From: Oxynema aestuarii AP17
GTDB lineage: Bacteria > Cyanobacteriota > Cyanobacteriia > Cyanobacteriales > Laspinemataceae
Reading direction: 5' to 3'
Assembly (NCBI RefSeq): GCF_012295525.1
Contig: NZ_CP051167.1
Coordinates: forward strand, 5,621,299 to 5,685,298
Length of the DNA stretch: 64,000 bases
Positions within the stretch are counted from its first letter, which is position 1; every line of letters begins with the position of its first letter. A program made the translations under genes and the position numbers. The notes beneath the pieces are model-generated. The model was not told the origin of the DNA, did not search any database, and saw only the letters and a list, made by a program, of their open reading frames with translations. Shown piece after piece: positions 1-64,000 of this stretch.

Positions 1-855
1 CACCCATGTTTTGTCTACTTTCCACCCTACCCAATTTGCAAGTTTAGTATCGGCATTGTAAGACAGAGCGTATTGTGGCTTTTCTAGTAACAAATTGTTG
101 ACAGAAGTGCTACTTTCCAGATTCCATCTAGCCTCTGTAGGATTGGCAATTGCGAGGAAATCACTCTTAAAGAAAACGTTATCTATGTAAACGAAATCCC
201 CACCCTGTAAAGAAAAACTTATTTTTGCAGGTTTCCCTCGAAACTCGGCTATTTCTGAATCAGAAAGATGTAACTTGAGTTGAAAAGTTTCAAAACCTTT
301 GCGGCCAAATCCTATTTGATTTTCAATTTCTGAGTAAATTTCTTTAACGATCGGAATTTCTCGGCTATTAGTTTCGTCAATTAAAAAGTCTGCATCTCGA
401 TCGAGAGCGATGGTAACATTTTTGCTTTGACCCTCTATTGTTTCAAGTTTAACATTGAGTTCTCCACTCTCAACAGGAGCAAAAACATCAAATCGTAAAT
501 TTCCCCAATCCGGAACCATGAACCAATCATGAGTAGCTTGAGTTGGGTTGCCTCCTCCCAGTTGCAAAGCATAATTTGGAAGACCAGTAGAACCGGGAAT
601 ACCTGCCACATCAATTAAAGCGCTTTGTTTCAAGGGGTTAGTAGGCGTATCAATGTACCAACTAGGAATATTTTGGCTGCTGTACTTATAAACAATGGCA
701 TCAAAATTTCCATTAAATAGAGTGGGAACGGCAAAATCCCCCCGCATTCCAGGTATAGGATTGTTTTCTTGTTCGACTGAAACTCGCTTAGTTTTTAAAT
801 ATTCTCCCCAGCCGTCATTGGGATAGCTGAATTCTTGAATTTCGTCTTTGCTCAA
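1..855 (-). CDS. Partial CDS whose 3' end lies beyond the window edge. It encodes a secreted-type protein whose visible C-terminal part begins a Serratia/NucA-type non-specific endonuclease (Endonuclease_NS) domain.
   Basis: The third frame is open from about 1020 down to base 1 with no stop (my translation). A strong SD AAGGAGG (860-866) precedes TTG at 855, directly after the TAA stop of the upstream gene at 872-874. The tail ...PQYALSYNADTKLANWVGWKVDKTWV resembles the start of the Serratia nuclease domain (…YTLNNNSTTKFANWVAYHITKD…). The ORF track does not list it because it runs off the window. Confidence 0.5.
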   Translation of the reverse strand, partial: MSKDEIQEFSYPNDGWGEYLKTKRVSVEQENNPIPGMRGDFAVPTLFNGNFDAIVYKYSSQNIPSWYIDTPTNPLKQSALIDVAGIPGSTGLPNYALQLGGGNPTQATHDWFMVPDWGNLRFDVFAPVESGELNVKLETIEGQSKNVTIALDRDADFLIDETNSREIPIVKEIYSEIENQIGFGRKGFETFQLKLHLSDSEIAEFRGKPAKISFSLQGGDFVYIDNVFFKSDFLAIANPTEARWNLESSTSVNNLLLEKPQYALSYNADTKLANWVGWKVDKTWV

Positions 856-1237
856 CTTACCTCCTTCATAATTATATGGACGTAATTGATTGCCCCCACC
901 CAAAACTGAGTGGAACCAACCCGTACCAATCCCCTCCCAAGGAAGCCATCTCTTCACCGTGGCTAAAGTTAGCATTAGTGTGGTCTGGGGTGTACCAGGG
1001 TCGTTCGGAGGAGGACAAATCCCCTAAGCGACGATAAATCGTTTGCCCATTTTCTGAAGGAATTTGACTCAGATTGAGGTCTGCCGTTCCCGCATACCAC
1101 GCTGCTGCTGCTTGATGAGGACCACCTGTGTCTAGATTTTGGTCGAAGTTCGCCCAGGAACCCAAGTTCACATTCCAATCCGCTGTAGACAGTTCTTTGC
1201 CGTTGAGGGTATTATCCGTCCCTTTGTTCTGATAGTA

Positions 1238-2359
1238 TAGCAGTCCTAAATGATTCATGGAAGCTTTTTTTGTTATAATATACACGGAAGATTCTCAATA
1301 TCAGACAGACCTCATGAATATCATAGACGAGCTAGATAATTTCATTGAAAATACCACAAATACCAAAGAAATGAAGAGAGCATTGGCAGCCAAAATGAAA
1401 TTATCTGGTCAACCCTCTAAGAAAATTGAAGAAATATTAAATGTTTCTTCGAGCTTCGTTAGTCAATGGAAAAATAAAGCAATTTTTGAGGGTGTTGAGA
1501 GTTTGAATCTTCAATACAAAGGAAGTAAAGGCTATCTAAAACCGGAAGAAAAAACACAAATCACTTCATGGATAAGACAACAAGAGTATTTGAGATTGTC
1601 TGACTTAAAACGATATTTGCAGCAAGAATACAACGTGATTTATTCTTCAAATCAAAGTTATTATGACTTGCTGAAAGCGGCTGGCATGAGCTGGAAAAAG
1701 TCGCAAAAAAAGAATCCAGCCAAAGATGAAAAGCTAGTCAAAAAAAAAGAAGAAGAAATTCAAAAGAAGCTTAAGGACTGGGAAGAGGATATCAAAGCTG
1801 GAAAGCTTGCTGTGTTTATGATTGATGAATGTCATCTTCTTTGGGGAGACGTCTTGGGTTTTGTTTGGGGAAGAAAAGATATAAGAGTCGAAATTCCCAT
1901 TAAAAACCAAAAAAGTCGCCAAAGTTATTATGGCGCTTTAGATTACCAAACTCATGAATTTATTCTTCAAGAATACCCGAAAGCCGATACCGACAATACC
2001 ATTCAGTTTATACAATACTTACGAGAACAAAGACCGGGACAAAAATTAGCCATTTTTTGGGATGGTGCCAGGTATCACGACTCTCAACAATTTCGAGATT
2101 TTTTAAAAGAGCTAAATGAAGGCTTAGAAGAAGATGAATGGTTGATTACTTGTACGAAGTTTGCTCCGAATGCTCCCGAGCAAAATCCAGTTGAAGATAT
2201 TTGGCTGCAAACTAAAAATTTCTTGAGAACATTTTATTTTTTATGTGATTCATTTAAAAGAGTTAAAGAGCTATTCAAGATATTTGCTGATGGCCAAGTT
2301 TTTGATTTCCCTAAGCTATATTCTTATGGATTTTTGCCACAAATGACTTAGGATTGCTA
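1238..2359 (+). mobile_element. IS630/Tc1-mariner-family insertion sequence, copy 1 (1122 bp). Its termini are TAGCAGTCCTAAATGATTCAT … ATGACTTAGGATTGCTA, and it is flanked by a TA target duplication (1236-1237 and 2360-2361).
   Basis: It has imperfect terminal inverted repeats. The three copies in the window are 100 % identical. It is AT-rich compared with the flanking DNA. Confidence 0.85.
1257..2351 (+). CDS. IS630-family DDE transposase (364 aa) with an N-terminal HTH. The candidate catalytic residues are D(FMIDECH), D(FWDGARYHD) and E(NPVEDIW).
   Basis: The identical ORF is present three times. It has the Tc1/IS630-like DDE pattern, and TA target duplications flank each element. Confidence 0.8.
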   Translation: MEAFFVIIYTEDSQYQTDLMNIIDELDNFIENTTNTKEMKRALAAKMKLSGQPSKKIEEILNVSSSFVSQWKNKAIFEGVESLNLQYKGSKGYLKPEEKTQITSWIRQQEYLRLSDLKRYLQQEYNVIYSSNQSYYDLLKAAGMSWKKSQKKNPAKDEKLVKKKEEEIQKKLKDWEEDIKAGKLAVFMIDECHLLWGDVLGFVWGRKDIRVEIPIKNQKSRQSYYGALDYQTHEFILQEYPKADTDNTIQFIQYLREQRPGQKLAIFWDGARYHDSQQFRDFLKELNEGLEEDEWLITCTKFAPNAPEQNPVEDIWLQTKNFLRTFYFLCDSFKRVKELFKIFADGQVFDFPKLYSYGFLPQMT

Positions 2360-5054
2360 TAGTTATCCGCATAAGTCACATTGTCCCACACTACCACTTC
2401 CGGATCGAGGACAGTGCTGAAAACGGGTTCTGGAAAAGTCGGGTCGTAATCATACGGATCGATTGTAGTCATTTGGAGGTCGCGATTAGAAGCGTTGGTT
2501 CCCCCAGCATTCGGAAAATACGTCCCCAACCGCTGAATCATTTCCGTATTGACAACCGCACCTTGACCCAATCCAATAAAATGCAATGGCGAGTTAAAAA
2601 TATCTCCTTGGGTACGGATAAGATTGCCATTAGCATCATAAAGACCAGACCCCTCTCCAACTTTACCACCATATTGTTGGTCGAGTTTCACCAAGGAAGC
2701 AAACATTGAATCAGCCGCAGCTTCTGCAAAACCTCCGTTATAGAAACTGCTGGCATCGAGACCCTGCATCCAATCGGCTAACAATACCAGTGGTTTTTCT
2801 TCTATAGGTGTTGTGTTAGTCGCTACCCAACTATTCCCGTTTAAGGTGACAGATTGCCATCCCCCAGTGGAGGGATTGTATTTCATCACCGAACCGCCTG
2901 CTTCTTGAATTTTACTGGCAAGAGCATTAATTTGACTGTTAAGCAAGCGGTTATGTTCTTCATCATTCTGTGGTTCTACACCGCGAGTCAATACCGTCAC
3001 ACTCGTAAACGGACTGGATGAAGGACTTGGCGGTAAGGGAGTTTTAAACTGACTATCCTCAACAACCGGCGTCGGTGAGCCATTAATCACCGCTTCAACC
3101 GCCCAATAATACTCTTGGCCCGCCGTCAACATCCGGTCATCAGGCAGTGTAAATTGGTCTTTAGCACCCGCTTGAGAACCCCCATTCCAAGTCCACACCC
3201 CCTCTTTCCAAGTCGCCGTCAAAATGCGATTCGGATTGTAATCCCTTCCTGGAGTGGGTGAGTCTAATTCCGGCCAAATATCCCTTGGTAACAACCCCTC
3301 CCCTTCAGGAAACACACTTACATAAAGCCTCACCTCTTTTACATCATCCTCGTCAACAGGAGTTGCACAAACATCCGTCTCATCACCCTCCCCATTAAAA
3401 TTCCACTTAAACGTCGGCGTCAAAGTCTCCTCATCAAACACCCCAATCGGATTTTGCAGATTGACAATCGGTCGAGAAGACGCCGTTGCCACACTAAACG
3501 GACTTCCTCCCCCCAAAGAAATCGGCCCGGTGTGAGAATTATTAGGAACTCCATAAGGAATCTTCCTCGTAAAAGAATCGATCGCATTCCCAATATCCTT
3601 AAAATCAGCCGCCAGACTAATAGACGGATTGATATCATCAATCGGCTTCTCCTCAAACACCTCCAGTGGCGTACTATTAACCGTCTGGAGCATCTCCTTC
3701 ACATTAAAAACAAAGGTACTATCAATCCCCGGATAACTCGCCGTCAAATACTTATTATCGCTCGAAAGCGACACCCCATTCGTAAATCCATTGGGAATCG
3801 GTCGCGTCGCCGCCACCAAAGTCGGATTGGGTCCCAAAGCATCCTTAATAATCCCAATATTGCCACCGGCTTTCGAGCCATCCACACTCTCGATTCCACT
3901 GCCAATCATTCGACCATTACGACCTGCAACAAAAGCATAATCCGTGCCACTTTCCTCATCATACATCACCGCCACAGACACCGCTTCATTGACATCAAAA
4001 TAATCGGTCAAACCGCCTAAAGTTAACTGAGCGTAATGAGTAACCGCCTCAAAACTTAGCGGGTCATTATTGAGAATAGTCAGCACACCATACCCTTTTG
4101 GCTCCTCACCCCGGCTAGTAAACACCATCTTCGTAGGGTCGTAAGTAGCCGCCAGTCCTTCCACTCCATAACCCCCTTCAACCCGACCAATTTGTTGATG
4201 CCATTTGCGAGTATTTTGATTGGGGTCAGCCGGATTGTCAGGCCGATCGCGAGGGTCAATATTAAACACTAAAATTTGTCCCCGTCCCGTATCAGACCCC
4301 CCTGGAGTTGTAGCGAACAACCGCGTCCCATCACTGCTCATCGCCAGTTGACGCAAACCCAGACTCGCATTCTCGACTTCAATCGTACCAATGTACTGAT
4401 TGTAAAAATCCGAACTGGGATTGATATCAATAACGTAAATCGCCCCAGTTTTCCAATCCGCCACATAAGCGTATTCATCCCGACTGTCGATCGCAATTGC
4501 ACTGGGAATCGCATGAGAAGGCAAATCAATCCCATTGATTCCTTCCACATTAGGTTGAGCATCCAACTGTTTGAAAGCCGTCAAATCAACGAGAGCCACC
4601 TGTGCCGACTTATTCAGAGTCACATAAGCGCGAGAAGCATTGCTAGTTGCAGCGATAGCTCTCGGTCCATCTTCTCTGTTTGGCGACCCCACAGGAATAT
4701 CCGCTAACAGTAAATCTTTACTATCCGTCTGCGCGATAACTTGTTCCGGATTGAGCGTGTTGACCAGACTAATCGTATCACTTGTCTGACGCGGCACCAT
4801 CGCCATTTCCACACAACCATCAATCGGTATTTTGACCCGTTCCGTTTCCGTTTCCGTTTGAGTATCTATCACTGAATGAGTCGTTCTTTTCAGAGAAACC
4901 TCCGCTTCAGCCAGCGGAACAAAATCCGTCGTTACCGCAATTCGTTCTTGCTCTGGCTGGCTCAAAGGCGCAAGTATAGTACCCGGATAGACTTTACCTC
5001 CCAGGTGGAAATTTACCTCCAAATCATCGAGATTCGTTCCGAAATTACGACCTT

Positions 5055-8000
5055 CTAAATACAACACTCGTCCTTGTTGTTCGTCATACTGAAGTTGGAG
5101 CCGTTCCAGAACGGGTTGAGTATCGGGTACGGGTTGAGTTGGCACATCAAGCACAAGTTCAAGCTCACATTCAGTTCCGTCGTATATGGCAGTCCTACAG
5201 TGGGAATAGTCAATGTAGTCACACTTCTTTCCGACGCATCAAGCAAAACCGGAACTGAAGCCAAAGCCAATGCTCCCGCACCTATTAAACCACCGGGGAC
5301 AAAGTAATCTGGACGGGAATAAGTCAAAGGTGATAGTTTCGGATAGGCTAGTGCTATTCCCCCTACGGCAATCAACCCCAAACCGACGCCAGCACTAAAT
5401 CCGGCCAACCTTAAATGCGCTACAGAATAATCAAATTTGGGAATGGCAATGCTATATTCCCCCGATTCATAAGCACCCCGCCACGGAGGAGAAGTCGTAT
5501 AAATCATCCCATCATCGCCGACAATTCCCGATTCCACCATCGTCCAGATCGGGTGCATCGTCTCACTTCCGACCCATTTATCTCCTTGTTGGAGTGCTGG
5601 GAGTTCCCCTTTGCGAAGGAAAAACACTTCCGTGCCAGGTTCCACCCCAGCAGGTGCCGGAATTGCGAATTGCAACGGGAATTCTAACGGTTGTTCACCA
5701 ATATCTAAGTTAAAGGAGCCAGCGAAGGAGAATTTCTCTGGAATCTCCAAGGAAAGGTTCGATTCCTCAATTTGTCCAATACTGACTGGGGTTTCCTCTG
5801 TTAATGCTCCAGGCGGAACCATCACCATCGCGCCATCATCGGAACGTACTGCACCCCCATTCACTCCAATTGATGCTGTACCGGAAATGGGTTCAACCAC
5901 CCGCACTTCAATCGTTTCCTCTGCTGCACCATGAACCACTGTCACCGTCGCATATCCGGATGACAATGCTGTTATCTTTCCATCTTCAGAAATTCGTACC
6001 ACATTCTCATCGCTGACGTAATAGCGAGTTCCGCTTGCTGCAGCGCTCAAATCGGGAGAATCGCTGAGGGAATTTAACCGTAATTGTAATTGGCGTTTAG
6101 CTCCCGGAACTAAAGTGATAGCATCCGGATAGGGGTCAATTCCTTCAAATTCTGCCAGTGCGACATTAAACTCCGCATCGTTAGTTGGTGTGGGAGTCGC
6201 TCCAATACGAATTGCCGTTACTGCTTCTTCATCCCTGTAAGAGACTCGCACTACGGCGACGCCTTCAGCATTTTTAGCTGTTATCGTTCCATCGCTTTCA
6301 ACGGTTACTAAATCGGGATTGTCAGTGCTGTAGGTTAGTTCGCTGGCGGGGATAACCACCCCTTTGCGATCGGCAAAATTGGCAGTGACGACTAAATTTG
6401 TCGTGCCATCCGATCGCAACTGCACATCGCGCTCCACCACGTCTAAACTCAATAATGGTGCATCGCTAACTTTTACAGTTATGGTCTCATTTACCGACCG
6501 AACGCCGCCATCGTTGGCAACTAAATCGAAACTGGCCGTTCCGACAAAATCCGGAGCCGGTTGGAAAGAAAGAGTTGTGCCATCAGCGAGCAATTCTGCG
6601 GTTCCATTGAGTGCATTGCTGATGTGGTAGGTCACTCGATCGCCATCGGGGTCGGTGACTAACGAGGATAAGTCAATGGTGGCGGGTAAATTAGCACTCA
6701 CCAGAACTGAATCGTTGATGAGAATGGGTGCTTGGTTGGTCAATAAATCCGTGCCATCTTGGAGCAATAATTGCAAGCGACCGTTTTCGTCATAGAAGGC
6801 ATTCGCTCCACTGCGTCCTAATGGATCGAGTACCGAAGTTAAGTAATGGTCGAATGATTGATGGTAATCGAAATGGGTGGTGACGTTATCGCGATCGGTG
6901 ACAGCGACCAAATCACCTTTTTCGTCATATTGATAGCGAATGACTTGGTTATTGAAATCGGTGACGGTATTGATGCGACCTTTAGCATCGCGACCCAATG
7001 CGATCGCTTCTCCGGTGGAACTGAATATTCCAGCGTCAGAGAAGGTTAAGGAATAACCATCGGCGTCAGTAACTTTAAGTAAATCTCCACTTTTTGCATC
7101 AATTTCGGCGACAACTCCTTCTGGAGTGGTCAGGGTGTACTGACCGCCAAATCGTGAATTCTCTGGGTTATAAGGAACGCCTGCTAGGTCATAATAGTTA
7201 CCATCTGGACCTAATATTAGGCGGGTGTCTGGTACGGAAAGGGTCATTCCCGAACCGTTATCAGCAACGAAGGTGGGATGATACCAACGTGCAGCTCCAT
7301 CACCGTACAAACTGAGGAAAGAATTCAGGCGATCGCCGGTGGGTTCAAAGCGGAAGTCGATTCGTTCTCCATCGGGAAGGGTAACGTAAACGCGAGTGTC
7401 GTCAGTGAAGGCATTTTGAATGTCGAGTAATTCTTGCTCGAAACTGGGGGGAGGCACATTGGTTCGCAAGTCGGTATCGACTAATTCCATGCGCCATCCG
7501 TATCCAAAATCATCGGAATCTTCGGCGTTTAAGCTGTCATAAGTCCGAGTCAAAATGATGGGGAAACCTGTAATGGGAATTTCTACTAGATCGTTGAAAG
7601 AAAGGTTGAGGTTGCCTTGTTTTTCTCCACCCACTTCTATCCGCTCTTCTATTGTGGAACCATTGCCTCCTTTATCGTAAGCAGACAAGCGCAATACATA
7701 ACTATCGTTCTGCAAAATTGACGGATCGAAGGTTCCCAACACTCCATCCACAACCGATTCTGTTCCTCGGAAAATTTCTCGGAACTCGCTACTGCCTCCG
7801 GCTGCTACTTCTAGGGTATAATAATCCAAATTTTCATCTTCAACTGTCCCTACAATTTCCAGGGATGCAGTCACTGTTTCATCAAACAGACCCTCTGCTA
7901 ATGCTACCACTGGAGAATCGGGGTCTGAACTATCGATTGCGGTAATTTCTAAGGTGGATTCTGTGACGTTAAAAGCCGCATCATAAGCAACTGCTCGAAC

Positions 8001-10382
8001 CTTAATGTTACCAAATTCCTCTATTTTAATTTTAGCCGTCCCCAACCCGGATAGTTCTACGGGTTCATCATTAATAAAGAGTTGCATTCCGGTAATGCCG
8101 ACATTATCAGTTGCTTGAAGGAAGAAGGTGATTTCCGAGCCGATATCGGCACGATAATCATCATCGACAAGGTACACATTACTCGGCAAGAGTTGAATTT
8201 GGGGTGCTACATTATCTGCTGTAACTGTTAGATTGAAAGTTTGAGTGGCGGTAGTTCCCAACTCATCGATCGCTTCAATAGTTATCGCATGAGTTCCGAC
8301 ATTTTCAACCGTAGGAATCCAACGCAACCGTCCCAACTCATCTACACTCATTCCCAAAGCAATGGAAGCATCATCTAAGCGATAGGTTAAACTGCTACCA
8401 TTCGGGTCGGTTGCTTGAATGTCGTAACTGAACAGGCGATTTGGAATTGCGACAGTAGGCGGTTCATTCGTATTAAAAACGGGAGGTAAATCATTTTGAA
8501 CCGTTAAAGTAAATCCTTGTGCTGCACCCAAACGACCATCATTCACTCCCACCACAACTTGATGAGTGCCAAAAGTAGGAGAATCCCAACGCAGTTCGCC
8601 AGTATTGACATCCAAAGTCATCCCATTGGGAACCGAGATGGGTTGATAAATTAAACCATCATTATCTGCATCAGTTGCTTCAATTTGATAGCGGTAAGGT
8701 ACGCCAGTGGCGGCGAAATATTTGGCGGTGGAGGTAATGACGGGTGGATGGTTAATGGCATCTGACCCGACTTCTATGGTGTAGGTTTGTCGGTTCACTC
8801 CATTTTGGCCGTCAATAACTAACACTTCCACTTCTACCGAACCCGACTGTTGTGCGGTTGGCGTCCAAGTAATCAATCCAGTTTCCGGGTCGATTTGCAT
8901 CCCATCGGGTGCAATTCCCAAACTGTAGCGTCCTCCATCATTTTCGAGGTCAGTGGAAGCGATTTGATAGCGATAATCAGTTCCGACAGCGGCGGCGGTG
9001 ATGGGGACAGAAACAATTTCTGGGGGAGTGTTGATTCCTCGAACTGTGAGGTCAAATTCTTGACCCACAAAATGTCCGGTTGCATCAGTGACGCGAATGG
9101 CAATCGTATGTTCGCCGATTTGGGTGGCGTTGGGTTGCCAAGATAGCATTCCGGAGTTGGGGTCAATAACCATTCCAGAAGGTGCTTTATCTAAAGTCCA
9201 TAACAGCAAATCGCCATCGGGGTCGAATCCAACAAGTTGATATTGATAAACCCGTTCTAAGTTGGTAATTAGATTTGGGGTGGAGGTGATGCTAGGTGCG
9301 CGATTGACAGTTTGATTCGATACATTTAACGTCCAGGATAAAGTGGTAGTATCTTCGCCGTCGTTAACTTCTAGAGAGATAGGATGGGAACCGAATTGAG
9401 AGGGAGTTGGCGTCCAAATGATGCGACCCTGAGAATCCAATTCCATTCCGGCGGGGGATTGAAGGAAGTTGAAGGTTAGGGGGTCGCCATCAGAATCCGT
9501 CAGCGGTAACTGATATAAATAAGTGGAACCGATGCGAACCGAACTGCGGGGGGTGGCGGTAATTTCTGGGGGGGTATTCGGACGCGGTTCGACTACAGTG
9601 GCGGTAATCGTTTGAGATGCTTCTCCACCGAGACTATCAATTGCTTTAACGGTGAATTGAAACTCGCCGGTTTGGGAGGGAGTCCAACGCAGAATGCCAG
9701 TGTCGGGATTGAGGGTAGCGCCAGTTGGGGGATTGACTAACTCGTAACGAATCTCAGCATCGCCATCCGCATCGAGTGCATTGAGACGATATTCAAATAG
9801 TTTACCGCGTTGAGGTTGAATGAATGTGGGTGAAGAGTTGGTAAATGCGGGGAGATTGTTGACAGGTGTCAACTTGACTTGGAACGATTGTAAATCGACT
9901 CCACCTAAATTATCTTGCACTCGCACTAAAACATTATAAACCCCCGAAGCAAGGTAAATACTGTTTGATTCACTCCGTTGGATTACAGTAGGTTTCCAAA
10001 CAATAACTCCAGTTTCGGAATCGATTGTCATTCCCTCTGGTTTTAACGGTAAATCATAAACTAAATTATCAGCATTGGGATCCTTTGCTATAGCGTTATA
10101 CCGAAAGAAACTTGACTCAAAAATCTCAGTGGGCGGAGTGCTGGTGAAACTAGGAGGTAGGTTAGAAGGGGGGTTCTCACGTTCGCCATTGCCAAAGTTG
10201 ATATTTTCTACAACTTGACCCGATTCTAATTTAACTGTATGAGCACGCTCTAATCCAAGAATCTGAGTGACTTTAATGTTATCAATTACCGCTCCATAAC
10301 TATCTCCTACTGTAGAATAAAACTCAATTGTTGTATTGTTACTGTTAGCAGTAAACTGCCAAGTTTGGGGTTGATACTGCAT
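5055..10382 (-). CDS. Giant cell-surface protein fragment (1775 aa). The N-terminal 40 aa are the 3' part of a DUF642 domain. This is followed by about 8-10 cadherin-like/He_PIG Ig repeats, a Big_2 domain, and a Gly/Ala-rich hydrophobic C-terminal region. It is the downstream half of a gene split by the MITE and IS copy 2.
   Basis: The repeats follow the pattern PP.I.S.P…Y.Y.…A.D.D.D.L.Y.L…P.GM.ID..TG.I.W.P. The N-terminus …QTWQFTANSNNTTIEFYSTVGDSYGAVIDNIKV is the conserved C-terminal end of DUF642. Confidence 0.7.
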   Translation of the reverse strand: MQYQPQTWQFTANSNNTTIEFYSTVGDSYGAVIDNIKVTQILGLERAHTVKLESGQVVENINFGNGERENPPSNLPPSFTSTPPTEIFESSFFRYNAIAKDPNADNLVYDLPLKPEGMTIDSETGVIVWKPTVIQRSESNSIYLASGVYNVLVRVQDNLGGVDLQSFQVKLTPVNNLPAFTNSSPTFIQPQRGKLFEYRLNALDADGDAEIRYELVNPPTGATLNPDTGILRWTPSQTGEFQFTVKAIDSLGGEASQTITATVVEPRPNTPPEITATPRSSVRIGSTYLYQLPLTDSDGDPLTFNFLQSPAGMELDSQGRIIWTPTPSQFGSHPISLEVNDGEDTTTLSWTLNVSNQTVNRAPSITSTPNLITNLERVYQYQLVGFDPDGDLLLWTLDKAPSGMVIDPNSGMLSWQPNATQIGEHTIAIRVTDATGHFVGQEFDLTVRGINTPPEIVSVPITAAAVGTDYRYQIASTDLENDGGRYSLGIAPDGMQIDPETGLITWTPTAQQSGSVEVEVLVIDGQNGVNRQTYTIEVGSDAINHPPVITSTAKYFAATGVPYRYQIEATDADNDGLIYQPISVPNGMTLDVNTGELRWDSPTFGTHQVVVGVNDGRLGAAQGFTLTVQNDLPPVFNTNEPPTVAIPNRLFSYDIQATDPNGSSLTYRLDDASIALGMSVDELGRLRWIPTVENVGTHAITIEAIDELGTTATQTFNLTVTADNVAPQIQLLPSNVYLVDDDYRADIGSEITFFLQATDNVGITGMQLFINDEPVELSGLGTAKIKIEEFGNIKVRAVAYDAAFNVTESTLEITAIDSSDPDSPVVALAEGLFDETVTASLEIVGTVEDENLDYYTLEVAAGGSSEFREIFRGTESVVDGVLGTFDPSILQNDSYVLRLSAYDKGGNGSTIEERIEVGGEKQGNLNLSFNDLVEIPITGFPIILTRTYDSLNAEDSDDFGYGWRMELVDTDLRTNVPPPSFEQELLDIQNAFTDDTRVYVTLPDGERIDFRFEPTGDRLNSFLSLYGDGAARWYHPTFVADNGSGMTLSVPDTRLILGPDGNYYDLAGVPYNPENSRFGGQYTLTTPEGVVAEIDAKSGDLLKVTDADGYSLTFSDAGIFSSTGEAIALGRDAKGRINTVTDFNNQVIRYQYDEKGDLVAVTDRDNVTTHFDYHQSFDHYLTSVLDPLGRSGANAFYDENGRLQLLLQDGTDLLTNQAPILINDSVLVSANLPATIDLSSLVTDPDGDRVTYHISNALNGTAELLADGTTLSFQPAPDFVGTASFDLVANDGGVRSVNETITVKVSDAPLLSLDVVERDVQLRSDGTTNLVVTANFADRKGVVIPASELTYSTDNPDLVTVESDGTITAKNAEGVAVVRVSYRDEEAVTAIRIGATPTPTNDAEFNVALAEFEGIDPYPDAITLVPGAKRQLQLRLNSLSDSPDLSAAASGTRYYVSDENVVRISEDGKITALSSGYATVTVVHGAAEETIEVRVVEPISGTASIGVNGGAVRSDDGAMVMVPPGALTEETPVSIGQIEESNLSLEIPEKFSFAGSFNLDIGEQPLEFPLQFAIPAPAGVEPGTEVFFLRKGELPALQQGDKWVGSETMHPIWTMVESGIVGDDGMIYTTSPPWRGAYESGEYSIAIPKFDYSVAHLRLAGFSAGVGLGLIAVGGIALAYPKLSPLTYSRPDYFVPGGLIGAGALALASVPVLLDASERSVTTLTIPTVGLPYTTELNVSLNLCLMCQLNPYPILNPFWNGSNFSMTNNKDECCI

Positions 10383-10386
10383 ATTA

Positions 10387-10487
10387 TAGCATTCCTAAAT
10401 CAGTCGAGTCAGGGCGATCCACCTGAAACCCCTGGGAGTGGGAGCATCTTGCTCCCTACATAGGTTACAAATCATTTAGGATTGCTA
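10387..10487. mobile_element. 101-bp MITE derived from the IS630-family element. It has the same termini (TAGCATTCCTAAAT…ATTTAGGATTGCTA) and is flanked by TA. It shares the TA at 10488-10489 with IS copy 2.
   Basis: Its ends match the IS terminal repeats at 12-13 of 15 positions. The internal about 70 bp are unrelated to the IS interior. A third TA lies at 10385-10386. Confidence 0.7.
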
Positions 10488-10489
10488 TA

Positions 10490-11611
10490 TAGCAGTCCTA
10501 AATGATTCATGGAAGCTTTTTTTGTTATAATATACACGGAAGATTCTCAATATCAGACAGACCTCATGAATATCATAGACGAGCTAGATAATTTCATTGA
10601 AAATACCACAAATACCAAAGAAATGAAGAGAGCATTGGCAGCCAAAATGAAATTATCTGGTCAACCCTCTAAGAAAATTGAAGAAATATTAAATGTTTCT
10701 TCGAGCTTCGTTAGTCAATGGAAAAATAAAGCAATTTTTGAGGGTGTTGAGAGTTTGAATCTTCAATACAAAGGAAGTAAAGGCTATCTAAAACCGGAAG
10801 AAAAAACACAAATCACTTCATGGATAAGACAACAAGAGTATTTGAGATTGTCTGACTTAAAACGATATTTGCAGCAAGAATACAACGTGATTTATTCTTC
10901 AAATCAAAGTTATTATGACTTGCTGAAAGCGGCTGGCATGAGCTGGAAAAAGTCGCAAAAAAAGAATCCAGCCAAAGATGAAAAGCTAGTCAAAAAAAAA
11001 GAAGAAGAAATTCAAAAGAAGCTTAAGGACTGGGAAGAGGATATCAAAGCTGGAAAGCTTGCTGTGTTTATGATTGATGAATGTCATCTTCTTTGGGGAG
11101 ACGTCTTGGGTTTTGTTTGGGGAAGAAAAGATATAAGAGTCGAAATTCCCATTAAAAACCAAAAAAGTCGCCAAAGTTATTATGGCGCTTTAGATTACCA
11201 AACTCATGAATTTATTCTTCAAGAATACCCGAAAGCCGATACCGACAATACCATTCAGTTTATACAATACTTACGAGAACAAAGACCGGGACAAAAATTA
11301 GCCATTTTTTGGGATGGTGCCAGGTATCACGACTCTCAACAATTTCGAGATTTTTTAAAAGAGCTAAATGAAGGCTTAGAAGAAGATGAATGGTTGATTA
11401 CTTGTACGAAGTTTGCTCCGAATGCTCCCGAGCAAAATCCAGTTGAAGATATTTGGCTGCAAACTAAAAATTTCTTGAGAACATTTTATTTTTTATGTGA
11501 TTCATTTAAAAGAGTTAAAGAGCTATTCAAGATATTTGCTGATGGCCAAGTTTTTGATTTCCCTAAGCTATATTCTTATGGATTTTTGCCACAAATGACT
11601 TAGGATTGCTA
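10490..11611 (+). mobile_element. IS630-family insertion sequence, copy 2, identical to copy 1. It is inserted in tandem with the MITE inside a DUF642 domain of the giant gene.
   Basis: The sequence is identical to copy 1, with TA at 10488-10489 and 11612-11613. Confidence 0.85.
10509..11603 (+). CDS. IS630-family transposase (copy 2).
   Basis: The 364-aa ORF is identical to the copy-1 transposase. Confidence 0.8.
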   Translation: MEAFFVIIYTEDSQYQTDLMNIIDELDNFIENTTNTKEMKRALAAKMKLSGQPSKKIEEILNVSSSFVSQWKNKAIFEGVESLNLQYKGSKGYLKPEEKTQITSWIRQQEYLRLSDLKRYLQQEYNVIYSSNQSYYDLLKAAGMSWKKSQKKNPAKDEKLVKKKEEEIQKKLKDWEEDIKAGKLAVFMIDECHLLWGDVLGFVWGRKDIRVEIPIKNQKSRQSYYGALDYQTHEFILQEYPKADTDNTIQFIQYLREQRPGQKLAIFWDGARYHDSQQFRDFLKELNEGLEEDEWLITCTKFAPNAPEQNPVEDIWLQTKNFLRTFYFLCDSFKRVKELFKIFADGQVFDFPKLYSYGFLPQMT

Positions 11612-14600
11612 TATTTTTATTGCCACTACCAATCCCTACAAATTCTGCCGACTGACCAGCTGCGGTTACAGTCATTGGTCTTTCGCTTCCTGCAGCAAGA
11701 AAACCATGAGCTGATAAGTCAAAAGTTACGAGGTAATCTTCGCCAGGAATAGTGTTAATCGTTTGTTTAATTCCCCCCGGACCTGGTGTACCATCAAGGT
11801 CAATACTATAATCACCATCAGAGGCTTGCCATAAACCTGTACCACAATGATCGACCGACCTCAGCATCACGTCCCAGCCTTCAAGTGTAGTCGAATTATA
11901 TCTTACTATTGTCCATGAATTTTTCGGGGCTGGTCCTCTTTCAAAACTCCCATTCTGAATTAAGTTTTCACCGATCGCCGGACTTAATAAAGGAAAGGTT
12001 TGTTCTAAACTAGAGGGAACTATTTCTCGAATCGTATAGGTATCCGCTGTCAAATTGGTAAATTGATAGGAGCCGGTTTCGTCTGTTAAAGGAGTGGCGG
12101 GATTATCTGTACTTGTTTTTGTGCTTGGTTCCTCAACATCTAACCTTCCATTATTATTCAAATCTAAATAAATTTCTACTCCAGCTAGTCCACTTTCTTC
12201 TGGGTCGAAAACACTGTTTTTATTAGAATCTAACCATTTAATTCCGCGAATTTCCCCTAAATCCGTCTGGTGGGCAACACTCAATTGAAAAATCTGAGTA
12301 TCAATTCCACCCTGAGTATCTTGCACCTCAACCGCAATCTCATATTCTCCCACATTGTCATCGGTTAAGTCGTTCCAACGAATTTCTCCAGTAATTGGGT
12401 CAACCGTCATTCCATCGGGAGGATTCACCAAGGAATAAGTCAGTTGGTCGTTTTCAGGGTCGAGCGCTCGGACTGAATAAAGATAATCGCTCCCCACATT
12501 GACTCGTTGTGAGGGTTCGCTAATAATAATTGGTGCGTAGTTCCCAGGCTTTTCTTGGATTAAAATATTGAAGGATTGCGTTACTTTTCCACCCCTGCCA
12601 TCTTCGGCATTCAGCGTTACTTTCTGTAAGCCTAGTTGTTGGGTATTGGGTTGCCAAGTTAAGGTTTGAGTTTCGGAATCAAAACTCATTCCTTCGGGCG
12701 CATTCATAACAGAAAAAGTCAGTTTATCCCTATCTGGGTCAGTAGCACTAATTTGATAGCGATACGGTTGATTGATATAAGCATCCACCACCGGCGTGGA
12801 CGTGAATATAGGGGGTCGATTCGGCGGAATTTCCGTCACTGACAGGGTAAAGCTTTGAACGTCTTTCCCCCCACGAGAATCCACTACCTCTACAACAACA
12901 GCATGAGTTCCAATCTCCTCAACCGTCGTCTCCCAAGTTATCACCCCAGTTTCTGAGTCAATTATCATCCCATTGGGAGCTGATAATAACGAATAACTCA
13001 ACCCATCATTATTCGCATCTTTGGCAATAACTTCATACCGATAAGAATTCCCTCCAATCGCTTCTAGTGGCGGTTTGCTTTCGATAACCGGGTCAGCATT
13101 TAACTGTCCAAGTACCGCCAATTCATAAGTAAATTGAACTCGATTGGGGTTGAAGAAGGTTAGCGAACCCAACTCAGTTATTTCAGTCGGGTCTAACTTT
13201 CCATCCTCGGCCAATTCAGAGAAATTATAATACGGCACTCCTTCTGGGGTAAATCCATCTGGGTTGCGCAGTAAAACTGTGGGGTCACTGATATTAGAAA
13301 CCGCCACCAATAAAGGCCCATCTACGCTATAATTGCCTTCATTGCGAATGGCAACTTCCGCATACAGTTCGTTGCTACTTTCATCAAAGCGGGTGCTTCT
13401 GTATTCTAAGGGGTTTGAAGGCGTAATATCAGTCAGCTTGCCAAACTCGGCTAACTCAATCGGCTGACTGCGATGATTGTCTTCACCGCTACTGACTGGC
13501 GGTTGTTGCTGAGTGCTTCCCACCAAGTTCAGGTTGCGGATGCTGACTGAGGTAGTCGTGTCGCGATCGCCATTCACCAATCGCAATACTAAATTAGCAC
13601 TTCCCGGACTCACCCCATTCAAATTGAGCGTCACCGTACCCGTACTTTCATTATATTCAACGCCAGCGGCTAATTTCGGTTCTTCCCCTTCGGTTAAATT
13701 AAAGAAAGCATCTCCCGAACCAATGGTATGCACCAAAGAATTCCCTTCTGCATCCAAAAGAGCGACTTCAAACGCATCGTTAATTGCATTACTATCGCTC
13801 CTGTCGAAATTGAGTGCAGCCAATGTAAAGACTAACTGAGAAGAAGTCTGTGGAATAGTCAATTCTTCTCGATGACTGACTGAAAAGTTTTCCCCTTCTA
13901 CCAAAACGATATCATCAACATTGCTAACTTCTGTGCGAGTAATGATGCGACTGGTAACGGTGGAATTGCCTGCGTCGTCAAGGGTTTGAATGGTAAAGGA
14001 ATTTTCCCCAACAGTAAGGTCAATTCCTGCAAAAGAGAATTGTCCCGTTGTATCCGCCGTGACGGTTGTGCCGGTTTCGATTAAAGTGACGGTAGCATTG
14101 GGTTCTGTCGTCCCTGTCAGGGTTACAGGTGATGCAGCGGTTTGAGCGTCGCCAGGGATATCGGTGTCGGATGCGGGGTCTAAGTCAAATGTCAGCGGAG
14201 GCGCGGTGGTATCTAGGGTAAAGTCATACTGGTACTCGGTAATGTTTCCCCATTCGTCAATGGCCTGCAAGTATAATGTGTGAGAGCCATCGGGGAGTGA
14301 ATCGCCGTAAATGGTGGCAAGTTGGGAAGGGGTGAGGGTAAAGTCGCCGGTTTCTAAAAGTTGCGAGTCAATGTTGATGAAGGAAGAGTTGTCAAAACTG
14401 GCAGTAAAACTAACAATGTGGAGAGGGTTGGTGAGAGTGCCAGTAATAGTCGGGTTGTAGGTTTTGCGATCGCTATCGGATATGCCAGTATCTTCTGCAA
14501 GTTTTGCGGTGATGATGGGAGACTGGTTGTTCTGTTCTGCGTAAGAAACGATTTGCTGTCCAATTTCAGAATTGCGCCAATCTGAATCGGGAGCAATCAC

Positions 14601-15146
14601 TTCATCCAGGTTAGTCACGATTCCGGTTGCAGCTGACATTTTGAAGGTGATATCGTTAAAGTCGGCATCCCCTCCAGGCAACCGTAAATCTTCCCAGGCA
14701 AATAAGTTCCCATCTCCAGTGACATCAACGAGTTGAGGTTGATGCAACGCTCGTTCCGGGTCACTGGGAGTTAACGAAAGGAAGGGTTTTTTGCTGCCAG
14801 TAACTTGCGGATTGTCAAAGAGTTCTTGGAGGGTGCCGTCAGGAATTAAAATTAAGCCAAATTCTGTTCCTTCCGGTAAAGAGAAAGTTTTCTCTCCTGA
14901 TTTGATGCCACGATTCCAATTGTAAGCTTCCAATTTTCCATCGAGTTTAGCCGCTTCTGTGGAGTCGGATATCAGAACATAACCTTCGTCGGAATTGGAG
15001 AGAGAACGTCTAGCGATTTCTTGGAAGAATTCAGCAGACCCCCATTCATATTCCGAGAGTCCAGCCATATTGAACAAACCGACAGTGCCTTGATAATAGC
15101 CGCCATCGAAGATGTATTCGATGTTAATAGAGCCAGTTTCTCCCAC
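11568..15146 (-). CDS. Giant cell-surface protein, upstream half (annotated from GTG at 15146). It contains a DUF4114 domain, He_PIG/cadherin-like Ig repeats, an SdrD-B-like domain, and the N-terminal two-thirds of a DUF642 domain that is truncated by IS copy 2. The last 8 codons come from the IS end. The same frame stays open upstream to about 16304 with no canonical start codon, across an acidic S/T/E/D repeat region.
   Basis: The DUF4114 motif is …DGGYYQGTVGLF…DLRLPGGDADFNDITF. SdrD-B is …GIKWLDSNKNSVFDPEESGLAGVEIYLD. DUF642 is LIQNGSFERGP…DYSIDLDG…YLVTFDLSAHG. By manual translation I found no stop in frame from 15147 to about 16304. Confidence 0.7.
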   Translation of the reverse strand: MGETGSINIEYIFDGGYYQGTVGLFNMAGLSEYEWGSAEFFQEIARRSLSNSDEGYVLISDSTEAAKLDGKLEAYNWNRGIKSGEKTFSLPEGTEFGLILIPDGTLQELFDNPQVTGSKKPFLSLTPSDPERALHQPQLVDVTGDGNLFAWEDLRLPGGDADFNDITFKMSAATGIVTNLDEVIAPDSDWRNSEIGQQIVSYAEQNNQSPIITAKLAEDTGISDSDRKTYNPTITGTLTNPLHIVSFTASFDNSSFINIDSQLLETGDFTLTPSQLATIYGDSLPDGSHTLYLQAIDEWGNITEYQYDFTLDTTAPPLTFDLDPASDTDIPGDAQTAASPVTLTGTTEPNATVTLIETGTTVTADTTGQFSFAGIDLTVGENSFTIQTLDDAGNSTVTSRIITRTEVSNVDDIVLVEGENFSVSHREELTIPQTSSQLVFTLAALNFDRSDSNAINDAFEVALLDAEGNSLVHTIGSGDAFFNLTEGEEPKLAAGVEYNESTGTVTLNLNGVSPGSANLVLRLVNGDRDTTTSVSIRNLNLVGSTQQQPPVSSGEDNHRSQPIELAEFGKLTDITPSNPLEYRSTRFDESSNELYAEVAIRNEGNYSVDGPLLVAVSNISDPTVLLRNPDGFTPEGVPYYNFSELAEDGKLDPTEITELGSLTFFNPNRVQFTYELAVLGQLNADPVIESKPPLEAIGGNSYRYEVIAKDANNDGLSYSLLSAPNGMIIDSETGVITWETTVEEIGTHAVVVEVVDSRGGKDVQSFTLSVTEIPPNRPPIFTSTPVVDAYINQPYRYQISATDPDRDKLTFSVMNAPEGMSFDSETQTLTWQPNTQQLGLQKVTLNAEDGRGGKVTQSFNILIQEKPGNYAPIIISEPSQRVNVGSDYLYSVRALDPENDQLTYSLVNPPDGMTVDPITGEIRWNDLTDDNVGEYEIAVEVQDTQGGIDTQIFQLSVAHQTDLGEIRGIKWLDSNKNSVFDPEESGLAGVEIYLDLNNNGRLDVEEPSTKTSTDNPATPLTDETGSYQFTNLTADTYTIREIVPSSLEQTFPLLSPAIGENLIQNGSFERGPAPKNSWTIVRYNSTTLEGWDVMLRSVDHCGTGLWQASDGDYSIDLDGTPGPGGIKQTINTIPGEDYLVTFDLSAHGFLAAGSERPMTVTAAGQSAEFVGIGSGNKNIAILSHLWQKSIRI

Positions 15147-16249
15147 TTGGAAAACCCCTTGGGAGAAGTTGGGGAAGGTTGGTTCGATTTCAGTAGGTAC
15201 GGTTTGAGCAACAACGTTGATGGTGAGGGAGTTGCTGTCGGATGGGGAGTCGTTATCTTCTAGAACAACTGATGCAGTTTCTCCGGAATCTGATGTAGAT
15301 TCGGTTGGATTGGATGTAGCGGGTGGAGCGGAGGGTTTAATTGCGGACGATTCGGTTTGAGATGAGTTGGGTCCTGAAGTGGGATCGATAATGAATTCGG
15401 TTGAAGCTGATGAAGTTGTCGAGGCTACTAAGTCTTCTTCAGCTAAATCGAGAGGTTCATCCTCATCTGAGTTGAAATCTGTGTCATCTGTGGTTAAAGA
15501 TGAGGAATTTGTTTCGGTTGAATCGAGTGAAGATTCTTCTGAATCTGGGGTCTCTTCTGCACTAGCAGGGGTGGTTGCTGAGTCGGACGAGGCAGGAGAT
15601 TCAGCCAGTATATCCTCATCCGATTGAAGAGCATTGGATGTTTCTTCTTCGCTGCTTTCATCCGCAAATTCTGTCGAATCAACTGTATCGGAGTTGGACT
15701 GGATTGAGGAGGAAGTTTCTAAGTTGGATTCTGTCGCTTCAACTGTGTCGGAGTCTGATACCGTTGAAGTTTCATCAGGAGATTCGGTCGGTTCGGATGT
15801 TTCAGTTGAAATCGAACTGGATTCTGTTAAATTGGATGTATCGGAGTCGCTAAGGATTGACGGTGAGGTTTCGGTTGAAACTGACGTGGATTCTACTCCG
15901 TTGTTGGGGTCGTCCGGTAAGAGAATGGACGATTCAGTTTCTTCAGGAATTGAAGTGAATTCAGTCGGCTCAACTGTTGTCTCATCAGATAGGAGAGTTT
16001 CTGATTCAGTTTCTTCGGGAATTGAGGTAGATTCTACCCCGTTGTCAGTGCTATCAATGTCAAGGTTTGACTCTACGGTTGAATCGTCCGCCGCTATTTC
16101 ATCACCATTCGGTTCTAACCCGTCAATTGTTTCTGAAACTTCGTCTGAAGCGCTTTCTGGGGTCGATTGAAGTAAAGCGGATTGTTCTTGGACGTAGGTG
16201 ATTATTTCTTGTCCGCTGGGAGTCGTGCGCCAGTCTAAATTAGGATTAA

Positions 16250-17119
16250 TTAATTCATCAAGGACTGTGGCGGTTCCGGTAGCTCCAAATAGGAAAAGAT
16301 GAGGTCATTGTAGTCGAGATCGCTTCCCACATCAACTCGCAAGTCTTCCATGACAAACAAATTGCCCTCTCCGGTGACATCAGCAATTTGTCCCACATGA
16401 AAGGCATCTTCTGGGTTGGCGGTGGCGAGGGAAAATAAAGGTCGTTTGTTCCCAGTCAATTCCGGATTTTCTTGAACTTCTTCGATTGTCCCATTGGGAA
16501 CAAGGATGATGCCAAATTTATCTCCAGGCTGCATCAAGAAGGTTTTGTTTCCTTCGTGTTTTCCCCAATTAAAATTGGTGGCTTCTTCTAAATCTCCGGT
16601 AAATTTGGCGGCTTCATTGGCGTCAGAGATGACGATATAACCTTGTTCGGAATGACTTAGCGCTCTTTTGGCAGCTTCTTTAATAAATTCTGCACTTCCC
16701 GGGACAAATTCTTCCATCCCGGTTAAACTGAAGATACCAATTTCACTTTGGTAAGCACCACCATCGTAGAGGAATTCGATGTTGACTTGTCCAGTATTGC
16801 CTACGACAAATATTCCAGATGTGAAGTCGGTATTTTGGACGGATGGAAGTGCTTCGCCGGTGAGGGGATCTATTGGAGAGTTGTTATCTGAACTGGGGAG
16901 TATGCTCGACTCAATATTATTAACTGATACTCCGTCGGTCAGCGAGGTGTCCTCAACTCCATATTGAGAGTTTATTGGGAATAACTCGCTACCAGTTGGC
17001 GGAGATTCTAATGGCTTTATTGGGTTGTTAAATGGGTCTACGGGATTGTCAACTAACCCGGATATTAAGGGGTCTCCCTGCGAGTCAGGAAATAACGATT
17101 CATTGTTTAAAATTTGCAT
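16250..17119 (-). CDS. DUF4114-domain protein (289 aa). It is a paralogue of the DUF4114 domain at the start of ORF 11568..15146. It is probably the true 5' end of the giant gene, separated from the long downstream frame by a -1 frame change within 16253-16304.
   Basis: …GQVNIEFLYDGGAYQSEIGIF…GNLFVMEDLRVDVGSDLDYNDLIF matches the downstream DUF4114 domain. The stop at 16250 overlaps the open downstream frame. Confidence 0.6.
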   Translation of the reverse strand: MQILNNESLFPDSQGDPLISGLVDNPVDPFNNPIKPLESPPTGSELFPINSQYGVEDTSLTDGVSVNNIESSILPSSDNNSPIDPLTGEALPSVQNTDFTSGIFVVGNTGQVNIEFLYDGGAYQSEIGIFSLTGMEEFVPGSAEFIKEAAKRALSHSEQGYIVISDANEAAKFTGDLEEATNFNWGKHEGNKTFLMQPGDKFGIILVPNGTIEEVQENPELTGNKRPLFSLATANPEDAFHVGQIADVTGEGNLFVMEDLRVDVGSDLDYNDLIFSYLELPEPPQSLMN

Positions 17120-17320
17120 GACGAGTTTCCATCCGTGCTTGTAGTTTAGATGGTGCTGCGTCCTGGCTTTTTTTGTAAAAAGTAGGATGCTCTAAGCGAA
17201 TTTTAAAAAACTTGAAAACTAATTTAACAACTCTATGCAATTTCCCTATCCGCACTTTTACTGAAGTTTTTAAGTTTTTTTGGGGAAGTTTTTGCCTAGG
17301 CTGTGTAAACTTTTCAGTAT

Positions 17321-17350
17321 TTTTACTTAGTTTTACTTAATTTTACTTAG
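17321..17350. repeat. Three tandem copies of a 10-bp unit (TTTTACTTAG/TTTTACTTAA/TTTTACTTAG) in the AT-rich region upstream of the giant gene.
   Basis: Read directly from the sequence. Confidence 0.7.
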
Positions 17351-18088
17351 GTTTAGCAATTAATTTGATACAATCTTTCTTTATAGAATGGGCTTTTGAA
17401 TGAATTTTAATCCTTGTAAATTAATGCAAAAAAAGTGACGAAAAACTGTTTTTGCCTGGGAAAAACATTGTTTTTGAGTAAGAATACTGATTTGGTTATA
17501 CAGAATACAGGAGTAGTGAGGGAAGGGGGATTTAATCGGGACGGTGGAGTTGGAGGGGTTGATGAGGGAGCCACAACCAAAGCGAAAAAGTTGGTGAGGG
17601 TAGCGCCAGGGGCGTCGCTCCCGTTCAGGAACGATTCCAGTTGCGAGCGCGAGGTTCGCTTCGGATCGCCATACCCGATCCCACATCAGTGTGCTTGTTA
17701 GTAGGCAGTTTCAGTTTTTCTTTGCCCGCGATGCTCCCCATCCCTGATTGCCAGCAACTATACCGGCAGGAACTGAAAACAGCAGCTTGTGTTAGGCGAT
17801 CGCAATCAGCTTGGACGACAAGAGCGCGATTAGAGGTCAAGCCAGTTTCCCAAATCCTTCCTTCCCCAGATAAGGCAAGCATGGATGGGTTGAACACAAG
17901 TCGGGCCAAAAATAATCGGAGACTTTTGGATAAACTGCCACAACGCATTCGGACAAGACAGAGCGATCGCCATCGCATAAAAATGGAGCAACCCTTGCGC
18001 TGTAAGGCTGCGAGGCTCCCGACGAGTTTGGGTGGGTTCAGCGATTTTGGTTGAGCCTCGCAACAGGGGTGGCAACCGTGGAAAGGAA

Positions 18089-18412
18089 TCACCAAAAATC
18101 TAGCTGGATCTGTGTCGGCGGGTCGAACTCGCCGGTTACCCGAGAGCAGATAGCCGGACCATACAGCTTTAACAGCCGGAGCAAATCCTCCAACTCTTCT
18201 CGGGTCATTGCGAATTTAGTAGGTTTCCCATAGCGGCGCTTGATGAATCCTCGCAACTCAGCCTTATCCAGCCCTTCAGCCGCCAGTTTGAGAAACAAAG
18301 CGTGGGCCAATTTCAGCAGTTCGTGGGAAGTCAGTTCGGTTGATGTTAGCTGGTCGGTGGGAGTCGCCACCTTGACCTTGCCAGCCAGAATCCGCACCAG
18401 CGATCGCAACAT
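18089..18412 (-). CDS. Hypothetical small protein (107 aa), probably mobile-element-associated. Iteron-like direct repeats lie in its upstream region.
   Basis: Supported only by the ORF and its context. It has no recognisable domain. Confidence 0.35.
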   Translation of the reverse strand: MLRSLVRILAGKVKVATPTDQLTSTELTSHELLKLAHALFLKLAAEGLDKAELRGFIKRRYGKPTKFAMTREELEDLLRLLKLYGPAICSRVTGEFDPPTQIQLDFW

Positions 18413-18448
18413 GGGAGTGGGGAGATGATTGCGATTGAAGTCAGCTGC

Positions 18449-18613
18449 TAAATTAAATGTCGTCTTGCCAAATTAATATCGCTGAACTTGATAGACAGCA
18501 ATCCCTCTGTGCATAAAGGTTCAGGCTATTTTTACACGAGGACCCACCCCAAACTAGGCTTGACAAATTAAATGTCGTCTTTTGTAATTTTGACCAATTA
18601 GATGTCGTTTCTT
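18449..18613. promoter_or_regulatory. Iteron-like direct repeats: AAATTAAATGTCGTCTT twice (18449, 18565) and CCAATTAGATGTCGTTTCTT once (18594).
   Basis: The units were found by eye. They lie upstream of the minus-strand ORF 18089..18412 and next to IS copy 3. Confidence 0.45.
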
Positions 18614-18733
18614 GTAAAAGGTATTGGCAAGCGATTGTAAGTAGGCTTCTTCTGCGCCATCGGCAACTGTTTAATCATTAATCAGATAACTGCCGAAACC
18701 GTGGGAGAAGCACCGACAAACTGATTGATGCTA

Positions 18734-19855
18734 TAGCAGTCCTAAATGATTCATGGAAGCTTTTTTTGTTATAATATACACGGAAGATTCTCAATATCAG
18801 ACAGACCTCATGAATATCATAGACGAGCTAGATAATTTCATTGAAAATACCACAAATACCAAAGAAATGAAGAGAGCATTGGCAGCCAAAATGAAATTAT
18901 CTGGTCAACCCTCTAAGAAAATTGAAGAAATATTAAATGTTTCTTCGAGCTTCGTTAGTCAATGGAAAAATAAAGCAATTTTTGAGGGTGTTGAGAGTTT
19001 GAATCTTCAATACAAAGGAAGTAAAGGCTATCTAAAACCGGAAGAAAAAACACAAATCACTTCATGGATAAGACAACAAGAGTATTTGAGATTGTCTGAC
19101 TTAAAACGATATTTGCAGCAAGAATACAACGTGATTTATTCTTCAAATCAAAGTTATTATGACTTGCTGAAAGCGGCTGGCATGAGCTGGAAAAAGTCGC
19201 AAAAAAAGAATCCAGCCAAAGATGAAAAGCTAGTCAAAAAAAAAGAAGAAGAAATTCAAAAGAAGCTTAAGGACTGGGAAGAGGATATCAAAGCTGGAAA
19301 GCTTGCTGTGTTTATGATTGATGAATGTCATCTTCTTTGGGGAGACGTCTTGGGTTTTGTTTGGGGAAGAAAAGATATAAGAGTCGAAATTCCCATTAAA
19401 AACCAAAAAAGTCGCCAAAGTTATTATGGCGCTTTAGATTACCAAACTCATGAATTTATTCTTCAAGAATACCCGAAAGCCGATACCGACAATACCATTC
19501 AGTTTATACAATACTTACGAGAACAAAGACCGGGACAAAAATTAGCCATTTTTTGGGATGGTGCCAGGTATCACGACTCTCAACAATTTCGAGATTTTTT
19601 AAAAGAGCTAAATGAAGGCTTAGAAGAAGATGAATGGTTGATTACTTGTACGAAGTTTGCTCCGAATGCTCCCGAGCAAAATCCAGTTGAAGATATTTGG
19701 CTGCAAACTAAAAATTTCTTGAGAACATTTTATTTTTTATGTGATTCATTTAAAAGAGTTAAAGAGCTATTCAAGATATTTGCTGATGGCCAAGTTTTTG
19801 ATTTCCCTAAGCTATATTCTTATGGATTTTTGCCACAAATGACTTAGGATTGCTA
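18734..19855 (+). mobile_element. IS630-family insertion sequence, copy 3, identical to copies 1 and 2, with TA duplications at 18732-18733 and 19856-19857. It is inserted in non-coding DNA.
   Basis: The sequence is identical to the other copies. Confidence 0.85.
18753..19847 (+). CDS. IS630-family transposase (copy 3).
   Basis: The 364-aa ORF is identical to the other two transposases. Confidence 0.8.
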   Translation: MEAFFVIIYTEDSQYQTDLMNIIDELDNFIENTTNTKEMKRALAAKMKLSGQPSKKIEEILNVSSSFVSQWKNKAIFEGVESLNLQYKGSKGYLKPEEKTQITSWIRQQEYLRLSDLKRYLQQEYNVIYSSNQSYYDLLKAAGMSWKKSQKKNPAKDEKLVKKKEEEIQKKLKDWEEDIKAGKLAVFMIDECHLLWGDVLGFVWGRKDIRVEIPIKNQKSRQSYYGALDYQTHEFILQEYPKADTDNTIQFIQYLREQRPGQKLAIFWDGARYHDSQQFRDFLKELNEGLEEDEWLITCTKFAPNAPEQNPVEDIWLQTKNFLRTFYFLCDSFKRVKELFKIFADGQVFDFPKLYSYGFLPQMT

Positions 19856-19912
19856 TATAGCGACATTAATCTGTCAACGGCGACAAATAATGTGGCAACC
19901 GATACGATCGCT

Positions 19913-19998
19913 AACCTGCCTTTCGTTGGCAGTTTAGGGATTGAGGCAGGCGATCGCCAACCTGCCTTTCGTTGGCAGTTTAGGGATTGAGGCAGGCG
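19913..19998. repeat. 2 × 46-bp perfect tandem duplication (AACCTGCCTTTCGTTGGCAGTTTAGGGATTGAGGCAGGCG), each unit bounded by HIP1-like GATCGC.
   Basis: Read directly. The two units are adjacent with no spacer, so this is not a CRISPR array. Confidence 0.7.
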
Positions 19999-20962
19999 CT
20001 CTCCGGTCTGGGCGAGTTGTAGATTTGGGCGGCGAACTGTTTTTTTCTCGGTAAAAGCGAATGCGCTCCCGGGCTTCGTCAAAATTTCGATCTCGTCACC
20101 TCCCCCCCATAATTGTTGCCGAGCACAGCGCACTGCACCAGGGTCAGCCGACAATAGCCCGAGCGCACCCCACACTGGCATTGACCCCGCCTATAAAGCG
20201 GGGTCGGTGGGTTAACAGTCAGCAGTAGAGTGGCGATCAGCAATCAAATCTAAGACTTTAGGTTGCCAGTGAACGCAAGCGCCACTCCATTGGTCGCGTG
20301 GTGGTGTTTAAGACTTGAGCGCATTCACGACCGGAGTTCAGTGAGTTGCCAGATGGTTTTTTTCAGTGCGAGCGCTTCGATTGGAGTCCGAGCGGGGCTT
20401 CGAGGTGGGCTGGCATTGCTCGCGTCCCACCACGCAAGCATCCTGGGCAATCCACTCGCTTTTGCGATCGCCTTCTAAAAATGCTGAAAAACGTCAACAT
20501 TCGTCAACTAACATTGCCCCGTTACGGCAGTGGCGGGGGTAGCGGTTGCCTGGGAAAATAACCGAAAAAAATCAACTTTTATCAACCCAGCCCCTTCATG
20601 TGAAAACCTGGAGTACGAGTTTTACACTCTTGCCCATAACCTGTTTACGAGTCGAATCATGGCAAAACCGCTCATGCGGACGCGGTTCAAGAGCGCCCTA
20701 CGAAACAAAGCAGATGCGGATGCCGGTGCCGCTTTTTCGCAGGTGATGGAACTGTGAGATCGCTACCGTGAGTTTATCGAAGCTGGGGGTTTTCCCGCTT
20801 CCTCGCGCCACCGATGCTGGAGTCTCGTTTGCTTGCAGGGTGACCCTCTTGCGATCGCAATGGCTACCCTCAAGCCTAGTTTAATTTTCATGTTCTTGAT
20901 TTCAAAGAGCGAGTAGGAAGAGAGGAATTACCCGAAGTTTAGCGGGTTGATAGGTTTTAGTT

Positions 20963-23900
20963 TCATGCGGTAGAAACCGCCACAGCCTCCGTACAGGCGA
21001 TCTCAACGCTATGAGCCGGAACAGTAACCGTTCCCATATCCGGCACTCGGATAATTACGTGCCATTCATTACGCCTGTAAGGATTTTGGAAGGGTTCCCC
21101 GTCAGCACGGCCTACCCACTGCCCCCAGTCGGGCCTAGGGTTGGTGGCGTCAGGGGCGATCGTAAACCATTTCCCCTTCCAGGTTTCGGCATCGGAGGCG
21201 ACTTCAGTCATGGGTTCGGGGTCTGCCATTGTTTCGGATTCTGGGGTGGGTTGGGTATCTATAGCGCTGTTTGCTGTATTAAATTCTGTACCATTTTCTA
21301 CTGGATTATATAGTTCACCCACAAAAATGGTACAGTCATTGGCGGCTTGTAATCCTTTGTCCGCATACGTTCTAGCTACTGCCCTAGCTACTGCTTTCCA
21401 GTTGGCCGTCTCCGAGAGTGAATAGTCGATTTGGTAGAGATTTTTCTTTTTGTTTTTGCCCCGCTGTTGTTGGGCACATCGGAGGCGAATCCCGAATAAT
21501 CCAAGGATCCAATTGAAGGATCGGATCGGATTCTGCGCGGGCATCCTTCCGCCTAGTCGGGCCCGAATCTGCGGATCCTTTCTCCATCGGTCAGCGATCG
21601 CCTGCACTTCCGGGTCATCTTTAGATTTAGGTGTTTTGAATACCTCTAAAATGCCCAATTCAGCCAAAGCCCTCACCTCCCCCAGATATGAGCGGAATTG
21701 ATAGGCTCTAAACCCTTCGCGCTTAATCCAAGATTCGGAGGTGGTAGATTTGGCGGTTTCCTGCTGCTGGAACAAAAACCACCGTTTTGCCTGCGATCGG
21801 GTATCCCTATTTTCCAAGTACCAGCGGATAAACTCGGGGGACCATTGCGGGTCTAGGTCAATTTCTGGGAGCGACATCCGGATCGAATGTCGGATCACCT
21901 TGGGGCGGTCCTCACGGTTGCAGCCTTTCTTCAATCTTGTAAATTCATCATCGTCAATGTTGTCGGCTTCATGAGCGCCGATCGCCTCCCTGTCTTTGAT
22001 TTCGTCTTTGGCATTTTTGAATTGAGCCAGCGCCTCGGGATCGGCTTCAACTGCTGCCTCAATTACCTCGCTTCCGTTGACTTCTAAGAGCCAGCGCAAG
22101 CATTCTCGCAGATTGGCTTTTTCATAGTTAGCCTTAGCCCGCTCCCAGTAGGCTTGGCGGCAATCGGGGGAATTGAGTTGGGTCTGCCAATTGTCGAACG
22201 TGCCGTGCCCCTCCCCGAAGGAATCCCAGAGGTTTTGAGCCAGACCAAACCGGATTGTGCGTTCGATCGCCCTGGGGGTGTACTGCCCTCCCTCTCCTAA
22301 TCCTTTAGGATTTACCCAAACATGACGCTCGCAACAGTCACGAATCCGCCAGACCATTTGGCTCAGGAGGTCAGCAGAAAGCACCCCATGAAAAATGCAG
22401 AACTGGGCATCAAACCAATCAGGCACCGAGATATCCACCCCACTCATGGCTGATGGGGAATAAATGAATCGGGTGATTTTGTTGGACAATATCGCCTCAT
22501 TTGGGTCTTTTAGGATCGACTTCATCCAATCCTCGGGTACTGTCGTCGAATCGACCCGATAGCCCTCCAAAATGCCCATAGCCGTGAGAGTTTCGTCAAG
22601 AGCCTCACAAGTTTTCTGGGAGTCACTCGCAATCGCGAATCGTTTCCCCTGTGTCGCCAGTTCGATAATCTGCTTAAGGATTGAGCTAAAGTTTCCAGCC
22701 TTTACGTCACCCTCGACAAGACTTCCTAGATGAAAATGGATCGGCGTCTTGGGGGTGACTGGTTTGGCGATTTTGGTTAGCTCAAGATGGGGTGCAACTG
22801 TCTGTAGGTATTCGCAGTGGCGATCGCCCAAGTATCCATCAAGTGCAACGATTGCCTTGCTGTGCTGTAGGGCATCATGCCAATTGGATTCGATAAATCT
22901 TTGCTCTGCCAATGGCCGGGACGTGAGGGTGCTTCCATCCACGAATTCTCGAATGATGGCTGTGGCTTCATCCAGTACGATGATGGCATCCTCCAAGTGC
23001 TGAGGCTTGAAGCGGTGCAGAGACTGGATACAAAAAAGGTGATGCCCTAAAGGGTCGGGTGCAAAGAAGAATTCATCATCCTCACTGCGGAAGTGCAGCC
23101 CCTTTACTTTCTCAGCAGTTTGGATCAGAAGAGTGTTTGACACCCCCAGGTAAAGGATTTTATGCTTACCCTTAAATGCTGATGCCAGCTTCACAAGCGC
23201 GGTGGTTTTGCCCGCGCCCATCCCGGCCCGGACTGCGGTAATCTTCCCTAGAATCTCATCAGGATCTAGATCCACCCAATCCCCTTGGATTAGGCGATCA
23301 GGCGTGAACTGGTAGCATTTTTCCCATTGCTGTCGCTGCTGTTGAGCCTTCCATGCTTGCTTCTCTTCATCCGTGAATTCGTGTCGCTTGGGGTTGGCTT
23401 CTTGAAGGGGGCCAAAAAATTCGGCTGCGGGCTTGAGCTTGATCGCCGTGCCTTCCGGCAACTCATCGCAGTCGGGCTGGGATTTATCGTTCCACTGACC
23501 CCAGTCAGCGAACTGAAGCTCAATCCCTTCCTTATCTAAGAGGGCTTTTAAATTTCGGTAAGATGCTTTGACGTGGGCATTAACCCGGCTCCCCCCATCC
23601 GGCCAAAAGATGGCCTTTTTAATCCCAAAATCTTTGATGGCCTTCTGGGTGATGAGTGCGGGGAAATTCCCCCCGGCTGCACCGAGCCATAAGCCTGAGC
23701 GCAACGATTGGGCTATATCCGGCTTGAGGATGCCTTCGGAAAAGTTGCCTATGCCGTCGATTGCCGTACCCAATGCGGTGATAGGCATCTCGCCGTTTGG
23801 CAGCTTCGAGTCGAGAGGCGACTTGCTCCAAATGTACTTACCGCCTGCGATTTGACCAAAGCCAGAGGGGTCTTTTCTCCACTGGAAGCCGATAATTTTG

Positions 23901-25864
23901 TCACCCCAGAAGGCAGGGCAAATCATGCCGCCGCGCTCTGAACTCCCAAATGACCCAAGCTCGATCGCCTCTGCGGACAATCCCCGTGCTTTTAAATTTT
24001 GATAATGTCTATCCGACAGTGGGCGAGATTTTAGGTATTGGCGGTATTGCCGATCACGTTCTGCAAAAGCCTCCTCTAGGCGATCAGTTGCCTCAATCTT
24101 GCGGGCTTGTTCCTGTTTCTGAGCCTGTACCCTGATGCGTTGCTGGCGTTCCCATTCCTGGCGCTTCTCTTCTGTCCAGCGATCGTACTTGCGAATCATC
24201 ACGGGTAACCCGTAACGACCGCCGAGGGGGCGCAGGTGGAATTGGGGGATGAGTCCGGCGTGCAATAGGGAACTTTTGCCGACGCCGGAGGGTCCGTAAA
24301 CGATCGCGAGTTTATGTGAGGTTTGGCTGAGGCGATCTTTGATTAAAAAATCGACATCGTCCTGGCGCCCGGAAAGGGCGAAGGTGGGGGCGAGGTCGCC
24401 GCTTGGGTCGCGTTGTCTCAGTTGCGGTTGCACTTGTCCGGCGCCGATGAATGCCAGCAAGCCGTATTGATAACCGAGGCGTTGTTGAATTTGCTTGATG
24501 GCAAAGGCTTTGCGGTACTCTTGCTGCTGGTAGTACAGTTGGTGCAAGGTGGCTAAGATGCGGTTGATGTAGAGCTCGGGGTCGAAGTCGGGTCGTCGTT
24601 CGGTGGCGGTTGTCGCCTCGGTGTCGATGCCGACGATTTCCCGGGCTTGTTCTAAAGCGGCGATCGCCCCTTCCCACTCTTTTAATTCTTGCAAGTTTAA
24701 CGCAATTAACAATAAATAGTAAGCCTGCGGCATCCCTGGGGACGGCTCAATTTTGGCCACGGTGGCGAGGGCCGATTGCGCCCACTTTCCCCCTTGTGTC
24801 CACTGCTGCCGATGGTAGGCTACTTCTGCTAAAAAGCCGTAATATCGGGCTTCCCGAAGCGGGTCGGGATGTTGGCGATGTTCGCTTAACTTCTGGTGGG
24901 CGAAGGCTTCTAACTCGTCCCACCCCTGCATCTGCTGCAAAACCGCCCCGAGTTCGACGGCATACTTGAGTTTCAAATCTTCCCGTCCGGCAATTTGGAG
25001 GGTGTCGAGACAGGCTTGCATCGCCTGTTTGGCTTCGTTCCACTGCGCTTGGCGCTGGTGACAGGCGGCAATATAAAAATGGGCGATCGCCTGTCTTTCT
25101 AGAGCTTGGGTACGAGTGAGGGCGATCGCTTCCCCCTGCCAAAAACTCAAACTTTTGTGATAGTCTTGCAAGGCTTGTTCGAGTTCTCCCCCCAGATAAG
25201 CGCGCCATCCTGCCATAAAATTGAGACAGGCGTTTAACTCGGGAGACCATTGCACCCGGCGCCGTTCTAATTCCTGGACAGCAAAGTTGATTTCTTGTTG
25301 TTCGACGGGACTAAAAATTTCCTCGGGGGACATCAATTCCCCGCCTTCAATGATGATTTTAAACCCTTTTTCTCCTCGATTTTTTAAAAATTGCAGCAGG
25401 CGATCGTCGCTCATCGAAAAATTGAGACTAATTCCCCAACTTTTAAAATCTTTAATGACCCGAGTAAACTGTTTAGAAATTTCGTCATTGACCCAAATAA
25501 TGACAGGGAATGCAAAGTTTTGCCGAAACTGTTCTCGCGCGTGATTGGTAGCACTTAAAATTGCTTCAATTTCTGTCAGTTCTTCCAATCCATAAACCAT
25601 GACTGCTTTGGCAGGGGTTTCGGCGATCGCCCTCGCGATCGGATTGTACAGATCGGCGATCGGGTTTTCTAGAGGAATTTCGAGAATAGGAAAAGGAGAT
25701 TTTTCTTGCAAGCGGCGGATCGATTGCTGTCGAAAGTCCCTGAAGTTGCAGCGCGCAAAAATTAGAGCAAATTCTCCCTCAGATAACTCTAGAGTATTAA
25801 TAATTTGATCTAGAATTTGTTCGCTATTGGGGTCGAGTGTCCCTGCATTGTGCGTGGTGTCCAT
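20963..25864 (-). CDS. Large multidomain protein, about 1630 aa. From the N-terminus it has an unknown domain of about 190 aa, TPR-like helical repeats, an orphan P-loop (AIVYGPSGVGKSSLLHAGLIP) with no obvious Walker B, a coiled coil, a DUF3854 (Toprim/primase-like) domain, and a P-loop NTPase (GMGAGKTT…IVLDEA, SF3/D5-type helicase-like). After that comes a long C-terminal region of the kind seen in cyanobacterial plasmid replication proteins. The likely start is ATG at 25864; the GTG at 25882 used by the ORF track lies inside a repeat element.
   Basis: Motifs were read from the translation. The protein sits in a plasmid- or ICE-like context with an IS, iteron-like repeats and a dispersed repeat. 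Confidence 0.65.
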   Translation of the reverse strand: MDTTHNAGTLDPNSEQILDQIINTLELSEGEFALIFARCNFRDFRQQSIRRLQEKSPFPILEIPLENPIADLYNPIARAIAETPAKAVMVYGLEELTEIEAILSATNHAREQFRQNFAFPVIIWVNDEISKQFTRVIKDFKSWGISLNFSMSDDRLLQFLKNRGEKGFKIIIEGGELMSPEEIFSPVEQQEINFAVQELERRRVQWSPELNACLNFMAGWRAYLGGELEQALQDYHKSLSFWQGEAIALTRTQALERQAIAHFYIAACHQRQAQWNEAKQAMQACLDTLQIAGREDLKLKYAVELGAVLQQMQGWDELEAFAHQKLSEHRQHPDPLREARYYGFLAEVAYHRQQWTQGGKWAQSALATVAKIEPSPGMPQAYYLLLIALNLQELKEWEGAIAALEQAREIVGIDTEATTATERRPDFDPELYINRILATLHQLYYQQQEYRKAFAIKQIQQRLGYQYGLLAFIGAGQVQPQLRQRDPSGDLAPTFALSGRQDDVDFLIKDRLSQTSHKLAIVYGPSGVGKSSLLHAGLIPQFHLRPLGGRYGLPVMIRKYDRWTEEKRQEWERQQRIRVQAQKQEQARKIEATDRLEEAFAERDRQYRQYLKSRPLSDRHYQNLKARGLSAEAIELGSFGSSERGGMICPAFWGDKIIGFQWRKDPSGFGQIAGGKYIWSKSPLDSKLPNGEMPITALGTAIDGIGNFSEGILKPDIAQSLRSGLWLGAAGGNFPALITQKAIKDFGIKKAIFWPDGGSRVNAHVKASYRNLKALLDKEGIELQFADWGQWNDKSQPDCDELPEGTAIKLKPAAEFFGPLQEANPKRHEFTDEEKQAWKAQQQRQQWEKCYQFTPDRLIQGDWVDLDPDEILGKITAVRAGMGAGKTTALVKLASAFKGKHKILYLGVSNTLLIQTAEKVKGLHFRSEDDEFFFAPDPLGHHLFCIQSLHRFKPQHLEDAIIVLDEATAIIREFVDGSTLTSRPLAEQRFIESNWHDALQHSKAIVALDGYLGDRHCEYLQTVAPHLELTKIAKPVTPKTPIHFHLGSLVEGDVKAGNFSSILKQIIELATQGKRFAIASDSQKTCEALDETLTAMGILEGYRVDSTTVPEDWMKSILKDPNEAILSNKITRFIYSPSAMSGVDISVPDWFDAQFCIFHGVLSADLLSQMVWRIRDCCERHVWVNPKGLGEGGQYTPRAIERTIRFGLAQNLWDSFGEGHGTFDNWQTQLNSPDCRQAYWERAKANYEKANLRECLRWLLEVNGSEVIEAAVEADPEALAQFKNAKDEIKDREAIGAHEADNIDDDEFTRLKKGCNREDRPKVIRHSIRMSLPEIDLDPQWSPEFIRWYLENRDTRSQAKRWFLFQQQETAKSTTSESWIKREGFRAYQFRSYLGEVRALAELGILEVFKTPKSKDDPEVQAIADRWRKDPQIRARLGGRMPAQNPIRSFNWILGLFGIRLRCAQQQRGKNKKKNLYQIDYSLSETANWKAVARAVARTYADKGLQAANDCTIFVGELYNPVENGTEFNTANSAIDTQPTPESETMADPEPMTEVASDAETWKGKWFTIAPDATNPRPDWGQWVGRADGEPFQNPYRRNEWHVIIRVPDMGTVTVPAHSVEIACTEAVAVSTA

Positions 25865-25874
25865 GGTTTTTTTA

Positions 25875-26104
25875 TACAGCACTCGGGCATCTTAGTGAGG
25901 TACAGTGCCGATCCCCTTCTATCCCCCCAACCCCCCTTTGAAAGGGGGGCGAAGGAGGGTTAGGGGGGAACGAGGAAAGTAGGGGTTTGGTAATCCAACC
26001 CCTACCTGGCGAGGGGGATTTAGGCGGATCTAGAGGAAAGTCCCCCTTTTTAAGGGGGATTTAGGGGGATCTAAATGTTTTGCATAGCAGAGGAAAATGC
26101 TATA
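25875..26104. repeat. Copy A of a dispersed MITE-like repeat. Its terminus is TACAGCACTCGGG…, its interior has G/C palindromes, and its conserved 3' module is GTCCCCCTTTTTAAGGGGGATTTAGGGGGATCTAAATGTTTTGCATAGCAGAGGAAAATGCT.
   Basis: Three copies occur in the window (also at 42881 and 53435). The ends form short inverted repeats (CTACAGCA…TGCTGTAG). Confidence 0.65.
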
Positions 26105-26181
26105 TGGAAGTTTGGGGTGACTTTAATCCCCTCAGTTCCCCTTGAGAAGGGGGGCTTTTGAAAAGGGAATTTTGGGAAATT

Positions 26182-27522
26182 TCATGTGAGTTCGGGGGCG
26201 TCTTCTAAGAGGGGATTGAGATCGAACCAGCGACCGAATTCGTTGGTGCGATATTCAAAAACGAATAAACTCCTTAAAAGGATTTGATATTGATCTTCTC
26301 CGGTCACTTTTTTAGTTTGCGAGACTTTTTTAAGTAACTCCCATTCCAGTTCGGTAATTGCCAGCATCAGGTCATCTCGTTCTTGACGAATGGCAATTTC
26401 GAGGCGATCGCGGGTAATCGGTAATTGCTTGCTTTGTTGCAAACAGCGAAATAACAAACTGAGTAAATTTCGCACGTGACCGCCACTGATACCACAGAGG
26501 CGATCGAGGGTTTCGGGACGGTCAACAACCTCGGTGATGCGATCGCGCCGTTGTTTTGGCGACAGTTTGGGAAAAGCGCGGGCTAAAATCGCCTGTCTTA
26601 ATAATTCTAACCCTTTTTCACAGTTTTGACCGTCGGCTAACTTCACCGGAACCATCGGTAAGACCATCGGCGCATTACCTCCCCCTAAACGCTTTTTTAA
26701 TGCTTCCCGTTCGTTAGAAAACATCAACACGAGGGGGATGGTATAAACCACATGACATTTTAATTCCTTTAACTGTTCTCCTCGGGTAATAAATAAATAT
26801 TCGACCGCACTTTTATCATCCGATCTTTTACGATTGTCTACGCGATCGAGACTGTCGATAATAATGACCAGTCCTTCTTTTCCTTGCTTCTTTAATTGAA
26901 GGTTAGCAGGTTGGATTAAATCGCCGTTAATCGCCTGTAGTAAGGTATTTGTTTTCGGTTCTAAATAGTCGCGCAGGCGATCGCGCATTTGTGGACTATC
27001 TTTAGTTTTGGCAACAATCTTACCCAGGTTAACTTTAGCACCAAGAAAAGAAATTTCTGGATTAAACTCCATTTCTGCTTTCAGTTCGATGGGAGTGAGC
27101 AGAAACTGCACGCATTGTTCTAAAAGCTCATTAAAATAACCGGGTTTGAGGTTGAGGCTTTGCTGTTCTAAAGTATCGAGAACTTTTTGGGCGATCGCCA
27201 ATAAAACATCGGTGACGTCCACATCTCCCATTTCCAAATCGTCGCGGGTGTCGATATAAACGACAACAAAACCCTGTTTTTCTAGCTCGAATTTTAAGCG
27301 CAATAACTCGGTCGATTTACCACAACCAATATGTCCGGTGAAAAGCTGACAAGTCGGATCTGGAGAAAGGAGGGAGATCGTTTCTCCGAGTTGTTCGACA
27401 ATATCCGTACCTCTGACGGAAGTAAAATCAATGTAATAATCTTTATCCTCAGGTCTCTCAATCCAGATGGTTTTGCTGGGATTGCAGGCGCGAAAAAAGC
27501 GTTTAAACTCATTTCTATCCAT
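26182..27522 (-). CDS. ORC/Cdc6-like or AAA_16-type P-loop ATPase with Walker A TGHIGCGKSTELL and Walker B LVIIIDSLDR. The C-terminal half looks like a lid/winged-helix region.
   Basis: Motifs were read from the translation. The start is ATG at 27522 (MDRNEF…); the longer ORF-track start is less likely. Confidence 0.55.
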   Translation of the reverse strand: MDRNEFKRFFRACNPSKTIWIERPEDKDYYIDFTSVRGTDIVEQLGETISLLSPDPTCQLFTGHIGCGKSTELLRLKFELEKQGFVVVYIDTRDDLEMGDVDVTDVLLAIAQKVLDTLEQQSLNLKPGYFNELLEQCVQFLLTPIELKAEMEFNPEISFLGAKVNLGKIVAKTKDSPQMRDRLRDYLEPKTNTLLQAINGDLIQPANLQLKKQGKEGLVIIIDSLDRVDNRKRSDDKSAVEYLFITRGEQLKELKCHVVYTIPLVLMFSNEREALKKRLGGGNAPMVLPMVPVKLADGQNCEKGLELLRQAILARAFPKLSPKQRRDRITEVVDRPETLDRLCGISGGHVRNLLSLLFRCLQQSKQLPITRDRLEIAIRQERDDLMLAITELEWELLKKVSQTKKVTGEDQYQILLRSLFVFEYRTNEFGRWFDLNPLLEDAPELT

Positions 27523-27693
27523 GATGTGATTTCCATCATTGGGGATGGGCGATCGGATGGCGTCGGGATAGCACCTTTTCGAGGTTTGGCTCGATCGTAT
27601 TCTACTTTTGAGGAATTGTCCCGGGAAATGTAACATTTATTTGCCTCCGGGGGCGCAACCAGAACACCCCCGGTACAAACATCGGTACAAACA

Positions 27694-28404
27694 TTAAGAA
27701 ATCTGCGGTTTCCAGGCTTCTAAAGTCCACGCCATTTCCCAAAACATCCACTCGTAGCGACTGCTAATCGTGAAAATTTCATCGAGACGGCGGAACGTTT
27801 TCTCATCCTCGGGGGTGATGCGATTGAGGGTGGTCCGCAACCACGTTCCGACTTCTTCAAAGCTGGGATCGGCGTAGGTTTGAATCCAATTGCGATAGGG
27901 ATGGTCGGCGGGCGGGTCGCCGAGGCTCACAAAGTGCTTGCCGATTTCGGCATAAATCCAGGCGCAGGGGAGAGTGGCGGTGATAATTTCGGGTAAAGTA
28001 CCGTTGTTAACGACGCTCAATAGATGTCTTGTATAAGCGTAATTGGTCGGCGCGAGGGGGGTTGCCTCCATTTGTGCGATCGTCAAACCGAACTCGCGGG
28101 CGAAGGTTTCGTGCAGTTCCCGTTCGACGCGGATGGTGTCGAGGGCGAGTTGGCACATTTTTTCCATGACGGCGGGTTCGTCGCTGGCGATCGCCCCGGC
28201 GGCGAAAATTTTAGTGAGTTGTTCGAGAAACCGGGCATCTTGAAGGATGTAAAACTCGAAGTTTTCCCGAGGTAAGCTGCCATTCCCCAGGGCTTCAACA
28301 AAGGGATGGTCGAACTGTCGTTCCCAGATCGATCGGCTGTTTTGGAAGAGGCGATCGCACAACGTCCCGGGTTCGGCGCCGACGCGCTTGGAAAGGTCTA
28401 GCAT
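27694..28404 (-). CDS. tenA: TenA/THI-4 family thiaminase II / aminopyrimidine salvage protein.
   Basis: …FVEALGNGSLPRENFEFYILQDARFLEQL… matches the TenA fold signature. Starting at the internal ATG (MLDLSKR) gives an 18-nt gap to the upstream gene. Confidence 0.6.
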   Translation of the reverse strand: MLDLSKRVGAEPGTLCDRLFQNSRSIWERQFDHPFVEALGNGSLPRENFEFYILQDARFLEQLTKIFAAGAIASDEPAVMEKMCQLALDTIRVERELHETFAREFGLTIAQMEATPLAPTNYAYTRHLLSVVNNGTLPEIITATLPCAWIYAEIGKHFVSLGDPPADHPYRNWIQTYADPSFEEVGTWLRTTLNRITPEDEKTFRRLDEIFTISSRYEWMFWEMAWTLEAWKPQIS

Positions 28405-28421
28405 AGTTGCAACTGAAGGAT

Positions 28422-29225
28422 TTAGGGTGAATGGGTCGCGATCGATCTTACACAAAGAACGGTTTCGAGGCGATCGCCCGCGATCTGTACCCGAATCGCC
28501 CGCGCCTGAATCCCCCGATCTGCGGCGCGATCGAGGTTGAAGCGACGGGCGACGGCGTTTAACCCGCGCACGAATTGCCCGGGGGCGGGGCGATCGTTGA
28601 CTAAGACTTGCGGTTCACTCAATTCTAATTGCCGTCCGTCGATCCATCTAAACCCAGTTTTAATCGTCAGTTTGAGGCGATCGCTGTAGCCTTTTTCGGC
28701 GAGTTGGGTCTCGAAAACAATGCGATTATTTTCTAATAGCTCAATTTGCGGATCGACGAGGGTATAACGGCTGGCATTTTGCCGCAGTAAGGGGGAATCA
28801 AAAATTTCAGTGGCTACAGTTTGCAGGGTATTCAAAAACTCGGGCGATCGCAAAGCCCGATTGAGGTCAGTTTCGGTTAACACTAAATGAATGGCGGCGA
28901 TCGCGGGGCGTTCCAAACTCTCCACGGCGCGATCGCGCGATCCCCGGCGCAATTTCTCTAAATCGACGGCGATCGGATCGGTTTCGATGTCTAAGGTATC
29001 GATTCTTAAATCTGGCAAAACGTACAATCCCCGACCCGCCAAACGAAACCGATCGATCTTGCCTCGAATCACTTGATAGTTCGGGGTATTATCGATTCTT
29101 ACTTCTAAGACTTCCACCCCGTGGAGGCGATCGCGCAATTCGCGTTCGATGACGGTATCGGAAACTGTATTAACGGGGGAAATAACTGTTAATAAGCTTG
29201 AAAACAGGATCGTTAGAAATTCCAC
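28422..29225 (-). CDS. DUF2993-family (lipid-binding-like) cyanobacterial protein.
   Basis: The assignment rests on length, composition and weak family recall only. Confidence 0.35.
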   Translation of the reverse strand: MEFLTILFSSLLTVISPVNTVSDTVIERELRDRLHGVEVLEVRIDNTPNYQVIRGKIDRFRLAGRGLYVLPDLRIDTLDIETDPIAVDLEKLRRGSRDRAVESLERPAIAAIHLVLTETDLNRALRSPEFLNTLQTVATEIFDSPLLRQNASRYTLVDPQIELLENNRIVFETQLAEKGYSDRLKLTIKTGFRWIDGRQLELSEPQVLVNDRPAPGQFVRGLNAVARRFNLDRAADRGIQARAIRVQIAGDRLETVLCVRSIATHSP

Positions 29226-29346
29226 GGCTTTTTATGACACTACTAATAGTAACCCGGCAATGCCGTGTCCCCACGTTCATTGCCGGGAAACTAGGAATGA
29301 CTGACCAAGTGGTTCGCCAAATTCAGAAACGCGATCGCTTCACCAG

Positions 29347-31017
29347 TTACGAACTGGCACCGACTAAGGATTTTTTAGCGGTGTCAATTGGAGCCGACAA
29401 AGCCGCTTCTAAGTCCCCACAACCGAGACGTTCTTCTAAAATATTCATCACTTCTCGCCCGAAATCGTTGGGATTGCGCCGCCATGCTTCGAGGCAAACT
29501 TCACCGAAGAAAGAGCCGAGGGGTTCGGGATTCCACAGCAATTTGCGGGCGGTCCACGGCATCAAACTCATGGGATTGTAACCGGGTTTGAGAATGTCGT
29601 TATCGAAGGCGTATTCTTCGAGATGGGTGTGCGGTTGTAAGCCGATGAAAAAGATGGCGGGTTCGACTTTATCGGCGCCGAAAATGCGTTCGAGTTCGCG
29701 ATGATAGGCGATCGTTTGGCGGATTGTCTCGAAAGTTTCGTCGATGACGTTGAAGGAATAATTAACGGAAACGAGGTCGTTAAATCCGGCAGCTTTGAGG
29801 TCGCGGCAGTTTTCTAAAACCGTTCGCAGGTTGTAACCCATTCGCATTTTGCGAACGAGTTCTTGAGACCCACTGGTAATGCCGATTTCAAAGTAATTCA
29901 TCCCGGTTTTAACCATAAGATCGCACAGTTCGGGAGTGAGGTTATCGGCGCGAATGTAGGCGGCCCAGTGAATATCTTTCATCCCGGAAGCGAGGATTTT
30001 TTGCAGTAGCTCGATCGCGTCGTCGATGAATTTACGGGCGGGGATAAATTGGGCGTCGGTAAACCAGAAGTTGCGAATGCCGCGATCGTAAAGTTGCCGC
30101 ATTTCGGCGACGACTTCATCGGCGGGATTGATGCGAACTTGCTTACCTTCGATGACGGTATAAATGCAGTAGCAGCAGTTATGGGGACAGCCGCGTTTGG
30201 TTTGGACGCCGATGTAAAAGTCGCTTTCTTGCAGGTAATAGTTGAAGGCGGGCCAGATGGTTTCGATGTAGTCGTAGTTGCAGGCAGTTTTCTCGAAGTC
30301 GGTCGGTTTTTCGTGGATCATGCGATCGCGCGGTTCGGTTTGACCGACGATATAACAGCGTTCGTCGTCGAGGGAATCGCCGCGCAGCAGTTTTTCGAGG
30401 AGGGCTTCTCCTTCGCCGACGGAGACGATCGTTCCGTCGGGTAAGCTTTTGCCGAGTTGTTCGTAGAAAACGCTGACGGCGCCGCCGCCGACGACGGCGC
30501 GGGCGTCGGGATTGTAGGTTTTCGCCCGTTTTAAGCCGCGTTTAATTAAGCCGAGGTTGCGCCACAGTTCCGTATAGTAAGCGGTGGTAATTCGTAAGCC
30601 GCCCAGGGCGCCCCGAAGTTTGACGAGGGGATTGCGGGCGTAATAGAACTCGAAGGCGTATTGCAAGGGGTTGCCGCCGCGTCCGCCAACGGGGGCGTAA
30701 ATTTGAATGTCGCGCCAGGAGAAGACGAGTAAGCTCGGTTTGAACTCGTCGATCGCCCGATCGAGGGCGCTGGCAAAGTCGAGGGGTGGGATCGTTCCCA
30801 GGTCGAAGATCTGTTGTTCGACGTCGGGAAAGAGTTTGTGAATGCGATCGGCGAGGTAGACGACCCCGATGGGGAAGATCGGATTGCACGGGAGGCGGAC
30901 GTAAAGGATGCGATCGGTATTCATTTGGGTTTGAGAGGTTAGGGTGTTCGGTGCGTTAAGTTTTCTGAAAAGTTTTTCATATAACTTCACGATATCATTC
31001 CTGTCTGGGATCTGCAT
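29347..31017 (-). CDS. B12-binding-domain radical SAM enzyme.
   Basis: It has an N-terminal B12-binding region (…FPIGVVYLADRI…) and a CxxxCxxC motif (RGCPHNCCYC). Confidence 0.65.
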   Translation of the reverse strand: MQIPDRNDIVKLYEKLFRKLNAPNTLTSQTQMNTDRILYVRLPCNPIFPIGVVYLADRIHKLFPDVEQQIFDLGTIPPLDFASALDRAIDEFKPSLLVFSWRDIQIYAPVGGRGGNPLQYAFEFYYARNPLVKLRGALGGLRITTAYYTELWRNLGLIKRGLKRAKTYNPDARAVVGGGAVSVFYEQLGKSLPDGTIVSVGEGEALLEKLLRGDSLDDERCYIVGQTEPRDRMIHEKPTDFEKTACNYDYIETIWPAFNYYLQESDFYIGVQTKRGCPHNCCYCIYTVIEGKQVRINPADEVVAEMRQLYDRGIRNFWFTDAQFIPARKFIDDAIELLQKILASGMKDIHWAAYIRADNLTPELCDLMVKTGMNYFEIGITSGSQELVRKMRMGYNLRTVLENCRDLKAAGFNDLVSVNYSFNVIDETFETIRQTIAYHRELERIFGADKVEPAIFFIGLQPHTHLEEYAFDNDILKPGYNPMSLMPWTARKLLWNPEPLGSFFGEVCLEAWRRNPNDFGREVMNILEERLGCGDLEAALSAPIDTAKKSLVGASS

Positions 31018-31393
31018 CGGTGGTGCGCGGCGATTGCGATCGGGATCTGCTTTTTAACGGCGAGGTTGAGGGAACTTGGCCAAAAGTTGTGTTATTCATG
31101 CACGAATTAACCGAGGGCTTCGATCGCCCCTCCCAGCTCGATAGGGCGATCGGTTAATTGCATTGATTGAGGTGGAAACCACGGCAGTTAGAACCGCGAT
31201 CGTGGGGCGATCGCGGCGGGCGCCGAATAACGATTCTGGCTGGAGCGGGTCGGGTTTTTAAAAAAATCTTAAATTATTCATCAACTAATTTTTAAGTCGA
31301 ACCGTTGAAGAGATTTATTTCAGTTGGTAGTCGCCTTTACAGCCAGCCGGGATCGGGGAGTGTTAGGGTAAAAAATGTAATAAATCGTTTTAG

Positions 31394-31807
31394 GTGCAAA
31401 ACTCCTTAATCGTCATGGCACAAATTCTCGATCCCCTCCCGTCTGACCGTTCCGGTCGTATTCTGTGCTGCTACGTGAATGCAACGAGCAAAATCCAAAT
31501 TGCTCGTATCAGCAATATCCCAAATTGGTATTTTGAGCGAGTTGTGTTCCCCGGACAACGGTTAGTTTTTGAAGCCTTTTCAGAAGCCCTTTTAGAAATT
31601 CATACGGGCATGATGGCGAGTGCGATTTTATCGGATAAAATCCCTTGCACGCGCTTGCGAATTGCAGATAACGACTCGTCGGGATCGGAGGACTCTGGCG
31701 ACCCGATCGAGGAACCAACGCGCCCACAACCCAGACGGGAGAGCTATGACAAACGTCCGGCGATTACCGATCCACTCGCGGTAGCCGCTTTAACGACGAT
31801 TGCATAA
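31394..31807 (+). CDS. DUF1830-family cyanobacterial protein.
   Basis: RILCCYVNATSKIQIARISNIPNWYFERVVFPGQRL is the conserved DUF1830 core. Confidence 0.5.
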   Translation: MQNSLIVMAQILDPLPSDRSGRILCCYVNATSKIQIARISNIPNWYFERVVFPGQRLVFEAFSEALLEIHTGMMASAILSDKIPCTRLRIADNDSSGSEDSGDPIEEPTRPQPRRESYDKRPAITDPLAVAALTTIA

Positions 31808-31941
31808 AATAAAACTTTTCTAATGTTTTCATAAGAGGTGGCGGTCCGGCAGCGATCGCCACCTCCTATTATGATGGAGATCGTGGAAAGGGTGCGGGTC
31901 GTACCCGATTGTTGGGATCGAAGCCATCTAAGTCATAAGTT

Positions 31942-32376
31942 GTGGATTTACCGTCATTTCTTTGGTTGTGGAAAATTGCCGCGTGGTCGATGGGTTTGAC
32001 GATCGCCGCTTACGTGGTTTTAGCGACGACGGGATGGTTCGTTTTTAGAGCGAGAAAAGCTCGCCGCCGCCGCGTTTTACTCAAATCGATCCATCAAACC
32101 GTGGGCGTGGCGATCGTCGGTTTAGTATTACTGTTATTGGCGATCGGGATAGTCGGAACCCTCGGTCACTACGGTTCTTTGGGTCATTCTGTCCATCTGG
32201 TTGCCGGGTTGAGTACGGTAGTCCTCGTCTTACTCTCGGCGTGGAGTTCTACTCAAATCGCCCCCCGGCGTCCGTGGGCCCGAACCGTCCATGTCAGCAC
32301 AAATGTTACGCTGTTTTTCGTGCTGGCGTGGGTCTCGTGGACCGGGTGGTCCGTGGTTCAGAAATACCTGCCGTGA
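31942..32376 (+). CDS. Small integral membrane protein (3-4 TM helices).
   Basis: Hydrophobic segments are present. Confidence 0.45.
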   Translation: MDLPSFLWLWKIAAWSMGLTIAAYVVLATTGWFVFRARKARRRRVLLKSIHQTVGVAIVGLVLLLLAIGIVGTLGHYGSLGHSVHLVAGLSTVVLVLLSAWSSTQIAPRRPWARTVHVSTNVTLFFVLAWVSWTGWSVVQKYLP

Positions 32377-32424
32377 ATTTTGCGATTCTCATATAACATA
32401 ATCAGGGTGTTTTCTTTGTAAAGT

Positions 32425-33015
32425 TTGGTTAACCCAGTGATGCAACGAGATCGCCTTCAAGGGGACTTGACCTTTCCCCGCACGTTTCGGATTTCTCCTT
32501 TAATTCGCCTGACTCTCGGCAGTCTCTATTTGGCGTTAACGTTGCCCTTGCCGTTTTTGGCGCGAGCGACCGAGGCGCCCGTCCCGGCGAGTGGCTTGGG
32601 GTTGGGGATCGCCATGGGCGCGATCGCCCTCTACGCCGCCTTCAGCGATCGCGTGACAGTCACCGAAGAGGCGATCGAAGTGAGCTATCCGGCGTGGGTG
32701 CCGCGTCTGTTCCGTAAAGGTTGGCGCCTGCGTTGGGACGAGGTCGCCGATCTCAAAGCGCGCACGACAGGTCAGGGCGGCTTGCTCTACTATTTTCTGA
32801 GCCAATCGGGACAGGGTTACTTACTGCCGATGCGGGTGGCGGGATTTGCCCAGTTGGCGCGCGCGGTGGAGGCGAAAACCGGGATCGATACGGCAGACGT
32901 GAAGCCGTTGTCGCAACCGTGGATGTATTTGATCTTGCTGGGACTGACGGTGTTGCTGCTACTCGTCGATGGTTGGACGATCGCCACCGCGATCGCATCG
33001 GAGCCTATCCTATAA
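32425..33015 (+). CDS. Integral membrane protein (hypothetical).
   Basis: Hydrophobic segments are present, and it shares strand and orientation with the downstream ABC ATPase. Confidence 0.45.
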   Translation: MVNPVMQRDRLQGDLTFPRTFRISPLIRLTLGSLYLALTLPLPFLARATEAPVPASGLGLGIAMGAIALYAAFSDRVTVTEEAIEVSYPAWVPRLFRKGWRLRWDEVADLKARTTGQGGLLYYFLSQSGQGYLLPMRVAGFAQLARAVEAKTGIDTADVKPLSQPWMYLILLGLTVLLLLVDGWTIATAIASEPIL

Positions 33016-33047
33016 TTTACGTATATGAAAGTTGAGAACTATCTCCC

Positions 33048-33818
33048 GTGTCCGAGTCTTCTCTATTAAAGCTCGAAGCCGTCAGCGTCCGCACCAAGTT
33101 AGGGTCGAGTTATTTACTCAACAAGATTTCCTTCGAGATCGAGGGTCCCGAGGACGGCGATCGCCCGTTACCCCGAGTGGCGATCGTCGGATCCAACGGC
33201 TCGGGGAAAACGACCTTATTGCGAATCCTCAACCGCTCCATCTCTCCGAGTGAGGGAACCGTTTATCTCGAAGGTCGTCCGGCCCGCGAGGTCGATCCCC
33301 TGCAATGGCGTCAGGACGTAGTGTTAGTGTTGCAAGAGGCGAAACTGTTGGGAATGACGGCGCGCGAGGCGATCGCCTATCCCTTGAAATTACGCAAGCT
33401 GGCACGATCGCACATTCAACAAAGGATGACCACCTGGATCGAGCGCCTCGAAATTCCCAACGAATGGCTCGATCGCGGGGAAACCCAACTTTCCGGAGGT
33501 CAGCGCCAATGGATCGCCCTCTGTCGCGCCTTAGTCCTCCAGCCGAAAATCTTACTCTTAGACGAACCGACCAGTGCCTTGGATAACAAGCGCACGGCTG
33601 AAATCTTGACCCTCCTCAAAACCCTTTCCGATACGGGCCAAACCACGACCGTCGTCGTCAACCATCAATTAGAATTTGTCGAACAATTTTGCGATCGCCT
33701 GCTCTACCTGCAAGAGGGCGAGCTTCGCAGCGATCTCGACAGCAGCCAGGTGGATTGGTCTGCCATCCGAGGGCAACTTCTCGAAGCCAAGATCGAGTCA
33801 GAGCGCGAGTGGAGCTAG
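33048..33818 (+). CDS. ABC transporter ATP-binding protein.
   Basis: Walker A GSNGSGKTT, ABC signature LSGGQRQ and Walker B LLLDEPTSALD are present. Confidence 0.8.
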   Translation: MSESSLLKLEAVSVRTKLGSSYLLNKISFEIEGPEDGDRPLPRVAIVGSNGSGKTTLLRILNRSISPSEGTVYLEGRPAREVDPLQWRQDVVLVLQEAKLLGMTAREAIAYPLKLRKLARSHIQQRMTTWIERLEIPNEWLDRGETQLSGGQRQWIALCRALVLQPKILLLDEPTSALDNKRTAEILTLLKTLSDTGQTTTVVVNHQLEFVEQFCDRLLYLQEGELRSDLDSSQVDWSAIRGQLLEAKIESEREWS

Positions 33819-33844
33819 CGATCGACGCTGGGGATCGCATCGGG

Positions 33845-34645
33845 TTAGCGCGCCTCGCTGACGCCGACCTGGGATAAATGACGCAAGGTTAATTTTTTGT
33901 GTTGGGAGACCTCTCCATGATGTTGTCCGTTATGTTGGTTGACTTTCCCGTTGCTGTTAATCATCTCCACATTGAAACGGTAACCGACATTGCGAACGGT
34001 TTGAATCAAACTCGGTTGGCGCGGGTCCGTTTCAATTTTTTTGCGTAAAGAGAGAACGTGAGTGTCGATCGTGCGGGGATTGTCAATGGCGTCGGGCCAA
34101 GCTCTGCGTAACAGTTCCGGGCGACTCATGGGAACGCCCCCCGCTTGGGCGAGGACGTAGAGCAGGCTGAATTCTTGAGGAGTCAAGTCGATCGACTCGT
34201 TTTTCATGCGAACGCGACGTTGAACCAAGTCAATTTGTAAATCGCCGTAGTCTAAAGCGGCGGGAGGAGTCATCCGTCGGTAACGGCGTACCATCGCTTC
34301 GATGCGAGCCAGAAACTCTTGCATTCCAAAGGGTTTGCGTAAGTAGTCGTCGGCTCCAGCTTTCAAGCCTTCGACGATATCGGCTTCCGTATTGCGCGCC
34401 GACAGGATCAAGATCATCGACGGTTGCTGTCCTTGCAGCCATCGGCAGAATTCGACCCCATCGCCGTCGGGCAGTTCGGAATCTAAAATCACCAGTGTCG
34501 GCTGGCGATTGCAGACGATCTCGCGTCCGTGGCGCAGGTCGGCGGCTTGATGGACGCCATAGCCGACTTGCTGTAAGTGCCACGCTAACAGCGATCGCAG
34601 ATGAGGATTGCCCTCGATAATTAAAATACTAATCGATCCAACCAC
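33845..34645 (-). CDS. OmpR-family two-component response regulator (receiver + winged-helix).
   Basis: The receiver domain is …LVILDSELPDGDG…, and …TVRNVGYRF is the C-terminal winged-helix signature. Confidence 0.8.
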   Translation of the reverse strand: MVGSISILIIEGNPHLRSLLAWHLQQVGYGVHQAADLRHGREIVCNRQPTLVILDSELPDGDGVEFCRWLQGQQPSMILILSARNTEADIVEGLKAGADDYLRKPFGMQEFLARIEAMVRRYRRMTPPAALDYGDLQIDLVQRRVRMKNESIDLTPQEFSLLYVLAQAGGVPMSRPELLRRAWPDAIDNPRTIDTHVLSLRKKIETDPRQPSLIQTVRNVGYRFNVEMINSNGKVNQHNGQHHGEVSQHKKLTLRHLSQVGVSEAR

Positions 34646-35497
34646 CAGTATTTTGTAGCATCACCAACCCCGTTCGTTCGGCGAAAGGGGAATTGACGCT
34701 ACCCTCCTTTTGCAGTTCTTGAACAATGGACAGGATGACCTGCGGCTCCTGTTTCGGTCTGTGCTGTCGGGCTTTCTCGCCGCATCGAGAATCCCCGTGG
34801 GGGGAGAAGGGCGATCGCTCGCCACGGCCCGCAGACTGCACTCGATCTCCGACTTCGCACTTCGAGCGATCGCCCTCGGTGCTTAGGTTTGCTGAAGTTC
34901 GAGCTAGTGAGATTTAGGTTAACAGAGCTTTTGTCAAGGTTTTGTAACTTCCGCTACCCAAAATAACACTCTTATGCTAGGGAAATGCGAAGACAGCGCC
35001 AAAACCGATCGGCTCCGACGATCGCCCTTCCCGACGAGTGAGTAGGGCGATCGCTTGGAGAGAAATTTGCTTATAGGTAAAATGTAAACAGGATCGGCAT
35101 CCAAGACGGTTCTGCTCGAACAATTTTGAATTCAATCCGATCTAAATTGTTTTCCATCGGCATCGATCCCGGGTTCGAGGGGCGATCCTCCTGTCCTCCT
35201 CCCTCCGATCGCCGGGGATCGATGCGCCCCCTCGGACATCGCCGATCGAAAACGAACAATTTGGACCGCGATCGCGTCAGTTAATCTCAAAAAGGCGACC
35301 CTTGGAGGAATTTCCCCCATCGAACCCGACTCTCAACCTCAATGGCTTCGCTATACTACTAAAGAATGTTGGAACGAGAATGTTGAAACCCCTGATTATA
35401 TCCACAATTGAAATTGTTCGCTGAGGATTCGCCTTAGCGTACGGGTAAATTCCTACAACCGTTGTATTTTGCATTTACCGACTTTGAGGACAAAACC

Positions 35498-35749
35498 ATG
35501 CTTCAGGATGCCACGACAATCCGCCACTACCAGAAGTTAACCGATTCTCTCGTCGATTTGTGGAATCGAGGGTATCGCTTTGACGATCTGAGACTCTATG
35601 TGGATGGATATATTACTGCATTGCGCCAAACGAACACGATCGAGCCGTATCTCGTTCACAGATTGGAAGAAGAACTCGCTCGTTTCATCTACGATCCGTC
35701 CAACTTCGAGGCGGTTCCCCAGCCGCAACCGGAAACGGGTTACTATTGA
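35498..35749 (+). CDS. Small conserved hypothetical protein.
   Basis: There is an ORF with an SD GAGGA 7 nt upstream of the ATG. Confidence 0.35.
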   Translation: MLQDATTIRHYQKLTDSLVDLWNRGYRFDDLRLYVDGYITALRQTNTIEPYLVHRLEEELARFIYDPSNFEAVPQPQPETGYY

Positions 35750-35988
35750 CGGCTTGAATCGAGCTCGTTCGGTCTAAAACCCCCATCCACAGCACGGAGA
35801 CGAAACCCAAGCGTACCGGATTCGCTGCTGTGGATTTTTGCGATCTCTCCAACATAGGGAGATCGCCTCGGCAAAACTGTCATCGGCGATACATTCGAGC
35901 CGCGATCGCCTTTTTGTGCGGCAAAAAGCCCCTCGGCGTGCAGAAAACAACGATCCGAAGGGCTAGTTTCACTCAAAACACTCAACGC

Positions 35989-36312
35989 TTAAGAAGCGAG
36001 AGCCACTTCTACCATTTGCGGCAATTCGCCACTTTGATAAAGCTCGATAATAATATCGGAACCGCCGACAAACTCGCCATTAATGTAAACTTGCGGGATC
36101 GTCGGCCAGTTAGAATACTCCTTAATGCCCTGGCGAATTTCGTAGTCTTCGAGAACGTCAAAGGTTTCAAAAGGAACGCCGAGGGTGTTAAAGATTTGGA
36201 CGACGTTATTCGAGAAACCGCATTGGGGCATTAACTTGTTGCCCTTCATGAAAATGGCGATTTTGCTGCCGTTGATAAAGCTTTCGATGCGTTGTTTGAG
36301 TTCTGGAGTCAT
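35989..36312 (-). CDS. grxD: Monothiol (CGFS-type) glutaredoxin, Grx4/GrxD family.
   Basis: The active-site motif CGFS and …TIPQVYINGEFVGGSDI are present. Confidence 0.85.
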   Translation of the reverse strand: MTPELKQRIESFINGSKIAIFMKGNKLMPQCGFSNNVVQIFNTLGVPFETFDVLEDYEIRQGIKEYSNWPTIPQVYINGEFVGGSDIIIELYQSGELPQMVEVALAS

Positions 36313-36402
36313 GATCGTGATTAAAATTGCGCTGTCGTCTGAAAAAGCGGTCGGTGGATCTGCGAAAATCCCACGCCAGTTTTAGTGTATCGTTCCCCGA
36401 GT

Positions 36403-36663
36403 TCAAGCGGCGCCGTGGGCGGCAGCCCAGGTTTTCGGGGTATACGTTTTCATCGTCAAGGCGTGGATGGCTTCAGAAGAAAGGGCGTCTTTCAATGCCC
36501 CATAAACAAGCTGGTGTTGCTTGACCAGACTTTGGCCTTCAAAAGCAGAAGAGACAACGATCACTTGGTAGTGATCCCGGGTTCCCGTTAAATCTTCCAC
36601 TTGAACCACCGCATCGGCTAATTGAGCTTCGAGGGTATTTTTAACTTGTTCGGGGCTGACCAT
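36403..36663 (-). CDS. bolA: BolA-family protein, the classic partner of monothiol Grx.
   Basis: The length and the motif …[12 protein letters not shown]…HALT fit BolA, and it is adjacent to a CGFS glutaredoxin. Confidence 0.7.
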
Positions 36664-37349
36664 TGCTCCTCCTTGGGATAGGGTGTACCTCTGACATCCT
36701 TCCGATACTGATGCTTCGCATACAGCGCGGGGTTCCCAAGCTAACCACTGCCCTTTCGAGGTAAGCCCTAATCAGGTCTTCCGTGGTTATGTCCTATCCG
36801 AGCGCACTAGCACTAGAAAATTGCCTGGCTATCTAGATACCCGCTTACGGATAGCGCTCTGGGCGTTTTCTCCATTTCAGGAGAGGTTCGGGTATGCCCT
36901 ACCCTACCTGCCTTACGGCGTAAATTCGCTTTTTCATTCAGCCGAGTGACGGCTTACTGAGCTGTTTTGAGAGCGATCGCTATAAGAATGCCCTTTACAA
37001 TTACTATTTTCCGTTCGAGAGTGCTGCATTGTTTCAGCAGGATTTTTACGGGTAGAACGCGAGCTTTCTCGCGGATTCAGGTCAAATCTGAATGACTTTA
37101 ATTTATCATTTAGACGCGATCGCCGATCGCCCCGAACGGACGATCGCCCGGGGATCGCCACTGCCTCGACGGGGGAGAGGGACGCCGGACTCCGAGGCGC
37201 TCTCCACGGCTGACCCTTTCCCTACAAGCCCGTCAAACCGGGGCGATCGCCCGATCGCCGCTCCTTCGCACAGACCCCCTCGGCGAGGGCGATTCGCAAA
37301 AATCTCCAACCTAATCCCCAATCGGATTGATAGCTGCGATTGGAAAGAT

Positions 37350-37967
37350 TTAATTTGAAGAGGTCGGTTGCTGGGGATAGGGAGAATCCACAAATCCGAG
37401 TTCGAGCAACTGTTGGTAAGCTTGTTGTCCCAAGTCGCGGGTCGGTTGTTGACTTTGAATAATTTGAATTAACAACGGAACCGCTAATTCCGGTTGATTT
37501 TGGGCGCGATGGACCAACGCCAACTGAAACGTAGCGCGATCGCGCATTTGTGCCGTTTCTAATGCCTTCGTGCGTTGGGCCGACGAAATCCGGTTATCGA
37601 TCCCGTTGAAACTCGAAGCGAGTTGCTGGTGAAAATTAGAAAGCTGATTGAAAATTTCCCGCGATTGCTGGAGCTTTTGAATCGCCAGGGCGTAATCTTG
37701 TTGGGCGACGGCATCCCCAGCTTCACTCATCAACCGTTCTCCGGCTTCGACACTGAGGAGGGTGTTGTCTTGAGCGAGGGGGCGCAAATTATTCGGATCC
37801 TCGATTTCCGGTTCGCTATTCGCCGCGCTCGGCGTCGAATTGTTCGATCCGGCAGGGGCTTGAATGCGATCGAAACTGTCCGGTTCCGAGACTTCTTGAG
37901 CGGAGGCGATCGCCCCTGGCAGCAGGAGAAGCGCCGTTAACAACGGTAAAGAGAACCACCCCGTCAT
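37350..37967 (-). CDS. Secreted hypothetical protein with a signal peptide (MTGWFSLPLLTALLLLPGAIASA).
   Basis: It has a signal peptide followed by low-complexity Q/A-rich sequence. Confidence 0.4.
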   Translation of the reverse strand: MTGWFSLPLLTALLLLPGAIASAQEVSEPDSFDRIQAPAGSNNSTPSAANSEPEIEDPNNLRPLAQDNTLLSVEAGERLMSEAGDAVAQQDYALAIQKLQQSREIFNQLSNFHQQLASSFNGIDNRISSAQRTKALETAQMRDRATFQLALVHRAQNQPELAVPLLIQIIQSQQPTRDLGQQAYQQLLELGFVDSPYPQQPTSSN

Positions 37968-38153
37968 GCGAGTTGGGTTGAGCTGGAAAGCAGATCCCAT
38001 AGAGTACCTTGGCGTGTGTGGAGAAAACACAATAGCGAGAAACGTAAAGTATCTTAACATTGCTAGGTCTCAAGTCAGTTCTTATCCCCAAAAACTTACC
38101 AGAGGCGTGGATGGAGATTTTAGATTTTAGATTTTAGATTGGAGGAATCGGGG

Positions 38154-40472
38154 ATGGCGAAGGGTCGCTCCTCGGAGGGGATCGACGTAAATCCTAGTCG
38201 TTTGTTCGCCAAGGGGGGCGATCGCCCGATCTATCTTTATTTTTTCCAGAGCCGCCATGCAAAACTGGATAAAAAGTGGCAGATATGGAGATATGGAGTC
38301 AAGCTCATGAGCGATCCTGTCAATCCGTCCGATCGCGTCCGTACTGACTGGCACGGGATCGGCGTCAACGACCGCGACCTCGGCACGATCCTGCAGCGCG
38401 GTGGCGAAGAATTAATCTTACTCAAACTCGAAGATCGCTTTACCGCCTCCCCCGCCGATCCCGAGGCGCCGCGAACCTGGATCGAGCGAGTCGGCGCTAC
38501 CCCCGTCAAACGAGTTCCCAACACCCCCCTCGAAGAATTCACCACCGACCCCGCCAACTTAGACCGCGCCATGCAACAGGCGCGAGACTTGCCCGAAATT
38601 GCTTTTGTCAGCCACGTCTACCGGGTAGAAAACAATCCGGGAAGCTGGGTTTACCTGACCGACGAACTGACGATCCAATTTGCCCGAGATGTGGATACCG
38701 AGCGCGTCGCGGCGATCGTGGCGGCGGTCGGCGTGCAAGTTCAACGGCCCTTAGCCGGGATTCCCAACACCTTTATCTGCAAAGTCAGCCGCGACGCCAC
38801 CGAAAACCCGGTCAAAATTGCCAATCGGCTGATGCGCGACGAGGGCGTCCTCACCGCCGAACCGAACATCTCGATCGCCTCGGTCCACCACTACCAACCC
38901 AAAGACCCCCTCTATTCCCAACAGTGGTATCTCTTCAATCGGGGTGGGTCGGCCCTGTCCCCAGAAGCCCACATCGACATTGAAAAAGCCTGGGACATTA
39001 CCCGAGGGATTCGATCGGTCGTGGTCGCCATCGCCGACGACTCGATCGACCTCAACCACCCGGATTTTCAGGGGGCGGGCAAGATCGTCGCCCCGCGAGA
39101 CTTCAAAGACCGCGATTTTCTGCCCCTTCCCGAACAACAGTCCGACAATCACGGAACCGGGTGCGCCGGAGTCGCCGTCGCCGAAGAAACTGGGGAGGGA
39201 GTGGTCGGCGTCGCCCCCGGTTGCGCCTTGATGCCCCTTCGCACCACGGGGTATCTCGACGACGACGCGATCGAGCAGTTGTTCGATTGGGCGATCCAAA
39301 AAGGGGCCGCCGTGATTTCCTGTAGCTGGGGACCGTCCGCCGTTTACTTTCCCCTCTCCTTGCGCCAGCGCGCCGTCATCACCCGCGCCGCCACCGAAGG
39401 ACGCAACGGGAAAGGCTGTGTCATCGTGTTCGCGGCGGGGAATGCCAATCGCCCGATTGACGGTACGGTGAACGAACGGGGATGGCCCAAGGACGTGTTG
39501 AGCGGTCCGACTCAGTGGCTCAACGGTTTCGCGATTCACCCGGACGCGATCGCCGTTTCCGCCTCCACCTCGCTCAATAAAAAAGCCGCCTATAGTAACT
39601 GGGGGAAAAGTATTTGCGTGTGCGCGCCGAGTAATAACGCGCCGCCGGGAATGTGGCTGCCCGAAACTGGCCCGGTGGCGACGCCGCCGGAAATTCGCCA
39701 CAGTATGCCCGGTTTGGGGGTGTTTACGACCGATCGCGTCGGCGTTGCCGGATACGACCAAACCGACTATACCGGGTATTTTGGTGGCACGTCGAGCGCC
39801 TGTCCGGTGGTGGCGGGAGTGGCGGCGTTGGTGCTGTCGGTCAATCCCGACTTGACGGCGGCCCAGGTCAAGCAGATTTTGCAACAGAGTGCGGATAAAA
39901 TTGTCGATCGCGATACGGACCCGCAGTTAGGTCACTGTCTCGGTTGTTACGACGATGACGGTCACTGCGACTGGTTCGGTTACGGCAAAGTCAATGCGTA
40001 TAAAGCGGTACGGACGGCCCGGCGCTTGTTCGCTCAGCCGTTTGTGGGAACGCGACAAGTCCACGGAAAAAATAACCGCCGGGTGGAGATTCCCGACGGG
40101 GTGACCGGACAAGAACGGGGGTTTTCTCTCAATTGGTTCGGCGATCGCGATCGCGCCGGAGTGACCAGCGAAATTGCCATCGACGAGAACAGTGTCGTCC
40201 GCGATTTGCGGGTCAGAGTGGCGATCGAGCATGGTTTTGCCGGGGATTTGGAACTGTATTTAACGGCCCCGGACGGTCAAACGGTGCAGTTACAAGACCG
40301 AACCCTCGGCAATCCGGGGAAAGTCGATCGCCTCTATTCCTTGGAAACTACGCCGACGTTGAGAAAACTCTGCAATCGGAGTGCGAAGGGAGTGTGGAAG
40401 TTATGGGCGATCGATTGCGTTCCCGGGGATACGGGATGGATCGATCGCTGGGAGTTGACCCTTACGGTTTGA
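38154..40472 (+). CDS. Subtilisin-like serine protease (S8) with an N-terminal about 250-aa domain and a C-terminal proprotein-convertase P-domain.
   Basis: The catalytic triad contexts are DDSIDLNHPDF, HGTGCAGV and GTSSACPVVAG. The P-domain is …DLRVRVAIEHGFAGDLELYLTAPDG. The SD GGAGG lies 8 nt upstream of the ATG at 38154. Confidence 0.8.
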   Translation: MAKGRSSEGIDVNPSRLFAKGGDRPIYLYFFQSRHAKLDKKWQIWRYGVKLMSDPVNPSDRVRTDWHGIGVNDRDLGTILQRGGEELILLKLEDRFTASPADPEAPRTWIERVGATPVKRVPNTPLEEFTTDPANLDRAMQQARDLPEIAFVSHVYRVENNPGSWVYLTDELTIQFARDVDTERVAAIVAAVGVQVQRPLAGIPNTFICKVSRDATENPVKIANRLMRDEGVLTAEPNISIASVHHYQPKDPLYSQQWYLFNRGGSALSPEAHIDIEKAWDITRGIRSVVVAIADDSIDLNHPDFQGAGKIVAPRDFKDRDFLPLPEQQSDNHGTGCAGVAVAEETGEGVVGVAPGCALMPLRTTGYLDDDAIEQLFDWAIQKGAAVISCSWGPSAVYFPLSLRQRAVITRAATEGRNGKGCVIVFAAGNANRPIDGTVNERGWPKDVLSGPTQWLNGFAIHPDAIAVSASTSLNKKAAYSNWGKSICVCAPSNNAPPGMWLPETGPVATPPEIRHSMPGLGVFTTDRVGVAGYDQTDYTGYFGGTSSACPVVAGVAALVLSVNPDLTAAQVKQILQQSADKIVDRDTDPQLGHCLGCYDDDGHCDWFGYGKVNAYKAVRTARRLFAQPFVGTRQVHGKNNRRVEIPDGVTGQERGFSLNWFGDRDRAGVTSEIAIDENSVVRDLRVRVAIEHGFAGDLELYLTAPDGQTVQLQDRTLGNPGKVDRLYSLETTPTLRKLCNRSAKGVWKLWAIDCVPGDTGWIDRWELTLTV

Positions 40473-40497
40473 CCCGACCCGCCGAGGCGGTTGAGGA

Positions 40498-41223
40498 TTA
40501 CGCCGCCTGGGGTTCTAAAGCGCTCGGATCGCCTCGTTCCAAGGCTTCTAGAGCGCTTTGCAGGTGCGATCGCAACTGTTCGGCCCCGCGCTTATTCCCG
40601 GCGCTGACATATTCGGCGACGCGCAGGGGATCGCCGATCCGAATCTCGACATCGCACCCCCACGAGGGGAACGGATCGCTGTAGTGTAGCGAAATCGGCA
40701 CGATCTGGACGCCGAGATCCGCTTGACTCGCTTCTGCTTGCACGGCGAGACGGGTCAACCCCGGTTTGAGGCGGTGGAGTTGACCGTCGCGGAAGATATT
40801 CCCTTCGGGAAAAATCACCAGCATTTGGCGATCGTGCAGCAGTTCGATTCCGTGGCGCAAACTGGCAATTCCCGGATTTTCCGTGTCGATGGGAAACCCC
40901 CCCAACCGCCGGATAAACCAGCCTTGCACTCCTTTAACTTCATTGGCGGTGACCATGTAGCGCAAATCCCGTCCGGTCACGTGGCGTCCGGTCGCATACG
41001 CTACCAGGATCGGGTCCCAACGCGATCGGTGGGTGGGGGCCAGCACGATCGGGCCGTCGCTGGGAAGGCGGTCTCGTCCGCGAACGGCGATCGTCCCAAA
41101 GTAGGCGGGAAGGACGAGGAAGCGTCCCAAGGGATAGACGAGGCGACCCAACCAGGGATCGATTTTCGAGTCGATGTTGTCGAGTTCGAGGGCGGTTTGT
41201 GGACTGGGGGAAAAGAAACGCAT
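40498..41223 (-). CDS. 1-acyl-sn-glycerol-3-phosphate acyltransferase (PlsC/LPLAT family).
   Basis: The HX4D motif (HRSRWD) and the FPEG motif are present. Confidence 0.7.
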   Translation of the reverse strand: MRFFSPSPQTALELDNIDSKIDPWLGRLVYPLGRFLVLPAYFGTIAVRGRDRLPSDGPIVLAPTHRSRWDPILVAYATGRHVTGRDLRYMVTANEVKGVQGWFIRRLGGFPIDTENPGIASLRHGIELLHDRQMLVIFPEGNIFRDGQLHRLKPGLTRLAVQAEASQADLGVQIVPISLHYSDPFPSWGCDVEIRIGDPLRVAEYVSAGNKRGAEQLRSHLQSALEALERGDPSALEPQAA

Positions 41224-41316
41224 GATGATGGGGAAGATCGAAACAGTCGGCTATGTGCGAACGCACGCATCGAGACACGTGAATTTGAGTGTAGCGGCGA
41301 TCGCCCGTCCCCGACC

Positions 41317-41838
41317 CTACGGATCGGACAGTTGTTCGACTGGCGCCGAACGCTTCCCGGTTTTACGGGCGCGACGGCGCCCAAACCAGCTTTGTAATTG
41401 CTCTCTACAGTCTCGTTCGGCAATTCCGGCCAAAACTTCCAAACGATGGAAACAACAGGCACTATCGGGCAAATTTGCTGCGGTACGGATGGCTCCTGCT
41501 TTGGGGTCGTCTGCCCCGTAAACGAGCAGTTTGAGCCGGGATTGGGCGATCGCCGCCGCGCACATCGGACAAGGTTCGAGGGTGACGTAGAGGGTGCAAT
41601 CATTTAAATGCCAATTTTGCAACACTTTTCCCGCTTCGCGCAACGCTACAATTTCCGCATGGGCGGTGGGGTCGCAGTCCCGTTCCCGTCGATTTTCCCC
41701 CCGCGCGATCGCCTCTCCTTTTTTATTAATAATCAGGGCACCGACGGGAATTTCTCCCGCTTCTCCCGCACGTTCGGCGAGGGTTAACGCCTGTTGCATC
41801 CACTGGCGATGGAAGGAATAAGGGCGATCGCAAATCAT
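41317..41838 (-). CDS. tadA: tRNA-specific adenosine deaminase (CDA-fold zinc deaminase).
   Basis: HAE (…TAHAEIVAL…) and PCPMC zinc ligands are present. Confidence 0.8.
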   Translation of the reverse strand: MICDRPYSFHRQWMQQALTLAERAGEAGEIPVGALIINKKGEAIARGENRRERDCDPTAHAEIVALREAGKVLQNWHLNDCTLYVTLEPCPMCAAAIAQSRLKLLVYGADDPKAGAIRTAANLPDSACCFHRLEVLAGIAERDCREQLQSWFGRRRARKTGKRSAPVEQLSDP

Positions 41839-41942
41839 GGGAATTCTAGATTTTAGATTCTTGGATAATTTAACGGTCGCACTCCGTCGATTAAAGTCGA
41901 TGAAACATGCCTGTCAATCGATTGATTGTTCACTGGAATAAC

Positions 41943-42359
41943 TTAGAGATTGCCCGATTGACAAGCCGAACAATCCGCCGGATAGGGCGATTGATAGGTC
42001 TGCGATCGCTTCCCAAAAAGAGTATAGCGGCGATCGCGAACTTGCTCGTAAAGACGATCGCCCGTCCATTTCAAACCGGGAAGCGATCGATATGCGGTCA
42101 CAAACCCTTCGCCACCGGGTAACAATCGCCCAATTTCTTCGGCTGCATCACTTCCCTGCCACCGTTTTTCTAACCGATCTCCATCGATTAAAATCATCCC
42201 CAATTCGCAATCCTCTGGGGTGATTTGCAACTTTTGCAAACTCCGTTCGTCTTGCATGGGAATATAGCGAAAGCGATCGCCTTTATCCAGAGATTCCAAC
42301 AGTTGTACTAAATTGGAACATAAATTGCAATTGCCATCGTAAATCACAATATAAGTCAC
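41943..42359 (-). CDS. DCC-family thiol-disulfide oxidoreductase (DUF393).
   Basis: The N-terminus has YDGNCNLC. Confidence 0.6.
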   Translation of the reverse strand: MTYIVIYDGNCNLCSNLVQLLESLDKGDRFRYIPMQDERSLQKLQITPEDCELGMILIDGDRLEKRWQGSDAAEEIGRLLPGGEGFVTAYRSLPGLKWTGDRLYEQVRDRRYTLFGKRSQTYQSPYPADCSACQSGNL

Positions 42360-42417
42360 GATCTTTATGCGGTAATAGAGATAAAAAACGCCAATCGACT
42401 ATAGAGATTGTCTGAAA

Positions 42418-42735
42418 TCAAACCGTTGCTTCCGCCGCTAATAAAGGATCGAGTTGACCTTGACTATCCAATGCGTAAAGATCGTCACAACCGCCGATAT
42501 GGCGATCGTTAATAAAAATTTGGGGAACCGTACGCCGTCCGTTCGCCCGTTCGGCCATTTTAACCCGCGCCGCCCCATCTCCATCGATTTTATACTCGAC
42601 AAAGTTCACCCCTTTCCAAGACAGCAGCAGTTTGGCGCGAATGCAATAGGGACAAGTTTGCCAGGTGTAAATTTCTACCTTGGCTTTGATATTTTCTGGA
42701 TGGCGACCGAACAGACGATTAATCAATTGCATCAT
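42418..42735 (-). CDS. grxC: Dithiol glutaredoxin (CPYC type).
   Basis: …TCPYCIRAK… and …TVPQIFI…GGCDDL are present. Confidence 0.8.
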   Translation of the reverse strand: MMQLINRLFGRHPENIKAKVEIYTWQTCPYCIRAKLLLSWKGVNFVEYKIDGDGAARVKMAERANGRRTVPQIFINDRHIGGCDDLYALDSQGQLDPLLAAEATV

Positions 42736-42880
42736 GGTTTTAATTTGGGTTGTATTATGGCGATAACAATTCTCATCCCACTCGGCTAAACTCTCAACTA
42801 TGTCCGCAGAAGACAGACGTCATCAATTGACAAGCTTGTTAGAAGGTCGAGCCTTGTTATCAAGTTATTCTGGAATATTC

Positions 42881-43015
42881 TACAGCACTCGGGCGTCTGA
42901 TGAGGGGGATTGCGGGGGGAACGAGCAAAGTCCCCCTTTTTAAGGGGGATTTAGGGGGATTTAGGAGGATTTAGGGGGATCTAAATGTCTTGCATAGCAG
43001 AGGAAAATGCTGTAG
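42881..43015. repeat. Copy B of the dispersed MITE-like repeat (135 bp). It begins TACAGCACTCGGG and ends …AAAATGCTGTAG.
   Basis: It shares the 5' and 3' modules with copies A and C. Confidence 0.65.
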
Positions 43016-43167
43016 CGTCTTTTCAAGAGTTTGTAAATGAATCCCCCCTCCTCGATCGCTTGAATCTAAGATAAATCTTGTAATCGACCTTAACAATTCA
43101 CAAACTCCCTGTAGAGATACGGCATTGTCGTATCCTAATTTTATCGCATTTTTGATTTAAATCAATC

Positions 43168-43683
43168 TTATTTAGTAATGATTTTGACTCCTGCTTCGCC
43201 GATGATGCAAATCGTATGGGTGAACAAAAAAGAATTGGGGATTAAAATCTTTTTTTCCTTATCTTTTAAAGTAGTATAGCGCAAGTCTATTTCAGTAACC
43301 GTTCCTTCAAAGTTGGAAACAGAAATGCGATCGCCTCGCCGGAAAGGGCGATAAATTAAAATTAACGAACCAGCAACTAAATTAGATAAAATATCTTTTA
43401 ACGCCAAACCGACCGCAAATCCAGTCAAGCCCAAACCAGCCACGATCGCCGAAATATCAATTCCCAATGTTCCCAAGGCGGTAATTAACCCAAAAATGAG
43501 AATCACTGCACTACTAATTTGTTGAATTAACTTAAGGGCATCGGGATTTAATTGACTATTGCGCGCCAGGGGACGCATCAATCTTTTTAAAAGATAGCTG
43601 GACAACCAAAAAGCTAAAAAGATCGCCAGACTGGCGGCAAGTTTAGGAAGAAAGAGAATAATTTGACGAATCAGTTCAGTCAA
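43168..43683 (-). CDS. Small MscS-family mechanosensitive channel.
   Basis: It has TM helices followed by …GDRISVSNFEGTVTEIDLRYTTL…. Confidence 0.65.
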   Translation of the reverse strand: MTELIRQIILFLPKLAASLAIFLAFWLSSYLLKRLMRPLARNSQLNPDALKLIQQISSAVILIFGLITALGTLGIDISAIVAGLGLTGFAVGLALKDILSNLVAGSLILIYRPFRRGDRISVSNFEGTVTEIDLRYTTLKDKEKKILIPNSFLFTHTICIIGEAGVKIITK

Positions 43684-43939
43684 GATCGAGTTGAGGTTAA
43701 AAGACAGGTCGAATTCAGAGATCGCCCACTGTTCTTATTGTGGGAATCATGCAGATATAATACCATTTTTGAAAAATAATGAGAGACCGAGGGGAGGGAC
43801 ACGGCACTGCCGTGTCCCTACAGGCGATCCATCTCGATCGAGTTTTTAGAAAATTGGTATAAAATAGCAGCAAAGCCTCAATCTTTCACGGTCTCTCAAT
43901 CCCGATATTGTTGCCCTTTATTGTCTATAGCCTCTTCCG

Positions 43940-46552
43940 TTACAACCAATTCCCTACCAAAACATACGGCCCCCAATAAATCGGGTGTTGATATTCGGGA
44001 ATCTTCAATAAATTAATTTGAGCTTGTCGTAACGCTTCGGCTTTGGTCAGGGTAGAACGGTTCAGTTGGCGGTAAAATTCGACCATTAAAGGAGCGGTAG
44101 CGGCATCGTCGATATACCATAAAGTAGCGAGGGTACTGCGCGCCCCGGCTTTAATGGCAATTCCTGCCAAACCGAGGGCGGCGCGACTGTCGCCACTGGC
44201 GGTTTCACAAGCGCTGAGAACGAGTAATTCGATCGCCTCGTCGCTGCTGCTAGTGCGTTCGCGAACCCGCAATAAGTTATCGAATTCGTTGACATTAATG
44301 CGCTCGTCCCAAGCAAGAATAAATGTATCTTCGGCTTGAGAACTAAATTGACCGTGAGTGGCAATATGGACGATTTCAAAAGGAGTTTTGAGGAGACTTT
44401 CTCGCAGTTGAGACCGGGTAAAGTTTTCGTTGAGTAAGAGAAGTCCGGGTAGGGTTTGATGGATTTCCCGGATTTCGGTTTTGACGTAAGGAAGGGCGGA
44501 AAACCCCGATCGCGCTTCGCTGATTCCGGCGGTGAGGGCTTTTAAGTTCGACTGTTTTAAAGGATTGGGTTTGAGAATTTGCAAGCCGGGAGTGAGGGCG
44601 ATCGCGTAATTTTCGATCAGGAACTGTTCGCCGTCGTAGAGGGTTGACATGGGAATGTTGCGAAACAAGCCGTCGGGGACGAATACGAGGGTTTGAACGT
44701 CGGCGGCGGCGAGCTCGGCGGCGATCGGTTCGATCAGCCATTGATACACTTGATTGCCGTATTGTAAGTAATTAAAAGAGCTACGTTTGACTAAACTTTG
44801 ACGCAGTCGGATCAGGGTTTGTTCGACTTCAGATTTAGCAACGGCGTGGCTGAAGTGACGCAAAGGTTGCCCGGGAAGGGAGACAATCGTATGCAGGCGG
44901 TTTTCTAAAATCAGGGGATAAAAAATACTGGCGTGGGGGTCTACGCGATCGATTTCCACGGGTTGGGTGTCGAGACAAGCATCGCGAAAGAAGTTGTCGA
45001 GTTCGGCAAGTTGGAGGGCTTCGACGACTTTGAGGGCCTGACGCAGACGATCTTGAGTGGGTTGACGATCGCCCTCACCTTGTAGCAAAATGCCGAGGAG
45101 TTCGCGGTAAACGGGTTCGACGCGATCGCGGAAGGAAAACTGCACTTCGCGATTGACGGTGACCAAATCGTAACGAATGGCTTGCAGGGATTTCACCGCT
45201 TCGCTGTAGGCGACGATCGCCCGTTCCCGGTCGTCATGGGCGATCGCGAGGCGTCCGAGTTGCCACTGCCAGCGATAGGCGATATCGGCGGCATCGATTT
45301 GCTGTGCTAAGAGCAATGCGCGCTCGGTGAGCTGCCTCGCGTCGGCAATTTGACCATTTTGCTCGTAAAGATGGCCGAGGCTGCCTAAAGCGTGGGAGAG
45401 GGCGCGTTTGTCTTGCAGGTGTTCGGCGGTCCGCACGGCGTCGGCGAACAGGCGGGCGATCGCTTCTTGGGGTAGGGGGGTTCGCGTAGGATCTCCAATG
45501 GAGAATCGCCGATCGAACTGTGCCAATTCGCTCAAACTTTGGGCGAAATTAATCTGGGCGTACACTTGAGATCGTCCGGGGTGCAGGCGATCGAGCTGTG
45601 CGGGAAGGCGATCGATCGTTTCGGTCACGATCGCTTGTGCTTGCGCGTCGCCCCCTTCTAACAGGCGAATGGCGATCGCGAGGGCATTAAGATCGGCTTC
45701 GACGGCGACGCGATCGCTGGTGGCGGCGGCGTCTCGGTAAGCCTGCAACGCCGTGGTCAGGTCGTCGTCGGCGCGGGCGGTATTGCCCAAATCGAGCAGG
45801 ATTTGGCCGATGAGATCGCGGCGTTGCTCGCCGGATAATTGTCGGGCGAGGCTCAAACTACTTTGCAAGACTTGGCGCGATCGCTCCAAATCGCCGACCA
45901 AACGCAAAGCATTGCCCAAAGCGCGCAAACTCTCACTTCTCAGGGCGAGGTCCGGTTCGTTACTGAGCCGATGGTGGAGGGCTTCGAGGCGATCGCGCGA
46001 TCGCCGATAAAAGCCCAATCCCTGCAAGGCTTGAGCCAGGGAGATTTCGACGCGATCCGCAGCGAGACGATCGCCCGCTTCGCGGTAGGCGGCGATCGCC
46101 GCTTCCCAGGTGTCCGCAGCGCGTTCGAGTTGTCCCCGGTCGAACTCCAAATGACCGCGCGCGTTGAGCGCTTGCGCCAGAACCCGCCTTCGCGCTTCCG
46201 GGGGGATTTCACCGGAATTGACCAGGCTCAAACTGCGGGCGATCGCCATTTCGGCGCGCTTCCACTCCCCTAATTCCCGCCAGGTCGTCCCTAAATTACT
46301 CAGGGCGATCGCGACGGGGGTCGGATCGCGACGGTCCGCACGCGATCGCGCCGCCTCTTGCCACACTTCCACCGCTTGCTGAAATTGCCCGCGATCGTAA
46401 AATAGCCGTCCCCGTTCGATCCATCCCGGGTTCGCCGGATCCGACGCCGACCCACGGAGACTCAAAGGCCCCGCGATCGCCACCATACAAAGGAATCCGA
46501 GCATTAAAAAGGATTGGAAATCACGGAAAAATAAATGCCGTTTTCTTGCCAC
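43940..46552 (-). CDS. Secreted TPR-repeat + CHAT (caspase-HetF-associated) domain protein.
   Basis: It has a signal peptide and N-terminal TPRs. The C-terminal CHAT His/Cys dyad contexts are …VHIATHGQF… and …LLVLSACETASG…. Confidence 0.7.
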   Translation of the reverse strand: MARKRHLFFRDFQSFLMLGFLCMVAIAGPLSLRGSASDPANPGWIERGRLFYDRGQFQQAVEVWQEAARSRADRRDPTPVAIALSNLGTTWRELGEWKRAEMAIARSLSLVNSGEIPPEARRRVLAQALNARGHLEFDRGQLERAADTWEAAIAAYREAGDRLAADRVEISLAQALQGLGFYRRSRDRLEALHHRLSNEPDLALRSESLRALGNALRLVGDLERSRQVLQSSLSLARQLSGEQRRDLIGQILLDLGNTARADDDLTTALQAYRDAAATSDRVAVEADLNALAIAIRLLEGGDAQAQAIVTETIDRLPAQLDRLHPGRSQVYAQINFAQSLSELAQFDRRFSIGDPTRTPLPQEAIARLFADAVRTAEHLQDKRALSHALGSLGHLYEQNGQIADARQLTERALLLAQQIDAADIAYRWQWQLGRLAIAHDDRERAIVAYSEAVKSLQAIRYDLVTVNREVQFSFRDRVEPVYRELLGILLQGEGDRQPTQDRLRQALKVVEALQLAELDNFFRDACLDTQPVEIDRVDPHASIFYPLILENRLHTIVSLPGQPLRHFSHAVAKSEVEQTLIRLRQSLVKRSSFNYLQYGNQVYQWLIEPIAAELAAADVQTLVFVPDGLFRNIPMSTLYDGEQFLIENYAIALTPGLQILKPNPLKQSNLKALTAGISEARSGFSALPYVKTEIREIHQTLPGLLLLNENFTRSQLRESLLKTPFEIVHIATHGQFSSQAEDTFILAWDERINVNEFDNLLRVRERTSSSDEAIELLVLSACETASGDSRAALGLAGIAIKAGARSTLATLWYIDDAATAPLMVEFYRQLNRSTLTKAEALRQAQINLLKIPEYQHPIYWGPYVLVGNWL

Positions 46553-48360
46553 GTTCGATCTCTAGAATTGATATCGACAAGTGGAACCCCCCAATCCACA
46601 CGAGCGCGTAATTTATCGCTCAACTGCAGTTGCAATCCCATCCCTAATGACACTAACGTATTGGAATCCGGGTTTTGCTGACCGTCGGAATTCCACGCCG
46701 TACCGACATCGATAAAAGGCGCCAGATGTACCATAAATTCTCGCCCTCGGGTGCGGTAAAGCGGAAGGCGCACTTCTGCGGAGGCAAAGGCGCCGTTATC
46801 GGCGAGCAGGGCATCTTGACGGTAGCCGCGCACGCTTTCAAAACCGCCCAAGCCGAATTGTTCCAGGGGGACGAGGGCTTCCGGACTCAGTTGCACGTCA
46901 CCGCGTAGCAACAGGGTCGCGGCCCCGCGCGGATCCCCCGTTTGTCCGCCGAGTACCCGCAGCCACTGTACCTGTCCGCGCCACGTCAAAAAGCGGCTGT
47001 CCGGTTCGGAACTGTTGACCGTGGCGTCAAACCAACCGACGCCGAGGCTGAACTGCGATCGCGCCGCCAACACTTGGCGAGAACTGCGTTCGGTCCATTC
47101 TTGGAAAAAGCGTAACGCCGAAATCCGCGTTTCGCCGTCGTCGTCGGCCCCGGGAGAGAGGGGAAAATCGACCCCGAGGAGGGAGGTTTGACTCGATCGC
47201 CGTGCGGCGGTCAACCCGAGGGCAAATTCTCGGGTCGGGGTTTCTAAAAACGGTTGGCGCAAGGTGACTTCGCTGGTGCGCGATTTGGCTTCGATATCGA
47301 CGCGATCGAACGGCGGCTCGATAATTTCACTCGACGTGCGACTGTGGGAAAAGTTGAGGGTGCCGTTACGCGAGTTAATCGGGAAGGTGTAGTCGAAATC
47401 CCACTGGTCGCTGCCTTCCGTGCGCGCGTAAGCGGCTCCAAAGGCATCGCCAAACCCGAATAAGTTGCCGTGATTGAGGTTAATTTCTTGCCGGAAGGTG
47501 CCGACACTCGGCGATCGCCCGTTATCGATTTTGAACTCGGCCCCGAAGGCGCGCGCTTCTTCGATCTGCACTTCGAGCAGGTTTTCCCCGGTGCGCGTCC
47601 CGGCGGACAGTTCCGCCGATAAATTTTCGATCAGGGGGTTGAGTTGCAACAGTTGCAACGCTTCGAGGAGTTCTTCGATATTGACGGGTTTTTGACCGGC
47701 CCGTTCCAAACGAGAGCGGATGTAGTTGGGACTGAGACGATTGGTTCCACTCACTTGGATCTCTTCGAGTCCGCCTTCGACCACTTGGATTTTGACGATC
47801 CCGTTTTCTAAGGTTTGGGGCGGAATTAAGGCCCCAGTGGTGATGTAACCCCGCTCGTTGTAATATTCGGTGACTGCGGAACGCGCTTGCAACAGTTCTG
47901 CAAACGATAAGGGGCGATTGATAAAGCTGGAAAGCAGATCTTCTAATTCTTCATCGCTGAAAATCGTGCTACCGAGTACCTCGAAGCCATCGACTTCGAT
48001 GGTCGTCGGAATCTCCCCGGTCGCATCCGGCGCCGCGTCCGGATCGGAGGGGGATACGCTGGGCGGTCGCAACAGTTCTTCCGGCGGCGGTAACAGTGGC
48101 GGTTGTTCCGGTAAGGGTTCGGAGGGGGGTAGGGGGTTGGGAATGTCTGTCGGTACGTTTTGGGCGATCGCCCGCTCCACCGAGGTTACCGATGCGACCA
48201 ACATGATCGGGAGTGAGAAAAGAGAGGAAAGCTTAAATAAAGGATGGCGCCCGTTTTCTAAGTTCAAACCGATCCGGTTTAAGGATCGATCCCCGGTTTC
48301 GGTTGGGCTTTGCCGCCGCCGAACTAGAAAGGTCGCCAAAAACTGTTGTGTTGGAAACAT
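46504..48360 (-). CDS. ShlB/FhaC/HecB-type two-partner-secretion outer-membrane transporter (TpsB) with POTRA domains.
   Basis: It has a signal peptide and a POTRA-like …VDGFEVLGSTIFSDEELEDL…. It ends in the aromatic …NPF typical of a beta-barrel, and overlaps the downstream CHAT gene by 49 nt. Confidence 0.7.
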   Translation of the reverse strand: MFPTQQFLATFLVRRRQSPTETGDRSLNRIGLNLENGRHPLFKLSSLFSLPIMLVASVTSVERAIAQNVPTDIPNPLPPSEPLPEQPPLLPPPEELLRPPSVSPSDPDAAPDATGEIPTTIEVDGFEVLGSTIFSDEELEDLLSSFINRPLSFAELLQARSAVTEYYNERGYITTGALIPPQTLENGIVKIQVVEGGLEEIQVSGTNRLSPNYIRSRLERAGQKPVNIEELLEALQLLQLNPLIENLSAELSAGTRTGENLLEVQIEEARAFGAEFKIDNGRSPSVGTFRQEINLNHGNLFGFGDAFGAAYARTEGSDQWDFDYTFPINSRNGTLNFSHSRTSSEIIEPPFDRVDIEAKSRTSEVTLRQPFLETPTREFALGLTAARRSSQTSLLGVDFPLSPGADDDGETRISALRFFQEWTERSSRQVLAARSQFSLGVGWFDATVNSSEPDSRFLTWRGQVQWLRVLGGQTGDPRGAATLLLRGDVQLSPEALVPLEQFGLGGFESVRGYRQDALLADNGAFASAEVRLPLYRTRGREFMVHLAPFIDVGTAWNSDGQQNPDSNTLVSLGMGLQLQLSDKLRARVDWGVPLVDINSRDRTWQENGIYFSVISNPF

Positions 48361-48850
48361 CTTAATTTAGTACACTCAAGCAAATGAGTTGGATCGGGTT
48401 GGCAAATTTAATTGGTAGATTGGTTCGCTCCAATTTTATGCATCTGCACCCAGCAATTCACTCTATTTTAGGTCTCGATTCCCTGGTTAGAGACAACAAT
48501 TATTGAAAATTAAAATATGAGGTTTCTCAAGCCTCAGCCCGGATCGTTTTTTTCTATTTCATTAAAACTTAACCGGGCGATCGCGCCGAGACCCCTCTAA
48601 ATTTTTCGGCCATTGCCACCCCATTGCGGCCATCCTACCCGACAAAAATAACTTTAACCCTTTCTTCCTTCCTCTGTCACGATCCGGGCGGGCGATCGCG
48701 ATTGATTCCGATTCCCGTTTGTCGATAAATATAAATCTTTTGAGGGATGTTTTATTTATATTTCAGGGTTGATTTGAGAAGATATAGCGATCTAATTGAG
48801 TCGGTGTTCGCAGATAAAAGCGAGACATAGAAAACCCCGACAGGCGATCG

Positions 48851-49552
48851 TTATCTGCCTTCTCCCTCTCGTTCTAACTGCTGCACGAAGGCTCGATGCG
48901 CCGGACTGGCCAATCCCGCTTGCAACGTCGCCATCAGTGCCCCCATCTCTCCCGCCAGGAGTTGGGGAACCGCCAGCCACAAGCCCGGAAAGACCCCACT
49001 GCGAACGATCCCGTCTCCGTCGGGAACTCGGGAAATATACTCTTCTCCTTCCAAGCCAAACCAATCGAATTTTCGATCCATCACTTGCCATACCCAATAT
49101 TCCCGAACCCGATTGCGTCGATACACTCGTTTTTTATCGCGCAAGTCAATCGAAGCCGTACTCGCCGCAATTTCGACAATTAATTCCGGTGCCCCTTCGA
49201 TGTATCCCTCCTCACCGAGGGAACTTTGACCGCCAGAGGGGCGATCGATGAGTAACACCGCATCCGGTTGGGGTTCGTTGTCGAGATCGAGACGCACGCT
49301 CGGATTATCGCCCAAACGCACTCCCGGCGTCGCCATCTTGTAATTCCAAAGCCAACCGATTATGTTGGCATCAGGTTCGGCATGGGCTTCAAATCTCAAA
49401 GGTGAGGCCATGTAAACAATTCCTTCGATCAATTCCGCTTTTTTCACGGAGGGCATTGCTCGGTAACGTCGCTCGAATTCACGACGGGAGAGCAAATCGC
49501 CATTTTCGAGGATCGGCGGAGTTTGAGGATGAGAAGGGGTGAGCGAAGTCAT
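48851..49552 (-). CDS. Uma2-family endonuclease (DUF820).
   Basis: …EYWVWQV…DRKFDWF… is a typical Uma2 core, and the family is abundant in cyanobacteria. Confidence 0.6.
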   Translation of the reverse strand: MTSLTPSHPQTPPILENGDLLSRREFERRYRAMPSVKKAELIEGIVYMASPLRFEAHAEPDANIIGWLWNYKMATPGVRLGDNPSVRLDLDNEPQPDAVLLIDRPSGGQSSLGEEGYIEGAPELIVEIAASTASIDLRDKKRVYRRNRVREYWVWQVMDRKFDWFGLEGEEYISRVPDGDGIVRSGVFPGLWLAVPQLLAGEMGALMATLQAGLASPAHRAFVQQLEREGEGR

Positions 49553-49593
49553 CGGTTGGAGGGGTTCGCTATCGAGATCGGGTTCAATTCAGA

Positions 49594-51012
49594 TTATCTT
49601 AGCCGTTGAAGGGCGGCAAATGCCTCGGAGCGAGCAAAATCGGCGCAATGGCTCACAAAGCGAGCGGGAATTTCCGATCGATCGCCCCAGTGCAAGTGCA
49701 GGTAAGAGGCGTGCAGGGTTTGAGAAGTTCCGTGCCATCCTTCATCGCCGAGGGGTTGGGGGCGATCGTAACGGGATTTTTGGAAGATGGGGGAGTGCGG
49801 TTCGCGGGTGAGGTGCGATCGGTGAAACTCGTGGGCGCAAACGGTTTCGCCCTTTGCCAGGATCGGTGTCGGCTGAAGGGCGATCGCCTTGCGATAACCG
49901 AGAGTCAAGCGAGAACCCATTTGGGCCGTTGTCGGTAAAATTCCGACCATCGGCCAGCTTTGCCCGTCAAAATCGACTAAATGTTCGCACAAATACATCA
50001 AACCGCCACATTCGGCATAGGTCGGCATTCCCGCCGCGATCGCCCCCCGAACTAGATCTCGCAGGCGGTCGTTGGCGGCGAGGGATTCGGCAAAGATTTC
50101 TGGAAAGCCCCCACCGAAGTATAAGCCGTTCGTTCCTTCGGGAAGGCGATCGTCGGCGAGGGGACTCCAGGAGACTAATTCAGCTCCGGCGTCGCGCAGG
50201 CGGTCGAGATTGTCCGGATAGTAGAAACTGAAGGCCCGATCGCGCGCTACGGCGATCGTCACTCGCGCAGACTCGGCGATCTCCGCCAGGGCAGGGCAAT
50301 CGCCCCTAGGGGTTCGGGCCACTTGTAATAAGGGGAAGAGTAAATCCCAGTTAAACGACCGGGCGGCGAGGTGGGCGAGGCGATCGAACAGGGCGTCGAG
50401 ATCGGGCAGTTCGGCAGTCGGAACTAAGCCGAGATGGCGGTCGGGAATGGCGATCGCGTCCTGGCGGCGCAAAATGCCCAAAATCGGCAATCCCAAGGGT
50501 TCTAGGGCATTTTCGAGCAGTTCGCAGTGACGATCGCTCGCCACTCGATTGAGTATGACTCCGGCGATCTTGACGCGCGGGTCAAAATGGCAGTAACCGT
50601 GGGCGATCGCCGCTACGGAACCCGACAGACGGGCGCAATCGACGGTCAACACTACGGGTAAATCGAGCAATCGGGCAATATGGGCCGTACTGGCAAAATC
50701 GCCCTCGGGGCGATCGCCGTCAGGAGCATTGACGCCGTCAAATAAGCCCATCACCCCTTCGACTAGGGCAAATTCGACCGCCGGGACGTGGCGATCGAAG
50801 CAGCGACAGACGTAATCGGGAGACGTCAGTACCGGGTCTAAATTGCGACAGGGACGCCCGGTGACGTACTCGTGAAACATCGGATCGATATAGTCCGGCC
50901 CGACTTTAAACGATTGAACGGAAGATCCTTGGCGTTGTAAATACGCCAGCAGTGACAGGGCGATCGTCGTTTTCCCCGCCCCACTGCGTTCGCCTGCAAT
51001 CACTACAGCCAT
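49594..51012 (-). CDS. cbiA: Cobyrinate a,c-diamide synthase (CobB/CbiA): MinD-like ATPase + glutamine amidotransferase.
   Basis: The N-terminal P-loop MAVVIAGERSGAGKTT and the C-terminal GATase …ECGGLMYL are present. The start is taken at the internal ATG. Confidence 0.75.
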   Translation of the reverse strand: MAVVIAGERSGAGKTTIALSLLAYLQRQGSSVQSFKVGPDYIDPMFHEYVTGRPCRNLDPVLTSPDYVCRCFDRHVPAVEFALVEGVMGLFDGVNAPDGDRPEGDFASTAHIARLLDLPVVLTVDCARLSGSVAAIAHGYCHFDPRVKIAGVILNRVASDRHCELLENALEPLGLPILGILRRQDAIAIPDRHLGLVPTAELPDLDALFDRLAHLAARSFNWDLLFPLLQVARTPRGDCPALAEIAESARVTIAVARDRAFSFYYPDNLDRLRDAGAELVSWSPLADDRLPEGTNGLYFGGGFPEIFAESLAANDRLRDLVRGAIAAGMPTYAECGGLMYLCEHLVDFDGQSWPMVGILPTTAQMGSRLTLGYRKAIALQPTPILAKGETVCAHEFHRSHLTREPHSPIFQKSRYDRPQPLGDEGWHGTSQTLHASYLHLHWGDRSEIPARFVSHCADFARSEAFAALQRLR

Positions 51013-51530
51013 CGATGAAGTTCTCTTGATTTGCACGCGATTCGTCGCGATCGACGATCGCTCCTCTGTTATTCTCCCATTAGCGTCGCCCCCGGCGCCG
51101 GACGAGCCCCCGGCGATCGCGGGACGATTGTTGAAAAGATGCGACGAACCGAGAAGCTCTGGTCTTATCTTCTTCTTTGTTAAATCCCGAACCAACTGTT
51201 TCTAAATCCCCCAAAAACCTCCTACTTTAGCTATGAATTAGCAGTGGTTTAGTAACAAAACAAAGGGCTGCTGGATAGAAATTGAACATTGAACGTCGCG
51301 ATCGAGCGGTCATCTTAGACAATCGGGATATCAATTTTTGCATATCGGAACAAAGAATGACAATTGAAATCGTTCCCGATCTTCCACTATCCCCCCAATT
51401 TTGTTTATGACAATAATCAAGATTAACATCGGTAAAAATGCTCCGGCAGAATGTTTCCTAGCCTGACATTTTCCTTTTCATTGGTTAAACTAAAATAACA
51501 CAATTCCATCTCAACCCTTAACGCTAATCA

Positions 51531-53372
51531 GTGGATATGAAAGCTAACTATACCCTCAGTCAATCCTTAATTGCCGCAGACAGTCCCTCAACCGTAGACT
51601 TACTGATTACCTTTCAAGGATCGGAGTCGGATCGACAGAACTTCTCTCGTCGTCCCCTGAATCTTAGCTTAGTCTTAGATCGTTCGGGATCGATGGCGGG
51701 AGCTCCGCTACGATATGCCATTCAAGCTGCCCAAAATCTTATCGATCGCCTCACCGATGATGATTTTGTTTCGGTGGTAATTTATGATGACATCGCCGAG
51801 GTAATTATTCCCCCACAATTAGTGACTGATAAAGCCGCCATAAAAACCAAAATTGGTAAAATTCGCGCCCGGGGCTGCACCAATTTAAGTGGCGGCTGGT
51901 TATTGGGATGCAGTCAAGTTCAAGCGAACCAAAGTCCGGAACGGATTAATCGCGTCTTACTTTTAACTGATGGATTGGCAAATTATGGGATTCGAGATCC
52001 GAAAGTGCTAACCAAAACAGCCCTAGAAAAAGCTGAGGCGGATATTGTCACCACAACATTAGGGTTTGGTGATTCTTTTAACGAAGATTTACTGATTAAT
52101 ATAGCAAATGCCGCCCGGGGAAATTTCTATTTTATTCAGTCTCCCGATGACGCCTCCCAAGTGTTTGACATTGAGATGGAAAGTTTGGTGTCGATTGTGG
52201 CGCAAAATCTCAAGGTGAAGCTACAACCGGAAGAATTTGTTGAAGTTGGTGAGATTCTCAATAACTATCGTTTTTCCCAAGTGGGGAATACGGTAGAAGT
52301 TCTCTTGGGGGATGTGTATGGCGTCGAACAAAAGCCCTTAGCGATTCCCTTAACCGTGTCGCCGCGATCGCTATCGGGAATGACGACGATTGCTACGGTG
52401 ACGTATGACTATCAAACCATTGTCGAAGGGAGTATTCAAGAGATTAGCGATCGGTTTTCCATTACCTTAACCGTCGGTTCAGAAGCAGAAGCCCAAGACA
52501 TCGAACCCGATCCGCAAGTTTTAGAACAAACCTCTCAGTTAAGAATTGCCAAATTGAAAGATGAAGCTGTTTCTCTTGCGGACAAAGGAAACTTTGAACA
52601 AGCGGTGGTTAAGCTGCGAGAGACAATTGAGGAACTCAAACGCAAGACATTAGATGAATTCTTTGATATTGCGGAAGAAATAGCCCAACTGGACTACTAT
52701 GCCCAATGTTTAGAAAATCGAAAATTCGATCGCGCCATCCGCAAAGAAATGCGCGATCAATCCTATCAAACTAAAACCCGCGATCGCGAAGATTTAAAGT
52801 TACGGGGTACGACAACAGGTGCAGCCAGTGGGTTAGAGGTAACAACGAATCCCGATAGCGGTGTTTTAGTTAAATGCGAACGGGTGGGAGGTAAGCTACG
52901 AGTTCGAGTAATTTCTGAGGGATATAATTCGGATTTAAACGTGCAGTTTCCTCGCAGTATCCGCGAACAAGATGTTACCTATGTCGTGGATGAAATCACC
53001 CTATCTGCGAATGGCACATTTTATCGCGCTTCCGGAACGATTCGCCGCCTCGTTAAACCGGGTGAAGAAAAAGTATCTACCCAAAAAACCGCTCAAAAAG
53101 GGAAAAAACTACAAACCGCTAAAGCCCAAGGAACGGCGACCGATCTGGAAACCACCGATACGGTCGGAGATGGCGTTTTAGTTCAGTGTATTCAGGACGG
53201 TAAAAAACTGCGAGCCAGAGTGGTTTCGGATGGCTATAATCCTGACTACAACATCCGTTTTCCGCGCAATATCCGAGAGGAAGGCATCTTATATGTGGTT
53301 GATGAAGTGAAGGAAAATCCCCAGGGAGGGTCTTATATTGCCTATGGAAAAATCCGCCGATTAGTTCAGTAG
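51531..53372 (+). CDS. von Willebrand factor A (VWA) domain protein. It carries two tandem copies of an unassigned about 90-aa C-terminal domain.
   Basis: The MIDAS motif is DRSGSM. The C-terminal internal duplication is GVLVKCERVGGKLRVRVISEGYNSD… versus GVLVQCIQDGKKLRARVVSDGYNPD…. Confidence 0.65.
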   Translation: MDMKANYTLSQSLIAADSPSTVDLLITFQGSESDRQNFSRRPLNLSLVLDRSGSMAGAPLRYAIQAAQNLIDRLTDDDFVSVVIYDDIAEVIIPPQLVTDKAAIKTKIGKIRARGCTNLSGGWLLGCSQVQANQSPERINRVLLLTDGLANYGIRDPKVLTKTALEKAEADIVTTTLGFGDSFNEDLLINIANAARGNFYFIQSPDDASQVFDIEMESLVSIVAQNLKVKLQPEEFVEVGEILNNYRFSQVGNTVEVLLGDVYGVEQKPLAIPLTVSPRSLSGMTTIATVTYDYQTIVEGSIQEISDRFSITLTVGSEAEAQDIEPDPQVLEQTSQLRIAKLKDEAVSLADKGNFEQAVVKLRETIEELKRKTLDEFFDIAEEIAQLDYYAQCLENRKFDRAIRKEMRDQSYQTKTRDREDLKLRGTTTGAASGLEVTTNPDSGVLVKCERVGGKLRVRVISEGYNSDLNVQFPRSIREQDVTYVVDEITLSANGTFYRASGTIRRLVKPGEEKVSTQKTAQKGKKLQTAKAQGTATDLETTDTVGDGVLVQCIQDGKKLRARVVSDGYNPDYNIRFPRNIREEGILYVVDEVKENPQGGSYIAYGKIRRLVQ

Positions 53373-53434
53373 TGGTCAGCACCCGGTCACTGAGGGGCGG
53401 GATTCTGACAGGTTTTCCTTTTGTTTTGCTTAAT

Positions 53435-53635
53435 TACAGCACTCGGGTGTCTGATGAGCTACAGTGCCGATCCCCCTATCCCCCCTTCGCCCCCTATCCC
53501 CCCTTCGCCCCCCTTTCAAAGGGGGGTTGGGGGGATGGTTGGGGGGATTTCGGGGGCAACGAGCAAAGTCCCCCTTATCTAAGGGGGATTTAGGGGGATC
53601 TAAATGTTTTGCATAGCAGAGGAAAATGCTGTAAG
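53435..53635. repeat. Copy C of the dispersed MITE-like repeat (201 bp).
   Basis: It shares the termini and the 80-bp 3' module with copies A and B. Confidence 0.65.
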
Positions 53636-53906
53636 TCGCTGCCATTGTGGGAATTAATCGAGCCTGAGAGAGATATTAACGCTTGCTGTTGCCTCAACTC
53701 CTGTGGCGGCGGCTATCCACCGAGGATAATGGCGATCGAAGGGTGACTTATGGTAGCTTCGAGGGGCGATCGCCCAATTGCCAATTACAGTATCATCAAC
53801 CCCGATCGCCGCGATCGGGACAATTTACCCCTTCCCCTTGACCTTCTCCTTAACTGGAGACTTTACCCTAGAAAAGCAGCCTGAATTGAACCGGGGAGGT
53901 CACACC

Positions 53907-55373
53907 ATGAAACGCAGACAATTCTTAACCCTGAGTGGTTCGACTGTCGCCGCCGTCCTCCTCAGTCGTTGTGCCTCCAATAACACGACCCAAGCGCGAC
54001 CGTCTCCCACGGTGATTTCCTCGAAAGGCGGTTTGCTCGATGTAGACTTAGAAGCTCTTTCGATGAATACCACCCTCTCCGGTCGTCAATTTCACTTGCT
54101 GGGCTATAACGATCGCATTCCCGGCCCACTTTTACAAGCCCAACCCGGCGATACCGTGCGCCTGCGCTTCACCAACCGCATCGGTCAACCGACCAACCTG
54201 CACTATCACGGCTTGCACGTTCCGCCGACGGGCAACGCCGATAACGTCTTTTTAAAAATCCCCTCCGGAGAAACCTTAACCTATGAATTTACCCTGCCTG
54301 AAAACCATCCGGCAGGCTTGTTCTGGTATCATCCCCACTATCACGGTTACGTTGCCGATCAAGTCTTTGGCGGTTTGGCAGGCGCCTTTATCGTGCGTGG
54401 CGAACTCGACGAAATCCCCGAAATTAAAGCAGCAACAGAACACGTCCTCCTTCTCAAAGATTACGATCCCGACGCGGGCAGGATCGGCAGTCGCGCGACG
54501 AGGGGCATGATGGGCGCTCATATGGCGCAAATGAGAGGTCGCGAGGGCGCCGTCGTCACGGTCAACGGCGAAATTCAGCCCACTTTTAACCTCTCTGCCG
54601 GGGGATTGTTGCGGTTGCGCCTGCTCAATGCGTCGAGTTCTCGCTTTTACCGTCTCTCTTTAGAAGAACATCCCTTTTATTTAATCGCTACCGATGGCGG
54701 TGCTATTGCCGAACCCGTGGAATTGCGCGAACTGCTGCTTTCTCCGGGAGAACGGGCGGAGGTTCTGGTACGTGGCGATCGCGAACCGGGCCAATATCGC
54801 TTACTTAATTTACCCTACGATCGCGGCGGCATGGGCATGATGGGCGGCATGATGGGGCGCGGCCCGGGAGGTTCGGCGAATGTGACCGAAACCTTAGCCA
54901 CCATCACTTATCACGGTCAAACCGACGTTCTCCCCCTTCCCAAAACCTTAATTCCCGTAGAAACCTTGCCGGAACCGACACAAACCCGCCGTTTTCTGCT
55001 CAATCACGGGATGAATCCCGGTCGAGGAATGGTTTTTTTAATTAACGGTCGCGCTTTCGACCACCAGCGCATCGATACAACTGTAGGACTGAATACGGTT
55101 GAAGAGTGGGAATTGATCAATACTGGAGTGATGGACCATCCCTTCCATCTCCATACCAATCACTTTCAAATCGCTAGTGTCAATGGCACGCCGCCACCCT
55201 ATCGCGCTTGGAAAGATACAGTATTGGTGCCGTTCGGCCAAAGCGTTCGCATCCGCATTCCCTTCCGCGACTTTGGGGGGAAAACGGTTTATCACTGCCA
55301 TATTTTAGATCACGAAGATTTGGGAATGATGGGAATGTTAGCAATTCAAGATGAAGTAGCGATCGTCAAATAA
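53907..55373 (+). CDS. Multicopper oxidase (laccase/CueO-like) with a twin-arginine signal.
   Basis: The Tat motif is MKRRQFLTL, and the SD GGGGAGG is upstream. The copper ligand motifs are HYHGLH, WYHPHYH, HPFHLH and HCHILDHEDLGMM. Confidence 0.85.
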   Translation: MKRRQFLTLSGSTVAAVLLSRCASNNTTQARPSPTVISSKGGLLDVDLEALSMNTTLSGRQFHLLGYNDRIPGPLLQAQPGDTVRLRFTNRIGQPTNLHYHGLHVPPTGNADNVFLKIPSGETLTYEFTLPENHPAGLFWYHPHYHGYVADQVFGGLAGAFIVRGELDEIPEIKAATEHVLLLKDYDPDAGRIGSRATRGMMGAHMAQMRGREGAVVTVNGEIQPTFNLSAGGLLRLRLLNASSSRFYRLSLEEHPFYLIATDGGAIAEPVELRELLLSPGERAEVLVRGDREPGQYRLLNLPYDRGGMGMMGGMMGRGPGGSANVTETLATITYHGQTDVLPLPKTLIPVETLPEPTQTRRFLLNHGMNPGRGMVFLINGRAFDHQRIDTTVGLNTVEEWELINTGVMDHPFHLHTNHFQIASVNGTPPPYRAWKDTVLVPFGQSVRIRIPFRDFGGKTVYHCHILDHEDLGMMGMLAIQDEVAIVK

Positions 55374-55786
55374 ATCCTAAAATTGATGTCAATTTATCTC
55401 AAAGCGTATCGAACAAACCAATAAGTTTTCAGCCCTGTTTTACAATGAAGGCGCGCCGATATCATTACCCGTCAGCACCCCACTCTGAAGAACGGGGGCT
55501 TCATGCCTCTAGCTTCAGGTCGCTGACCCGCCTAGATCCTTTGAGGACTAAGTTATTGGCAAGGGTCAAAGACCTACCTTGAAGTGCTTGCCAGCTTCAA
55601 GCTCTAGAACCGAATCGTTCAACGGTCCGACGAGGGGTAAGACCGTGCGACTTGGAAAGTACCGACCAATAACATGGGCGAGGCAAACATCACCCCGAAA
55701 GGGAGTTTTGGAGATAACCCTCTCCATCGGAGGGGCAACTCTACCCCTCCACAGTTATCCGATGGAACTCGGCGCTCTGATGCCGC

Positions 55787-56458
55787 TTGAGTCGGTTTTG
55801 TTCCCGGCTCTCAAGAGACAGGGCGTCCAACCATCCAGGAGATTTACGTGAGGTCAAGATCGTGGCTTATACCTGCAACCTAGGAACCGGACAACAAGTT
55901 TATCTCGAAAATCAGGGAGTACAAACCGTTGTCACCCTCGTCAGCAGCAGTGCAGGACAACAGCAGCAAGCGAGTAACGGCTTTTCTACCGGATCGTGGA
56001 CTGCCCCCCCATCCCTGTACCGAACCCCCAATGGTTTTGTCATCCAAATTGACAGCGAAAGGGGTCAATATTTCGTGCAGCTTCAAAGCGGTGGCGCGAT
56101 GAGCATGATGAGTTCTCAACCGTCTTTAAATAACGCTCAAACTCTGCAAGTTCAACAAGCATCGAGTGCTTCTTTTTCTGGGTCTTCCAGTCAGCCGATG
56201 GAACCCATGAAGCCAATGGAATCGATGCAGCCGATGGAACCCATGAAGCCGATGGAACCCATGAAGCCGATGAAAATGGGGAACATGGAAATGCAGACCA
56301 ATCCCATGCAAATGAAAATGGGAAATATGGAAATGAAAATGGGCGATTCTTCCTCGGATCGATCGCAACAATCCGGGCGTCATTTCTGTTCTCAATGTGG
56401 GGCGGCGGTGAAACCGGACGATCGCTTTTGTGCTAATTGCGGTCATCACTTAAATTAG
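55787..56458 (+). CDS. Met-rich (MxPMxPM repeats) protein with a C-terminal zinc-ribbon (CSQCGAAVKPDDRFCANCGHHL). It is possibly a copper-binding partner of the adjacent multicopper oxidase. The start is uncertain: TTG at 55787, or GTG at about 55868.
   Basis: The Met motifs are MEPMKPMESMQPMEPMKPMEPMKPMKMGNMEMQTNPMQMKMGNMEMKMG, and there is a zinc-ribbon CxxC…CxxC. Confidence 0.5.
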   Translation: MSRFCSRLSRDRASNHPGDLREVKIVAYTCNLGTGQQVYLENQGVQTVVTLVSSSAGQQQQASNGFSTGSWTAPPSLYRTPNGFVIQIDSERGQYFVQLQSGGAMSMMSSQPSLNNAQTLQVQQASSASFSGSSSQPMEPMKPMESMQPMEPMKPMEPMKPMKMGNMEMQTNPMQMKMGNMEMKMGDSSSDRSQQSGRHFCSQCGAAVKPDDRFCANCGHHLN

Positions 56459-56585
56459 AGAATCCCTAGGGCGATTATCGTTAACCTAGGGGAATTGAAG
56501 GAGAGGCGATCGCCTCAACTCAGGCAAGGTTAGAATGAAATATTCTATCAATTGAGGATACGTTGGATACGTTTAGGATACGGGG

Positions 56586-57374
56586 TTGAGCGATCGCGTC
56601 ATGTCTTCTGCTCTCGATTACGAAAAAATTGCCCATCTTTACGACTCTTATTTACACTTCGAGAACGATTTACCTTTCTTTCTCGAAGAATGTCAAAAAA
56701 CGAACGGTTCGGTCTTGGAATTGACCTGCGGAACTGGACGAATTTCGATTCCTTTGTTGGAAGCTGGGGTCTCCTTGACGTGCGTAGATGCTTCCCCGGC
56801 AATGTTAGAGATTTTCCGACAAAAAATAGCAGGAAAATCCCTCGATCCCGCGATTATTTTGGCCGACATGGCCGATCTCCAATTAGACTCGAAATTTGAT
56901 TTGGTTTTGCTACCGTTCCAAAGCTTTCACGAACTCCATACCGCCGCCGAACGAGAACGAACCCTCGCCGGAATTTACGATTGTCTCAATCCCGACGGAC
57001 GGTTTATTTGTACCCTGCACAATCCCAAAACTCGCCTTGAAGCGATCGCGCGCGGTACGACGGAGTACGGACCTTTTCCTCGCCTAGATGGGTCGGGTTC
57101 GGTGCGTTTATCTGTCGCCTTAGAATATGCAGCAGATACGGGAATTGTTAGTGGGTTTCAAACGATTTACGAATTAGATTCAGGCGATCGCATCATCGCA
57201 GAACATCGCGTTTCCATTCGATTTTCTCTGATAGAATTAGAGGGGTTTCAAACTCTCTTAAAATCGATGAATTTCTCGATCGAAACGATTTATGGAAACT
57301 ACGATCGCTCTCCTTTAATTACAGAAACCAGCCCTTACGCGATCGTTTGTTCGTGTAAATGGAGCATGAATTAG
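56586..57374 (+). CDS. Class I SAM-dependent methyltransferase.
   Basis: Motif I is VLELTCGTGRISIPLL. Confidence 0.65.
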   Translation: MSDRVMSSALDYEKIAHLYDSYLHFENDLPFFLEECQKTNGSVLELTCGTGRISIPLLEAGVSLTCVDASPAMLEIFRQKIAGKSLDPAIILADMADLQLDSKFDLVLLPFQSFHELHTAAERERTLAGIYDCLNPDGRFICTLHNPKTRLEAIARGTTEYGPFPRLDGSGSVRLSVALEYAADTGIVSGFQTIYELDSGDRIIAEHRVSIRFSLIELEGFQTLLKSMNFSIETIYGNYDRSPLITETSPYAIVCSCKWSMN

Positions 57375-57500
57375 TTTTTTGTCGTTGCGAGTGACCCTAG
57401 CTGTCACTTCTCCTTCCCACACAAGGAAAAACTTACCGGATCCTCAAATATTACTAGATAGATAATTAAAAATCTAATACCCTCTAAAATCTAAGCTTAC

Positions 57501-60500
57501 ATGTCCATCAAAGTCGCCTTAAACCATCAGAAAATCTACCAGTTCGATCGCCCGGTGACCGTCGGTCCCCATATGGTTCGCTTGCGACCCTCCCCGCACT
57601 GTCGTACTCCGGTTTGCAGTTACAGCTTTAAAGTCATTCCAGAAGATTACTTACTAACCTGGCGACAAGATCCTTACGGAAACTACTTTGCAAAATTAAA
57701 CTTCCCTAATCGTACCGAAAAATTGAAGTTTGAAGTCGATCTGATTGTCGAACTGCAACCGATTAATCCATTCGATTTTTTGTTAGAACATTATGCCGTT
57801 AACTATCCTTTCAAGTACGGCGATCGCCTCGCCAAAGATTTAGCGCCCTTCTTGGAAACTAGCGAAGCCAGTCCCTTACTCGATTCTTATTTAAAAAACT
57901 TAGATTATGCTTCAAATTTTACCATAAACTTTTTAACCGCGCTCAATAGCCAATTACAGCAAGATATTAAATACGAAATCCGCCTCGAAGAAGGAATTCA
58001 AACATGTGAAGAAACTCTCGATCGCCGGATCGGTTCCTGTCGGGATACGGCGTGGTTATTCGTACAGATTTTGCGCCATTTGGGGTTGGCGGCGCGCTTT
58101 GTTTCCGGTTATTTAATCCAACTGGCGGCGGACGAACCGCCCCTCGACGGTCCGGAGGGTACCGCAGAAGATACGGCAGATCTGCACGCCTGGACGGAAG
58201 TGTACCTTCCCGGGGCGGGATGGGTCGGTCTGGATCCGACCTCGGGGATGTTAGCCGCCGAAGGACACATTCCCTTATTCTGTAGCGCTCACTCAGTGAG
58301 TGCGGCTCCAATTGCCGGATCGATCGAGCAGTGTGAGAGTCAACTGCACTTCGCGATCGCCGTTTCCCGCTTTGAAGAGCGATCGCGGGTGACCAAACCC
58401 TACACGGACGAGCAATGGCAGGAGATCGATCGCCTCGGGCAAACCGTAGAACGCGCCTTGCAAGAGGCCGACGTGCGCCTGACGATGGGCGGCGAGCCGA
58501 CCTTCGTATCGATCGACGATTATACTTCCCTCGAATGGCGCACCGGGGCAATGGGTCGAGACAAACGGCGGTTGGGGGAAATCCTCTTAAAACGGCTGCG
58601 CGATCGCTTCGCCCCCGGGGGTCTGCTGCACTACGGACAAGGCAAGTGGTATCCCGGCGAAAGCTTACCGCGCTGGGCGCTGGGCTGTTACTGGCGCGCC
58701 GACGAGCTGCCCTTGTGGCACGATCGCAGCCTGTTTGCCGAACCCGACGGCGATCGCTCCGCCACGATCGCCGACGCCCGCCGCTTCATGCTCGCCTTAG
58801 CCGATACCCTCGGGGTCGATCGCGATTGTGCGATCGCCGCGTGCGATCCTGCCCTTCCCCAACAGCCGAGCGCTTACGTGCTACCACTTTTACGCAGTCC
58901 GCAAGGCTGGATCTCCTGTGAATGGCAACTGCCCCACCCCTCTTTATATTTAGTTCCCGGCGATTCCCCTGCCGGATATCGCTTGCCCCTCAACGCGATC
59001 GCCTGGGTCGAAGCCGATCGATTGATGCGAGAATCCGACGGCAAAGGGGACGAACCCCTACCCCCGCCTCGCCGGGCCGAGCCCCACACCATTAACGTCG
59101 CCTTGTGCGTCGAACTGCGCGACGGGATCCTCTGGGTCTTCATCCCGCCGATCCAAATCCTCGACAACTACATCGATTTAATCGCCGCGATCGAACAGAC
59201 CGCCAGCCAAACCGCGATCGCCGTGCGTCTCGAAGGCTATCCGCCACCGCGCGATCGTCGCCTGGTCGGCTTCCAAATCACCCCGGATCCCGGCGTCCTC
59301 GAAGTCAACTTACATCCCGCCAGCCATTGGGACGACCTCGTGCGTCATACCCGGATCCTCTACGAAGAAGCCCGTCTCTGTCGCTTGGGAACCGAAAAAT
59401 TCATGCTCGACGGACGCCGGATCGGTACCGGAGGCGGTTCGCACCTGACCCTCGGCGGCTTGAGTGTCGCCGACAGCCCTCTGTTACGGCGCCCGGACTT
59501 ACTCGCCAGCTTAATCGCTTACTGGCAACACCATCCCAGTCTGTCTTACTTATTTTCCTCATTGTTTGTCGGGCCGACCAGTCAAGCGCCCCGCATCGAC
59601 GAAGCCCGTCACGATAGCTTGTACGAATTAGAAATTGCGATCGCCCAAATCCAAGCCCGACCGGAGATCCCGCCCCCCGTTGTCGATGCACTCCTGTCCA
59701 ACTGGCTCGTGGATGTCACCGGAAATCGCCACCGTTGCGAATTCTGCATCGACAAACTCTATCCTGTCAACGCCCCCAACAATCAATGGGGACTCCTGGA
59801 ACTGCGCGCCTTTGAAATGCCCCCCCATCCCGATATGTCCCTGGTGTTGGCATTGTTGGTGCGCGCCCTCGTCGCCCGCTTTTGGCAGCAACCCTACCAG
59901 CGTCCTTTCGTGCGCTGGGGAACCGCCTTGCACGATAAATTTGTTTTACCCTACTATCTCGAACGCGACCTCGCCGATATATTGCTGGAGTTGAAAATGG
60001 CGGGTTATGCCTTCGATTTAGCCTGGTTTGCGCCGTTTTTAGAGTTTCGCTTTCCGTACTACGGCGAAATCGTCGGCGAAGGGGTGCGCTTGGAATTGCG
60101 ATCGGCGATCGAACCGTGGCACGTTCTCGCCGAAGACGCCACCGCCCGGGGAACCGCCCGCTATGTCGATTCTTCGATGGAACGAGTCCAAGTGAAACTG
60201 TCTCAAGCCGTCCCCGGTCGCCACTGGGTCACTTGCAACGGCTATCCCGTTCCGTTACAACCGACGGGGGTACAAGGGGAGTTCGTCGCGGGGGTTCGCT
60301 ACCGGGCTCGCAAAATTTCCCAAGTCTTGCATCCGGCGATCGCCCCCCACGTTCCTTTGACCTTCGATTTAGTCGATACCTGGGTCGGACGGGCGATCGG
60401 TGGCTGTCAACTGTACGCCGACAATCCTAATGGGATGGAGTGGACCGCCTTACCCGTCAACTCCCGCGAAGCCCAATCGCGCCAACTCGCCCGCTTTATC

Positions 60501-60596
60501 CCTCACGGGCACAGCCCCGGGATTTTGGAGATCCCTCCCCTAGAACGGAGTCAAGAATATCCCAATACCCTAGATTTGCGACGGGTCGGGTTTTAG
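57501..60596 (+). CDS. Large transglutaminase-family protein (Bact_transglu_N + transglutaminase core + DUF2126-type C-terminal region).
   Basis: The N-terminus is MSIKVALNHQKIYQFDRPV…VRLRP, and the transglutaminase core is …GSCRDTAWLFVQILRHLGLAARFVSGY…. Confidence 0.7.
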   Translation: MSIKVALNHQKIYQFDRPVTVGPHMVRLRPSPHCRTPVCSYSFKVIPEDYLLTWRQDPYGNYFAKLNFPNRTEKLKFEVDLIVELQPINPFDFLLEHYAVNYPFKYGDRLAKDLAPFLETSEASPLLDSYLKNLDYASNFTINFLTALNSQLQQDIKYEIRLEEGIQTCEETLDRRIGSCRDTAWLFVQILRHLGLAARFVSGYLIQLAADEPPLDGPEGTAEDTADLHAWTEVYLPGAGWVGLDPTSGMLAAEGHIPLFCSAHSVSAAPIAGSIEQCESQLHFAIAVSRFEERSRVTKPYTDEQWQEIDRLGQTVERALQEADVRLTMGGEPTFVSIDDYTSLEWRTGAMGRDKRRLGEILLKRLRDRFAPGGLLHYGQGKWYPGESLPRWALGCYWRADELPLWHDRSLFAEPDGDRSATIADARRFMLALADTLGVDRDCAIAACDPALPQQPSAYVLPLLRSPQGWISCEWQLPHPSLYLVPGDSPAGYRLPLNAIAWVEADRLMRESDGKGDEPLPPPRRAEPHTINVALCVELRDGILWVFIPPIQILDNYIDLIAAIEQTASQTAIAVRLEGYPPPRDRRLVGFQITPDPGVLEVNLHPASHWDDLVRHTRILYEEARLCRLGTEKFMLDGRRIGTGGGSHLTLGGLSVADSPLLRRPDLLASLIAYWQHHPSLSYLFSSLFVGPTSQAPRIDEARHDSLYELEIAIAQIQARPEIPPPVVDALLSNWLVDVTGNRHRCEFCIDKLYPVNAPNNQWGLLELRAFEMPPHPDMSLVLALLVRALVARFWQQPYQRPFVRWGTALHDKFVLPYYLERDLADILLELKMAGYAFDLAWFAPFLEFRFPYYGEIVGEGVRLELRSAIEPWHVLAEDATARGTARYVDSSMERVQVKLSQAVPGRHWVTCNGYPVPLQPTGVQGEFVAGVRYRARKISQVLHPAIAPHVPLTFDLVDTWVGRAIGGCQLYADNPNGMEWTALPVNSREAQSRQLARFIPHGHSPGILEIPPLERSQEYPNTLDLRRVGF

Positions 60597-61417
60597 ATTG
60601 TAGAGTTTAGAGTTTAGATGACTCCGACTCCCTACGGCCTACTCCTCCTCTCCCTCCCCGAAAAAACTCCCCCCAAATATTGACTCGGCTCCTGACGATG
60701 CGCTAATCTCTTCTTTGCTAGTGGAGTTATCTTTAACTAAAGTTGCGTGAGCTTTAGGGCGATCGCACGCTCCCCAGCAGATTTTAACTCTCGTGAAGCT
60801 TCGACACTGCGGACGGATGATGGCGAATGCACCGCATCAAATCGGTCGTCAAGCTCTGCCGTTCTAGTTCTGACAGCCAATGTTGAAAAAAAATCGACTT
60901 GCCAAAAGTGACTGTGTTAAGATATTAGTTGATAGGGAGCTTTTCGACCGAATTGCAATGGTTGAGGTAGCCTCTCAAGTGCTAACTTCCAAATGCATGA
61001 TGAGCGTCGGCTCTTCATGAGGCTAACCTTGCAACTGCCGAGGTCAGTGCGAATCCTCTCTGGAACTCGGTCGGCGCGAGCCGAAAAAAGCTGAACTTCA
61101 CATCCTTAAGGTATTTCCCAGACGAGTGTCATCCAAGGGTTGAATCGACATCTAGCGCAAACCCAACTTACGGGGAGATGAGTCAAACAAGCCTAGACGT
61201 CCTTCCTAGTATGTCTCTAGTGCAGACGATCGATCGAGGCACAGTGTTGCTTGCAACCGTAGCCCACTGACTTTTGCGCCCCCGGACCTAGTCCCAGCTC
61301 GCCTAGACTCGGCGGTAATTTACTCCGCAAAGAGGAAGGGCAAGCTCGTGCAAAATTAGGATTTACCGTTTCGGAAAGTTGTTGACAACTAAGTCTTTGC
61401 AAAATTAAAGAGGTATT

Positions 61418-61633
61418 ATGACCCAGCAGGTTCTTCACCCAATGGTGAAATTCCAGCGCCAAGTGCGATCGCTAGTGGAATCAAAAGTCCTCAAGCCGAC
61501 GGACAGCATCTGGAAAATAGCGCTTCTGTATGGGGATGAATGGGGTTATTGGAAAAAAGAGTTAGAAGAATTTGAATTTTCCACCCAAGACCCGATTCAA
61601 GAATTACTCGCGGTAGACGCTTGGGAAGAATAA
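61418..61633 (+). CDS. Small hypothetical protein (71 aa).
   Basis: An SD AAGAGG lies 4 nt upstream of the ATG. It has no recognisable domain. Confidence 0.3.
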   Translation: MTQQVLHPMVKFQRQVRSLVESKVLKPTDSIWKIALLYGDEWGYWKKELEEFEFSTQDPIQELLAVDAWEE

Positions 61634-62265
61634 TCGCGATCGCGTACCGAGGGCGAACCAACGCCCTCGATTTTGATGGTTTCTAGAATAAGAGACAACG
61701 GCCACATCAAGGCCATCAGAGTTATTCAAAAACCGAATGCGATCTCGGACATGCCGTAAACAGCAGGGCGATCGCCAGAATTACCGAAGAGTTAACCCCA
61801 ATTGAGATCTAGCGGTTCTTACTCGTGAACATATCCAATTCAACAACACGAGAGTATCGGCGAGTCAATGGAGAATGGCTATAAATGTTGACAAGCTCGA
61901 TGTTGCCAATATCGAGCTTGTCAGCATTGGTTTTGGCCAGTTAATGGCTATTTTTGACAAGGGGCTGGCTTTTGTGAAAGGTCACACCCTACTCCGTTGA
62001 GAGTGTAGCAACAACCCGCAAGAACCAACGTTCTCGATCCACAGCATTTCAACGGCTTGGTTAGGCGTAGATTTCCGTCCTGACAACGGGATCTTGAGCT
62101 ACTCTAGTAAATCCTTGACTGGCATTCATCCCCACCTTGCAATCAAGGTGGAGTATTGGAACTGACATTCTTGATAAATAAAATTTATTTGAATATTGAT
62201 TGTTTTCGTAGTGAATTGAATCGATAGATCTTAGAGAACGGCCCTGGAGAACGGCCACATCGATC

Positions 62266-62334
62266 TTAAAATCTAAAATCTAAACTCTAAAATCTAAACT
62301 CTAAAATCTAAACTCTAAAATCTGAAATCTAAAC
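62266..62334. repeat. STRR-like heptanucleotide tandem array (about 10 units of AAAATCT/AAACTCT).
   Basis: Read directly. Shorter arrays of the same heptamer lie at 38115-38140, 41848-41865, 57468-57493 and 60590-60630. Confidence 0.8.
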
Positions 62335-62400
62335 GTCCTGCCTGAAACCGTGGGAAGCAGGCGAAAATCTATAATAAAATCTAAAACTTTAGGTTAAAGC

Positions 62401-64000
62401 TATGAAACCTTGGAATATATCGATCGCGCTGCTGACGCTGCTGATGGCGATCGCTTCCCCGACCATTGCGGAAGTTCCCGCCCGTTCCAAGCCAATTTTA
62501 ACCCAGAGAGACGGGGAAGACACCCGACCCATCGAACCGACCAGTCCCAGGGAAGAAAGCACCGAAGTCGAACCCCCACCAGAAAACGAAGCCGAAACCA
62601 CAGAAGAAACGGAAGAATCGGCAGAAGATGCCGAAAAAGAAGCTGAAAAAGCCGCCAGACGCGAACGATTGGAAATTCTCGCCGAGGGCGATCGCCTCTA
62701 CCAAGCCGGAGACATTGCCGGGGCCGAAGCCTTATACCAACAAGTCAAACCGCCCTTTTCTAGCGAAGGAAATGCCCGAGGCATCGCCAGCTTGCCAGAC
62801 GCGACCGCCGACCCGACCCAGTTATCGCCAAAAGGGGGCGTTTACTGGCGCGAAGCACAAGCGGGATGGGAACAAAAACTCGAAACGCGCATTTTCGTTC
62901 CCCTAGAATTTTTAGTCGAAGAAGACCCCGAATTTATTCCCGGACACTTACTGTTAGCCGAAGCTTATACCCATTACGAACAACCGGAAAAAGCCGTCGA
63001 AGTTTTAGAACGGGCGACCACGTTTTATCCAAATAATCCCGAACTGTTGCGGGCAAAAATAGAAGTTTTAGGCAATACCGAACAATGGCTGGAAGCTTCG
63101 ATCGCCGCGCGCCAATTTGCCCTCCTCAATCCCGACCATCCCGACGCCGAAGAATTCACCCGCTTAGCCGACGAGAACTTTGATAAATTCCGTTCTCACG
63201 TTCGCAAGCAACTCGCCGGAAATGCGATCGGTAACGTCTTGACCGGGGCGTTTAGCGTCGTTTTGACAGGCAATCCATTAGGCGCGCTTTCCGCCGTAGA
63301 AACCTTAATTTTACTCGCCCGGGGAGAATCGGCGATCGGCAATAGTATCGCCAACCAAGCCAAAGAAAATCTCGAATTGATTGAAGACGAGCAAGTTGTT
63401 AACTATATCGAAGATTTGGGACAAAAACTCGCAAAACTAAGCGGTCGCGATGATTTTGAATACGAGTTTTACGTCATAAAAGATAAAAATCTCAATGCCT
63501 TTGCCCTTCCTGGCGGCAAAGTTTTTGTGAATGCCGGAGCCATTTTACACACCGATTCCGAAGCCGAACTCGCCGGATTGTTGACCCACGAACTCGCCCA
63601 CGCCGTCTTATCCCATGGCTTCCAAATGGTGACTCACGGGAACCTTTTAAGTAATATGTTTCGTCATTTGCCTTTTGGCGGAACCGTTGCCAATTTATTA
63701 GTATTGGACTACAGCCGCGATATGGAAGTTCAAGCGGATGTTTTAGGAACCCGGTTGCTGACTTCGGCAGGTTATGCGGCGGACGGACTGCGAAATTTGA
63801 TGGTAGAACTGCGCGAACAATATGGTGAGGGAAGTTCATTTTTACGATTTATGTCTTCTCACCCGTTAACCCAAGATCGAATCGATTATCTAGAAAGTTT
63901 AATCGAAAATGGCGGTTATAATCGTTTTGCGTATGAAGGGGTGGAACGACATCAAGAAATTAGGCAGCGTGTCGCCGAATTGATGAAAGACGAACTCGAT
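62401..64000 (+). CDS. Partial CDS that runs off the window: M48-family zinc metalloprotease with TPR-like repeats (BepA/YfgC-like) and a signal peptide.
   Basis: My translation found no stop before the window end. It has a signal peptide MKPWNISIALLTLLMAIASP and the HExxH motif HELAHAVLSHG. The ORF track does not list it because it lacks a stop. Confidence 0.7.

What the first reader, a model, noticed from the sequence alone, without database searches (positions are those of the whole stretch)
872..5154. A second large repeat-protein gene is interrupted by IS copy 1 and also rejoins in frame
ORF 2311..5154 (IPT-like N-terminus, beta-propeller-like repeats) reads into the IS right end. ORF 872..1285 starts in the IS left end. 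Removing 1238..2361 joins …NVTYADN to Y-YQNKGTDNTLNGKEL… with the codon phase preserved. This gives a protein of about 1050 aa that ends at TAA 872-874. All three IS copies are oriented the same way, and two of the three sit inside minus-strand coding sequence.
Basis: seen in the sequence. Interest (0 to 1): 0.6.

Follow-up and report, generated by a model that had tools for sequence, protein, structure and literature searches.

The report
IS-broken giant nuclease-toxin pseudogene
The two ORFs are real pieces of a gene split by an IS630 insertion, but they are only the middle of one roughly 5,200-codon cyanobacterial gene for a giant surface protein ending in a DNA/RNA nuclease; in this strain that gene is broken by two IS copies, a miniature transposon and three single-base frameshifts, so it is an ordinary decaying gene.

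Summary
IS copy 1 is 1238-2359, flanked by a TA duplication. Removing 1238-2361 joins ORF 2311..5154 to ORF 872..1285 in frame, giving 1,052 aa. Three related genomes carry the uninterrupted site, one of them 100% identical on both flanks.

- The TAA at 872-874 is a premature stop caused by a 1-nt insertion at about 944. The reading frame continues to window base 1 and, in a 99.8%-identical strain, 822 nt further into a NucA-type nuclease domain.
- The GTG at 5154 is not a start. Homologues run straight through from ORF 5055..10382, across a frameshift at about 5148-5172.
- That ORF joins ORF 11568..15146 across IS copy 2 plus a 101-bp MITE, and reaches ATG 17119 across a third frameshift at about 16295.

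The repaired gene is 15,591 nt (5,196 codons) with no internal stop.

The family, found in filamentous cyanobacteria, behaves like a polymorphic toxin: the C-terminus is either a nuclease or an ADP-ribosyltransferase, and displaced orphan modules occur. Pentapeptide-repeat genes lie convergently downstream in 49 of 64 loci; I infer, without a test, that they encode immunity proteins.

Verdict: a routine IS630-disrupted pseudogene and a new member of known kinds. Interest is low.

The parts
1..943 (-). Continuation of the gene after frameshift B. It holds the conserved PWEGIGTGWF motif, a conserved domain of unknown fold, and the first ~40 residues of the NucA-type nuclease domain. It runs off the window's left end.
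   Evidence: This frame is open from about 1017 down to base 1. It aligns with more than 50 homologues at 31-71% identity. Pfam gives a partial Endonuclease_NS hit, profile positions 10-46, cut off by the window end. L001 continues a further 822 nt to a stop and has a full PF01223 hit of 85 bits.
944..944 (-). Frameshift B: one extra base (T on the minus strand). It creates the premature TAA at 872-874.
   Evidence: A global alignment of window 1237..1 with L001 shows only two differences. One is this indel: GATGGCTTCCTTGG in the window against GATGGC-TCCTTGG in L001.
945..1237 (-). Coding segment between IS copy 1 and frameshift B. It is the genuine part of 'ORF 872..1285'.
   Evidence: Homologues align with 1237..923 in frame -1. 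It is 100% identical to L001.
1236..1237 (.). TA target-site duplication, left copy. The right copy is at 2360-2361.
   Evidence: All three IS copies are flanked by TA on both sides. The empty sites in L001, L002 and L023 have a single TA.
1238..2359 (+). IS copy 1: a 1,122-bp IS630-family element with imperfect terminal inverted repeats. Its transposase ORF is 1257-2351 (364 aa), or 345 aa from the ATG at 1314 as NCBI annotates it.
   Evidence: NCBIfam NF033545 'IS630 family transposase' scores 164.8 bits against a cut-off of 100. Pfam finds DDE_3 and HTH_33. The inverted repeats match at 17 of the first 23 bases. The three copies are identical.
2362..3030 (-). Alpha/beta-hydrolase (lipase-like) fold domain, cut near its C-terminal end by IS copy 1. 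The nucleophile position reads GLGQG, with Gly where some homologues have the Ser of GFSRG.
3031..5147 (-). IPT/TIG-like domain (about 4845-5112), YncE/lactonase-type beta-propeller, and a conserved region of unknown fold.
5148..5172 (-). Frameshift A, located only to this interval. The frame changes from -3 to -2, as expected for one lost base or two gained.
   Evidence: The tblastn alignments of six homologues switch frame between about 5133 and 5157. Both frames are open across this stretch. No close relative was available for a DNA-level comparison.
5173..10384 (-). Upstream body of the same gene (ORF 5055..10382): the second half of DUF642, seven He_PIG Ig-like domains, a few RHS repeats, Cadherin_5/Big_9 and Big_2 domains, and two hydrophobic segments at about 5235-5402.
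   Evidence: Pfam results are. Homologues run collinearly from here into the finding's ORF.
10387..10487 (.). A 101-bp MITE with IS-like terminal repeats, flanked by TA and abutting IS copy 2.
   Evidence: Sequence reading. The terminal-repeat pattern occurs 10 times in the window against 1.2 expected by chance, and only at the IS and MITE ends plus two 2-mismatch hits.
10490..11611 (+). IS copy 2, identical to copy 1, inserted at the same TA as the MITE.
   Evidence: Removing the MITE, the IS and the extra TA copies gives ...GSGNKN-N-MQYQPQTW... in frame. DUF642 then matches profile positions 1-156 of 157 at 80.6 bits.
11614..16294 (-). N-terminal body: an acidic Ser/Thr-rich linker, a second DUF4114, Big_13, three He_PIG domains, SdrD_B and the first half of DUF642.
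   Evidence: Pfam results are. The frame is open from about 16305 through 15146.
16295..16295 (-). Frameshift 1: one base missing.
   Evidence: Alignment with O. acuminata plasmid pOSCIL6304.02 (94% identity) shows ATCTT-TTCCTATTT in the window against ATCTTCTCCCTATTT. Proteins P0111, P0112 and P0002 read through this point.
16296..17119 (-). Start of the gene (ATG 17119) and the first DUF4114 domain.
   Evidence: ORF 16250..17119. NCBI annotates it as the 289-aa 'DUF4114 domain-containing protein' QIZ73033.1.

Best explanation
Region 872-5154 is the middle of a single minus-strand gene. The gene starts at ATG 17119 and ends about 822 nt beyond the window's left end. It has about 5,196 codons.

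Predicted product. The gene encoded a giant extracellular or surface multidomain protein:
- two DUF4114 domains, many Ig-like and cadherin-like domains, a DUF642 domain and a few RHS repeats;
- two hydrophobic segments;
- an IPT-like domain, a YncE-type beta-propeller and a lipase-like alpha/beta-hydrolase fold domain that lacks the nucleophile serine;
- a conserved pre-toxin region;
- a C-terminal nuclease related to Anabaena NucA.

State in this strain (Oxynema aestuarii AP17). The gene is a pseudogene broken at six places:
- two identical IS630-family copies, each inserted at a TA that was duplicated;
- a 101-bp MITE;
- three single-base frameshifts, at about 16295, about 5148-5172 and 944.

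What is shown: the IS insertions, their target duplications, the empty sites, the collinearity with homologues and the stop-free reconstruction.

What is inferred: the intact family works as a polymorphic toxin. A conserved scaffold presents an exchangeable C-terminal toxin, either a nuclease or an ADP-ribosyltransferase. The producer is protected by the convergently encoded pentapeptide-repeat protein, possibly acting as a DNA mimic. The export route is unknown.

For: Identity of the genome. P0001 is 100% identical and carries the NCBI name 'YncE family protein [Oxynema aestuarii]', on a contig of 6,357,750 bp. The same holds for QIZ73033.1.

The IS and its excision.
- Excision gives 1,052 aa with no stop.
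- Empty sites with a single TA occur in L001, L002 and L023.
- The element is IS630 family.
- The three copies are 100% identical.

One gene, not several.
- Homologues run collinearly across frames -3, -2, [IS], -1, -2.
- In L001 the equivalent ORF is continuous for 1,450 aa and ends with a full Endonuclease_NS domain of 85 bits.
- That domain aligns with Anabaena NucA (PDB 2o3b, 1zm8) at E about 1e-18, with the catalytic RGH and DNNR residues aligned.
- Frameshift B and frameshift 1 are each seen as a single-base indel against a close relative.
- DUF642 is restored across IS copy 2 plus the MITE.
- The full repair gives 15,591 nt, 5,196 aa and no internal stop.

Real decay rather than an error-ridden assembly. 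Five neighbouring genes checked in the window have full-length domain matches.

Toxin-like behaviour of the family.
- In homologues carrying PF18760 (ART-PolyVal), similarity to this gene ends at residue 258 of the pre-toxin region.
- The three such loci examined have small co-oriented ORFs immediately downstream. Two of them (L077, L078) go on to an orphan nuclease fragment and a convergent pentapeptide gene; the contig of the third (L080) ends before that point.
- L001 is 100% identical over the C-terminal roughly 2.4 kb but only 35-65% identical further upstream, which points to module exchange.
- A pentapeptide-repeat gene lies within 2 kb downstream in 49 of 64 loci, almost always on the opposite strand. 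The annotated plasmid NC_019694.1 shows the same arrangement.
Against: - Frameshift A is located only by protein collinearity. No close DNA relative covers it.
- The AP17 genome is a PacBio CLR-only assembly (PMC7595944). One or more of the single-base indels could therefore be consensus errors; the IS and MITE insertions would still disrupt the gene.
- The last 822 nt and the downstream neighbourhood are taken from strain CCY1219, not from AP17. Whether AP17 keeps an intact nuclease domain or a pentapeptide gene is unknown.
- No signal peptide or known secretion-system domain was identified.
- The putative immunity gene is convergent rather than co-oriented, which is unusual for toxin-immunity pairs.
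- Pentapeptide-repeat proteins are common in cyanobacteria.
- No expression or activity data exist for any member of the family.
Confidence: 0.88

Rival explanations
1. One reading: a separate gene of about 1,050 aa (IPT plus beta-propeller) whose only lesion is IS copy 1. It would start at GTG 5154 and end at TAA 872-874.
For: The joined ORF is continuous for 1,052 aa. NCBI annotates the 947-aa piece as a protein.
Against: No homologue starts or ends at those points. Proteins of 1,600-2,300 aa align across both. The TAA follows a 1-nt insertion that is absent from a 99.84%-identical strain. The conserved motif TIPxVGLPYTT lies in the upstream ORF, in another frame.
Confidence: 0.03
2. Some or all of the three single-base frameshifts are PacBio consensus errors. 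In the real AP17 genome the gene would then be broken only by the two IS copies and the MITE.
For: The assembly is PacBio Sequel CLR only, built with Canu and SMRT Link polishing (PMC7595944). Frameshift 1 lies in a short T/C run.
Against: Frameshift B turns a single T into TT, which is not a long homopolymer. Five neighbouring genes show full-length domain matches, so indels are concentrated in a gene already inactivated by transposons, as expected for real decay. The reported data (about 1.28 million subreads averaging 6.8 kb for a 6.36-Mb genome) imply very deep coverage.
Confidence: 0.2
3. The fragments still work as a split gene. For example, a YncE-like propeller protein is expressed from 5154, or the C-terminal nuclease module is expressed from a start downstream of the IS.
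For: Shorter natural forms of about 1,700-1,800 aa exist. They begin at the hydrophobic segment just upstream of the IPT domain (P0004 and P0005; ORF sizes).
Against: In those short forms the hydrophobic N-terminus and the TIPxVGLPYTT motif are in the same protein as the propeller. Here frameshift A separates them. IS copy 1 cuts inside a folded alpha/beta domain. The only start for the downstream piece lies inside the IS.
Confidence: 0.05
4. The gene is rescued conditionally, by precise IS excision and/or programmed ribosomal frameshifting.
For: Excision would restore the frame exactly.
Against: That is true of every insertion that makes a target duplication. Six independent lesions would all have to be bypassed. 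I did not look specifically for a slippery heptamer or a stimulatory structure, and none was evident in the sequence at the shift sites. Relatives simply lack the indels.
Confidence: 0.02

Closest known systems
IS630 family insertion sequences (Tc1/mariner superfamily)
   Same: A single DDE transposase that scores above the NCBIfam IS630 cut-off, a length of about 1.1 kb, terminal inverted repeats, and insertion at TA with TA duplication. A derived MITE with matching ends sits nearby.
   Different: Nothing unusual. The three copies are identical, so transposition was recent. No match was found in the plasmid collection. An identical transposase is on record in a 6.31-Mb record from a JGI metagenome sample.
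Polymorphic toxin systems with a Tox-NucA C-terminal domain (Zhang et al. 2012, PMC3482391)
   Same: A large repeat-rich presentation region that includes RHS repeats. A C-terminal NucA-type nuclease that is swapped for another toxin (ART-PolyVal) in otherwise homologous proteins. Displaced orphan toxin modules downstream. Mosaic identity between strains.
   Different: That paper's Tox-NucA entry does not list cyanobacteria, and it gives Imm36, Imm-SUKH and Imm-NTF2 as the immunity proteins. Here the conserved neighbour is a convergent pentapeptide-repeat gene. No T5SS, T6SS or T7SS trafficking domain was recognised. The scaffold (DUF4114, He_PIG, IPT, propeller, pseudo-lipase) is different.
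Anabaena sp. PCC 7120 NucA nuclease and its inhibitor NuiA (PDB 1zm8, 2o3b)
   Same: The C-terminal domain of the intact allele aligns with NucA at E about 1e-18, with the catalytic RGH and DNNR residues aligned.
   Different: NucA is a small secreted enzyme; that it is paired with NuiA is from my own knowledge. Here the domain is the tail of a protein of 1,700 to more than 5,000 aa. No NuiA-like gene was seen; a pentapeptide-repeat gene is there instead.
DUF4114 / IS630 / DUF4114 gene pair on Oscillatoria acuminata PCC 6304 plasmid pOSCIL6304.02 (NC_019694.1)
   Same: The first roughly 1.5 kb, upstream region included, is 94% identical to window 17293-15809. The homologous gene is likewise split by an IS630-family element. 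It ends in a nuclease region 44% identical to this one and is followed by convergent pentapeptide-repeat genes.
   Different: The IS there is a different, unrelated IS630 element, inserted at another position in the acidic linker. The plasmid gene lacks the long He_PIG/RHS section.

Membership tests
IS630 family insertion sequence | Transposase matches the curated IS630 family model above its cut-off | tested here: met
   NF033545 scores 164.8 bits against a cut-off of 100. Pfam finds DDE_3 at 55 bits and HTH_33 at 44 bits.
IS630 family insertion sequence | Insertion at a TA dinucleotide with TA target-site duplication | tested here: met
   TA flanks both ends of all three copies. The empty sites in L001, L002 and L023 have one TA.
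IS630 family insertion sequence | Terminal inverted repeats and a length of about 1.1-1.2 kb | tested here: met
   The element is 1,122 bp. Its ends, TAGCAGTCCTAAATGATTCATGG and TAGCAATCCTAAGTCATTTGTGG, match at 17 of 23 positions.
Polymorphic toxin system | C-terminal toxin domain varies among proteins that share the upstream scaffold | tested here: met
   Most homologues end in PF01223. In P0012, P0019, P0021, P0023, P0025 and P0051 the similarity stops at residue 258 of the pre-toxin region; five of these six then carry PF18760.
Polymorphic toxin system | Displaced orphan toxin/immunity cassettes downstream of the full-length gene | tested here: met
   L077 and L078: the ART-ending gene is followed by small ORFs, then a 135-aa Endonuclease_NS fragment and a convergent pentapeptide gene. 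This was seen in related loci, not in the window.
Polymorphic toxin system | Cognate immunity gene adjacent to the toxin module | tested here: inconclusive
   A pentapeptide-repeat gene lies within 2 kb downstream in 49 of 64 loci. It is convergent and its function is untested. For AP17 the region lies outside the window.
Polymorphic toxin system | Recognisable trafficking or secretion module (T5SS, T6SS, T7SS, signal peptide and so on) | tested here: not met
   No such domain appears in the Pfam scans of any segment. The N-terminus MQILNNESLFPDSQ... does not look like a signal peptide to my eye; no predictor was run.
DNA/RNA non-specific endonuclease (Pfam PF01223, NucA-like) | Domain match above the gathering score, with the catalytic RGH and Asn residues | tested here: inconclusive
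   Within the window only profile positions 10-46 are present (17.2 bits against a cut-off of 23), because the window ends there. The 99.84%-identical allele in L001 scores 85 bits and has DRGH...DNNR aligned with NucA.
YncE/lactonase-type 7-bladed beta-propeller | Pfam PF10282 match above the gathering score | tested here: met
   27.5 bits against a cut-off of 21.7, at residues 156-282. The match covers only part of the profile.
IPT/TIG domain | Sequence-profile match, or an E-set Ig-like fold resembling known IPT domains | tested here: inconclusive
Alpha/beta-hydrolase (lipase/esterase) | Alpha/beta-hydrolase fold | tested here: met
Alpha/beta-hydrolase (lipase/esterase) | Nucleophile serine in a GxSxG elbow | tested here: not met
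   The window has GLGQG at the strand-helix elbow (residues 153-157 of the model). Close homologues have GFGQG, and a more distant subgroup has GFSRG.

The most novel reading that the evidence does not exclude
The decayed gene belongs to a so far undescribed polymorphic-toxin family of filamentous cyanobacteria. In this family a giant DUF4114 / Ig-like / propeller / pseudo-lipase scaffold delivers an exchangeable C-terminal NucA nuclease. The cognate immunity protein would be a convergently encoded pentapeptide-repeat protein that blocks the nuclease by mimicking DNA, which would be a new class of nuclease immunity protein.
Probability: 0.4. Interest if true: 0.55.

Novelty: new member of a known kind. 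Interest (0 to 1): 0.22.

Why it matters
The direct result is about annotation.
- Several entries in the public AP17 annotation, including the 947-aa 'YncE family protein' and the 289-aa 'DUF4114 domain-containing protein', are fragments of one dead 5,196-codon gene.
- The first-stage scan counted that one gene as two.
- Any insertion that makes a target duplication rejoins in frame once the element and one copy of the duplication are removed. A scan should therefore not treat in-frame rejoining as a signal.

More widely, the locus belongs to a large, uncharacterised family of giant nuclease-tipped proteins in Oscillatoriales and Nostocales. These proteins show the recombination behaviour of polymorphic toxins. 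They are also tightly linked to pentapeptide-repeat genes, which could be tested directly as DNA-mimic nuclease inhibitors.

Tried and rejected
- My first guess for frameshift B was the G5 run at about 886-890, and I used it to build the query. The L001 alignment placed the indel at 944 instead.
- I tried to reach AP17 sequence beyond the window's left end through exact-protein look-ups. P0001 and the 345-aa transposase are not on record. The 364-aa transposase led only to another genome, where the IS sits elsewhere.
- I looked for a close DNA relative covering frameshift A. The metagenome scan found none. The plasmid collection has no match to window 2362-10386.
- IS copy 1 has no near match in the plasmid collection.
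- Pfam finds no IPT/TIG domain in the N-terminal segment or in three homologous segments, even at E <= 10.
- I suspected other frameshifted genes in the window: the overlapping ORF pairs 27694-29225 and 43940-48360. Each ORF is a complete, separate gene.
- A literature search for a known link between pentapeptide repeats and NucA immunity found none. The nearest is a remark that YjbI-like pentapeptide genes lie next to GH-E nucleases (PMC5714182).

Full report
**1. Observation**

The region reads as the first-stage reader described.
- The ORF listing gives ORF 2311..5154 (minus strand, 947 aa, GTG) and ORF 872..1285 (minus strand, 137 aa, GTG).
- blastn of the element against the window finds three + strand copies, at 1236-2361, 10488-11613 and 18732-19857.
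- The shared block is TA + 1,122 bp + TA. The three copies do not differ at any of the 1,126 positions.
- Removing 1238..2361, which is the IS plus one TA, yields a continuous minus-strand ORF of 1,052 aa. Its junction is ...NVTYADN-Y-YQNKGTDNTLNGKEL and it ends at TAA 872-874.

The element is an IS630-family insertion sequence.
- NCBIfam NF033545 scores 164.8 bits against a cut-off of 100.
- Pfam finds DDE_3 and HTH_33.
- The terminal inverted repeats are imperfect, matching at 17 of 23 positions.
- The target duplication is TA.

**2. The insertion is real and recent**

A scan of species-representative genomes with the downstream protein segment returned three loci that carry the uninterrupted target...TATGCGGATAAC-TA-CTATCAGAAC... 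These are L001 (Phormidium sp. CCY1219), L002 (a Laspinema MAG) and L023 (Oscillatoria sp. HE19RPO). L001 matches the window at 100 of 100 bases per block from window base 1 to about 2575, with two exceptions, so the match runs across the IS site. This is the classical empty-site control.

In-frame rejoining carries no information of its own. It follows automatically when an element and one copy of its target duplication are removed.

**3.

*(a) The 3' side.*
- After TAA 872-874 another minus-strand frame is open from about 1017 down to base 1.
- That frame carries the strongly conserved motif PWEGIGTGWF and aligns with more than 50 homologues.
- Its last residues begin a match to Endonuclease_NS.
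- One of the two differences between L001 and the window over 1,237 nt is a single-base indel: GATGGCTTCCTTGG in the window against GATGGC-TCCTTGG in L001, at about 944.
- In L001 the ORF is continuous for 1,450 aa up to the contig edge. It ends 822 nt beyond window base 1 with a complete nuclease domain: PF01223 at 85 bits, and Anabaena NucA structures 2o3b and 1zm8 at E about 1e-18 with RGH and DNNR aligned.
- TAA 872-874 is therefore a premature stop caused by a frameshift.

*(b) The 5' side.*
- tblastn of six homologues (P0002, P0004, P0005, P0007, P0028, P0056) against the window gives collinear alignments: frame -3 down to about 5133, frame -2 from about 5157 to 2359, then frame -1 for 1237-923 and frame -2 for 942-1.
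- The motif TIPxVGLPYTT, present in every homologue in the same polypeptide as the IPT-like domain, lies at the end of ORF 5055..10382.
- GTG 5154 is therefore not a start. A frameshift within about 5148-5172 separates the two ORFs.
- In most related loci the corresponding regions are in one frame and one ORF.

*(c) Further upstream.*
- ORF 11568..15146 reads into IS copy 2.
- Next to that copy lies a 101-bp MITE (10387-10487) with matching terminal repeats, also flanked by TA.
- Removing the MITE, the IS and the redundant TA copies joins ...GSGNKN-N-MQYQPQTW... in frame.
- The join turns a partial DUF642 hit (profile positions 1-107, 51.6 bits) into a full one (1-156 of 157, 80.6 bits).

*(d) The start of the gene.*
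- The frame of ORF 11568..15146 stays open upstream to about 16305, through an acidic Ser/Thr-rich linker.
- ORF 16250..17119, which holds the first DUF4114 domain, connects to it across a one-base deletion at about 16295.
- That deletion is seen directly against the 94%-identical O. acuminata plasmid sequence. It is also seen against proteins P0111 and P0112, which read DYNDLIFSLFGATGTA.

*(e) Reconstruction.* I repaired the three indels, removed the two IS copies and the MITE, and appended the last 822 nt from L001. The result is a 15,591-nt CDS of 5,196 codons with no internal stop.

**4. What the finding's region encodes**

From the N-terminal side:
- A YncE/lactonase-type beta-propeller.
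- A conserved region of unknown fold.

In the lipase-like domain the nucleophile elbow reads GLGQG. A more distant subgroup of homologues has GFSRG. In this lineage the domain is therefore probably not a serine hydrolase. IS copy 1 cuts near the C-terminal end of this domain.

**5. What the family does (inferred)**

- Homologues are abundant in Microcoleus, Tychonema, Okeania, Oscillatoria, Nostoc, Calothrix and other genera. They range from about 1,700 aa to more than 6,000 aa.
- Most end in the NucA-type nuclease. In a subset, similarity stops at residue 258 of the pre-toxin region, and five of those six proteins then carry an ART-PolyVal domain.
- The three ART-type loci examined have small co-oriented ORFs downstream. 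In L077 and L078 an orphan nuclease fragment and a convergent pentapeptide-repeat gene follow; the L080 contig ends before that point. This is the C-terminal displacement pattern of polymorphic toxins (Zhang et al. 2012, PMC3482391).
- CCY1219 and AP17 share the C-terminal roughly 2.4 kb at 99.8-100% identity, but identity falls to 35-65% further upstream. This again indicates module exchange.
- Downstream of the nuclease-ending genes, one to three pentapeptide-repeat genes lie within 2 kb in 49 of 64 loci, nearly always on the opposite strand. Pfam confirms the pentapeptide repeats in the L001 protein.
- The annotated plasmid pOSCIL6304.02 shows the same layout twice.
- I read these genes as candidate immunity genes, possibly DNA mimics. 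This rests on linkage alone.
- The papers I could search do not describe this pairing.
- No secretion module was recognised.

**6. Are the frameshifts real?**

The AP17 genome (CP051167) is a PacBio CLR-only assembly (PMC7595944), so consensus indels are possible. Two points argue against that. Five neighbouring genes in the window have full-length domain matches. And frameshift B is T to TT rather than a long homopolymer. Read mapping would settle it. Either way the IS and MITE insertions disrupt the gene.

**7. Verdict**

Biologically this is a routine IS630-mediated pseudogenisation of a giant polymorphic-toxin-like gene, followed by further decay. It is a new member of known kinds and of low interest. 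The pentapeptide-nuclease linkage in related loci is the only lead with some novelty, and it lies outside this window.

Noticed in passing
L001 4561-5016 (minus strand); 49 of 64 related loci; L086 (NC_019694.1) 11991-12950, 13631-14560 and 17246-18577: One to three pentapeptide-repeat genes lie within about 2 kb downstream of the nuclease-ending giant genes, nearly always on the opposite strand. This linkage holds across nuclease identities down to about 35%. They are candidate DNA-mimic immunity proteins. I found no description of this pairing in the searchable literature.
   Followed up: partly
L077 5001-11405; L078 2303-8760; L080 2046-10326: Paralogues that share the scaffold but end in ART-PolyVal (PF18760) are followed by 66-68-aa co-oriented ORFs and an OGFr_N protein. 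In L077 and L078 an orphan 135-aa Endonuclease_NS fragment and a convergent pentapeptide gene come next. This is the C-terminal displacement pattern typical of polymorphic toxins.
   Followed up: partly
window 10387-10487: A 101-bp MITE whose terminal repeats (TAGCATTCCTAAAT... and ...ATTTAGGATTGCTA) match the IS ends. It is flanked by TA and directly abuts IS copy 2, so two elements used the same TA.
   Followed up: partly
window 15809-17293; NC_019694.1 20306-21791: The gene's first roughly 1.3 kb plus about 170 nt upstream are 94% identical to a mobilizable plasmid of Oscillatoria acuminata PCC 6304. There the homologous gene is also split, by an unrelated IS630-family element at a different site. 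This suggests horizontal movement of these genes and recurrent IS hits on them.
   Followed up: partly
window 1-3350 compared with L001 1321-3535: Identity to strain CCY1219 is mosaic. It is 100% from window base 1 to about 2575, 81-98% over 2575-2975, and 35-65% beyond about 3060. The recombination breakpoint lies inside the lipase-like domain, not at the IS.
   Followed up: partly
window 2362-3030 (nucleophile elbow at about 2560-2574): The lipase-like alpha/beta-hydrolase domain has GLGQG (GFGQG in its closest homologues) where a more distant subgroup of the family has GFSRG. One lineage seems to have lost the catalytic serine.
   Followed up: partly
window about 5235-5402 (minus strand): Two hydrophobic, Gly/Ala-rich segments lie just upstream of the IPT-like domain. 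The natural short forms of the family (about 1,700-1,800 aa, such as P0004 and P0005) begin exactly here. The segment is therefore internal in the long forms and N-terminal in the short ones. It could be an anchor, a signal or a processing site.
   Followed up: no
window 15147-16300 (minus strand): About 385 consecutive sense codons in the acidic Ser/Thr/Glu/Asp-rich linker contain no ATG, GTG or TTG. This is why the ORF lister placed the start of the downstream ORF at 15146.
   Followed up: no
window 18734-19855: IS copy 3 is identical to copies 1 and 2. After in-silico excision it lies in no recognisable long ORF on either strand.
   Followed up: partly
window 2311-5154 and 16250-17119: Public annotation lists fragments of this pseudogene as ordinary proteins: a 'YncE family protein' of 947 aa (P0001) and a 'DUF4114 domain-containing protein' of 289 aa (QIZ73033.1). 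The 1,775-aa and 137-aa ORFs are not in the protein collection.
   Followed up: yes
window 43940-48360 (minus strand): A ShlB/FhaC-type outer-membrane transporter with a POTRA domain (618 aa) overlaps by 49 nt a TPR-CHAT protein (870 aa). Both are complete. I did not examine whether they relate to the giant gene.
   Followed up: no
L001 5169-7819: Downstream of the CCY1219 gene and its pentapeptide gene lies a 465-aa fragment. It resembles the middle part of the giant gene (Ig-like domains and RHS repeats) and ends at another transposase gene. Further debris of the same family sits at that locus.
   Followed up: no

Follow-up and report, generated by a model that had tools for sequence, protein, structure and literature searches.

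Polymorphic toxins, among them those of the Tox-NucA class, are defined by a recombination that exchanges their C-terminal domains and leaves mosaic genes (Zhang et al. 2012, PMC3482391). The gene studied here, on the chromosome of Oxynema aestuarii AP17, shares with these toxins a giant multi-domain design, RHS and Ig-like repeats, a C-terminal NucA-like nuclease and a recombination-style mosaicism. Its homologues add a C-terminal swap between Endonuclease_NS and ART-PolyVal and, in a relative, an orphan cassette. It differs from them in front of the toxin domain, where a large beta-propeller and ~900 aa of conserved sequence are found, and at the N-terminus, formed by DUF4114, which is not a known secretion module; a recognised trafficking domain, a releasing peptidase and an immunity gene were not identified within the window, i.e., the stretch of 64,000 nt that was analysed. 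NucA of Anabaena (PDB 1zm8; NucA-NuiA complex 2o3b) is secreted and small, with about 240-260 residues, whereas the domain in AP17 is the tail of a protein of ~5,200 aa; the likeness was established with the endonuclease domain of the homologue P0077, which is 100% identical to the part present in the window.

The elements that interrupt the gene have described relatives as well. Members of the IS630/Tc1/mariner superfamily and the AP17 element have in common a single DDE transposase with an N-terminal helix-turn-helix, a size of ~1.1 kb, imperfect terminal inverted repeats and the duplication of a TA target; a difference in kind to the IS630 family was not seen. Cyanobacterial MITEs related to IS630, e.g., Nezha (Zhou et al. 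2008, as summarised in PMC3184786), are likewise short and non-coding, with IS630-like terminal repeats and flanking direct repeats, and in both families the comparison of filled with empty sites points to mobility. The AP17 MITE has 101 bp, Nezha ~130-170 bp, a comparison that draws on the description of Nezha in that summary (PMC3184786). Positions 17119..1 of the window very probably hold one very large gene of polymorphic-toxin architecture that was inactivated by IS and MITE insertions and by frameshifts (Table 1).

Table 1. Segments, domains, lesions and mobile elements of the giant gene (positions counted from the first nucleotide of the window)
Feature	Position	Strand	Remarks
IS630-family copy 3	18734..19855	+	intergenic, upstream of the giant gene; gene not interrupted
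Segment 1	16292..17119	-	N-terminal region and first DUF4114 (16534..16292); true start ATG 17119-17117
Frameshift 1	16292..16293	-	1-nt deletion, CC vs CCC in relatives; frame shifted -1
Segment 2	11614..16291	-	linker, second DUF4114, Ig-like and He_PIG repeats, SdrD_B, N-terminal two thirds of DUF642
Ser/Glu/Thr/Asp-rich linker	about 16170..15147	-	in segment 2, without ATG/GTG/TTG
Second DUF4114	14879..14631	-	in segment 2
SdrD_B	12239..11997	-	in segment 2
DUF642, N-terminal two thirds	11966..11614	-	in segment 2
TA right of IS copy 2	11612..11613	.	target-site copy
IS630-family copy 2	10490..11611	+	1,122 bp; transposase ORF 10509..11603, 364 aa
TA between MITE and IS	10488..10489	.	
MITE	10387..10487	.	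101 bp, no ORF, TA on both sides
TA left of MITE	10385..10386	.	copy retained on excision
Segment 3	5165..10386	-	C-terminal third of DUF642 to hydrophobic stretch
DUF642, C-terminal third	10386..10269	-	in segment 3
Seven He_PIG, weak DUF6531 match, hydrophobic stretch		-	in segment 3
RHS repeats	6989..6885	-	in segment 3
Big_9/cadherin-like	6737..6468	-	in segment 3
Big_2	6035..5916	-	in segment 3
Frameshift 2 zone	5125..5180	-	frame -3 to -2; placement not to the nucleotide
Segment 4	2362..5164	-	beta-propeller (lactonase/YncE-like, 4689..4309) and conserved region
IS630-family copy 1	1238..2359	+	TA at 1236-7 and 2360-1; separates segments 4 and 5
Segment 5	945..1237	-	
Frameshift 3	944	-	extra T, GCTTCC vs GCTCC in Phormidium sp. 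CCY1219
Segment 6	1..943	-	Endonuclease_NS (NucA-like) from about 112; leaves the window

Insertion of two mobile elements in a DUF642 domain

Two long open reading frames on the minus strand, 11568..15146 (1,192 aa, GTG start) and 5055..10382 (1,775 aa, ATG start), are separated by a MITE and an IS630-family element in tandem. The first-pass annotation had seen in them one gene split inside a DUF642 domain, and this view held: excision of 10387..11613 yielded one open frame, 16304..5058, of 3,340 codons, reading ...GIGSGNKNNMQYQPQTWQFTANSNN.... The layout TA-MITE-TA-IS-TA was confirmed, as was the affiliation of the IS to the IS630 family. With the profile of DUF642 (PF04862), the upstream half alone scored 50.9 bits and matched profile positions 1-107 of 157, stopping at the junction; the rejoined sequence reached 80.7 bits over positions 1-156 (cut-off 27). 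The uninterrupted homologues P0016 (65% identity) and P0017 were collinear with the rejoined frame and aligned across the junction without an indel, and with five homologues the domain has 35 invariant columns in common, the junction again being free of gaps. In the homologue alignment, the "start" methionine of the 1,775-aa ORF is an invariant internal residue of DUF642. A near-identical empty site for the MITE/IS junction was not found; the best uninterrupted homologue was the one with 65% identity, and two metagenome scans provided none closer. The frame upstream was open from 15147 to about 16304, as had been claimed, and contains 386 codons without ATG, GTG or TTG. The domains DUF4114, SdrD_B, He_PIG (3 + 7 stretches) and Big_2, named before on the basis of the translation, were all found by Pfam.

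Extent and domain architecture of the gene

The joining of the two frames was correct, the size and the damage had been underestimated: the gene has ~5,200 codons instead of ~3,300, and five lesions instead of one. Both ends had to be moved as well, the start from the region 16304..15147 to the ATG at 17119, and the end beyond 5055, where the gene continues past Big_2. Orthologue comparison delimited an ancestral single gene on the minus strand, 17119..1, of ~5,196 codons that runs off the window start. Within the window, 4,923 codons are free of stops after five minimal repairs; ~273 codons, the stop codon and any immunity gene would be found outside it.

The predicted protein begins with DUF4114, an acidic linker, a second DUF4114, Ig-like/He_PIG repeats, SdrD_B, DUF642 and seven He_PIG, followed by RHS repeats, Big_9/Big_2, a hydrophobic stretch and the beta-propeller, and it ends with the conserved region of ~900 aa and a NucA-like DNA/RNA non-specific endonuclease. 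The first DUF4114, in segment 1, scored 80.7 bits with Pfam; it is encoded by ORF 16250..17119 (289 aa), a separate protein at NCBI (QIZ73033.1). Amino acids 1-276 of P0002 aligned to 17119..16292 (92%), and amino acids 277-1636 to 16292..12138 in segment 2. Segment 4 is listed at NCBI as a 947-aa "YncE family protein" (P0076, ORF 2311..5154). A plasmid-borne ORF of O. acuminata (2,875 aa) aligned in a single frame to amino acids 3224-5195 of the reconstruction, and segment 6 is 100% identical to amino acids 858-1171 of P0077. These alignments show the predicted fragments to be parts of a single-gene architecture. Broken in five places, the giant gene of AP17 is thus an ordinary decaying pseudogene. 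Four further lesions are present, so excision of the MITE and the IS alone would not restore it.

There is practically no chance that ORFs 11568..15146 and 5055..10382 have always been two genes which fit in frame by coincidence. The present annotation, and nothing else, speaks for two genes, but the upstream ORF stops only because it reads 13 codons and a stop codon into the IS (eight codons had been counted before), and the notion is refuted by a DUF642 domain that breaks off at profile position 107 but is recovered by excision, together with the gap-free homologue alignment. Fragments that are still alive as separate functional products, e.g., an N-terminal adhesin in truncated form and, behind it, a protein whose hybrid promoter would lie at the MITE end, are highly improbable. 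NCBI does list three of the fragments as proteins, and a promoter-like CTGACT-18-TATAAT with an upstream TG is located at 10412..10383 (minus strand), adjoining the ATG at 10382. However, with the -10 box directly at this ATG a transcript would start within the ORF, and a product from Met 10382 would have one third of a beta-sandwich as its N-terminus and no export signal. The number of promoters in the region, 8 against 4.3 +/- 2.4 in shuffles, was not significantly elevated, and the downstream fragments are themselves broken by frameshift 2, IS copy 1 and frameshift 3. A single inactivated gene remains the preferred reading.

Copies of the IS630-family element and the MITE

The transposase scored 164.8 bits with the IS630 profile NF033545 of NCBIfam (cut-off 100, profile 1-288 of 299) and contains the Pfam domains DDE_3 and HTH_33. 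The element is bordered by imperfect terminal inverted repeats, TAGCAGTCCTAAATGATT and TAGCAATCCTAAGTCATT, which agree with each other at 14 of the 18 outermost positions. The window has three copies that do not differ at any of the 1,122 bp (100% identity), and each has TA on both sides; TA flanks were present in all five copies checked, including two in the conspecific JGI genome. Excision of copy 1 opens the frame 5238..875, and its empty site, with a single TA, is present in the 100% identical sequence of Phormidium sp. CCY1219 (L001); P0077, P0078, P0079 and P0087 are collinear across this site. Copy 3 is absent from the JGI genome (L127) and from a Logan contig (L128), which have the exact single-TA empty site GTCGCTATAGCATC. 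The identity of all copies and the absence of one insertion from a 99.95%-identical genome show that the element was recently active in Oxynema aestuarii; copy 3 belongs to the same recent IS burst as copies 1 and 2. The IS630-family element that independently split the plasmid orthologue of O. acuminata is unrelated to the AP17 element at the DNA level.

The MITE occurs once in the window. Its ends, TAGCATTCCTAAAT...ATTTAGGATTGCTA, resemble those of the IS, TAGCAGTCCTAAAT...CTTAGGATTGCTA: over the first 20 bases (left-end comparison), agreement was seen at 14-18 positions, according to which ends were paired. The repeat-gap-repeat pattern was detected at least 120 times in cyanobacterial genomes, 111 of 120 with TA on both sides; among the 80 of these matches listed by title, none came from O. 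aestuarii. Part of the internal sequence recurs (89% across about 55 nt) in elements of an Oscillatoria MAG and of Phormidium sp. CCY1219. Transposition of MITE, TA and IS as one composite of 1,225 bp through its outer ends, in a single event, is improbable. The two outer ends of the 1,225-bp unit, one of the MITE and one of the IS, are compatible as terminal repeats, and the unit has TA at both flanks. But of six other IS copies examined, a pair each from the window, the JGI genome and short contigs, none has the MITE beside it, and the internal TA is the remnant to be expected if two elements inserted one after the other, each duplicating TA, into the same TA or its duplicate.

Frameshifts

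Frameshift 1 is absent in four relatives, Laspinema olomoucense, Phormidium sp. CCY1219, the conspecific JGI genome and the Logan contig; DNA alignment revealed CCC and an open frame at this site in Laspinema (L002), the JGI genome and the Logan contig, and P0002 and P0003 bridge it. For frameshift 2 the best join is ...GLPYTTELNV followed by ELELVLDVPTQPVPD...; the zone is bridged in one frame, into ORF 2311..5154, by P0003, P0085, P0087 and P0136, and the 2,875-aa ORF of O. acuminata likewise crosses it in one frame. Frameshift 3, one of only two differences to Phormidium sp. CCY1219 in 2.45 kb, is bridged by P0077, P0078, P0079 and P0087. Relative to these sequences, the alignments show the existence and the position of the apparent frameshifts.

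Length changes of 1 nt in short runs are a typical residual error of PacBio CLR sequencing. If all three frameshifts were consensus errors, the gene would have been cut by mobile elements only, with three lesions (two IS and the MITE) instead of six. This is a real possibility, somewhat on the doubtful side. The AP17 assembly was built with Canu from PacBio Sequel CLR reads only, without polishing by short reads (PMC7595944). Frameshifts 1 (CCC to CC) and 3 (T to TT) lie in sequence otherwise 99.4-100% identical to relatives, and the long-contig assembly of JGI has a private 1-nt insertion (+A) of its own in the same gene. Yet the coverage of about 1,300x, computed here from the subread figures of the announcement, should leave very few errors, and frameshift 2 is outside any obvious homopolymer. 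Three frameshifts in 14.8 kb of the giant gene stand against none in ~30 kb of other coding sequence of the window (Poisson P = 0.002; Fisher p = 0.035), a clustering that relaxed selection after the IS hits predicts. Twenty other genes in the window have full-length domains, and coding indels relative to the JGI genome were absent in 9.7 kb of flank. The frameshifts are thus probably real mutations rather than PacBio consensus errors.

Mosaic structure and putative toxin module

Judged by DNA alignment, the giant gene is a mosaic. Its 5' 4.4 kb are 99.4% identical to the conspecific JGI genome, the allele of which departs from AP17 at about 12727, and thus the middle section of the AP17 gene lacks a close comparator. 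The 3' 2.45 kb are 100% identical to Phormidium sp. CCY1219; upstream of about 3235 the identity to this strain decays gradually and is mostly 40-67%.

Extended with the tail of P0077, the window sequence matched PF01223 (Endonuclease_NS), and the C-terminal domain of P0077 matched NucA (PDB 1zm8 and 2o3b) with E = 5e-17. The same conserved upstream region carries either of two tips, Endonuclease_NS in P0077, P0078 and the window or ART-PolyVal in P0087 and P0099. Since its homologues possess alternative C-terminal toxin domains, the giant protein looks like a polymorphic toxin, and it would presumably have been a secreted one. Marker domains of the T5SS, T6SS and T7SS were not found by Pfam, the N-terminus showing DUF4114 only, and inspection by eye revealed no obvious signal peptide at the N-terminus. 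RHS_repeat stretches in the AP17 gene number only two (40 bits), next to the weak DUF6531 match; the conspecific JGI allele lists a TEN_YD-shell and several RHS repeats.

The layout of the gene is that of a polymorphic toxin, with a long stalk for surface display, a conserved pre-toxin region and an exchangeable C-terminal toxin domain. The TA-duplicating IS630-family element has hit it at two TA sites, one in DUF642 and the other in the conserved C-terminal region. The MITE with its IS-type terminal repeats occupies the TA beside the IS copy in DUF642, giving the tandem observed; which of the two elements arrived first is a matter of inference. The three single-base frameshifts, probably real, add further damage. 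It may even be, though we regard this as rather unlikely, that the gene stands for a family of giant, plasmid-associated polymorphic toxins of cyanobacteria that has not been described so far, ~2,900 to ~6,500 aa in size, with a DUF4114 N-terminus, a conserved beta-propeller pre-toxin module and interchangeable NucA or ART tips, whose 5' and 3' modules are exchanged between genera at 95-100% DNA identity. IS630-family elements have hit the giant gene repeatedly and independently, twice in AP17 and once in O. acuminata; if the proposal were true, such hits could be the outcome of selection against a weapon that is costly or harms its owner, and not of random decay.

The main value of the analysis lies in the annotation. 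At least five separately called fragments of CP051167 are one gene of ~5,200 codons, best marked as a single pseudogene: those annotated as proteins, namely the 289-aa "DUF4114", the 1,192-aa "putative Ig domain" and the 947-aa "YncE family" entries, as well as the 1,775-aa ORF and the 3' remainder. The AP17 case is well documented but ordinary in kind, and current understanding is not overturned. It illustrates cleanly how the modules of a giant toxin-like gene are exchanged among Oxynema, Laspinema, Oscillatoria and Phormidium; this exchange is in part plasmid-borne and may interest students of interbacterial antagonism in mat-forming cyanobacteria. Two neighbouring genes were observed in these relatives: an orphan endonuclease cassette of 837 aa lies downstream of the O. 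acuminata orthologue, and in Phormidium sp. CCY1219 the next gene is an unannotated ORF of 151 aa on the opposite strand.

The locus is a pseudogene, riddled with transposons, for a giant protein that resembles polymorphic toxins. The first-pass annotation had described a gene of over 3,300 codons, split inside its DUF642 domain by a MITE and an IS630-family element and restored by one excision. The observation and its core inference, one gene split in DUF642, stand; the gene boundaries and the implied repair by a single excision do not, as orthologue alignments extend the gene at both the 5' and the 3' end to approximately 5,196 aa. The chief value of the result lies in annotation, and the locus is also a tidy case of IS630/MITE activity and of modular gene exchange in filamentous cyanobacteria.

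Rejoining across the DUF642 junction

Both open reading frames next to the insertion, 5055..10382 (1,775 aa, ATG start) and 11568..15146 (1,192 aa, GTG start), were confirmed on the minus strand. In-silico excision of 10387..11613 yielded a single open frame of 3,340 codons (16304..5058), and the join reads ...GIGSGNKNNMQYQPQTWQFTANSNN... The upstream half of DUF642 (PF04862) alone scored 50.9 bits in Pfam, covering profile positions 1-107 of 157 and ending at the junction; the rejoined sequence scored 80.7 bits over positions 1-156. A smaller detail had to be corrected: the upstream frame enters the IS by 13 codons and a stop, not by eight codons of the right terminal repeat.

Comparison of the rejoined region with 5.8 billion proteins revealed uninterrupted homologues in which SdrD_B, DUF642 and He_PIG follow each other in the same local arrangement; P0016, a JGI metagenome fragment with 65% identity, and P0017 from a Rivularia MAG were the best. 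The homologue alignment passed the junction without an indel, and the "start" methionine of the 1,775-aa ORF was an invariant residue inside DUF642. A search of metagenome contigs with the degenerate junction pattern GNKNNMQYQPQTW found no near-identical uninterrupted allele, and scanning metagenomes with the protein as guide gave no more than He_PIG repeats and a single DUF642 match at 33%. The conspecific JGI genome was rejected as an empty-site control: at ~12727, inside a He_PIG repeat, its allele departs from AP17 and continues with PPC-like repeats, and therefore does not cover the junction. The 1,775-aa ORF had no match among PDB sequences. A promoter-like site, CTGACT, 18 nt, TG-TATAAT, is present at 10383..10412 (minus strand) as a consensus match only; the end of the MITE, the duplicated TA and gene sequence each supply part of it, and it directly abuts the ATG of the 1,775-aa ORF.

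Insertion elements and target duplications at the AP17 locus and in the Oscillatoria acuminata orthologue
Feature	Position	Length	Remark
TA, left of MITE	10385-6		read on plus strand
MITE	10387..10487	101 bp	read on plus strand
TA between MITE and IS copy 2	10488-9
IS copy 2	10490..11611	1,122 bp	contains 364-aa ORF 10509..11603
TA, right of IS copy 2	11612-3
IS copy 1	1238..2359		flanked by TA
IS copy 3	18734..19855		flanked by TA
O. acuminata IS630-family element	L157 (plasmid locus) 10566..11938		NC_019694.1 ~21,790-23,163

The 5' end of the gene

The 289-aa, 947-aa and 1,192-aa ORFs are exact NCBI proteins from the chromosome of Oxynema aestuarii AP17 (CP051167, 6,357,750 bp). On the minus strand, 386 codons from 16304 to 15147 are devoid of any ATG, GTG or TTG, thus the frame cannot begin in this section. 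The section is mostly a linker rich in Ser, Glu, Thr and Asp (S 22%, E 15%, T 14%, D 11%). In the alignment of the orthologous Laspinema olomoucense protein P0002, residues 1-276 follow one frame (17119..16292, 92%) and residues 277-1636 a different one (16292..12138, 85%); P0003 from Phormidium sp. CCY1219 showed the same switch. At this frameshift 1, DNA comparison revealed CC in AP17 versus CCC in three relatives: Laspinema (95.6% identical over 5.65 kb), the conspecific JGI genome (99.4%) and a Logan contig (99.9%). Given the orthologue alignments and the CCC of the relatives, ORF 16250..17119, which contains the first DUF4114 domain (Pfam), is the true N-terminus, apparently severed by a 1-nt deletion at 16292-3. 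Fragmentation of the small upstream gene (18412..), suggested by a 177-aa call in Laspinema, was rejected: the extra Laspinema C-terminus resembles non-coding read-through, and two further assemblies call the identical 107-aa product.

The 3' end and the full reconstruction

Downstream, P0003 passes from frame -3 (6221..5160) to frame -2 (5127..4588), and the homologues P0085, P0087 and P0136 do likewise (frameshift 2). The following ORF 2311..5154, annotated as a 947-aa YncE family protein, terminates within IS copy 1. Standalone homologues of ~1,700 aa, e.g., P0078 of Okeania, raised the possibility of an independent gene; this was rejected because P0087, P0085, P0136, P0003 and an O. acuminata ORF include the other-frame sequence upstream of frameshift 2. 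Excision of 1238..2361 opens the frame 5238..875, and P0077, P0078, P0079 and P0087 are collinear over the insertion site. A Phormidium sp. CCY1219 contig (L001, 2300..3535) has an empty site with one TA only and is 100% identical to AP17 from 2451 through the site to 1, except for two differences: position 697 shows a C/A substitution, and the additional T at 944 constitutes frameshift 3. A step in the Phormidium identity from 84.5% to 99.8% at the IS, seen in a first BLAST, had pointed to an IS-mediated rearrangement. In a 100-nt sliding comparison, the sequence to either side of the site was 100% identical (2451..1), therefore IS copy 1 is a simple insertion.

Five minimal repairs (+C at 16292, one base re-read near 5165, removal of T944 and the two excisions) resulted in 4,923 codons without a stop, continuing past the window start. 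Addition of the 273-aa tail of P0077 gives the ~5,196-aa protein, ending in an Endonuclease_NS domain (PF01223, 84.9 bits) related to the Anabaena nuclease NucA (PDB 1zm8, 2o3b; E = 5e-17). Oscillatoria acuminata PCC 6304 carries a single 2,875-aa ORF on its finished plasmid pOSCIL6304.02; residues 857-2867 of this ORF align to residues 3224-5195 of the reconstruction (44% over 2,098 aa), a stretch that takes in frameshifts 2 and 3, the insertion site of IS copy 1 and the nuclease. The ORF is an independent confirmation of the predicted single gene over residues 3224-5195. Exact-product records were not found for P0003, P0001 or the CyRepA1 ORF upstream of the gene.

The IS630 element and the MITE

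The IS transposase scored 164.8 bits against the NCBIfam IS630 equivalog NF033545 (cut-off 100) and also matched DDE_3 and HTH_33 in Pfam. The three copies in the window show 100% identity to one another across their 1,122 bp, share one orientation and are each flanked by TA. The same element, with TA on both sides, occupies two other sites in the 6.31-Mb JGI genome and is also present in two short contigs. The 101-bp element lacks an ORF, and its ends TAGCATTCCTAAAT...ATTTAGGATTGCTA match those of the IS. The pattern of terminal repeat, 60-90-nt gap and terminal repeat occurs in at least 120 stretches of cyanobacterial genomes, with TA on both sides in 111 of the 120 matches listed; by our own estimate, chance would yield ~0.02 hits for 26 specified bases in 596 Gb. 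Repeat pattern, TA flanks and shared ends justify the label of an IS630-type MITE; going by published descriptions, Nezha is the nearest cyanobacterial MITE class (PMC3184786). Movement of MITE and IS as a composite had no support: neither the other copies in the window nor those in the JGI genome and the two short contigs adjoin a MITE, so two successive TA-targeted insertions are more likely than a single composite event.

Frameshifts and age of the lesions

An assembly error has to be weighed for the frameshifts because AP17 was assembled from PacBio CLR reads only (PMC7595944), frameshifts 1 and 3 are length changes in short runs, and the JGI genome has a private +A at a site, window 14610, where AP17 is intact. 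This 1-nt insertion (L127, the JGI genome, 13805) changes AACCTGG to AACACTGG and splits the JGI allele into 839 + 5,687 aa. Either both strains gain frameshifts in this gene or both long-read assemblies err in it. Twenty other genes of the window had end-to-end domain matches, and a 9.7-kb flank differed from the JGI genome by one indel, intergenic; three frameshifts in 14.8 kb versus none in ~30 kb correspond to a Fisher p of 0.035. On balance, we lean towards real frameshifts rather than assembly errors. The flank indel lies at 20101 in a G-run (GGGGGGGAGG vs GGGGGGGGG). AP17 was subcultured every 15-21 days after isolation (PMC7595944), a history that would favour IS bursts and the decay of a dispensable weapon.

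All lesions look recent: the IS copies are identical, a genome with 99.95% identity lacks copy 3, IS copy 1 and frameshift 3 sit in DNA identical to the Phormidium contig, and a contig with 99.9% identity does not have frameshift 1. The O. acuminata orthologue on pOSCIL6304.02 is broken after codon 466 by a different IS630-family element without DNA similarity to the AP17 IS; the gene family was thus struck independently by IS630-type elements.

Mosaicism, toxin-like character and plasmid context

The AP17 allele is a mosaic. Its 5' 4.4 kb are 99.4% identical to the conspecific genome up to the divergence in the He_PIG repeat, no relative exceeds 65% in the middle section, and the 3' 2.45 kb equal Phormidium sp. 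CCY1219, with a stepwise decay upstream to mostly 40-67% beyond ~3235. The near-identity with Phormidium suggests that the putative toxin-end module was exchanged between genera very recently. The stretch 12727..18737, in which the promoter region and the 107-aa ORF precede the initial 4.4 kb of the giant gene, is 99.4% identical to the conspecific L127, 95.6% to Laspinema (L002) and 92.5% to the Oscillatoria plasmid (L157). Downstream, the similarity breaks off in all three, and in two it does so at ~12727-12757 in the He_PIG repeat; the conspecific allele goes on as the 5,687-aa ORF rich in PPC-like repeats.

Homologues with a common conserved region of ~1,300 aa differ in their C-terminal domain, which is Endonuclease_NS in P0077 and P0078 and ART-PolyVal in P0087 and P0099. 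Polymorphic toxin systems are defined by variable C-terminal toxin domains and cassette recombination, and include a Tox-NucA class (PMC3482391). The giant gene shares the variable C-terminal toxin domain among homologues, the cassette recombination and the NucA-like end; Pfam detected no trafficking module in it and only two RHS repeats. Judged from these likenesses, it would work like a polymorphic toxin, with incomplete membership and a 3' end beyond the window. A ShlB/FhaC-type two-partner-secretion transporter gene (POTRA_2 + ShlB) at 43940..48360 (minus strand) overlaps the start of a TPR-CHAT protein gene and is not adjacent to the giant gene. In O. acuminata, an 837-aa "DNA/RNA non-specific endonuclease" gene (L158 11649..13001; NC_019694.1 34648..37161) lies downstream of the giant gene, separated from it by two pentapeptide-repeat genes; its product is 58% identical to residues 4339-4776 of the AP17 reconstruction and looks like an orphan C-terminal toxin cassette.

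The O. acuminata locus is on a mobilisable plasmid next to ParM, and a ParM-like gene also neighbours the Laspinema locus. AP17 has a plasmid replication gene of the CyRepA1 family 4 kb upstream of the giant gene. This 1,639-aa ORF (20963..25882, minus strand; 276 bits, cut-off 200) is on the reported chromosome, and the surrounding stretch may be an integrated plasmid.

Follow-up and report, generated by a model that had tools for sequence, protein, structure and literature searches.

The locus

The window, which is the whole 64-kb stretch of DNA that we analysed, belongs to the genome of Oxynema aestuarii AP17 (CP051167), and its proteins have the accessions QIZ73033-QIZ73063. It contains a MITE of 101 bp, three copies of an IS that we assign to the IS630 family, and a giant minus-strand gene that is split by the MITE and by the second IS copy. 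The paper announcing the AP17 genome makes no mention of IS elements or MITEs. The features are listed below.

1238 to 2359, plus strand: IS copy 1, TA-flanked
5055 to 10384, minus strand: 3' part of the giant gene, with He_PIG/cadherin-like repeats and RHS/YD repeats
10385 to 10386: left TA target-site duplication of the MITE
10387 to 10487, plus strand: the whole MITE, classed as type II and IS630-associated, 101 bp, aligning end to end with 27 relatives of 98-104 bp
10387 to 10406, plus strand: left terminal inverted repeat of the MITE, TAGCATTCCTAAATCAGTCG
10440 to 10456, plus strand: internal palindrome of the MITE, GGGAGCA-TCT-TGCTCCC, conserved across the Microcoleus-type subfamily
10468 to 10487, plus strand: right terminal inverted repeat of the MITE, CAAATCATTTAGGATTGCTA, the same 20-mer as in many Microcoleus-type copies
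10488 to 10489: TA common to the right end of the MITE and the left end of IS copy 2
10490 to 11611, plus strand: IS copy 2, 1122 bp, 100% identical to copies 1 and 3
10566 to 11603, plus strand: transposase gene of IS copy 2, 345 aa (364 aa if the start is at 10509 instead)
11612 to 11613: right TA target-site duplication of IS copy 2
11614 to 15146, minus strand: 5' part of the giant gene, ending in a choice-of-anchor C/DUF642 domain that is split by the insertions
18734 to 19855, plus strand: IS copy 3, flanked by TA, not present in sister strains

Insertion into the giant gene

The minus-strand ORFs on the two sides of the elements run from 11568 to 15146 and from 5055 to 10382. With both elements and all but one of the three TAs taken out of the sequence, a single ORF of 2954 codons was obtained, in which the sole stop codon is the terminal one. 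The restored junction, ...GIGSGNKN|NMQYQPQTWQFTAN..., falls within the choice-of-anchor C/DUF642 domain. A search with the reconstructed junction gave 345 homologues, the best of which, P0016, matched at 66% identity and 100% coverage. P0016, Microcystis proteins and other choice-of-anchor C proteins were collinear over the whole junction, and their invariant M and W residues are in register. The doubt raised in the first-pass annotation of this DNA, that the left end of the MITE might be ordinary flanking sequence, is thus ruled out by the restoration of the ORF and by the collinear homologues. Apart from the insertions, the interrupted 8.9-kb ORF carries no second lesion, which suggests that both the MITE and IS copy 2 were inserted recently in evolutionary terms.

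The resident IS

The transposase, recorded under the name IS630 family transposase, Oxynema aestuarii (QIZ73672.1 and others), matched the Pfam domains DDE_3 (9e-15; 55 bits against a cutoff of 28.6) and HTH_33 (1.7e-11; 44 bits against a cutoff of 25). These domains point to a DDE transposase of the IS630/Tc1-mariner type with an N-terminal HTH, which places the resident IS in the IS630 family as far as sequence can tell. The format of the IS fits this family too, with a length of 1122 bp, one ORF, and termini that match each other at 19 of 25 positions, and all six IS copies that we examined are flanked by TA. IS copy 1 also breaks a coding region, in which the minus-strand ORFs 872-1285 and 2311-5154 are involved; ORF 2311-5154, which has 947 codons, grows to 1067 or more when the copy is removed. 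At 5055-5154, this ORF and the end of the giant gene share 100 nt, read in different frames.

The JGI assembly Ga0573901_01, of 6.31 Mb, represents a sister strain whose identity to the window is 99.9% across positions 41017-19856 and 99.4% across 18737-12727. In this strain the site of IS copy 3 is empty and reads ...TTGATGC-TA-TAGCGAC..., with a single TA (L127:21150-21170 and L129:9670-9690), and an independent Logan contig has the same empty site (L130:80-90). The boundaries of the IS and the duplication of TA are therefore proven directly by comparing filled and empty sites. Elsewhere in the JGI strain, at sites flanked by TA (L122, L123), the identical IS is present with no MITE adjacent. 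Because the IS copies are identical, and because a strain of 99.9% identity has a precise empty site, with one TA, in place of copy 3, we conclude that the resident IS is active or was so very recently, and that it moved after the strains diverged. Two tandem 46-nt units (CGATCGCYAACCTGCCTTTCGTTGGCAGTTTAGGGATTGAGGCAGG) stand just right of IS copy 3, at window 19905-19996, and are also present in the strains that lack the IS there.

The same comparison was of no help for the MITE. No orthologous empty MITE site at high identity was found in the sister strain, where the alignment ends at window 12727, because the giant gene of that strain is unrelated to the window from about position 12727 onward. 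The sister giant gene (5687 aa, with He_PIG and RHS/YD repeats; L129:13815-20324) has only its first ~650 residues in common with that of AP17, at 96% amino acid identity. Beyond these residues, that is, leftwards of window 12648-12727, we found neither DNA nor protein similarity to the window. This amounts to an abrupt replacement of an allele or cassette between strains that are otherwise 99.9% identical.

The window holds another dispersed repeat family as well, rich in GGGGGATTTAGGGGGATCTAAATG motifs and present in 3-4 copies (26001-26104, 42891-43014 and 53529-53633). It lies partly inside a 78-nt inverted pair, 25913-25990 and 53467-53544.

Anatomy of the MITE

The first-pass annotation had described a 101-bp element at 10387-10487 that is flanked by TA on both sides and abuts IS copy 2, with an interior unrelated to the transposase gene. 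Both points hold. A single TA separates the two elements, and a sensitive blastn search of the window with the 101 bp (E<=1e-3) found the element alone, so the interior is unrelated to the IS. The outer ends of the MITE read TAGCATTCCTAAATCAG... and ...CAAATCATTTAGGATTGCTA, and 13 of the 14 outermost nucleotides are complementary between the two ends, showing that terminal inverted repeats are present. As single-stranded DNA, the MITE folds into a 13-bp terminal stem with an inner 7-bp hairpin, at a dG of -17.2 kcal/mol (z -3.2). It is non-coding, since all six frames contain stops and the longest internal ORF has 26 codons. A search of Rfam with the MITE assigned it to no family and returned only sub-threshold chance matches.

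In an alignment of 28 sequences, 90% of the cells of the internal palindrome are paired. The AP17 hairpin differs from the consensus GCGAGCA/TGCTCGC by a two-sided change at the second pair, C-G to G-C. Covariation of the inner hairpin is weak, with two-sided changes in 4 cells only and with some measures alone exceeding those of shuffled alignments. The evidence is not enough for a claim of selection on the hairpin structure.

Termini of the MITE and of the IS

We compared the outermost 17 nt of the MITE with those of the resident IS. The left end of the MITE matches the left and the right IS end at 14/17 positions each, and its right end, read as the reverse complement, matches them at 16/17 and 15/17, respectively. 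The two IS ends match each other at only 14/17, so the MITE ends are as close to the IS ends as the IS ends are among themselves. When up to 3 mismatches are allowed, a 16-mer from the IS end occurs at 8 sites in the 64-kb window against 0.40 expected, a number reached in none of 100 shuffles. Six of the 8 sites are ends of the IS copies, and the other two are the ends of the MITE.

The statement in the first-pass annotation that the MITE has the same terminal repeats as the IS applies to the first ~14 nt, where position 6 is variable; the inner parts of the termini differ. The inner half of the left MITE terminus, CAGTCGAG, is unlike the corresponding IS sequences GATTCATG and CATTTGTG, and positions 15-20 differ from both. 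For this reason, binding of the left terminus by the resident transposase is not guaranteed. Of its 17 outermost nucleotides, the MITE thus has 14-16 in common with an autonomous element, the resident IS.

Identical outer 14 nt also delimit IS630-clade elements in other genomes. One such element, in contig L040, is TA-flanked and has the ends TAGCGATCCTAAATCATT... and ...AAATCATTTAGGATTGCTA, and an IS630-family element on the Nostoc punctiforme plasmid pNPUN02, likewise TA-flanked, has the ends TAGCAATCCTAAATGAGTTGTGAAAA and TAGCAATCCTAAATCATTTGTGAAAA.

Relatives in other cyanobacteria

A blastn search against plasmids revealed a homologue of the MITE in Oscillatoria nigro-viridis PCC 7112 (pOSC7112.03, 45064-45162; L001). 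This copy is 99 bp long, TA-flanked and intergenic, and it has the termini and the internal GAGCATCTTGCTC palindrome in common with the MITE. We then looked for the left terminus of 20 nt, TAGCANTCCTAAATCAGTCG, with position 6 free, in a set of genomes that holds one for each species. The terminus was found at no fewer than 120 loci, nearly all of them cyanobacterial, against about 4 that we estimate to occur by chance. The host taxa among the matches listed include Microcoleus, Tychonema, Phormidium, Limnofasciculus, Nostoc, Calothrix, Leptothermofonsia, Leptolyngbya, Pseudanabaenaceae and others; the terminus spans Oscillatoriales, Nostocales, Leptolyngbyales-like taxa and Pseudanabaenales. 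Two of the matches listed come from non-cyanobacterial bins, one labelled Chloroflexales (L043) and one Oligoflexales (L098).

When the plasmid copy was added to the 120 loci listed, TA stood directly upstream of the terminus at 110 of the 121. Complete short elements number 67 among the matches listed, mostly of 98-112 bp, and 55 of them are flanked by TA left and right. Their insertion sites give the target consensus (A/C)TA(T/G). Several genomes carry many loci: at least 11 in Microcoleus sp. SVA1_B3, at least 17 in Leptothermofonsia ETS-13, at least 15 in Pseudanabaenaceae LEGE 13415 and at least 12 in Pseudanabaenales MAG.87. Between the termini, the cores of ~60 nt (L002-L121) fall into five or more types that are unrelated to one another and that each form a strong hairpin of their own; they include those of Nostoc (GATCCCCGACTTC...GAAGTCGGGGATC), Leptothermofonsia, two Pseudanabaenales and Microcoleus.

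The MITE of AP17 aligns end to end with the Microcoleus-type subfamily, which comprises 27 loci of 98-104 bp among the matches listed, at 71-83% identity. The closest relative among the matches listed, at 83%, is in Phormidium pseudopriestleyi (L108). The MITE is a diverged member of a MITE lineage common to Microcoleus, Phormidium and Oscillatoria. The superfamily to which it belongs is widespread in cyanobacteria, and one clade of IS630-family elements has the termini of this superfamily (TAGCANTCCTAAAT...). As far as the searchable literature shows, the subfamily has no name, and a search of that literature for the terminus strings gave nothing relevant. Two elements have altered hairpins: in L090:2924-3027 the loop of the inner palindrome is inverted (GAGCAAGATGCTC vs GAGCATCTTGCTC) and the stem extended, and in L056 the loop is replaced (GAGCCAGAAAGCTC) and the stem kept.

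Metagenome scans were made with two features of the AP17 copy. The left terminus followed by the AP17-specific AG gave 0 matches, and the AP17-type GGGAGCA/TGCTCCC hairpin combined with the right terminus gave one contig (L126). In that contig (L126:290-362; JAAUYJ010171778.1) the right half of a related element is followed by TA, and no left terminus can be recognised. Neither scan thus yielded a second close copy in other flanking DNA. Within Oxynema, the MITE was found once in ~110 kb of DNA (the 64-kb window, 42 kb in L122 and L123, and 4.6 kb in L129); no copy lies in the 42 kb that come from the sister strain.

We also searched for transposase-carrying elements that end in the exact left terminus, and among the matches listed (at least 120 loci) there was none. 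A tblastn search of the listed loci with the AP17 transposase revealed, in L040, an IS630-like pseudogene at a distance of 1.5 kb from the MITE copy there, a fragment in L036, and nothing else. The long ORFs downstream of unpaired termini we read as host genes (a subtilase, a dehydrogenase and a PhoU-like protein).

Proposed mechanism

Elements of the IS630/Tc1-mariner kind move by a cut-and-paste route: HTH domains of the transposase contact the inverted termini, and the element is excised and joined into a TA. Applied to the MITE, an IS630-type DDE transposase acting in trans would bind both inverted termini, excise the element and paste it into a TA, and the TA would be duplicated on insertion. 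In AP17, the MITE would have entered a TA in the choice-of-anchor C/DUF642 domain of the ~2950-codon surface-protein gene, and the IS would then have used the TA beside it, or the two events may have taken place in the reverse order. Either order would leave a dead gene and the layout TA-MITE-TA-IS-TA, because the second element uses one TA of the duplication made by the first. Abutting elements with a common TA are found elsewhere in the family, in L021, L039 and L062. An IS that came second would have had the target A-TA-T, which agrees with the family consensus better than T-TA-T; this is a weak hint that the IS may have come second.

The MITE is best classed as type II, that is, as an element that borrows IS630-clade termini and did not arise from the resident IS by deletion, because its interior is unlike the IS and the MITEs most similar to it are those of other genera. 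For the enzyme that mobilises it, the resident transposase is an obvious candidate, and mobilisation in trans by this enzyme is plausible. The MITE itself may be active, a view supported indirectly by the lesion-free host ORF and by the IS polymorphism between near-identical strains. Taken together, we consider it highly probable that the locus as a whole is explained by a non-coding MITE with IS630-clade termini that is moved in trans and was inserted beside the IS in the giant gene.

Alternative explanations

The most serious alternative is that the MITE is stranded in AP17: the resident transposase would not recognise its termini, it would last have been moved by another IS630 relative that may be gone, and its position beside the IS would reflect nothing but a common preference for TA. 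The closest relatives of the MITE are indeed MITEs in other genera and not the resident IS, positions 15-20 of its left terminus are unlike both IS ends, the exact 20-nt left terminus was never seen at the end of a transposase-carrying element among the matches listed (at least 120 loci), and ~110 kb of Oxynema DNA holds one copy only. However, the host ORF without secondary lesions points to a recent insertion, the IS is currently mobile, and the right end of the MITE matches the left IS end at 16/17 while the IS ends match each other at 14/17, so the enzyme tolerates divergence of this degree. We regard this explanation as possible but rather unlikely. It is less likely still, and in our opinion improbable, that the MITE and the IS arrived in a single event as one composite unit of 1225 bp, moved by the left terminus of the MITE and the right terminus of the IS. 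The outer TAs (10385-86 and 11612-13) are those that a single composite insertion would make, and abutting pairs with a common TA do recur (L021, L039, L062), but five other identical IS copies (copies 1 and 3, those in L122 and L123, and that of the L124 and L125 contigs) lack an adjacent MITE. Two successive insertions would leave the same sequence as a composite one.

Two further explanations are contradicted by the data. An origin of the MITE as a type I element, a local derivative of the neighbouring IS by internal deletion, would account for the terminal ~14 nt that the two have in common; the interior is unlike the IS, though, and is instead homologous over its full length to ~99-bp elements of other genera, which makes such an origin very improbable. 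That the 101 bp are ordinary host sequence, part of a gene or a spacer with a chance likeness to an IS end, can practically be dismissed. The single local copy is all that speaks for it, whereas the ORF is restored only when the element is removed, homologues are collinear across the junction, and 8 terminus matches were observed in the window, all at element ends, where 0.4 were expected.

Significance

The annotation of AP17 gains a 101-bp feature and a disrupted gene of ~2950 codons, which would otherwise be taken for a spacer and two separate ORFs. AP17 has a currently mobile member of the IS630 family and, judging compatibility from the sequences, a compatible non-autonomous passenger. 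Occupancy of the IS and MITE sites offers cheap markers for Oxynema strains, as one IS site differs between strains that are 99.9% identical. On a wider scale, the superfamily of ~100-bp MITEs with its constant 20-nt end (position 6 free) can serve as a probe for IS630-driven plasticity in filamentous cyanobacteria. One may go further and imagine a modular superfamily that spreads horizontally, in which the terminus is constrained beyond the ends of any single IS and the hairpin cores are selected cargo, for example regulatory or terminator modules; we give this idea little credence at present.

Comparison with known systems

MITEs with IS-like termini and target duplications are well described in cyanobacteria, and thousands have been catalogued in 17 genomes. 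Stowaway-type MITEs of Tc1-mariner elements and the MITEs of bacterial IS630 elements have in common a TA duplication, short borrowed inverted termini and unrelated interiors. The AP17 MITE follows the same logic as the Stowaway type, although its host is a bacterium and the sequences are unrelated. Among cyanobacterial elements, the comparison with Nezha involves ISNpu3 of Nostoc punctiforme, which we take to be a member of the IS630 family. Nezha, from Anabaena variabilis and Nostoc sp. PCC 7120 (Zhou, Tran & Xu 2008), is described as a non-coding element of ~130-170 bp with a stable fold (PMC3184786). According to the same description, its inverted termini and target duplication are common to ISNpu3, it is presumed to be moved in trans, and its recent mobility was argued from empty versus filled sites (PMC3184786). 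Compared on the basis of that description, Nezha and the AP17 MITE are both cyanobacterial non-coding elements with termini of an IS type and a target duplication, whereas the AP17 MITE is shorter, at 101 bp, and has a different core.

In sequence, the IS630-family element of N. punctiforme has the terminal TAGCAATCCTAAAT and the TA flanks of the AP17 MITE. The ~99-bp Microcoleus-type MITEs (in Microcoleus, Tychonema, Limnofasciculus, P. pseudopriestleyi and pOSC7112.03) agree with the AP17 MITE in length, 20-nt termini and TA flanks, and the internal GAGCA-TCT-TGCTC palindrome is present in both. The AP17 MITE is the most divergent when set beside the listed members of this type, with an interior identity of 54-74%. 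Its left terminus is followed by an insertion of 2 nt, and its stem is GGG/CCC in place of GCG/CGC. Knowledge of how such elements work is unchanged by the AP17 MITE. It is a clean but ordinary representative of a kind already known, the Nezha-like IS630 MITEs.

Follow-up and report, generated by a model that had tools for sequence, protein, structure and literature searches.

Gene content of the locus

The window analysed here, a 64,000-nucleotide stretch of the Oxynema aestuarii AP17 chromosome, contains on its minus strand an ORF of 1633 codons that is open along all of its 4.9 kb and that corresponds by exact-sequence look-up to QIZ73035.1 / WP_168571181.1. An alternative GTG start lies 6 codons upstream of the ATG and would give a protein of 1639 aa. 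Both the ORF and every motif quoted for it in the initial annotation (GGMICPAFWGDKIIGFQWRKDPSGFGQIAGGKYIW, WPDGG, GMGAGKTT, IVLDEA and AIVYGPSGVGKSSLLHAGLIPQ) are present in the translation. The database annotation of this protein is "plasmid replication protein, CyRepA1 family", which is the name of one of its two apparent parents. The features of the locus are as follows.

1..24178, strand not applicable: left part of a probable integrated plasmid, with rep, small ORFs, giant DUF4114/He_PIG surface-protein genes and IS630 copies
18738..19855, plus strand: IS630-family insertion, transposase ORF 18753-19847 (NCBIfam transpos_IS630, blastn breakpoints)
19856..20962, strand not applicable: probably plasmid-derived non-coding region 3' of rep, collinear with the unfused relative (L008 and L001 alignments)
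19905-19998: 46-bp tandem duplication (TRF), inside the preceding region
20963..25864, minus strand: 1633-aa hybrid ORF, ATG start (ORF list and translation)
20963..21478, minus strand: variable C-terminal tail of the CyRepA part, residues 1463-1633
21479..23248, minus strand: CyRepA part 2, probably plasmid-derived, residues 873-1462, UL9/SF2-type helicase and CyRepA1 signature region (NF042913, Herpes_ori_bp)
23255..24178, minus strand: CyRepA part 1, probably plasmid-derived, residues 563-870, helical hairpin and DnaG-type Toprim primase (RNA-polymerase) domain
24168..24179, minus strand: putative crossover core CTGGACAGAAGA, 12 nt, codons W563-T-E-E (three-way nucleotide alignment)
24179..25864, minus strand: nSTAND1-family 5' part of the hybrid, chromosomal, codons 1-562
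26182..27636, minus strand: 484-aa P-loop ATPase gene, chromosomal, directly upstream of the hybrid ORF on the same strand

Among the repeats and mobile sequences listed initially, the IS copy (one of three IS630 copies in the window), the 46-bp duplication and the dispersed repeat (copies at 26012-26072, 42943-42982 and 53582-53601) were all found, and the iteron-like repeats exist too, if only as two exact 17-mers. The non-coding kilobase had been described as GC-rich and structured; its GC content is 0.527, not above that of its neighbours, and a structured RNA was rejected, given that Rfam returned no match and that the region folds no better than shuffled sequences (z-score −0.97).

The N-terminal half resembles an nSTAND1 protein

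Structurally, the first half of the ORF is made up of a degenerate AAA+-like N-domain (residues 1 to about 215, by fold comparison), a TPR region (about residues 216-470) and the start of an nSTAND1 NTPase with its Walker A (residues 499-563). The TPR-like repeats proposed initially are borne out by a Pfam TPR signal at residues 339-410, as is the lone Walker A without a Walker B, the nSTAND1 (PF20703) match being above threshold (39.8 bits versus a gathering score of 27.1) and covering only positions 18-131 of the 379-position profile. The N-domain gave no significant match when its profile was searched against PDB sequences, and only fold comparison worked. A word-indexed homologue search recovered zero proteins with the N-domain alone and two proteins with residues 1-620, and PADLOC returned sub-threshold matches only; the nSTAND1 family was instead recovered by tblastn on plasmids and by an exhaustive phmmer search.

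Across this large cyanobacterial family the usual order is N-domain, TPR, nSTAND1 and, mostly, WD40 (nSTAND1 in 33/33 surveyed members, WD40 in 25/33, TPR_12 in 24/33), so that the placing of TPRs before the P-loop, taken initially as unusual, is standard architecture among these 33 proteins. Hybrid residues 1-563 align full-length with the N-terminal 560-600 residues of family members, in which the GxSGVGKSS P-loop and W563 are invariant, and they are the first 563 residues of an ordinary nSTAND1 (NLR-like) gene. Walker B (family consensus LIFDQFEEFF) and the later NTPase domains are not in the hybrid ORF, and WD40 repeats were found neither there nor anywhere else in the 64-kb window. Compared with the nSTAND1 NTPases, which are NLR-like conflict-system proteins with WD40 sensors, the hybrid thus shares the N-terminal region, the P-loop, W563 and an upstream ATPase partner, but its NTPase ends at about profile position 100-131 of 379, with Walker B, the winged-helix/arm region and WD40 lying 44 kb away. 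The initial annotation had asked whether DUF3854 proteins are regularly found fused to the kind of domain combination seen in residues 1-620: this combination is indeed widespread, but its partners are nSTAND1-WD40 and never otherwise CyRepA. The "coiled coil" assigned to residues about 565-612 is not part of this half at all, being the native N-terminal helical hairpin of CyRepA, which is present in the unfused orthologue.

The ATPase gene directly upstream points in the same direction. It shares 60% identity with the gene that immediately precedes the nSTAND1-WD40 gene on Acaryochloris pMB06; on A. marina pREB2 and on a Nostoc UHCC 0302 plasmid, a P-loop/ATP-binding gene of similar size is annotated directly upstream of the nSTAND1 homologue. 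Of the ORC/Cdc6-like ATPase initially proposed here, the ATPase gene and its strand stand and the ORC/Cdc6 identity does not: no ORC/Cdc6 or DnaA-type initiator family matched above threshold, and the matches to ATPase_2, AAA_16, Hda and mad8 were weak and sub-threshold. The gene is located outside the element, which ends at 24178, and it is the conserved partner of the nSTAND1 gene (an nSTAND1 cassette) rather than a replication factor.

The C-terminal half resembles a CyRepA1 primase-helicase

The remaining 1070 residues or so appear to be a plasmid replication primase-helicase of the CyRepA1 family, as the initial annotation had proposed in more general terms: the NCBIfam NF042913 model scores 276.4 bits against a cut-off of 200 (residues 873-1462, profile positions 2-593 of 595). 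The primase region takes a DnaG-type Toprim fold, aligns with residues 98-374 of the Crinalium CyRepA1 and retains the conserved residues E710 (SEGILKP), D756 (WPDGG) and DCDE800-801. The Toprim half of the earlier "DUF3854/Toprim" assignment therefore holds and the DUF3854 half does not, Pfam DUF3854 failing to match residues 601-870 (E up to 1), residues 563-870 or four relatives (E up to 0.1). UL9 is an SF2 helicase. In the helicase, which carries Walker A GMGAGKTT and Walker B VLDEA within CyRepA part 2, the best family is Herpes_ori_bp (UL9 type; 22.2 bits versus a cut-off of 20), and a PDB sequence search returned only weak matches, all of them to UL9-type origin-binding proteins; with no SF3 family among the family matches of the hybrid, the SF3-like label is not sustained. 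The CyRepA paper terms the helicase domain DEXDc (PMC10079941).

Like Slr7037 of pSYSA and the rest of the CyRepA1 family (NF042913), the hybrid scores above the family cut-off, and its nearest relatives sit beside ParM on plasmid-like contigs. It differs in being chromosomal, in lacking the native upstream region, in lacking about the first 80 residues of CyRepA, including the CxxC...C...C zinc ribbon that is seen in the 94%-identical orthologue and in a further relative (P0006), and in having 563 foreign residues in their place. Moreover, Slr7037 and ORF B are described with an N-terminal DUF3854, whereas the hybrid's clade is unmatched by the Pfam DUF3854 model. Identity to the DnaG, T7 gp4 and Twinkle primase(-helicase)s is only 10-17%; the hybrid's helicase is UL9/SF2-like, not a DnaB-type ring, and its zinc ribbon would have been taken away by integration.

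Evolutionarily, the rep part shows a dN/dS of 0.14 against the unfused orthologue and zero stops, on which grounds a decaying rep part was rejected. The C-terminal tail (residues 1463-1633) has no Pfam match, is conserved in the orthologue and has a higher dN/dS of 0.26. The low ratio of the rep part fits a very recent integration and fits continued selection on that part equally well.

An unfused orthologue and a reciprocal hybrid

The two halves of the ORF fall into separate homology classes. For residues 1-564 the matches (tblastn, phmmer) are confined to the N-terminal parts of nSTAND1/WD40 proteins, and for residues from about 556/582 to 1500 they are confined to CyRepA proteins; no other protein spanning both halves occurs among the best 150 of 1916 matches or among 142 plasmid records, and a scan of a genome-contig collection from which Oxynema aestuarii is absent gave one distant Leptolyngbyaceae locus only. 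An unfused rep orthologue (P0163; true ORF of 1152 aa at L008:3595-7053) has 94% protein identity to the hybrid from W563 on and is found on 9 metagenome contigs, where ParM, small ORFs and an HTH gene precede it and the downstream genes are as in the window. Nucleotide homology between its contig and the window begins at 24179 and extends, collinear at 94-95%, to 12727, and the homology to the orthologue starts exactly at the 12-nt core. The first 80 or so residues of the orthologue (NPCPVCGGSSGC...GVAC...) are replaced in the hybrid and were found 44 kb away.

The same chromosome encodes a ParM (QIZ73010.1) in the same 90%-identity cluster, and beside it lie an HTH gene and a 707-aa ORF on L014, reading ...NPCPVCGGNSGC...DRQTW-TEE-LGAALAE...LTVLIFDQFEEFF...WD40. 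This ORF is the reciprocal hybrid, in which CyRepA residues 1-77 with the zinc ribbon are joined to the rest of nSTAND1 and the WD40 repeats; it is located outside the window, 44,217 bp from the left hybrid and on the same strand. The missing Walker B and the rest of the NTPase sit within it (L014:4838-6961), and when the two nSTAND1 halves are rejoined, a single continuous Pfam match results (profile 18-342, 114.9 bits, versus 39.8 and 68 bits for the separate halves). In a three-way alignment, the 12-nt core is identical in the left hybrid, the reciprocal hybrid and the intact plasmid rep gene. The 1633-aa ORF is a chimera of two unrelated genes and very probably no evolved sensor-coupled primase. 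An origin of the fusion by plain deletion between adjacent genes was rejected, since the ParM end of the element and the reciprocal hybrid can both still be found 44 kb away.

The sequence between the two hybrids, 44,217 bp in the JGI assembly, has its ParM/HTH end beyond the window start; about 31 of its 44 kb were inspected. An integrated element had been suspected initially, and positions 1-24178 of the window very probably make up the left portion of a plasmid, about 44 kb long, that has inserted into the chromosome. HIP1 sites are five-fold less dense on the element side (12 in positions 1-24000 versus 99 in 24001-64000). A free circular plasmid of 50.7 kb, pOSCIL6304.02 of Oscillatoria acuminata PCC 6304 (NC_019694.1), matches the ParM side at 91.6% identity over 6 kb and the DUF4114 side at 91.9%, with the same gene order. 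Plasmid and element share a backbone of 481-aa and 365-aa genes, ParM, small ORFs, HTH, rep slot, small ORF, DUF4114, IS630 and giant DUF4114, and differ in that the rep slot of pOSCIL6304.02 holds a DUF5906-domain protein instead of CyRepA and in that this plasmid is free rather than integrated. Neither the JGI assembly nor the relatives carry the IS630 copy at 18738..19855, the site being empty in L001, and the copy therefore probably arrived after integration.

Probable integration through a 12-bp identity

We consider it very probable that the hybrid gene marks the left (attL-like) junction of a plasmid, about 44 kb in size, that integrated by a single crossover at 12 shared bases. A circular plasmid carrying ParM partition genes, an HTH gene, a CyRepA1-type rep, small ORFs and giant DUF4114/He_PIG surface-protein genes would have entered the O. 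aestuarii chromosome through one reciprocal crossover inside CTGGACAGAAGA, a chance identity spelling the codons W-T-E-E in the same frame in both partners (rep codons 78-81 and codons 563-566 of a chromosomal nSTAND1-WD40 gene). Two in-frame hybrids flank the element, one joining nSTAND1 1-563 to CyRepA from about residue 81 to the end and the other joining CyRepA 1-77 to the remainder of nSTAND1 with WD40. As a result, both parent functions would be broken: going by domain anatomy, the STAND NTPase would be split between Walker A and Walker B, the primase-helicase would be deprived of the zinc ribbon at its N-terminus as well as of its native promoter and upstream control region, and the rep part would now be translated, if at all, from the signals of the ATPase/nSTAND1 operon. 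Since the parent functions would be broken and the rep part would depend on foreign signals, we infer that the hybrid is a by-product of the junction and not a newly functional machine. In principle, a further crossover between the two 12-bp cores could release the plasmid again and make both genes whole.

Campbell-type integration is known from Hfr formation and from integrative suppression by F or R plasmids. Here too the entire circle would have entered the chromosome, with a copy of the directly repeated crossover sequence on either side, and the corresponding signs are present: both junctions exist, are reciprocal and lie on the same strand, with the 12-nt core directly repeated 44,217 bp apart. 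Intact, non-integrated relatives also exist for each component, namely rep beside ParM (9 contigs), pOSCIL6304.02, and nSTAND1-WD40 genes with their partner ATPase. The present case differs from integration of the Hfr type in that it involves just 12 bp shared by chance between unrelated coding sequences, with no IS or long homology, and in that both hybrids are in frame and the plasmid's own rep gene is cut.

Alternative explanations

That the ORF is instead a selected functional fusion, in which an nSTAND1 N-terminal module regulates or targets the primase-helicase as a sensor-coupled replication or defence protein, corresponds to one of the two readings offered in the initial annotation, and an ORF open for 1633 codons and identical in two assemblies, the dN/dS of the rep part and an in-frame join behind a plausible operon partner (the ATPase) all speak for it. 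Yet the join interrupts the NTPase domain, separating Walker A from Walker B, and removes the primase zinc ribbon; an unfused rep orthologue exists; no second such architecture was seen among the matches and plasmid records given above; and a low dN/dS is what one would expect had the sequences mostly diverged before a recent integration. Moreover, the chromosome retains both the reciprocal hybrid and the entire plasmid, so the left hybrid would be the direct product of one crossover, and we regard a selected fusion as improbable. There is also a small chance that the hybrid exceeds a scar: expressed from the nSTAND1 operon, its degenerate AAA+/TPR module might oligomerise with or titrate the ATPase while the primase-helicase remains active, giving a new regulated replication or anti-plasmid activity, or the knock-out of an NLR-like gene might have enabled the plasmid to persist, integration serving in that case as a kind of anti-defence.

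The crossover itself could be viewed as site-specific, with a recombinase of the element using the 12-bp core as attP/attB in an integrative plasmid that targets nSTAND1 genes. The core is identical on both sides of the element, which carries resolvase/recombinase-type genes and a Tn3-family transposase (the resolvase and the Tn3 transposase lying 7-10 kb from ParM), and pOSCIL6304.02 also has a recombinase family protein. Against this, the core lies within the element's own rep coding sequence, so that integration destroys rep; in both families the WTEE codons belong to ordinary conserved coding sequence; no integrase gene adjoins either junction in the inspected flanks (about 31 of 44 kb); and no second insertion at the core was seen among the nSTAND1 or CyRepA relatives examined. 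This makes a dedicated integration site quite improbable. An assembly artefact joining a free plasmid to the chromosome, a chimera near codon 620 in the terms of the initial annotation, might be imagined from the existence of free relatives and from junctions known from assemblies rather than reads. A 12-bp identity is, however, far too short to mislead an assembler, and both reciprocal junctions occur, in frame, on one 6.3-Mb contig. The left junction is furthermore common to two assemblies set apart by an IS630 insertion, a rearrangement and 8 mismatches in 16 kb, and because it recurs in differing assemblies and has its reciprocal partner, a chimera is most unlikely.

Implications

What looked like a new "sensor-primase" architecture would be the left junction of an integrated plasmid, which removes a false lead, and fold comparison now gives the hitherto unassigned N-domain of a large nSTAND1 subfamily a fold, that of a degenerate AAA+-like domain. 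The locus offers a base-by-base example, with both junctions resolved, of a CyRepA-type plasmid turning chromosomal, and it suggests that a 12-bp chance identity between unrelated coding sequences can suffice for integration. Such integration can yield long in-frame hybrid ORFs, to which annotation pipelines then give the name of a single parent. In 80/145 cyanobacteria, CyRepA homologues are found on the chromosome, where their function is unexplained (bioRxiv 10.1101/2023.10.09.561360), and plasmid integration of the present kind would be one concrete origin of these chromosomal homologues.

Domain content and relatives of the hybrid ORF

The predicted fusion gene is a single ORF on the minus strand (20963-25864; 1633 codons counted from the ATG, with the frame also open to a GTG six codons 5'), and all peptides quoted in the initial annotation were found in its translation. 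The identical protein (QIZ73035.1 / WP_168571181.1) lies on a 6.36 Mb contig of Oxynema aestuarii AP17 and occurs a second time on a JGI contig of 6.31 Mb, and its setting is therefore the chromosome.

Domains matched in the hybrid ORF
339-410: TPR_12 signal (Pfam)
499-603: nSTAND1, partial, profile positions 18-131 of 379 (Pfam, 39.8 bits, cut-off 27.1)
873-1462: CyRepA1 plasmid replication family (NCBIfam, 276 bits, cut-off 200)
875-1020: Herpes_ori_bp, UL9-type (Pfam, above family cut-off)

Residues 1-190 had no Pfam match. When the whole protein was searched by tblastn against 72,556 plasmids, 142 records were returned, none of which spans both halves: the relatives of residues 1-564 were WD40 or 'P-loop' proteins from Acaryochloris, Nostoc, and Calothrix, in their N-terminal third (30-34% identity), and CyRepA1 replication proteins matched from residues 581-603 on. 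In an exhaustive phmmer search of 1.84 billion cluster representatives, residues 250-1449 had 1916 hits; among the best 150, the same two disjoint groups recurred, one stopping at residue ~564-594 and the other beginning at ~556-579.

The nSTAND1 half and its upstream ATPase

Residues 1-563 align end to end with 32 relatives (32-40% identity), with the P-loop G-S-G-V-G-K-S-S and W563 invariant, and are an ordinary nSTAND1 N-terminus. TPRs ahead of a P-loop had been considered a reversed order, but this is the normal layout of the subfamily, since its alignment carries nSTAND1 in 33/33 sequences, TPR_12 in 24/33, and WD40 propellers, the sensor repeats that follow the NTPase, in 25/33. Nor is the 484-aa ATPase upstream (26182-27636, minus strand) an ORC/Cdc6-type initiator. 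It shares 60% identity with the gene directly 5' of a homologous nSTAND1-WD40 gene on Acaryochloris pMB06, and two further plasmids, A. marina pREB2 and one of Nostoc UHCC 0302, are annotated with a similar-sized P-loop / ATP-binding gene adjoining the homologue upstream; the ATPase is thus a partner of the nSTAND1 gene. A two-gene cassette recurs, in which a P-loop / ATP-binding gene (~436-484 aa; no curated family matched above its cut-off) directly precedes an N-domain/TPR/nSTAND1/WD40 gene.

Sites of the two-gene cassette
L004 4691-9870, L005 4649-11448, L006 4590-11484: plasmid loci of Acaryochloris and Nostoc
window 26182-27636: Oxynema chromosome (ATPase)

The CyRepA half and its intact relatives

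The 90%-identity cluster of the hybrid also holds P0163 and P0164, unfused proteins called as 1090 aa, which start MGALFQPQSDRERDRQNW-TEEKRQEWERQQRIRV... and then match window residues 563-1633; the Toprim segment of this orthologue type is 94% identical to the window. P0163 was found on nine metagenome / SRA contigs, with a ParM-like gene, small ORFs, and an HTH gene lying 5' of it, and small ORFs and a giant gene, the same as in the window, lying 3'. Its frame is open there to an ATG 62 codons further 5', giving 1152 aa with a zinc-ribbon-like N-terminus (NPCPVCGGSSGC...GVAC) that is also seen in the more distant relative P0006. The C-terminal half of the hybrid is a CyRepA without its N-terminal head.

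Structurally, the 'Toprim primase' label is right in fold, because a model of residues 563-870 (pLDDT 88) superposes on known primases (DnaG RNA-polymerase (Toprim) domain, 15.2; Twinkle, 12.6; T7 gp4 primase fragment, 11.5), although the Pfam DUF3854 model had no match. The supposed coiled coil is a native helical hairpin preceding the Toprim primase domain, and the helicase, rather than SF3-like, is UL9/DEXDc-like (Pfam Herpes_ori_bp; DEXDc per PMC10079941).

Divergence of the rep part from the unfused orthologue (window 20963-24178 vs 3832-7053 of L008, a metagenome relative)
whole rep part: dS 0.17, dN/dS 0.14
Toprim domain: dS 0.30, dN/dS 0.10
helicase: dS 0.09, dN/dS 0.08
C-terminal tail: dS 0.31, dN/dS 0.26

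Synonymous divergence is mosaic along the rep gene (Toprim 0.30, helicase 0.09, tail 0.31), and two further relatives, P0003 and P0004, share 76-81% identity with the window across the Toprim part against no more than 47-51% over the whole, which together suggest module exchange within CyRepA genes.

Both junctions of the element

By blastn, L008 retains 94-95% homology to the window from 24179 to 12727, the sole break being an IS630 copy at 18738-19855. At the codon level, the hybrid and the unfused gene are unrelated through codon 562, and their identity begins with the base preceding TGG (W563). A circle crossing into the chromosome would be expected to leave its ParM end at the opposite edge of the element, beside the remaining nSTAND1 gene. 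One member of the ParM cluster, QIZ73010.1, is encoded in the O. aestuarii chromosome and has an accession number 25 away from that of the hybrid, and the gene order around ParM on the JGI locus L014 is ParM, small ORFs, HTH, and a 707-aa ORF. This ORF reads ...NPCPVCGGNSGCAPSKAIPNGVAC...DRERDRQTW-TEE-LGAALAE...LTVLIFDQFEEFF..., with WD40 repeats after, and is the reciprocal hybrid, CyRepA residues 1-77 continued by nSTAND1 from the residue after W563. In a three-way alignment, the sequence common to the window hybrid, the reciprocal hybrid, and the intact rep gene where the switch occurs is exactly CTGGACAGAAGA; the core copies are 44,217 bp apart (JGI record), and both hybrids lie on the same strand. 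Window residues 1-562 joined to the L014 remainder give a single nSTAND1 match (profile 18-342, 114.9 bits), and the L014 half by itself covers 102-342. Topologically, this arrangement is that of a single, Campbell-type crossover of a circle with the chromosome.

In both parents, GATCGC, most of a HIP1 site, lies 0-6 nt 5' of the 12-nt core (window 24179-24185; L008 3817-3823). The reciprocal ORF terminates out of frame within a WD40 repeat (L014 4838-4968), which a 781-aa ORF, overlapping by 131 nt, continues in a different frame; decay or assembly error may have produced a frameshift here, and Acaryochloris pMB06 has a comparable 64-nt overlap between two annotated genes.

A plasmid backbone, its repeats, and its insertions

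The proposal of an integrated plasmid-type element is borne out by homology to a free plasmid, a gene order shared except for the rep slot, and a change in HIP1 at the junction. The ParM side of the element is 91.6% identical over six kilobases to pOSCIL6304.02 (Oscillatoria acuminata PCC 6304; circular, 50.7-kb), and the DUF4114 side 91.9% over 1.4 kb. In that plasmid, the rep slot (NC_019694.1 16095-19175) is occupied by a DUF5906-domain replication protein and not by CyRepA as in the Oxynema element; the rep cassette has been swapped while the backbone is conserved. One 44.4-kb Laspinema contig carries ParM-cluster and CyRepA P0004-cluster members five accession numbers apart. The cyanobacterial HIP1 octamer (GCGATCGC) has 12 sites in window 1-24000 versus 99 in 24001-64000; its density, five-fold lower in the plasmid-derived part, changes at the junction and offers a simple marker for the element boundary.

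Repeated features
1257-2351, 10509-11603, 18753-19847: IS630-family 364-aa transposase ORF, three copies, all in the element
26012-26105 (just 5' of the hybrid gene), 42914-43037, 53552-53633; L014 918-1022: dispersed repeat

The flanking IS copy is a later IS630 insertion, and this IS is currently active, because the JGI assembly, which is from the same organism, lacks at least the third copy. The dispersed repeat was confirmed as intergenic, ~80-120 nt, AGATCCCCCTAAATCCCCCT-type units (6 core matches vs 0.01 expected), and the 46-bp tandem duplication is real and also present in the JGI assembly, but it differs in the relative. Two exact 17-mers (AAATTAAATGTCGTCTT; 18450-18466 and 18565-18581), intergenic within the element, spaced by 115 bp and accompanied by a further, degenerate copy, are conserved in metagenome relatives; these two exact copies are what the 'iteron-like' repeats amount to, and they could be an operator, partition site, or iteron-like site. 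The non-coding kilobase comes from the plasmid and runs collinearly with its counterpart in the relative, and is not the GC-rich, structured region described (GC 0.527, locally ordinary; no Rfam match; fold no better than shuffles, z -0.97).

Collinearity with the JGI assembly (L001 22015) and the metagenome relative (L008 14161) ends at window 12727, inside a giant He_PIG/DUF4114 surface-protein gene; the JGI version encodes 5687 aa, whereas in the window the gene is split into ORFs of 1192, 1775, and 947 aa. The likely cause is a rearrangement or deletion specific to the strain, probably linked to IS copies or internal repeats.

Origin and significance of the hybrid

Functionally, the cut in the STAND NTPase lies between Walker A and Walker B, and the primase-helicase is parted from its zinc ribbon, promoter region, and HTH and ParM neighbours. 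Template-directed priming by DnaG-type primases depends on their zinc-binding domain, and T7 gp4 in its short form, which is without this domain, is primase-deficient. The region that controls CyRepA1-driven replication in pSYSA sits just 5' of the gene (bioRxiv 10.1101/2023.10.09.561360), whereas this region is gone from the Oxynema hybrid. We infer that neither parent function is kept in the hybrid ORF.

We regard the hybrid as very probably a junction by-product of microhomology-mediated plasmid integration. The rep-part dN/dS fits recent integration and is also compatible with continued constraint; a selected functional fusion nonetheless seems improbable to us. Site-specific integration, as another reading of the shared core, ranks marginally lower again, and an assembly artefact, with the exact protein in both assemblies, is the least credible explanation of all.

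CyRepA proteins and nSTAND1 proteins were already known, as was Campbell integration; what is new is a resolved case of a chromosome-captured CyRepA plasmid, which shows both junctions, the 12-bp core of the crossover, and two hybrid ORFs that stay in frame, one of them within an NLR-like gene. The case provides one concrete origin for chromosomal CyRepA homologues (cf. bioRxiv 10.1101/2023.10.09.561360), and cautions against taking long multi-domain ORFs for evolved architectures.
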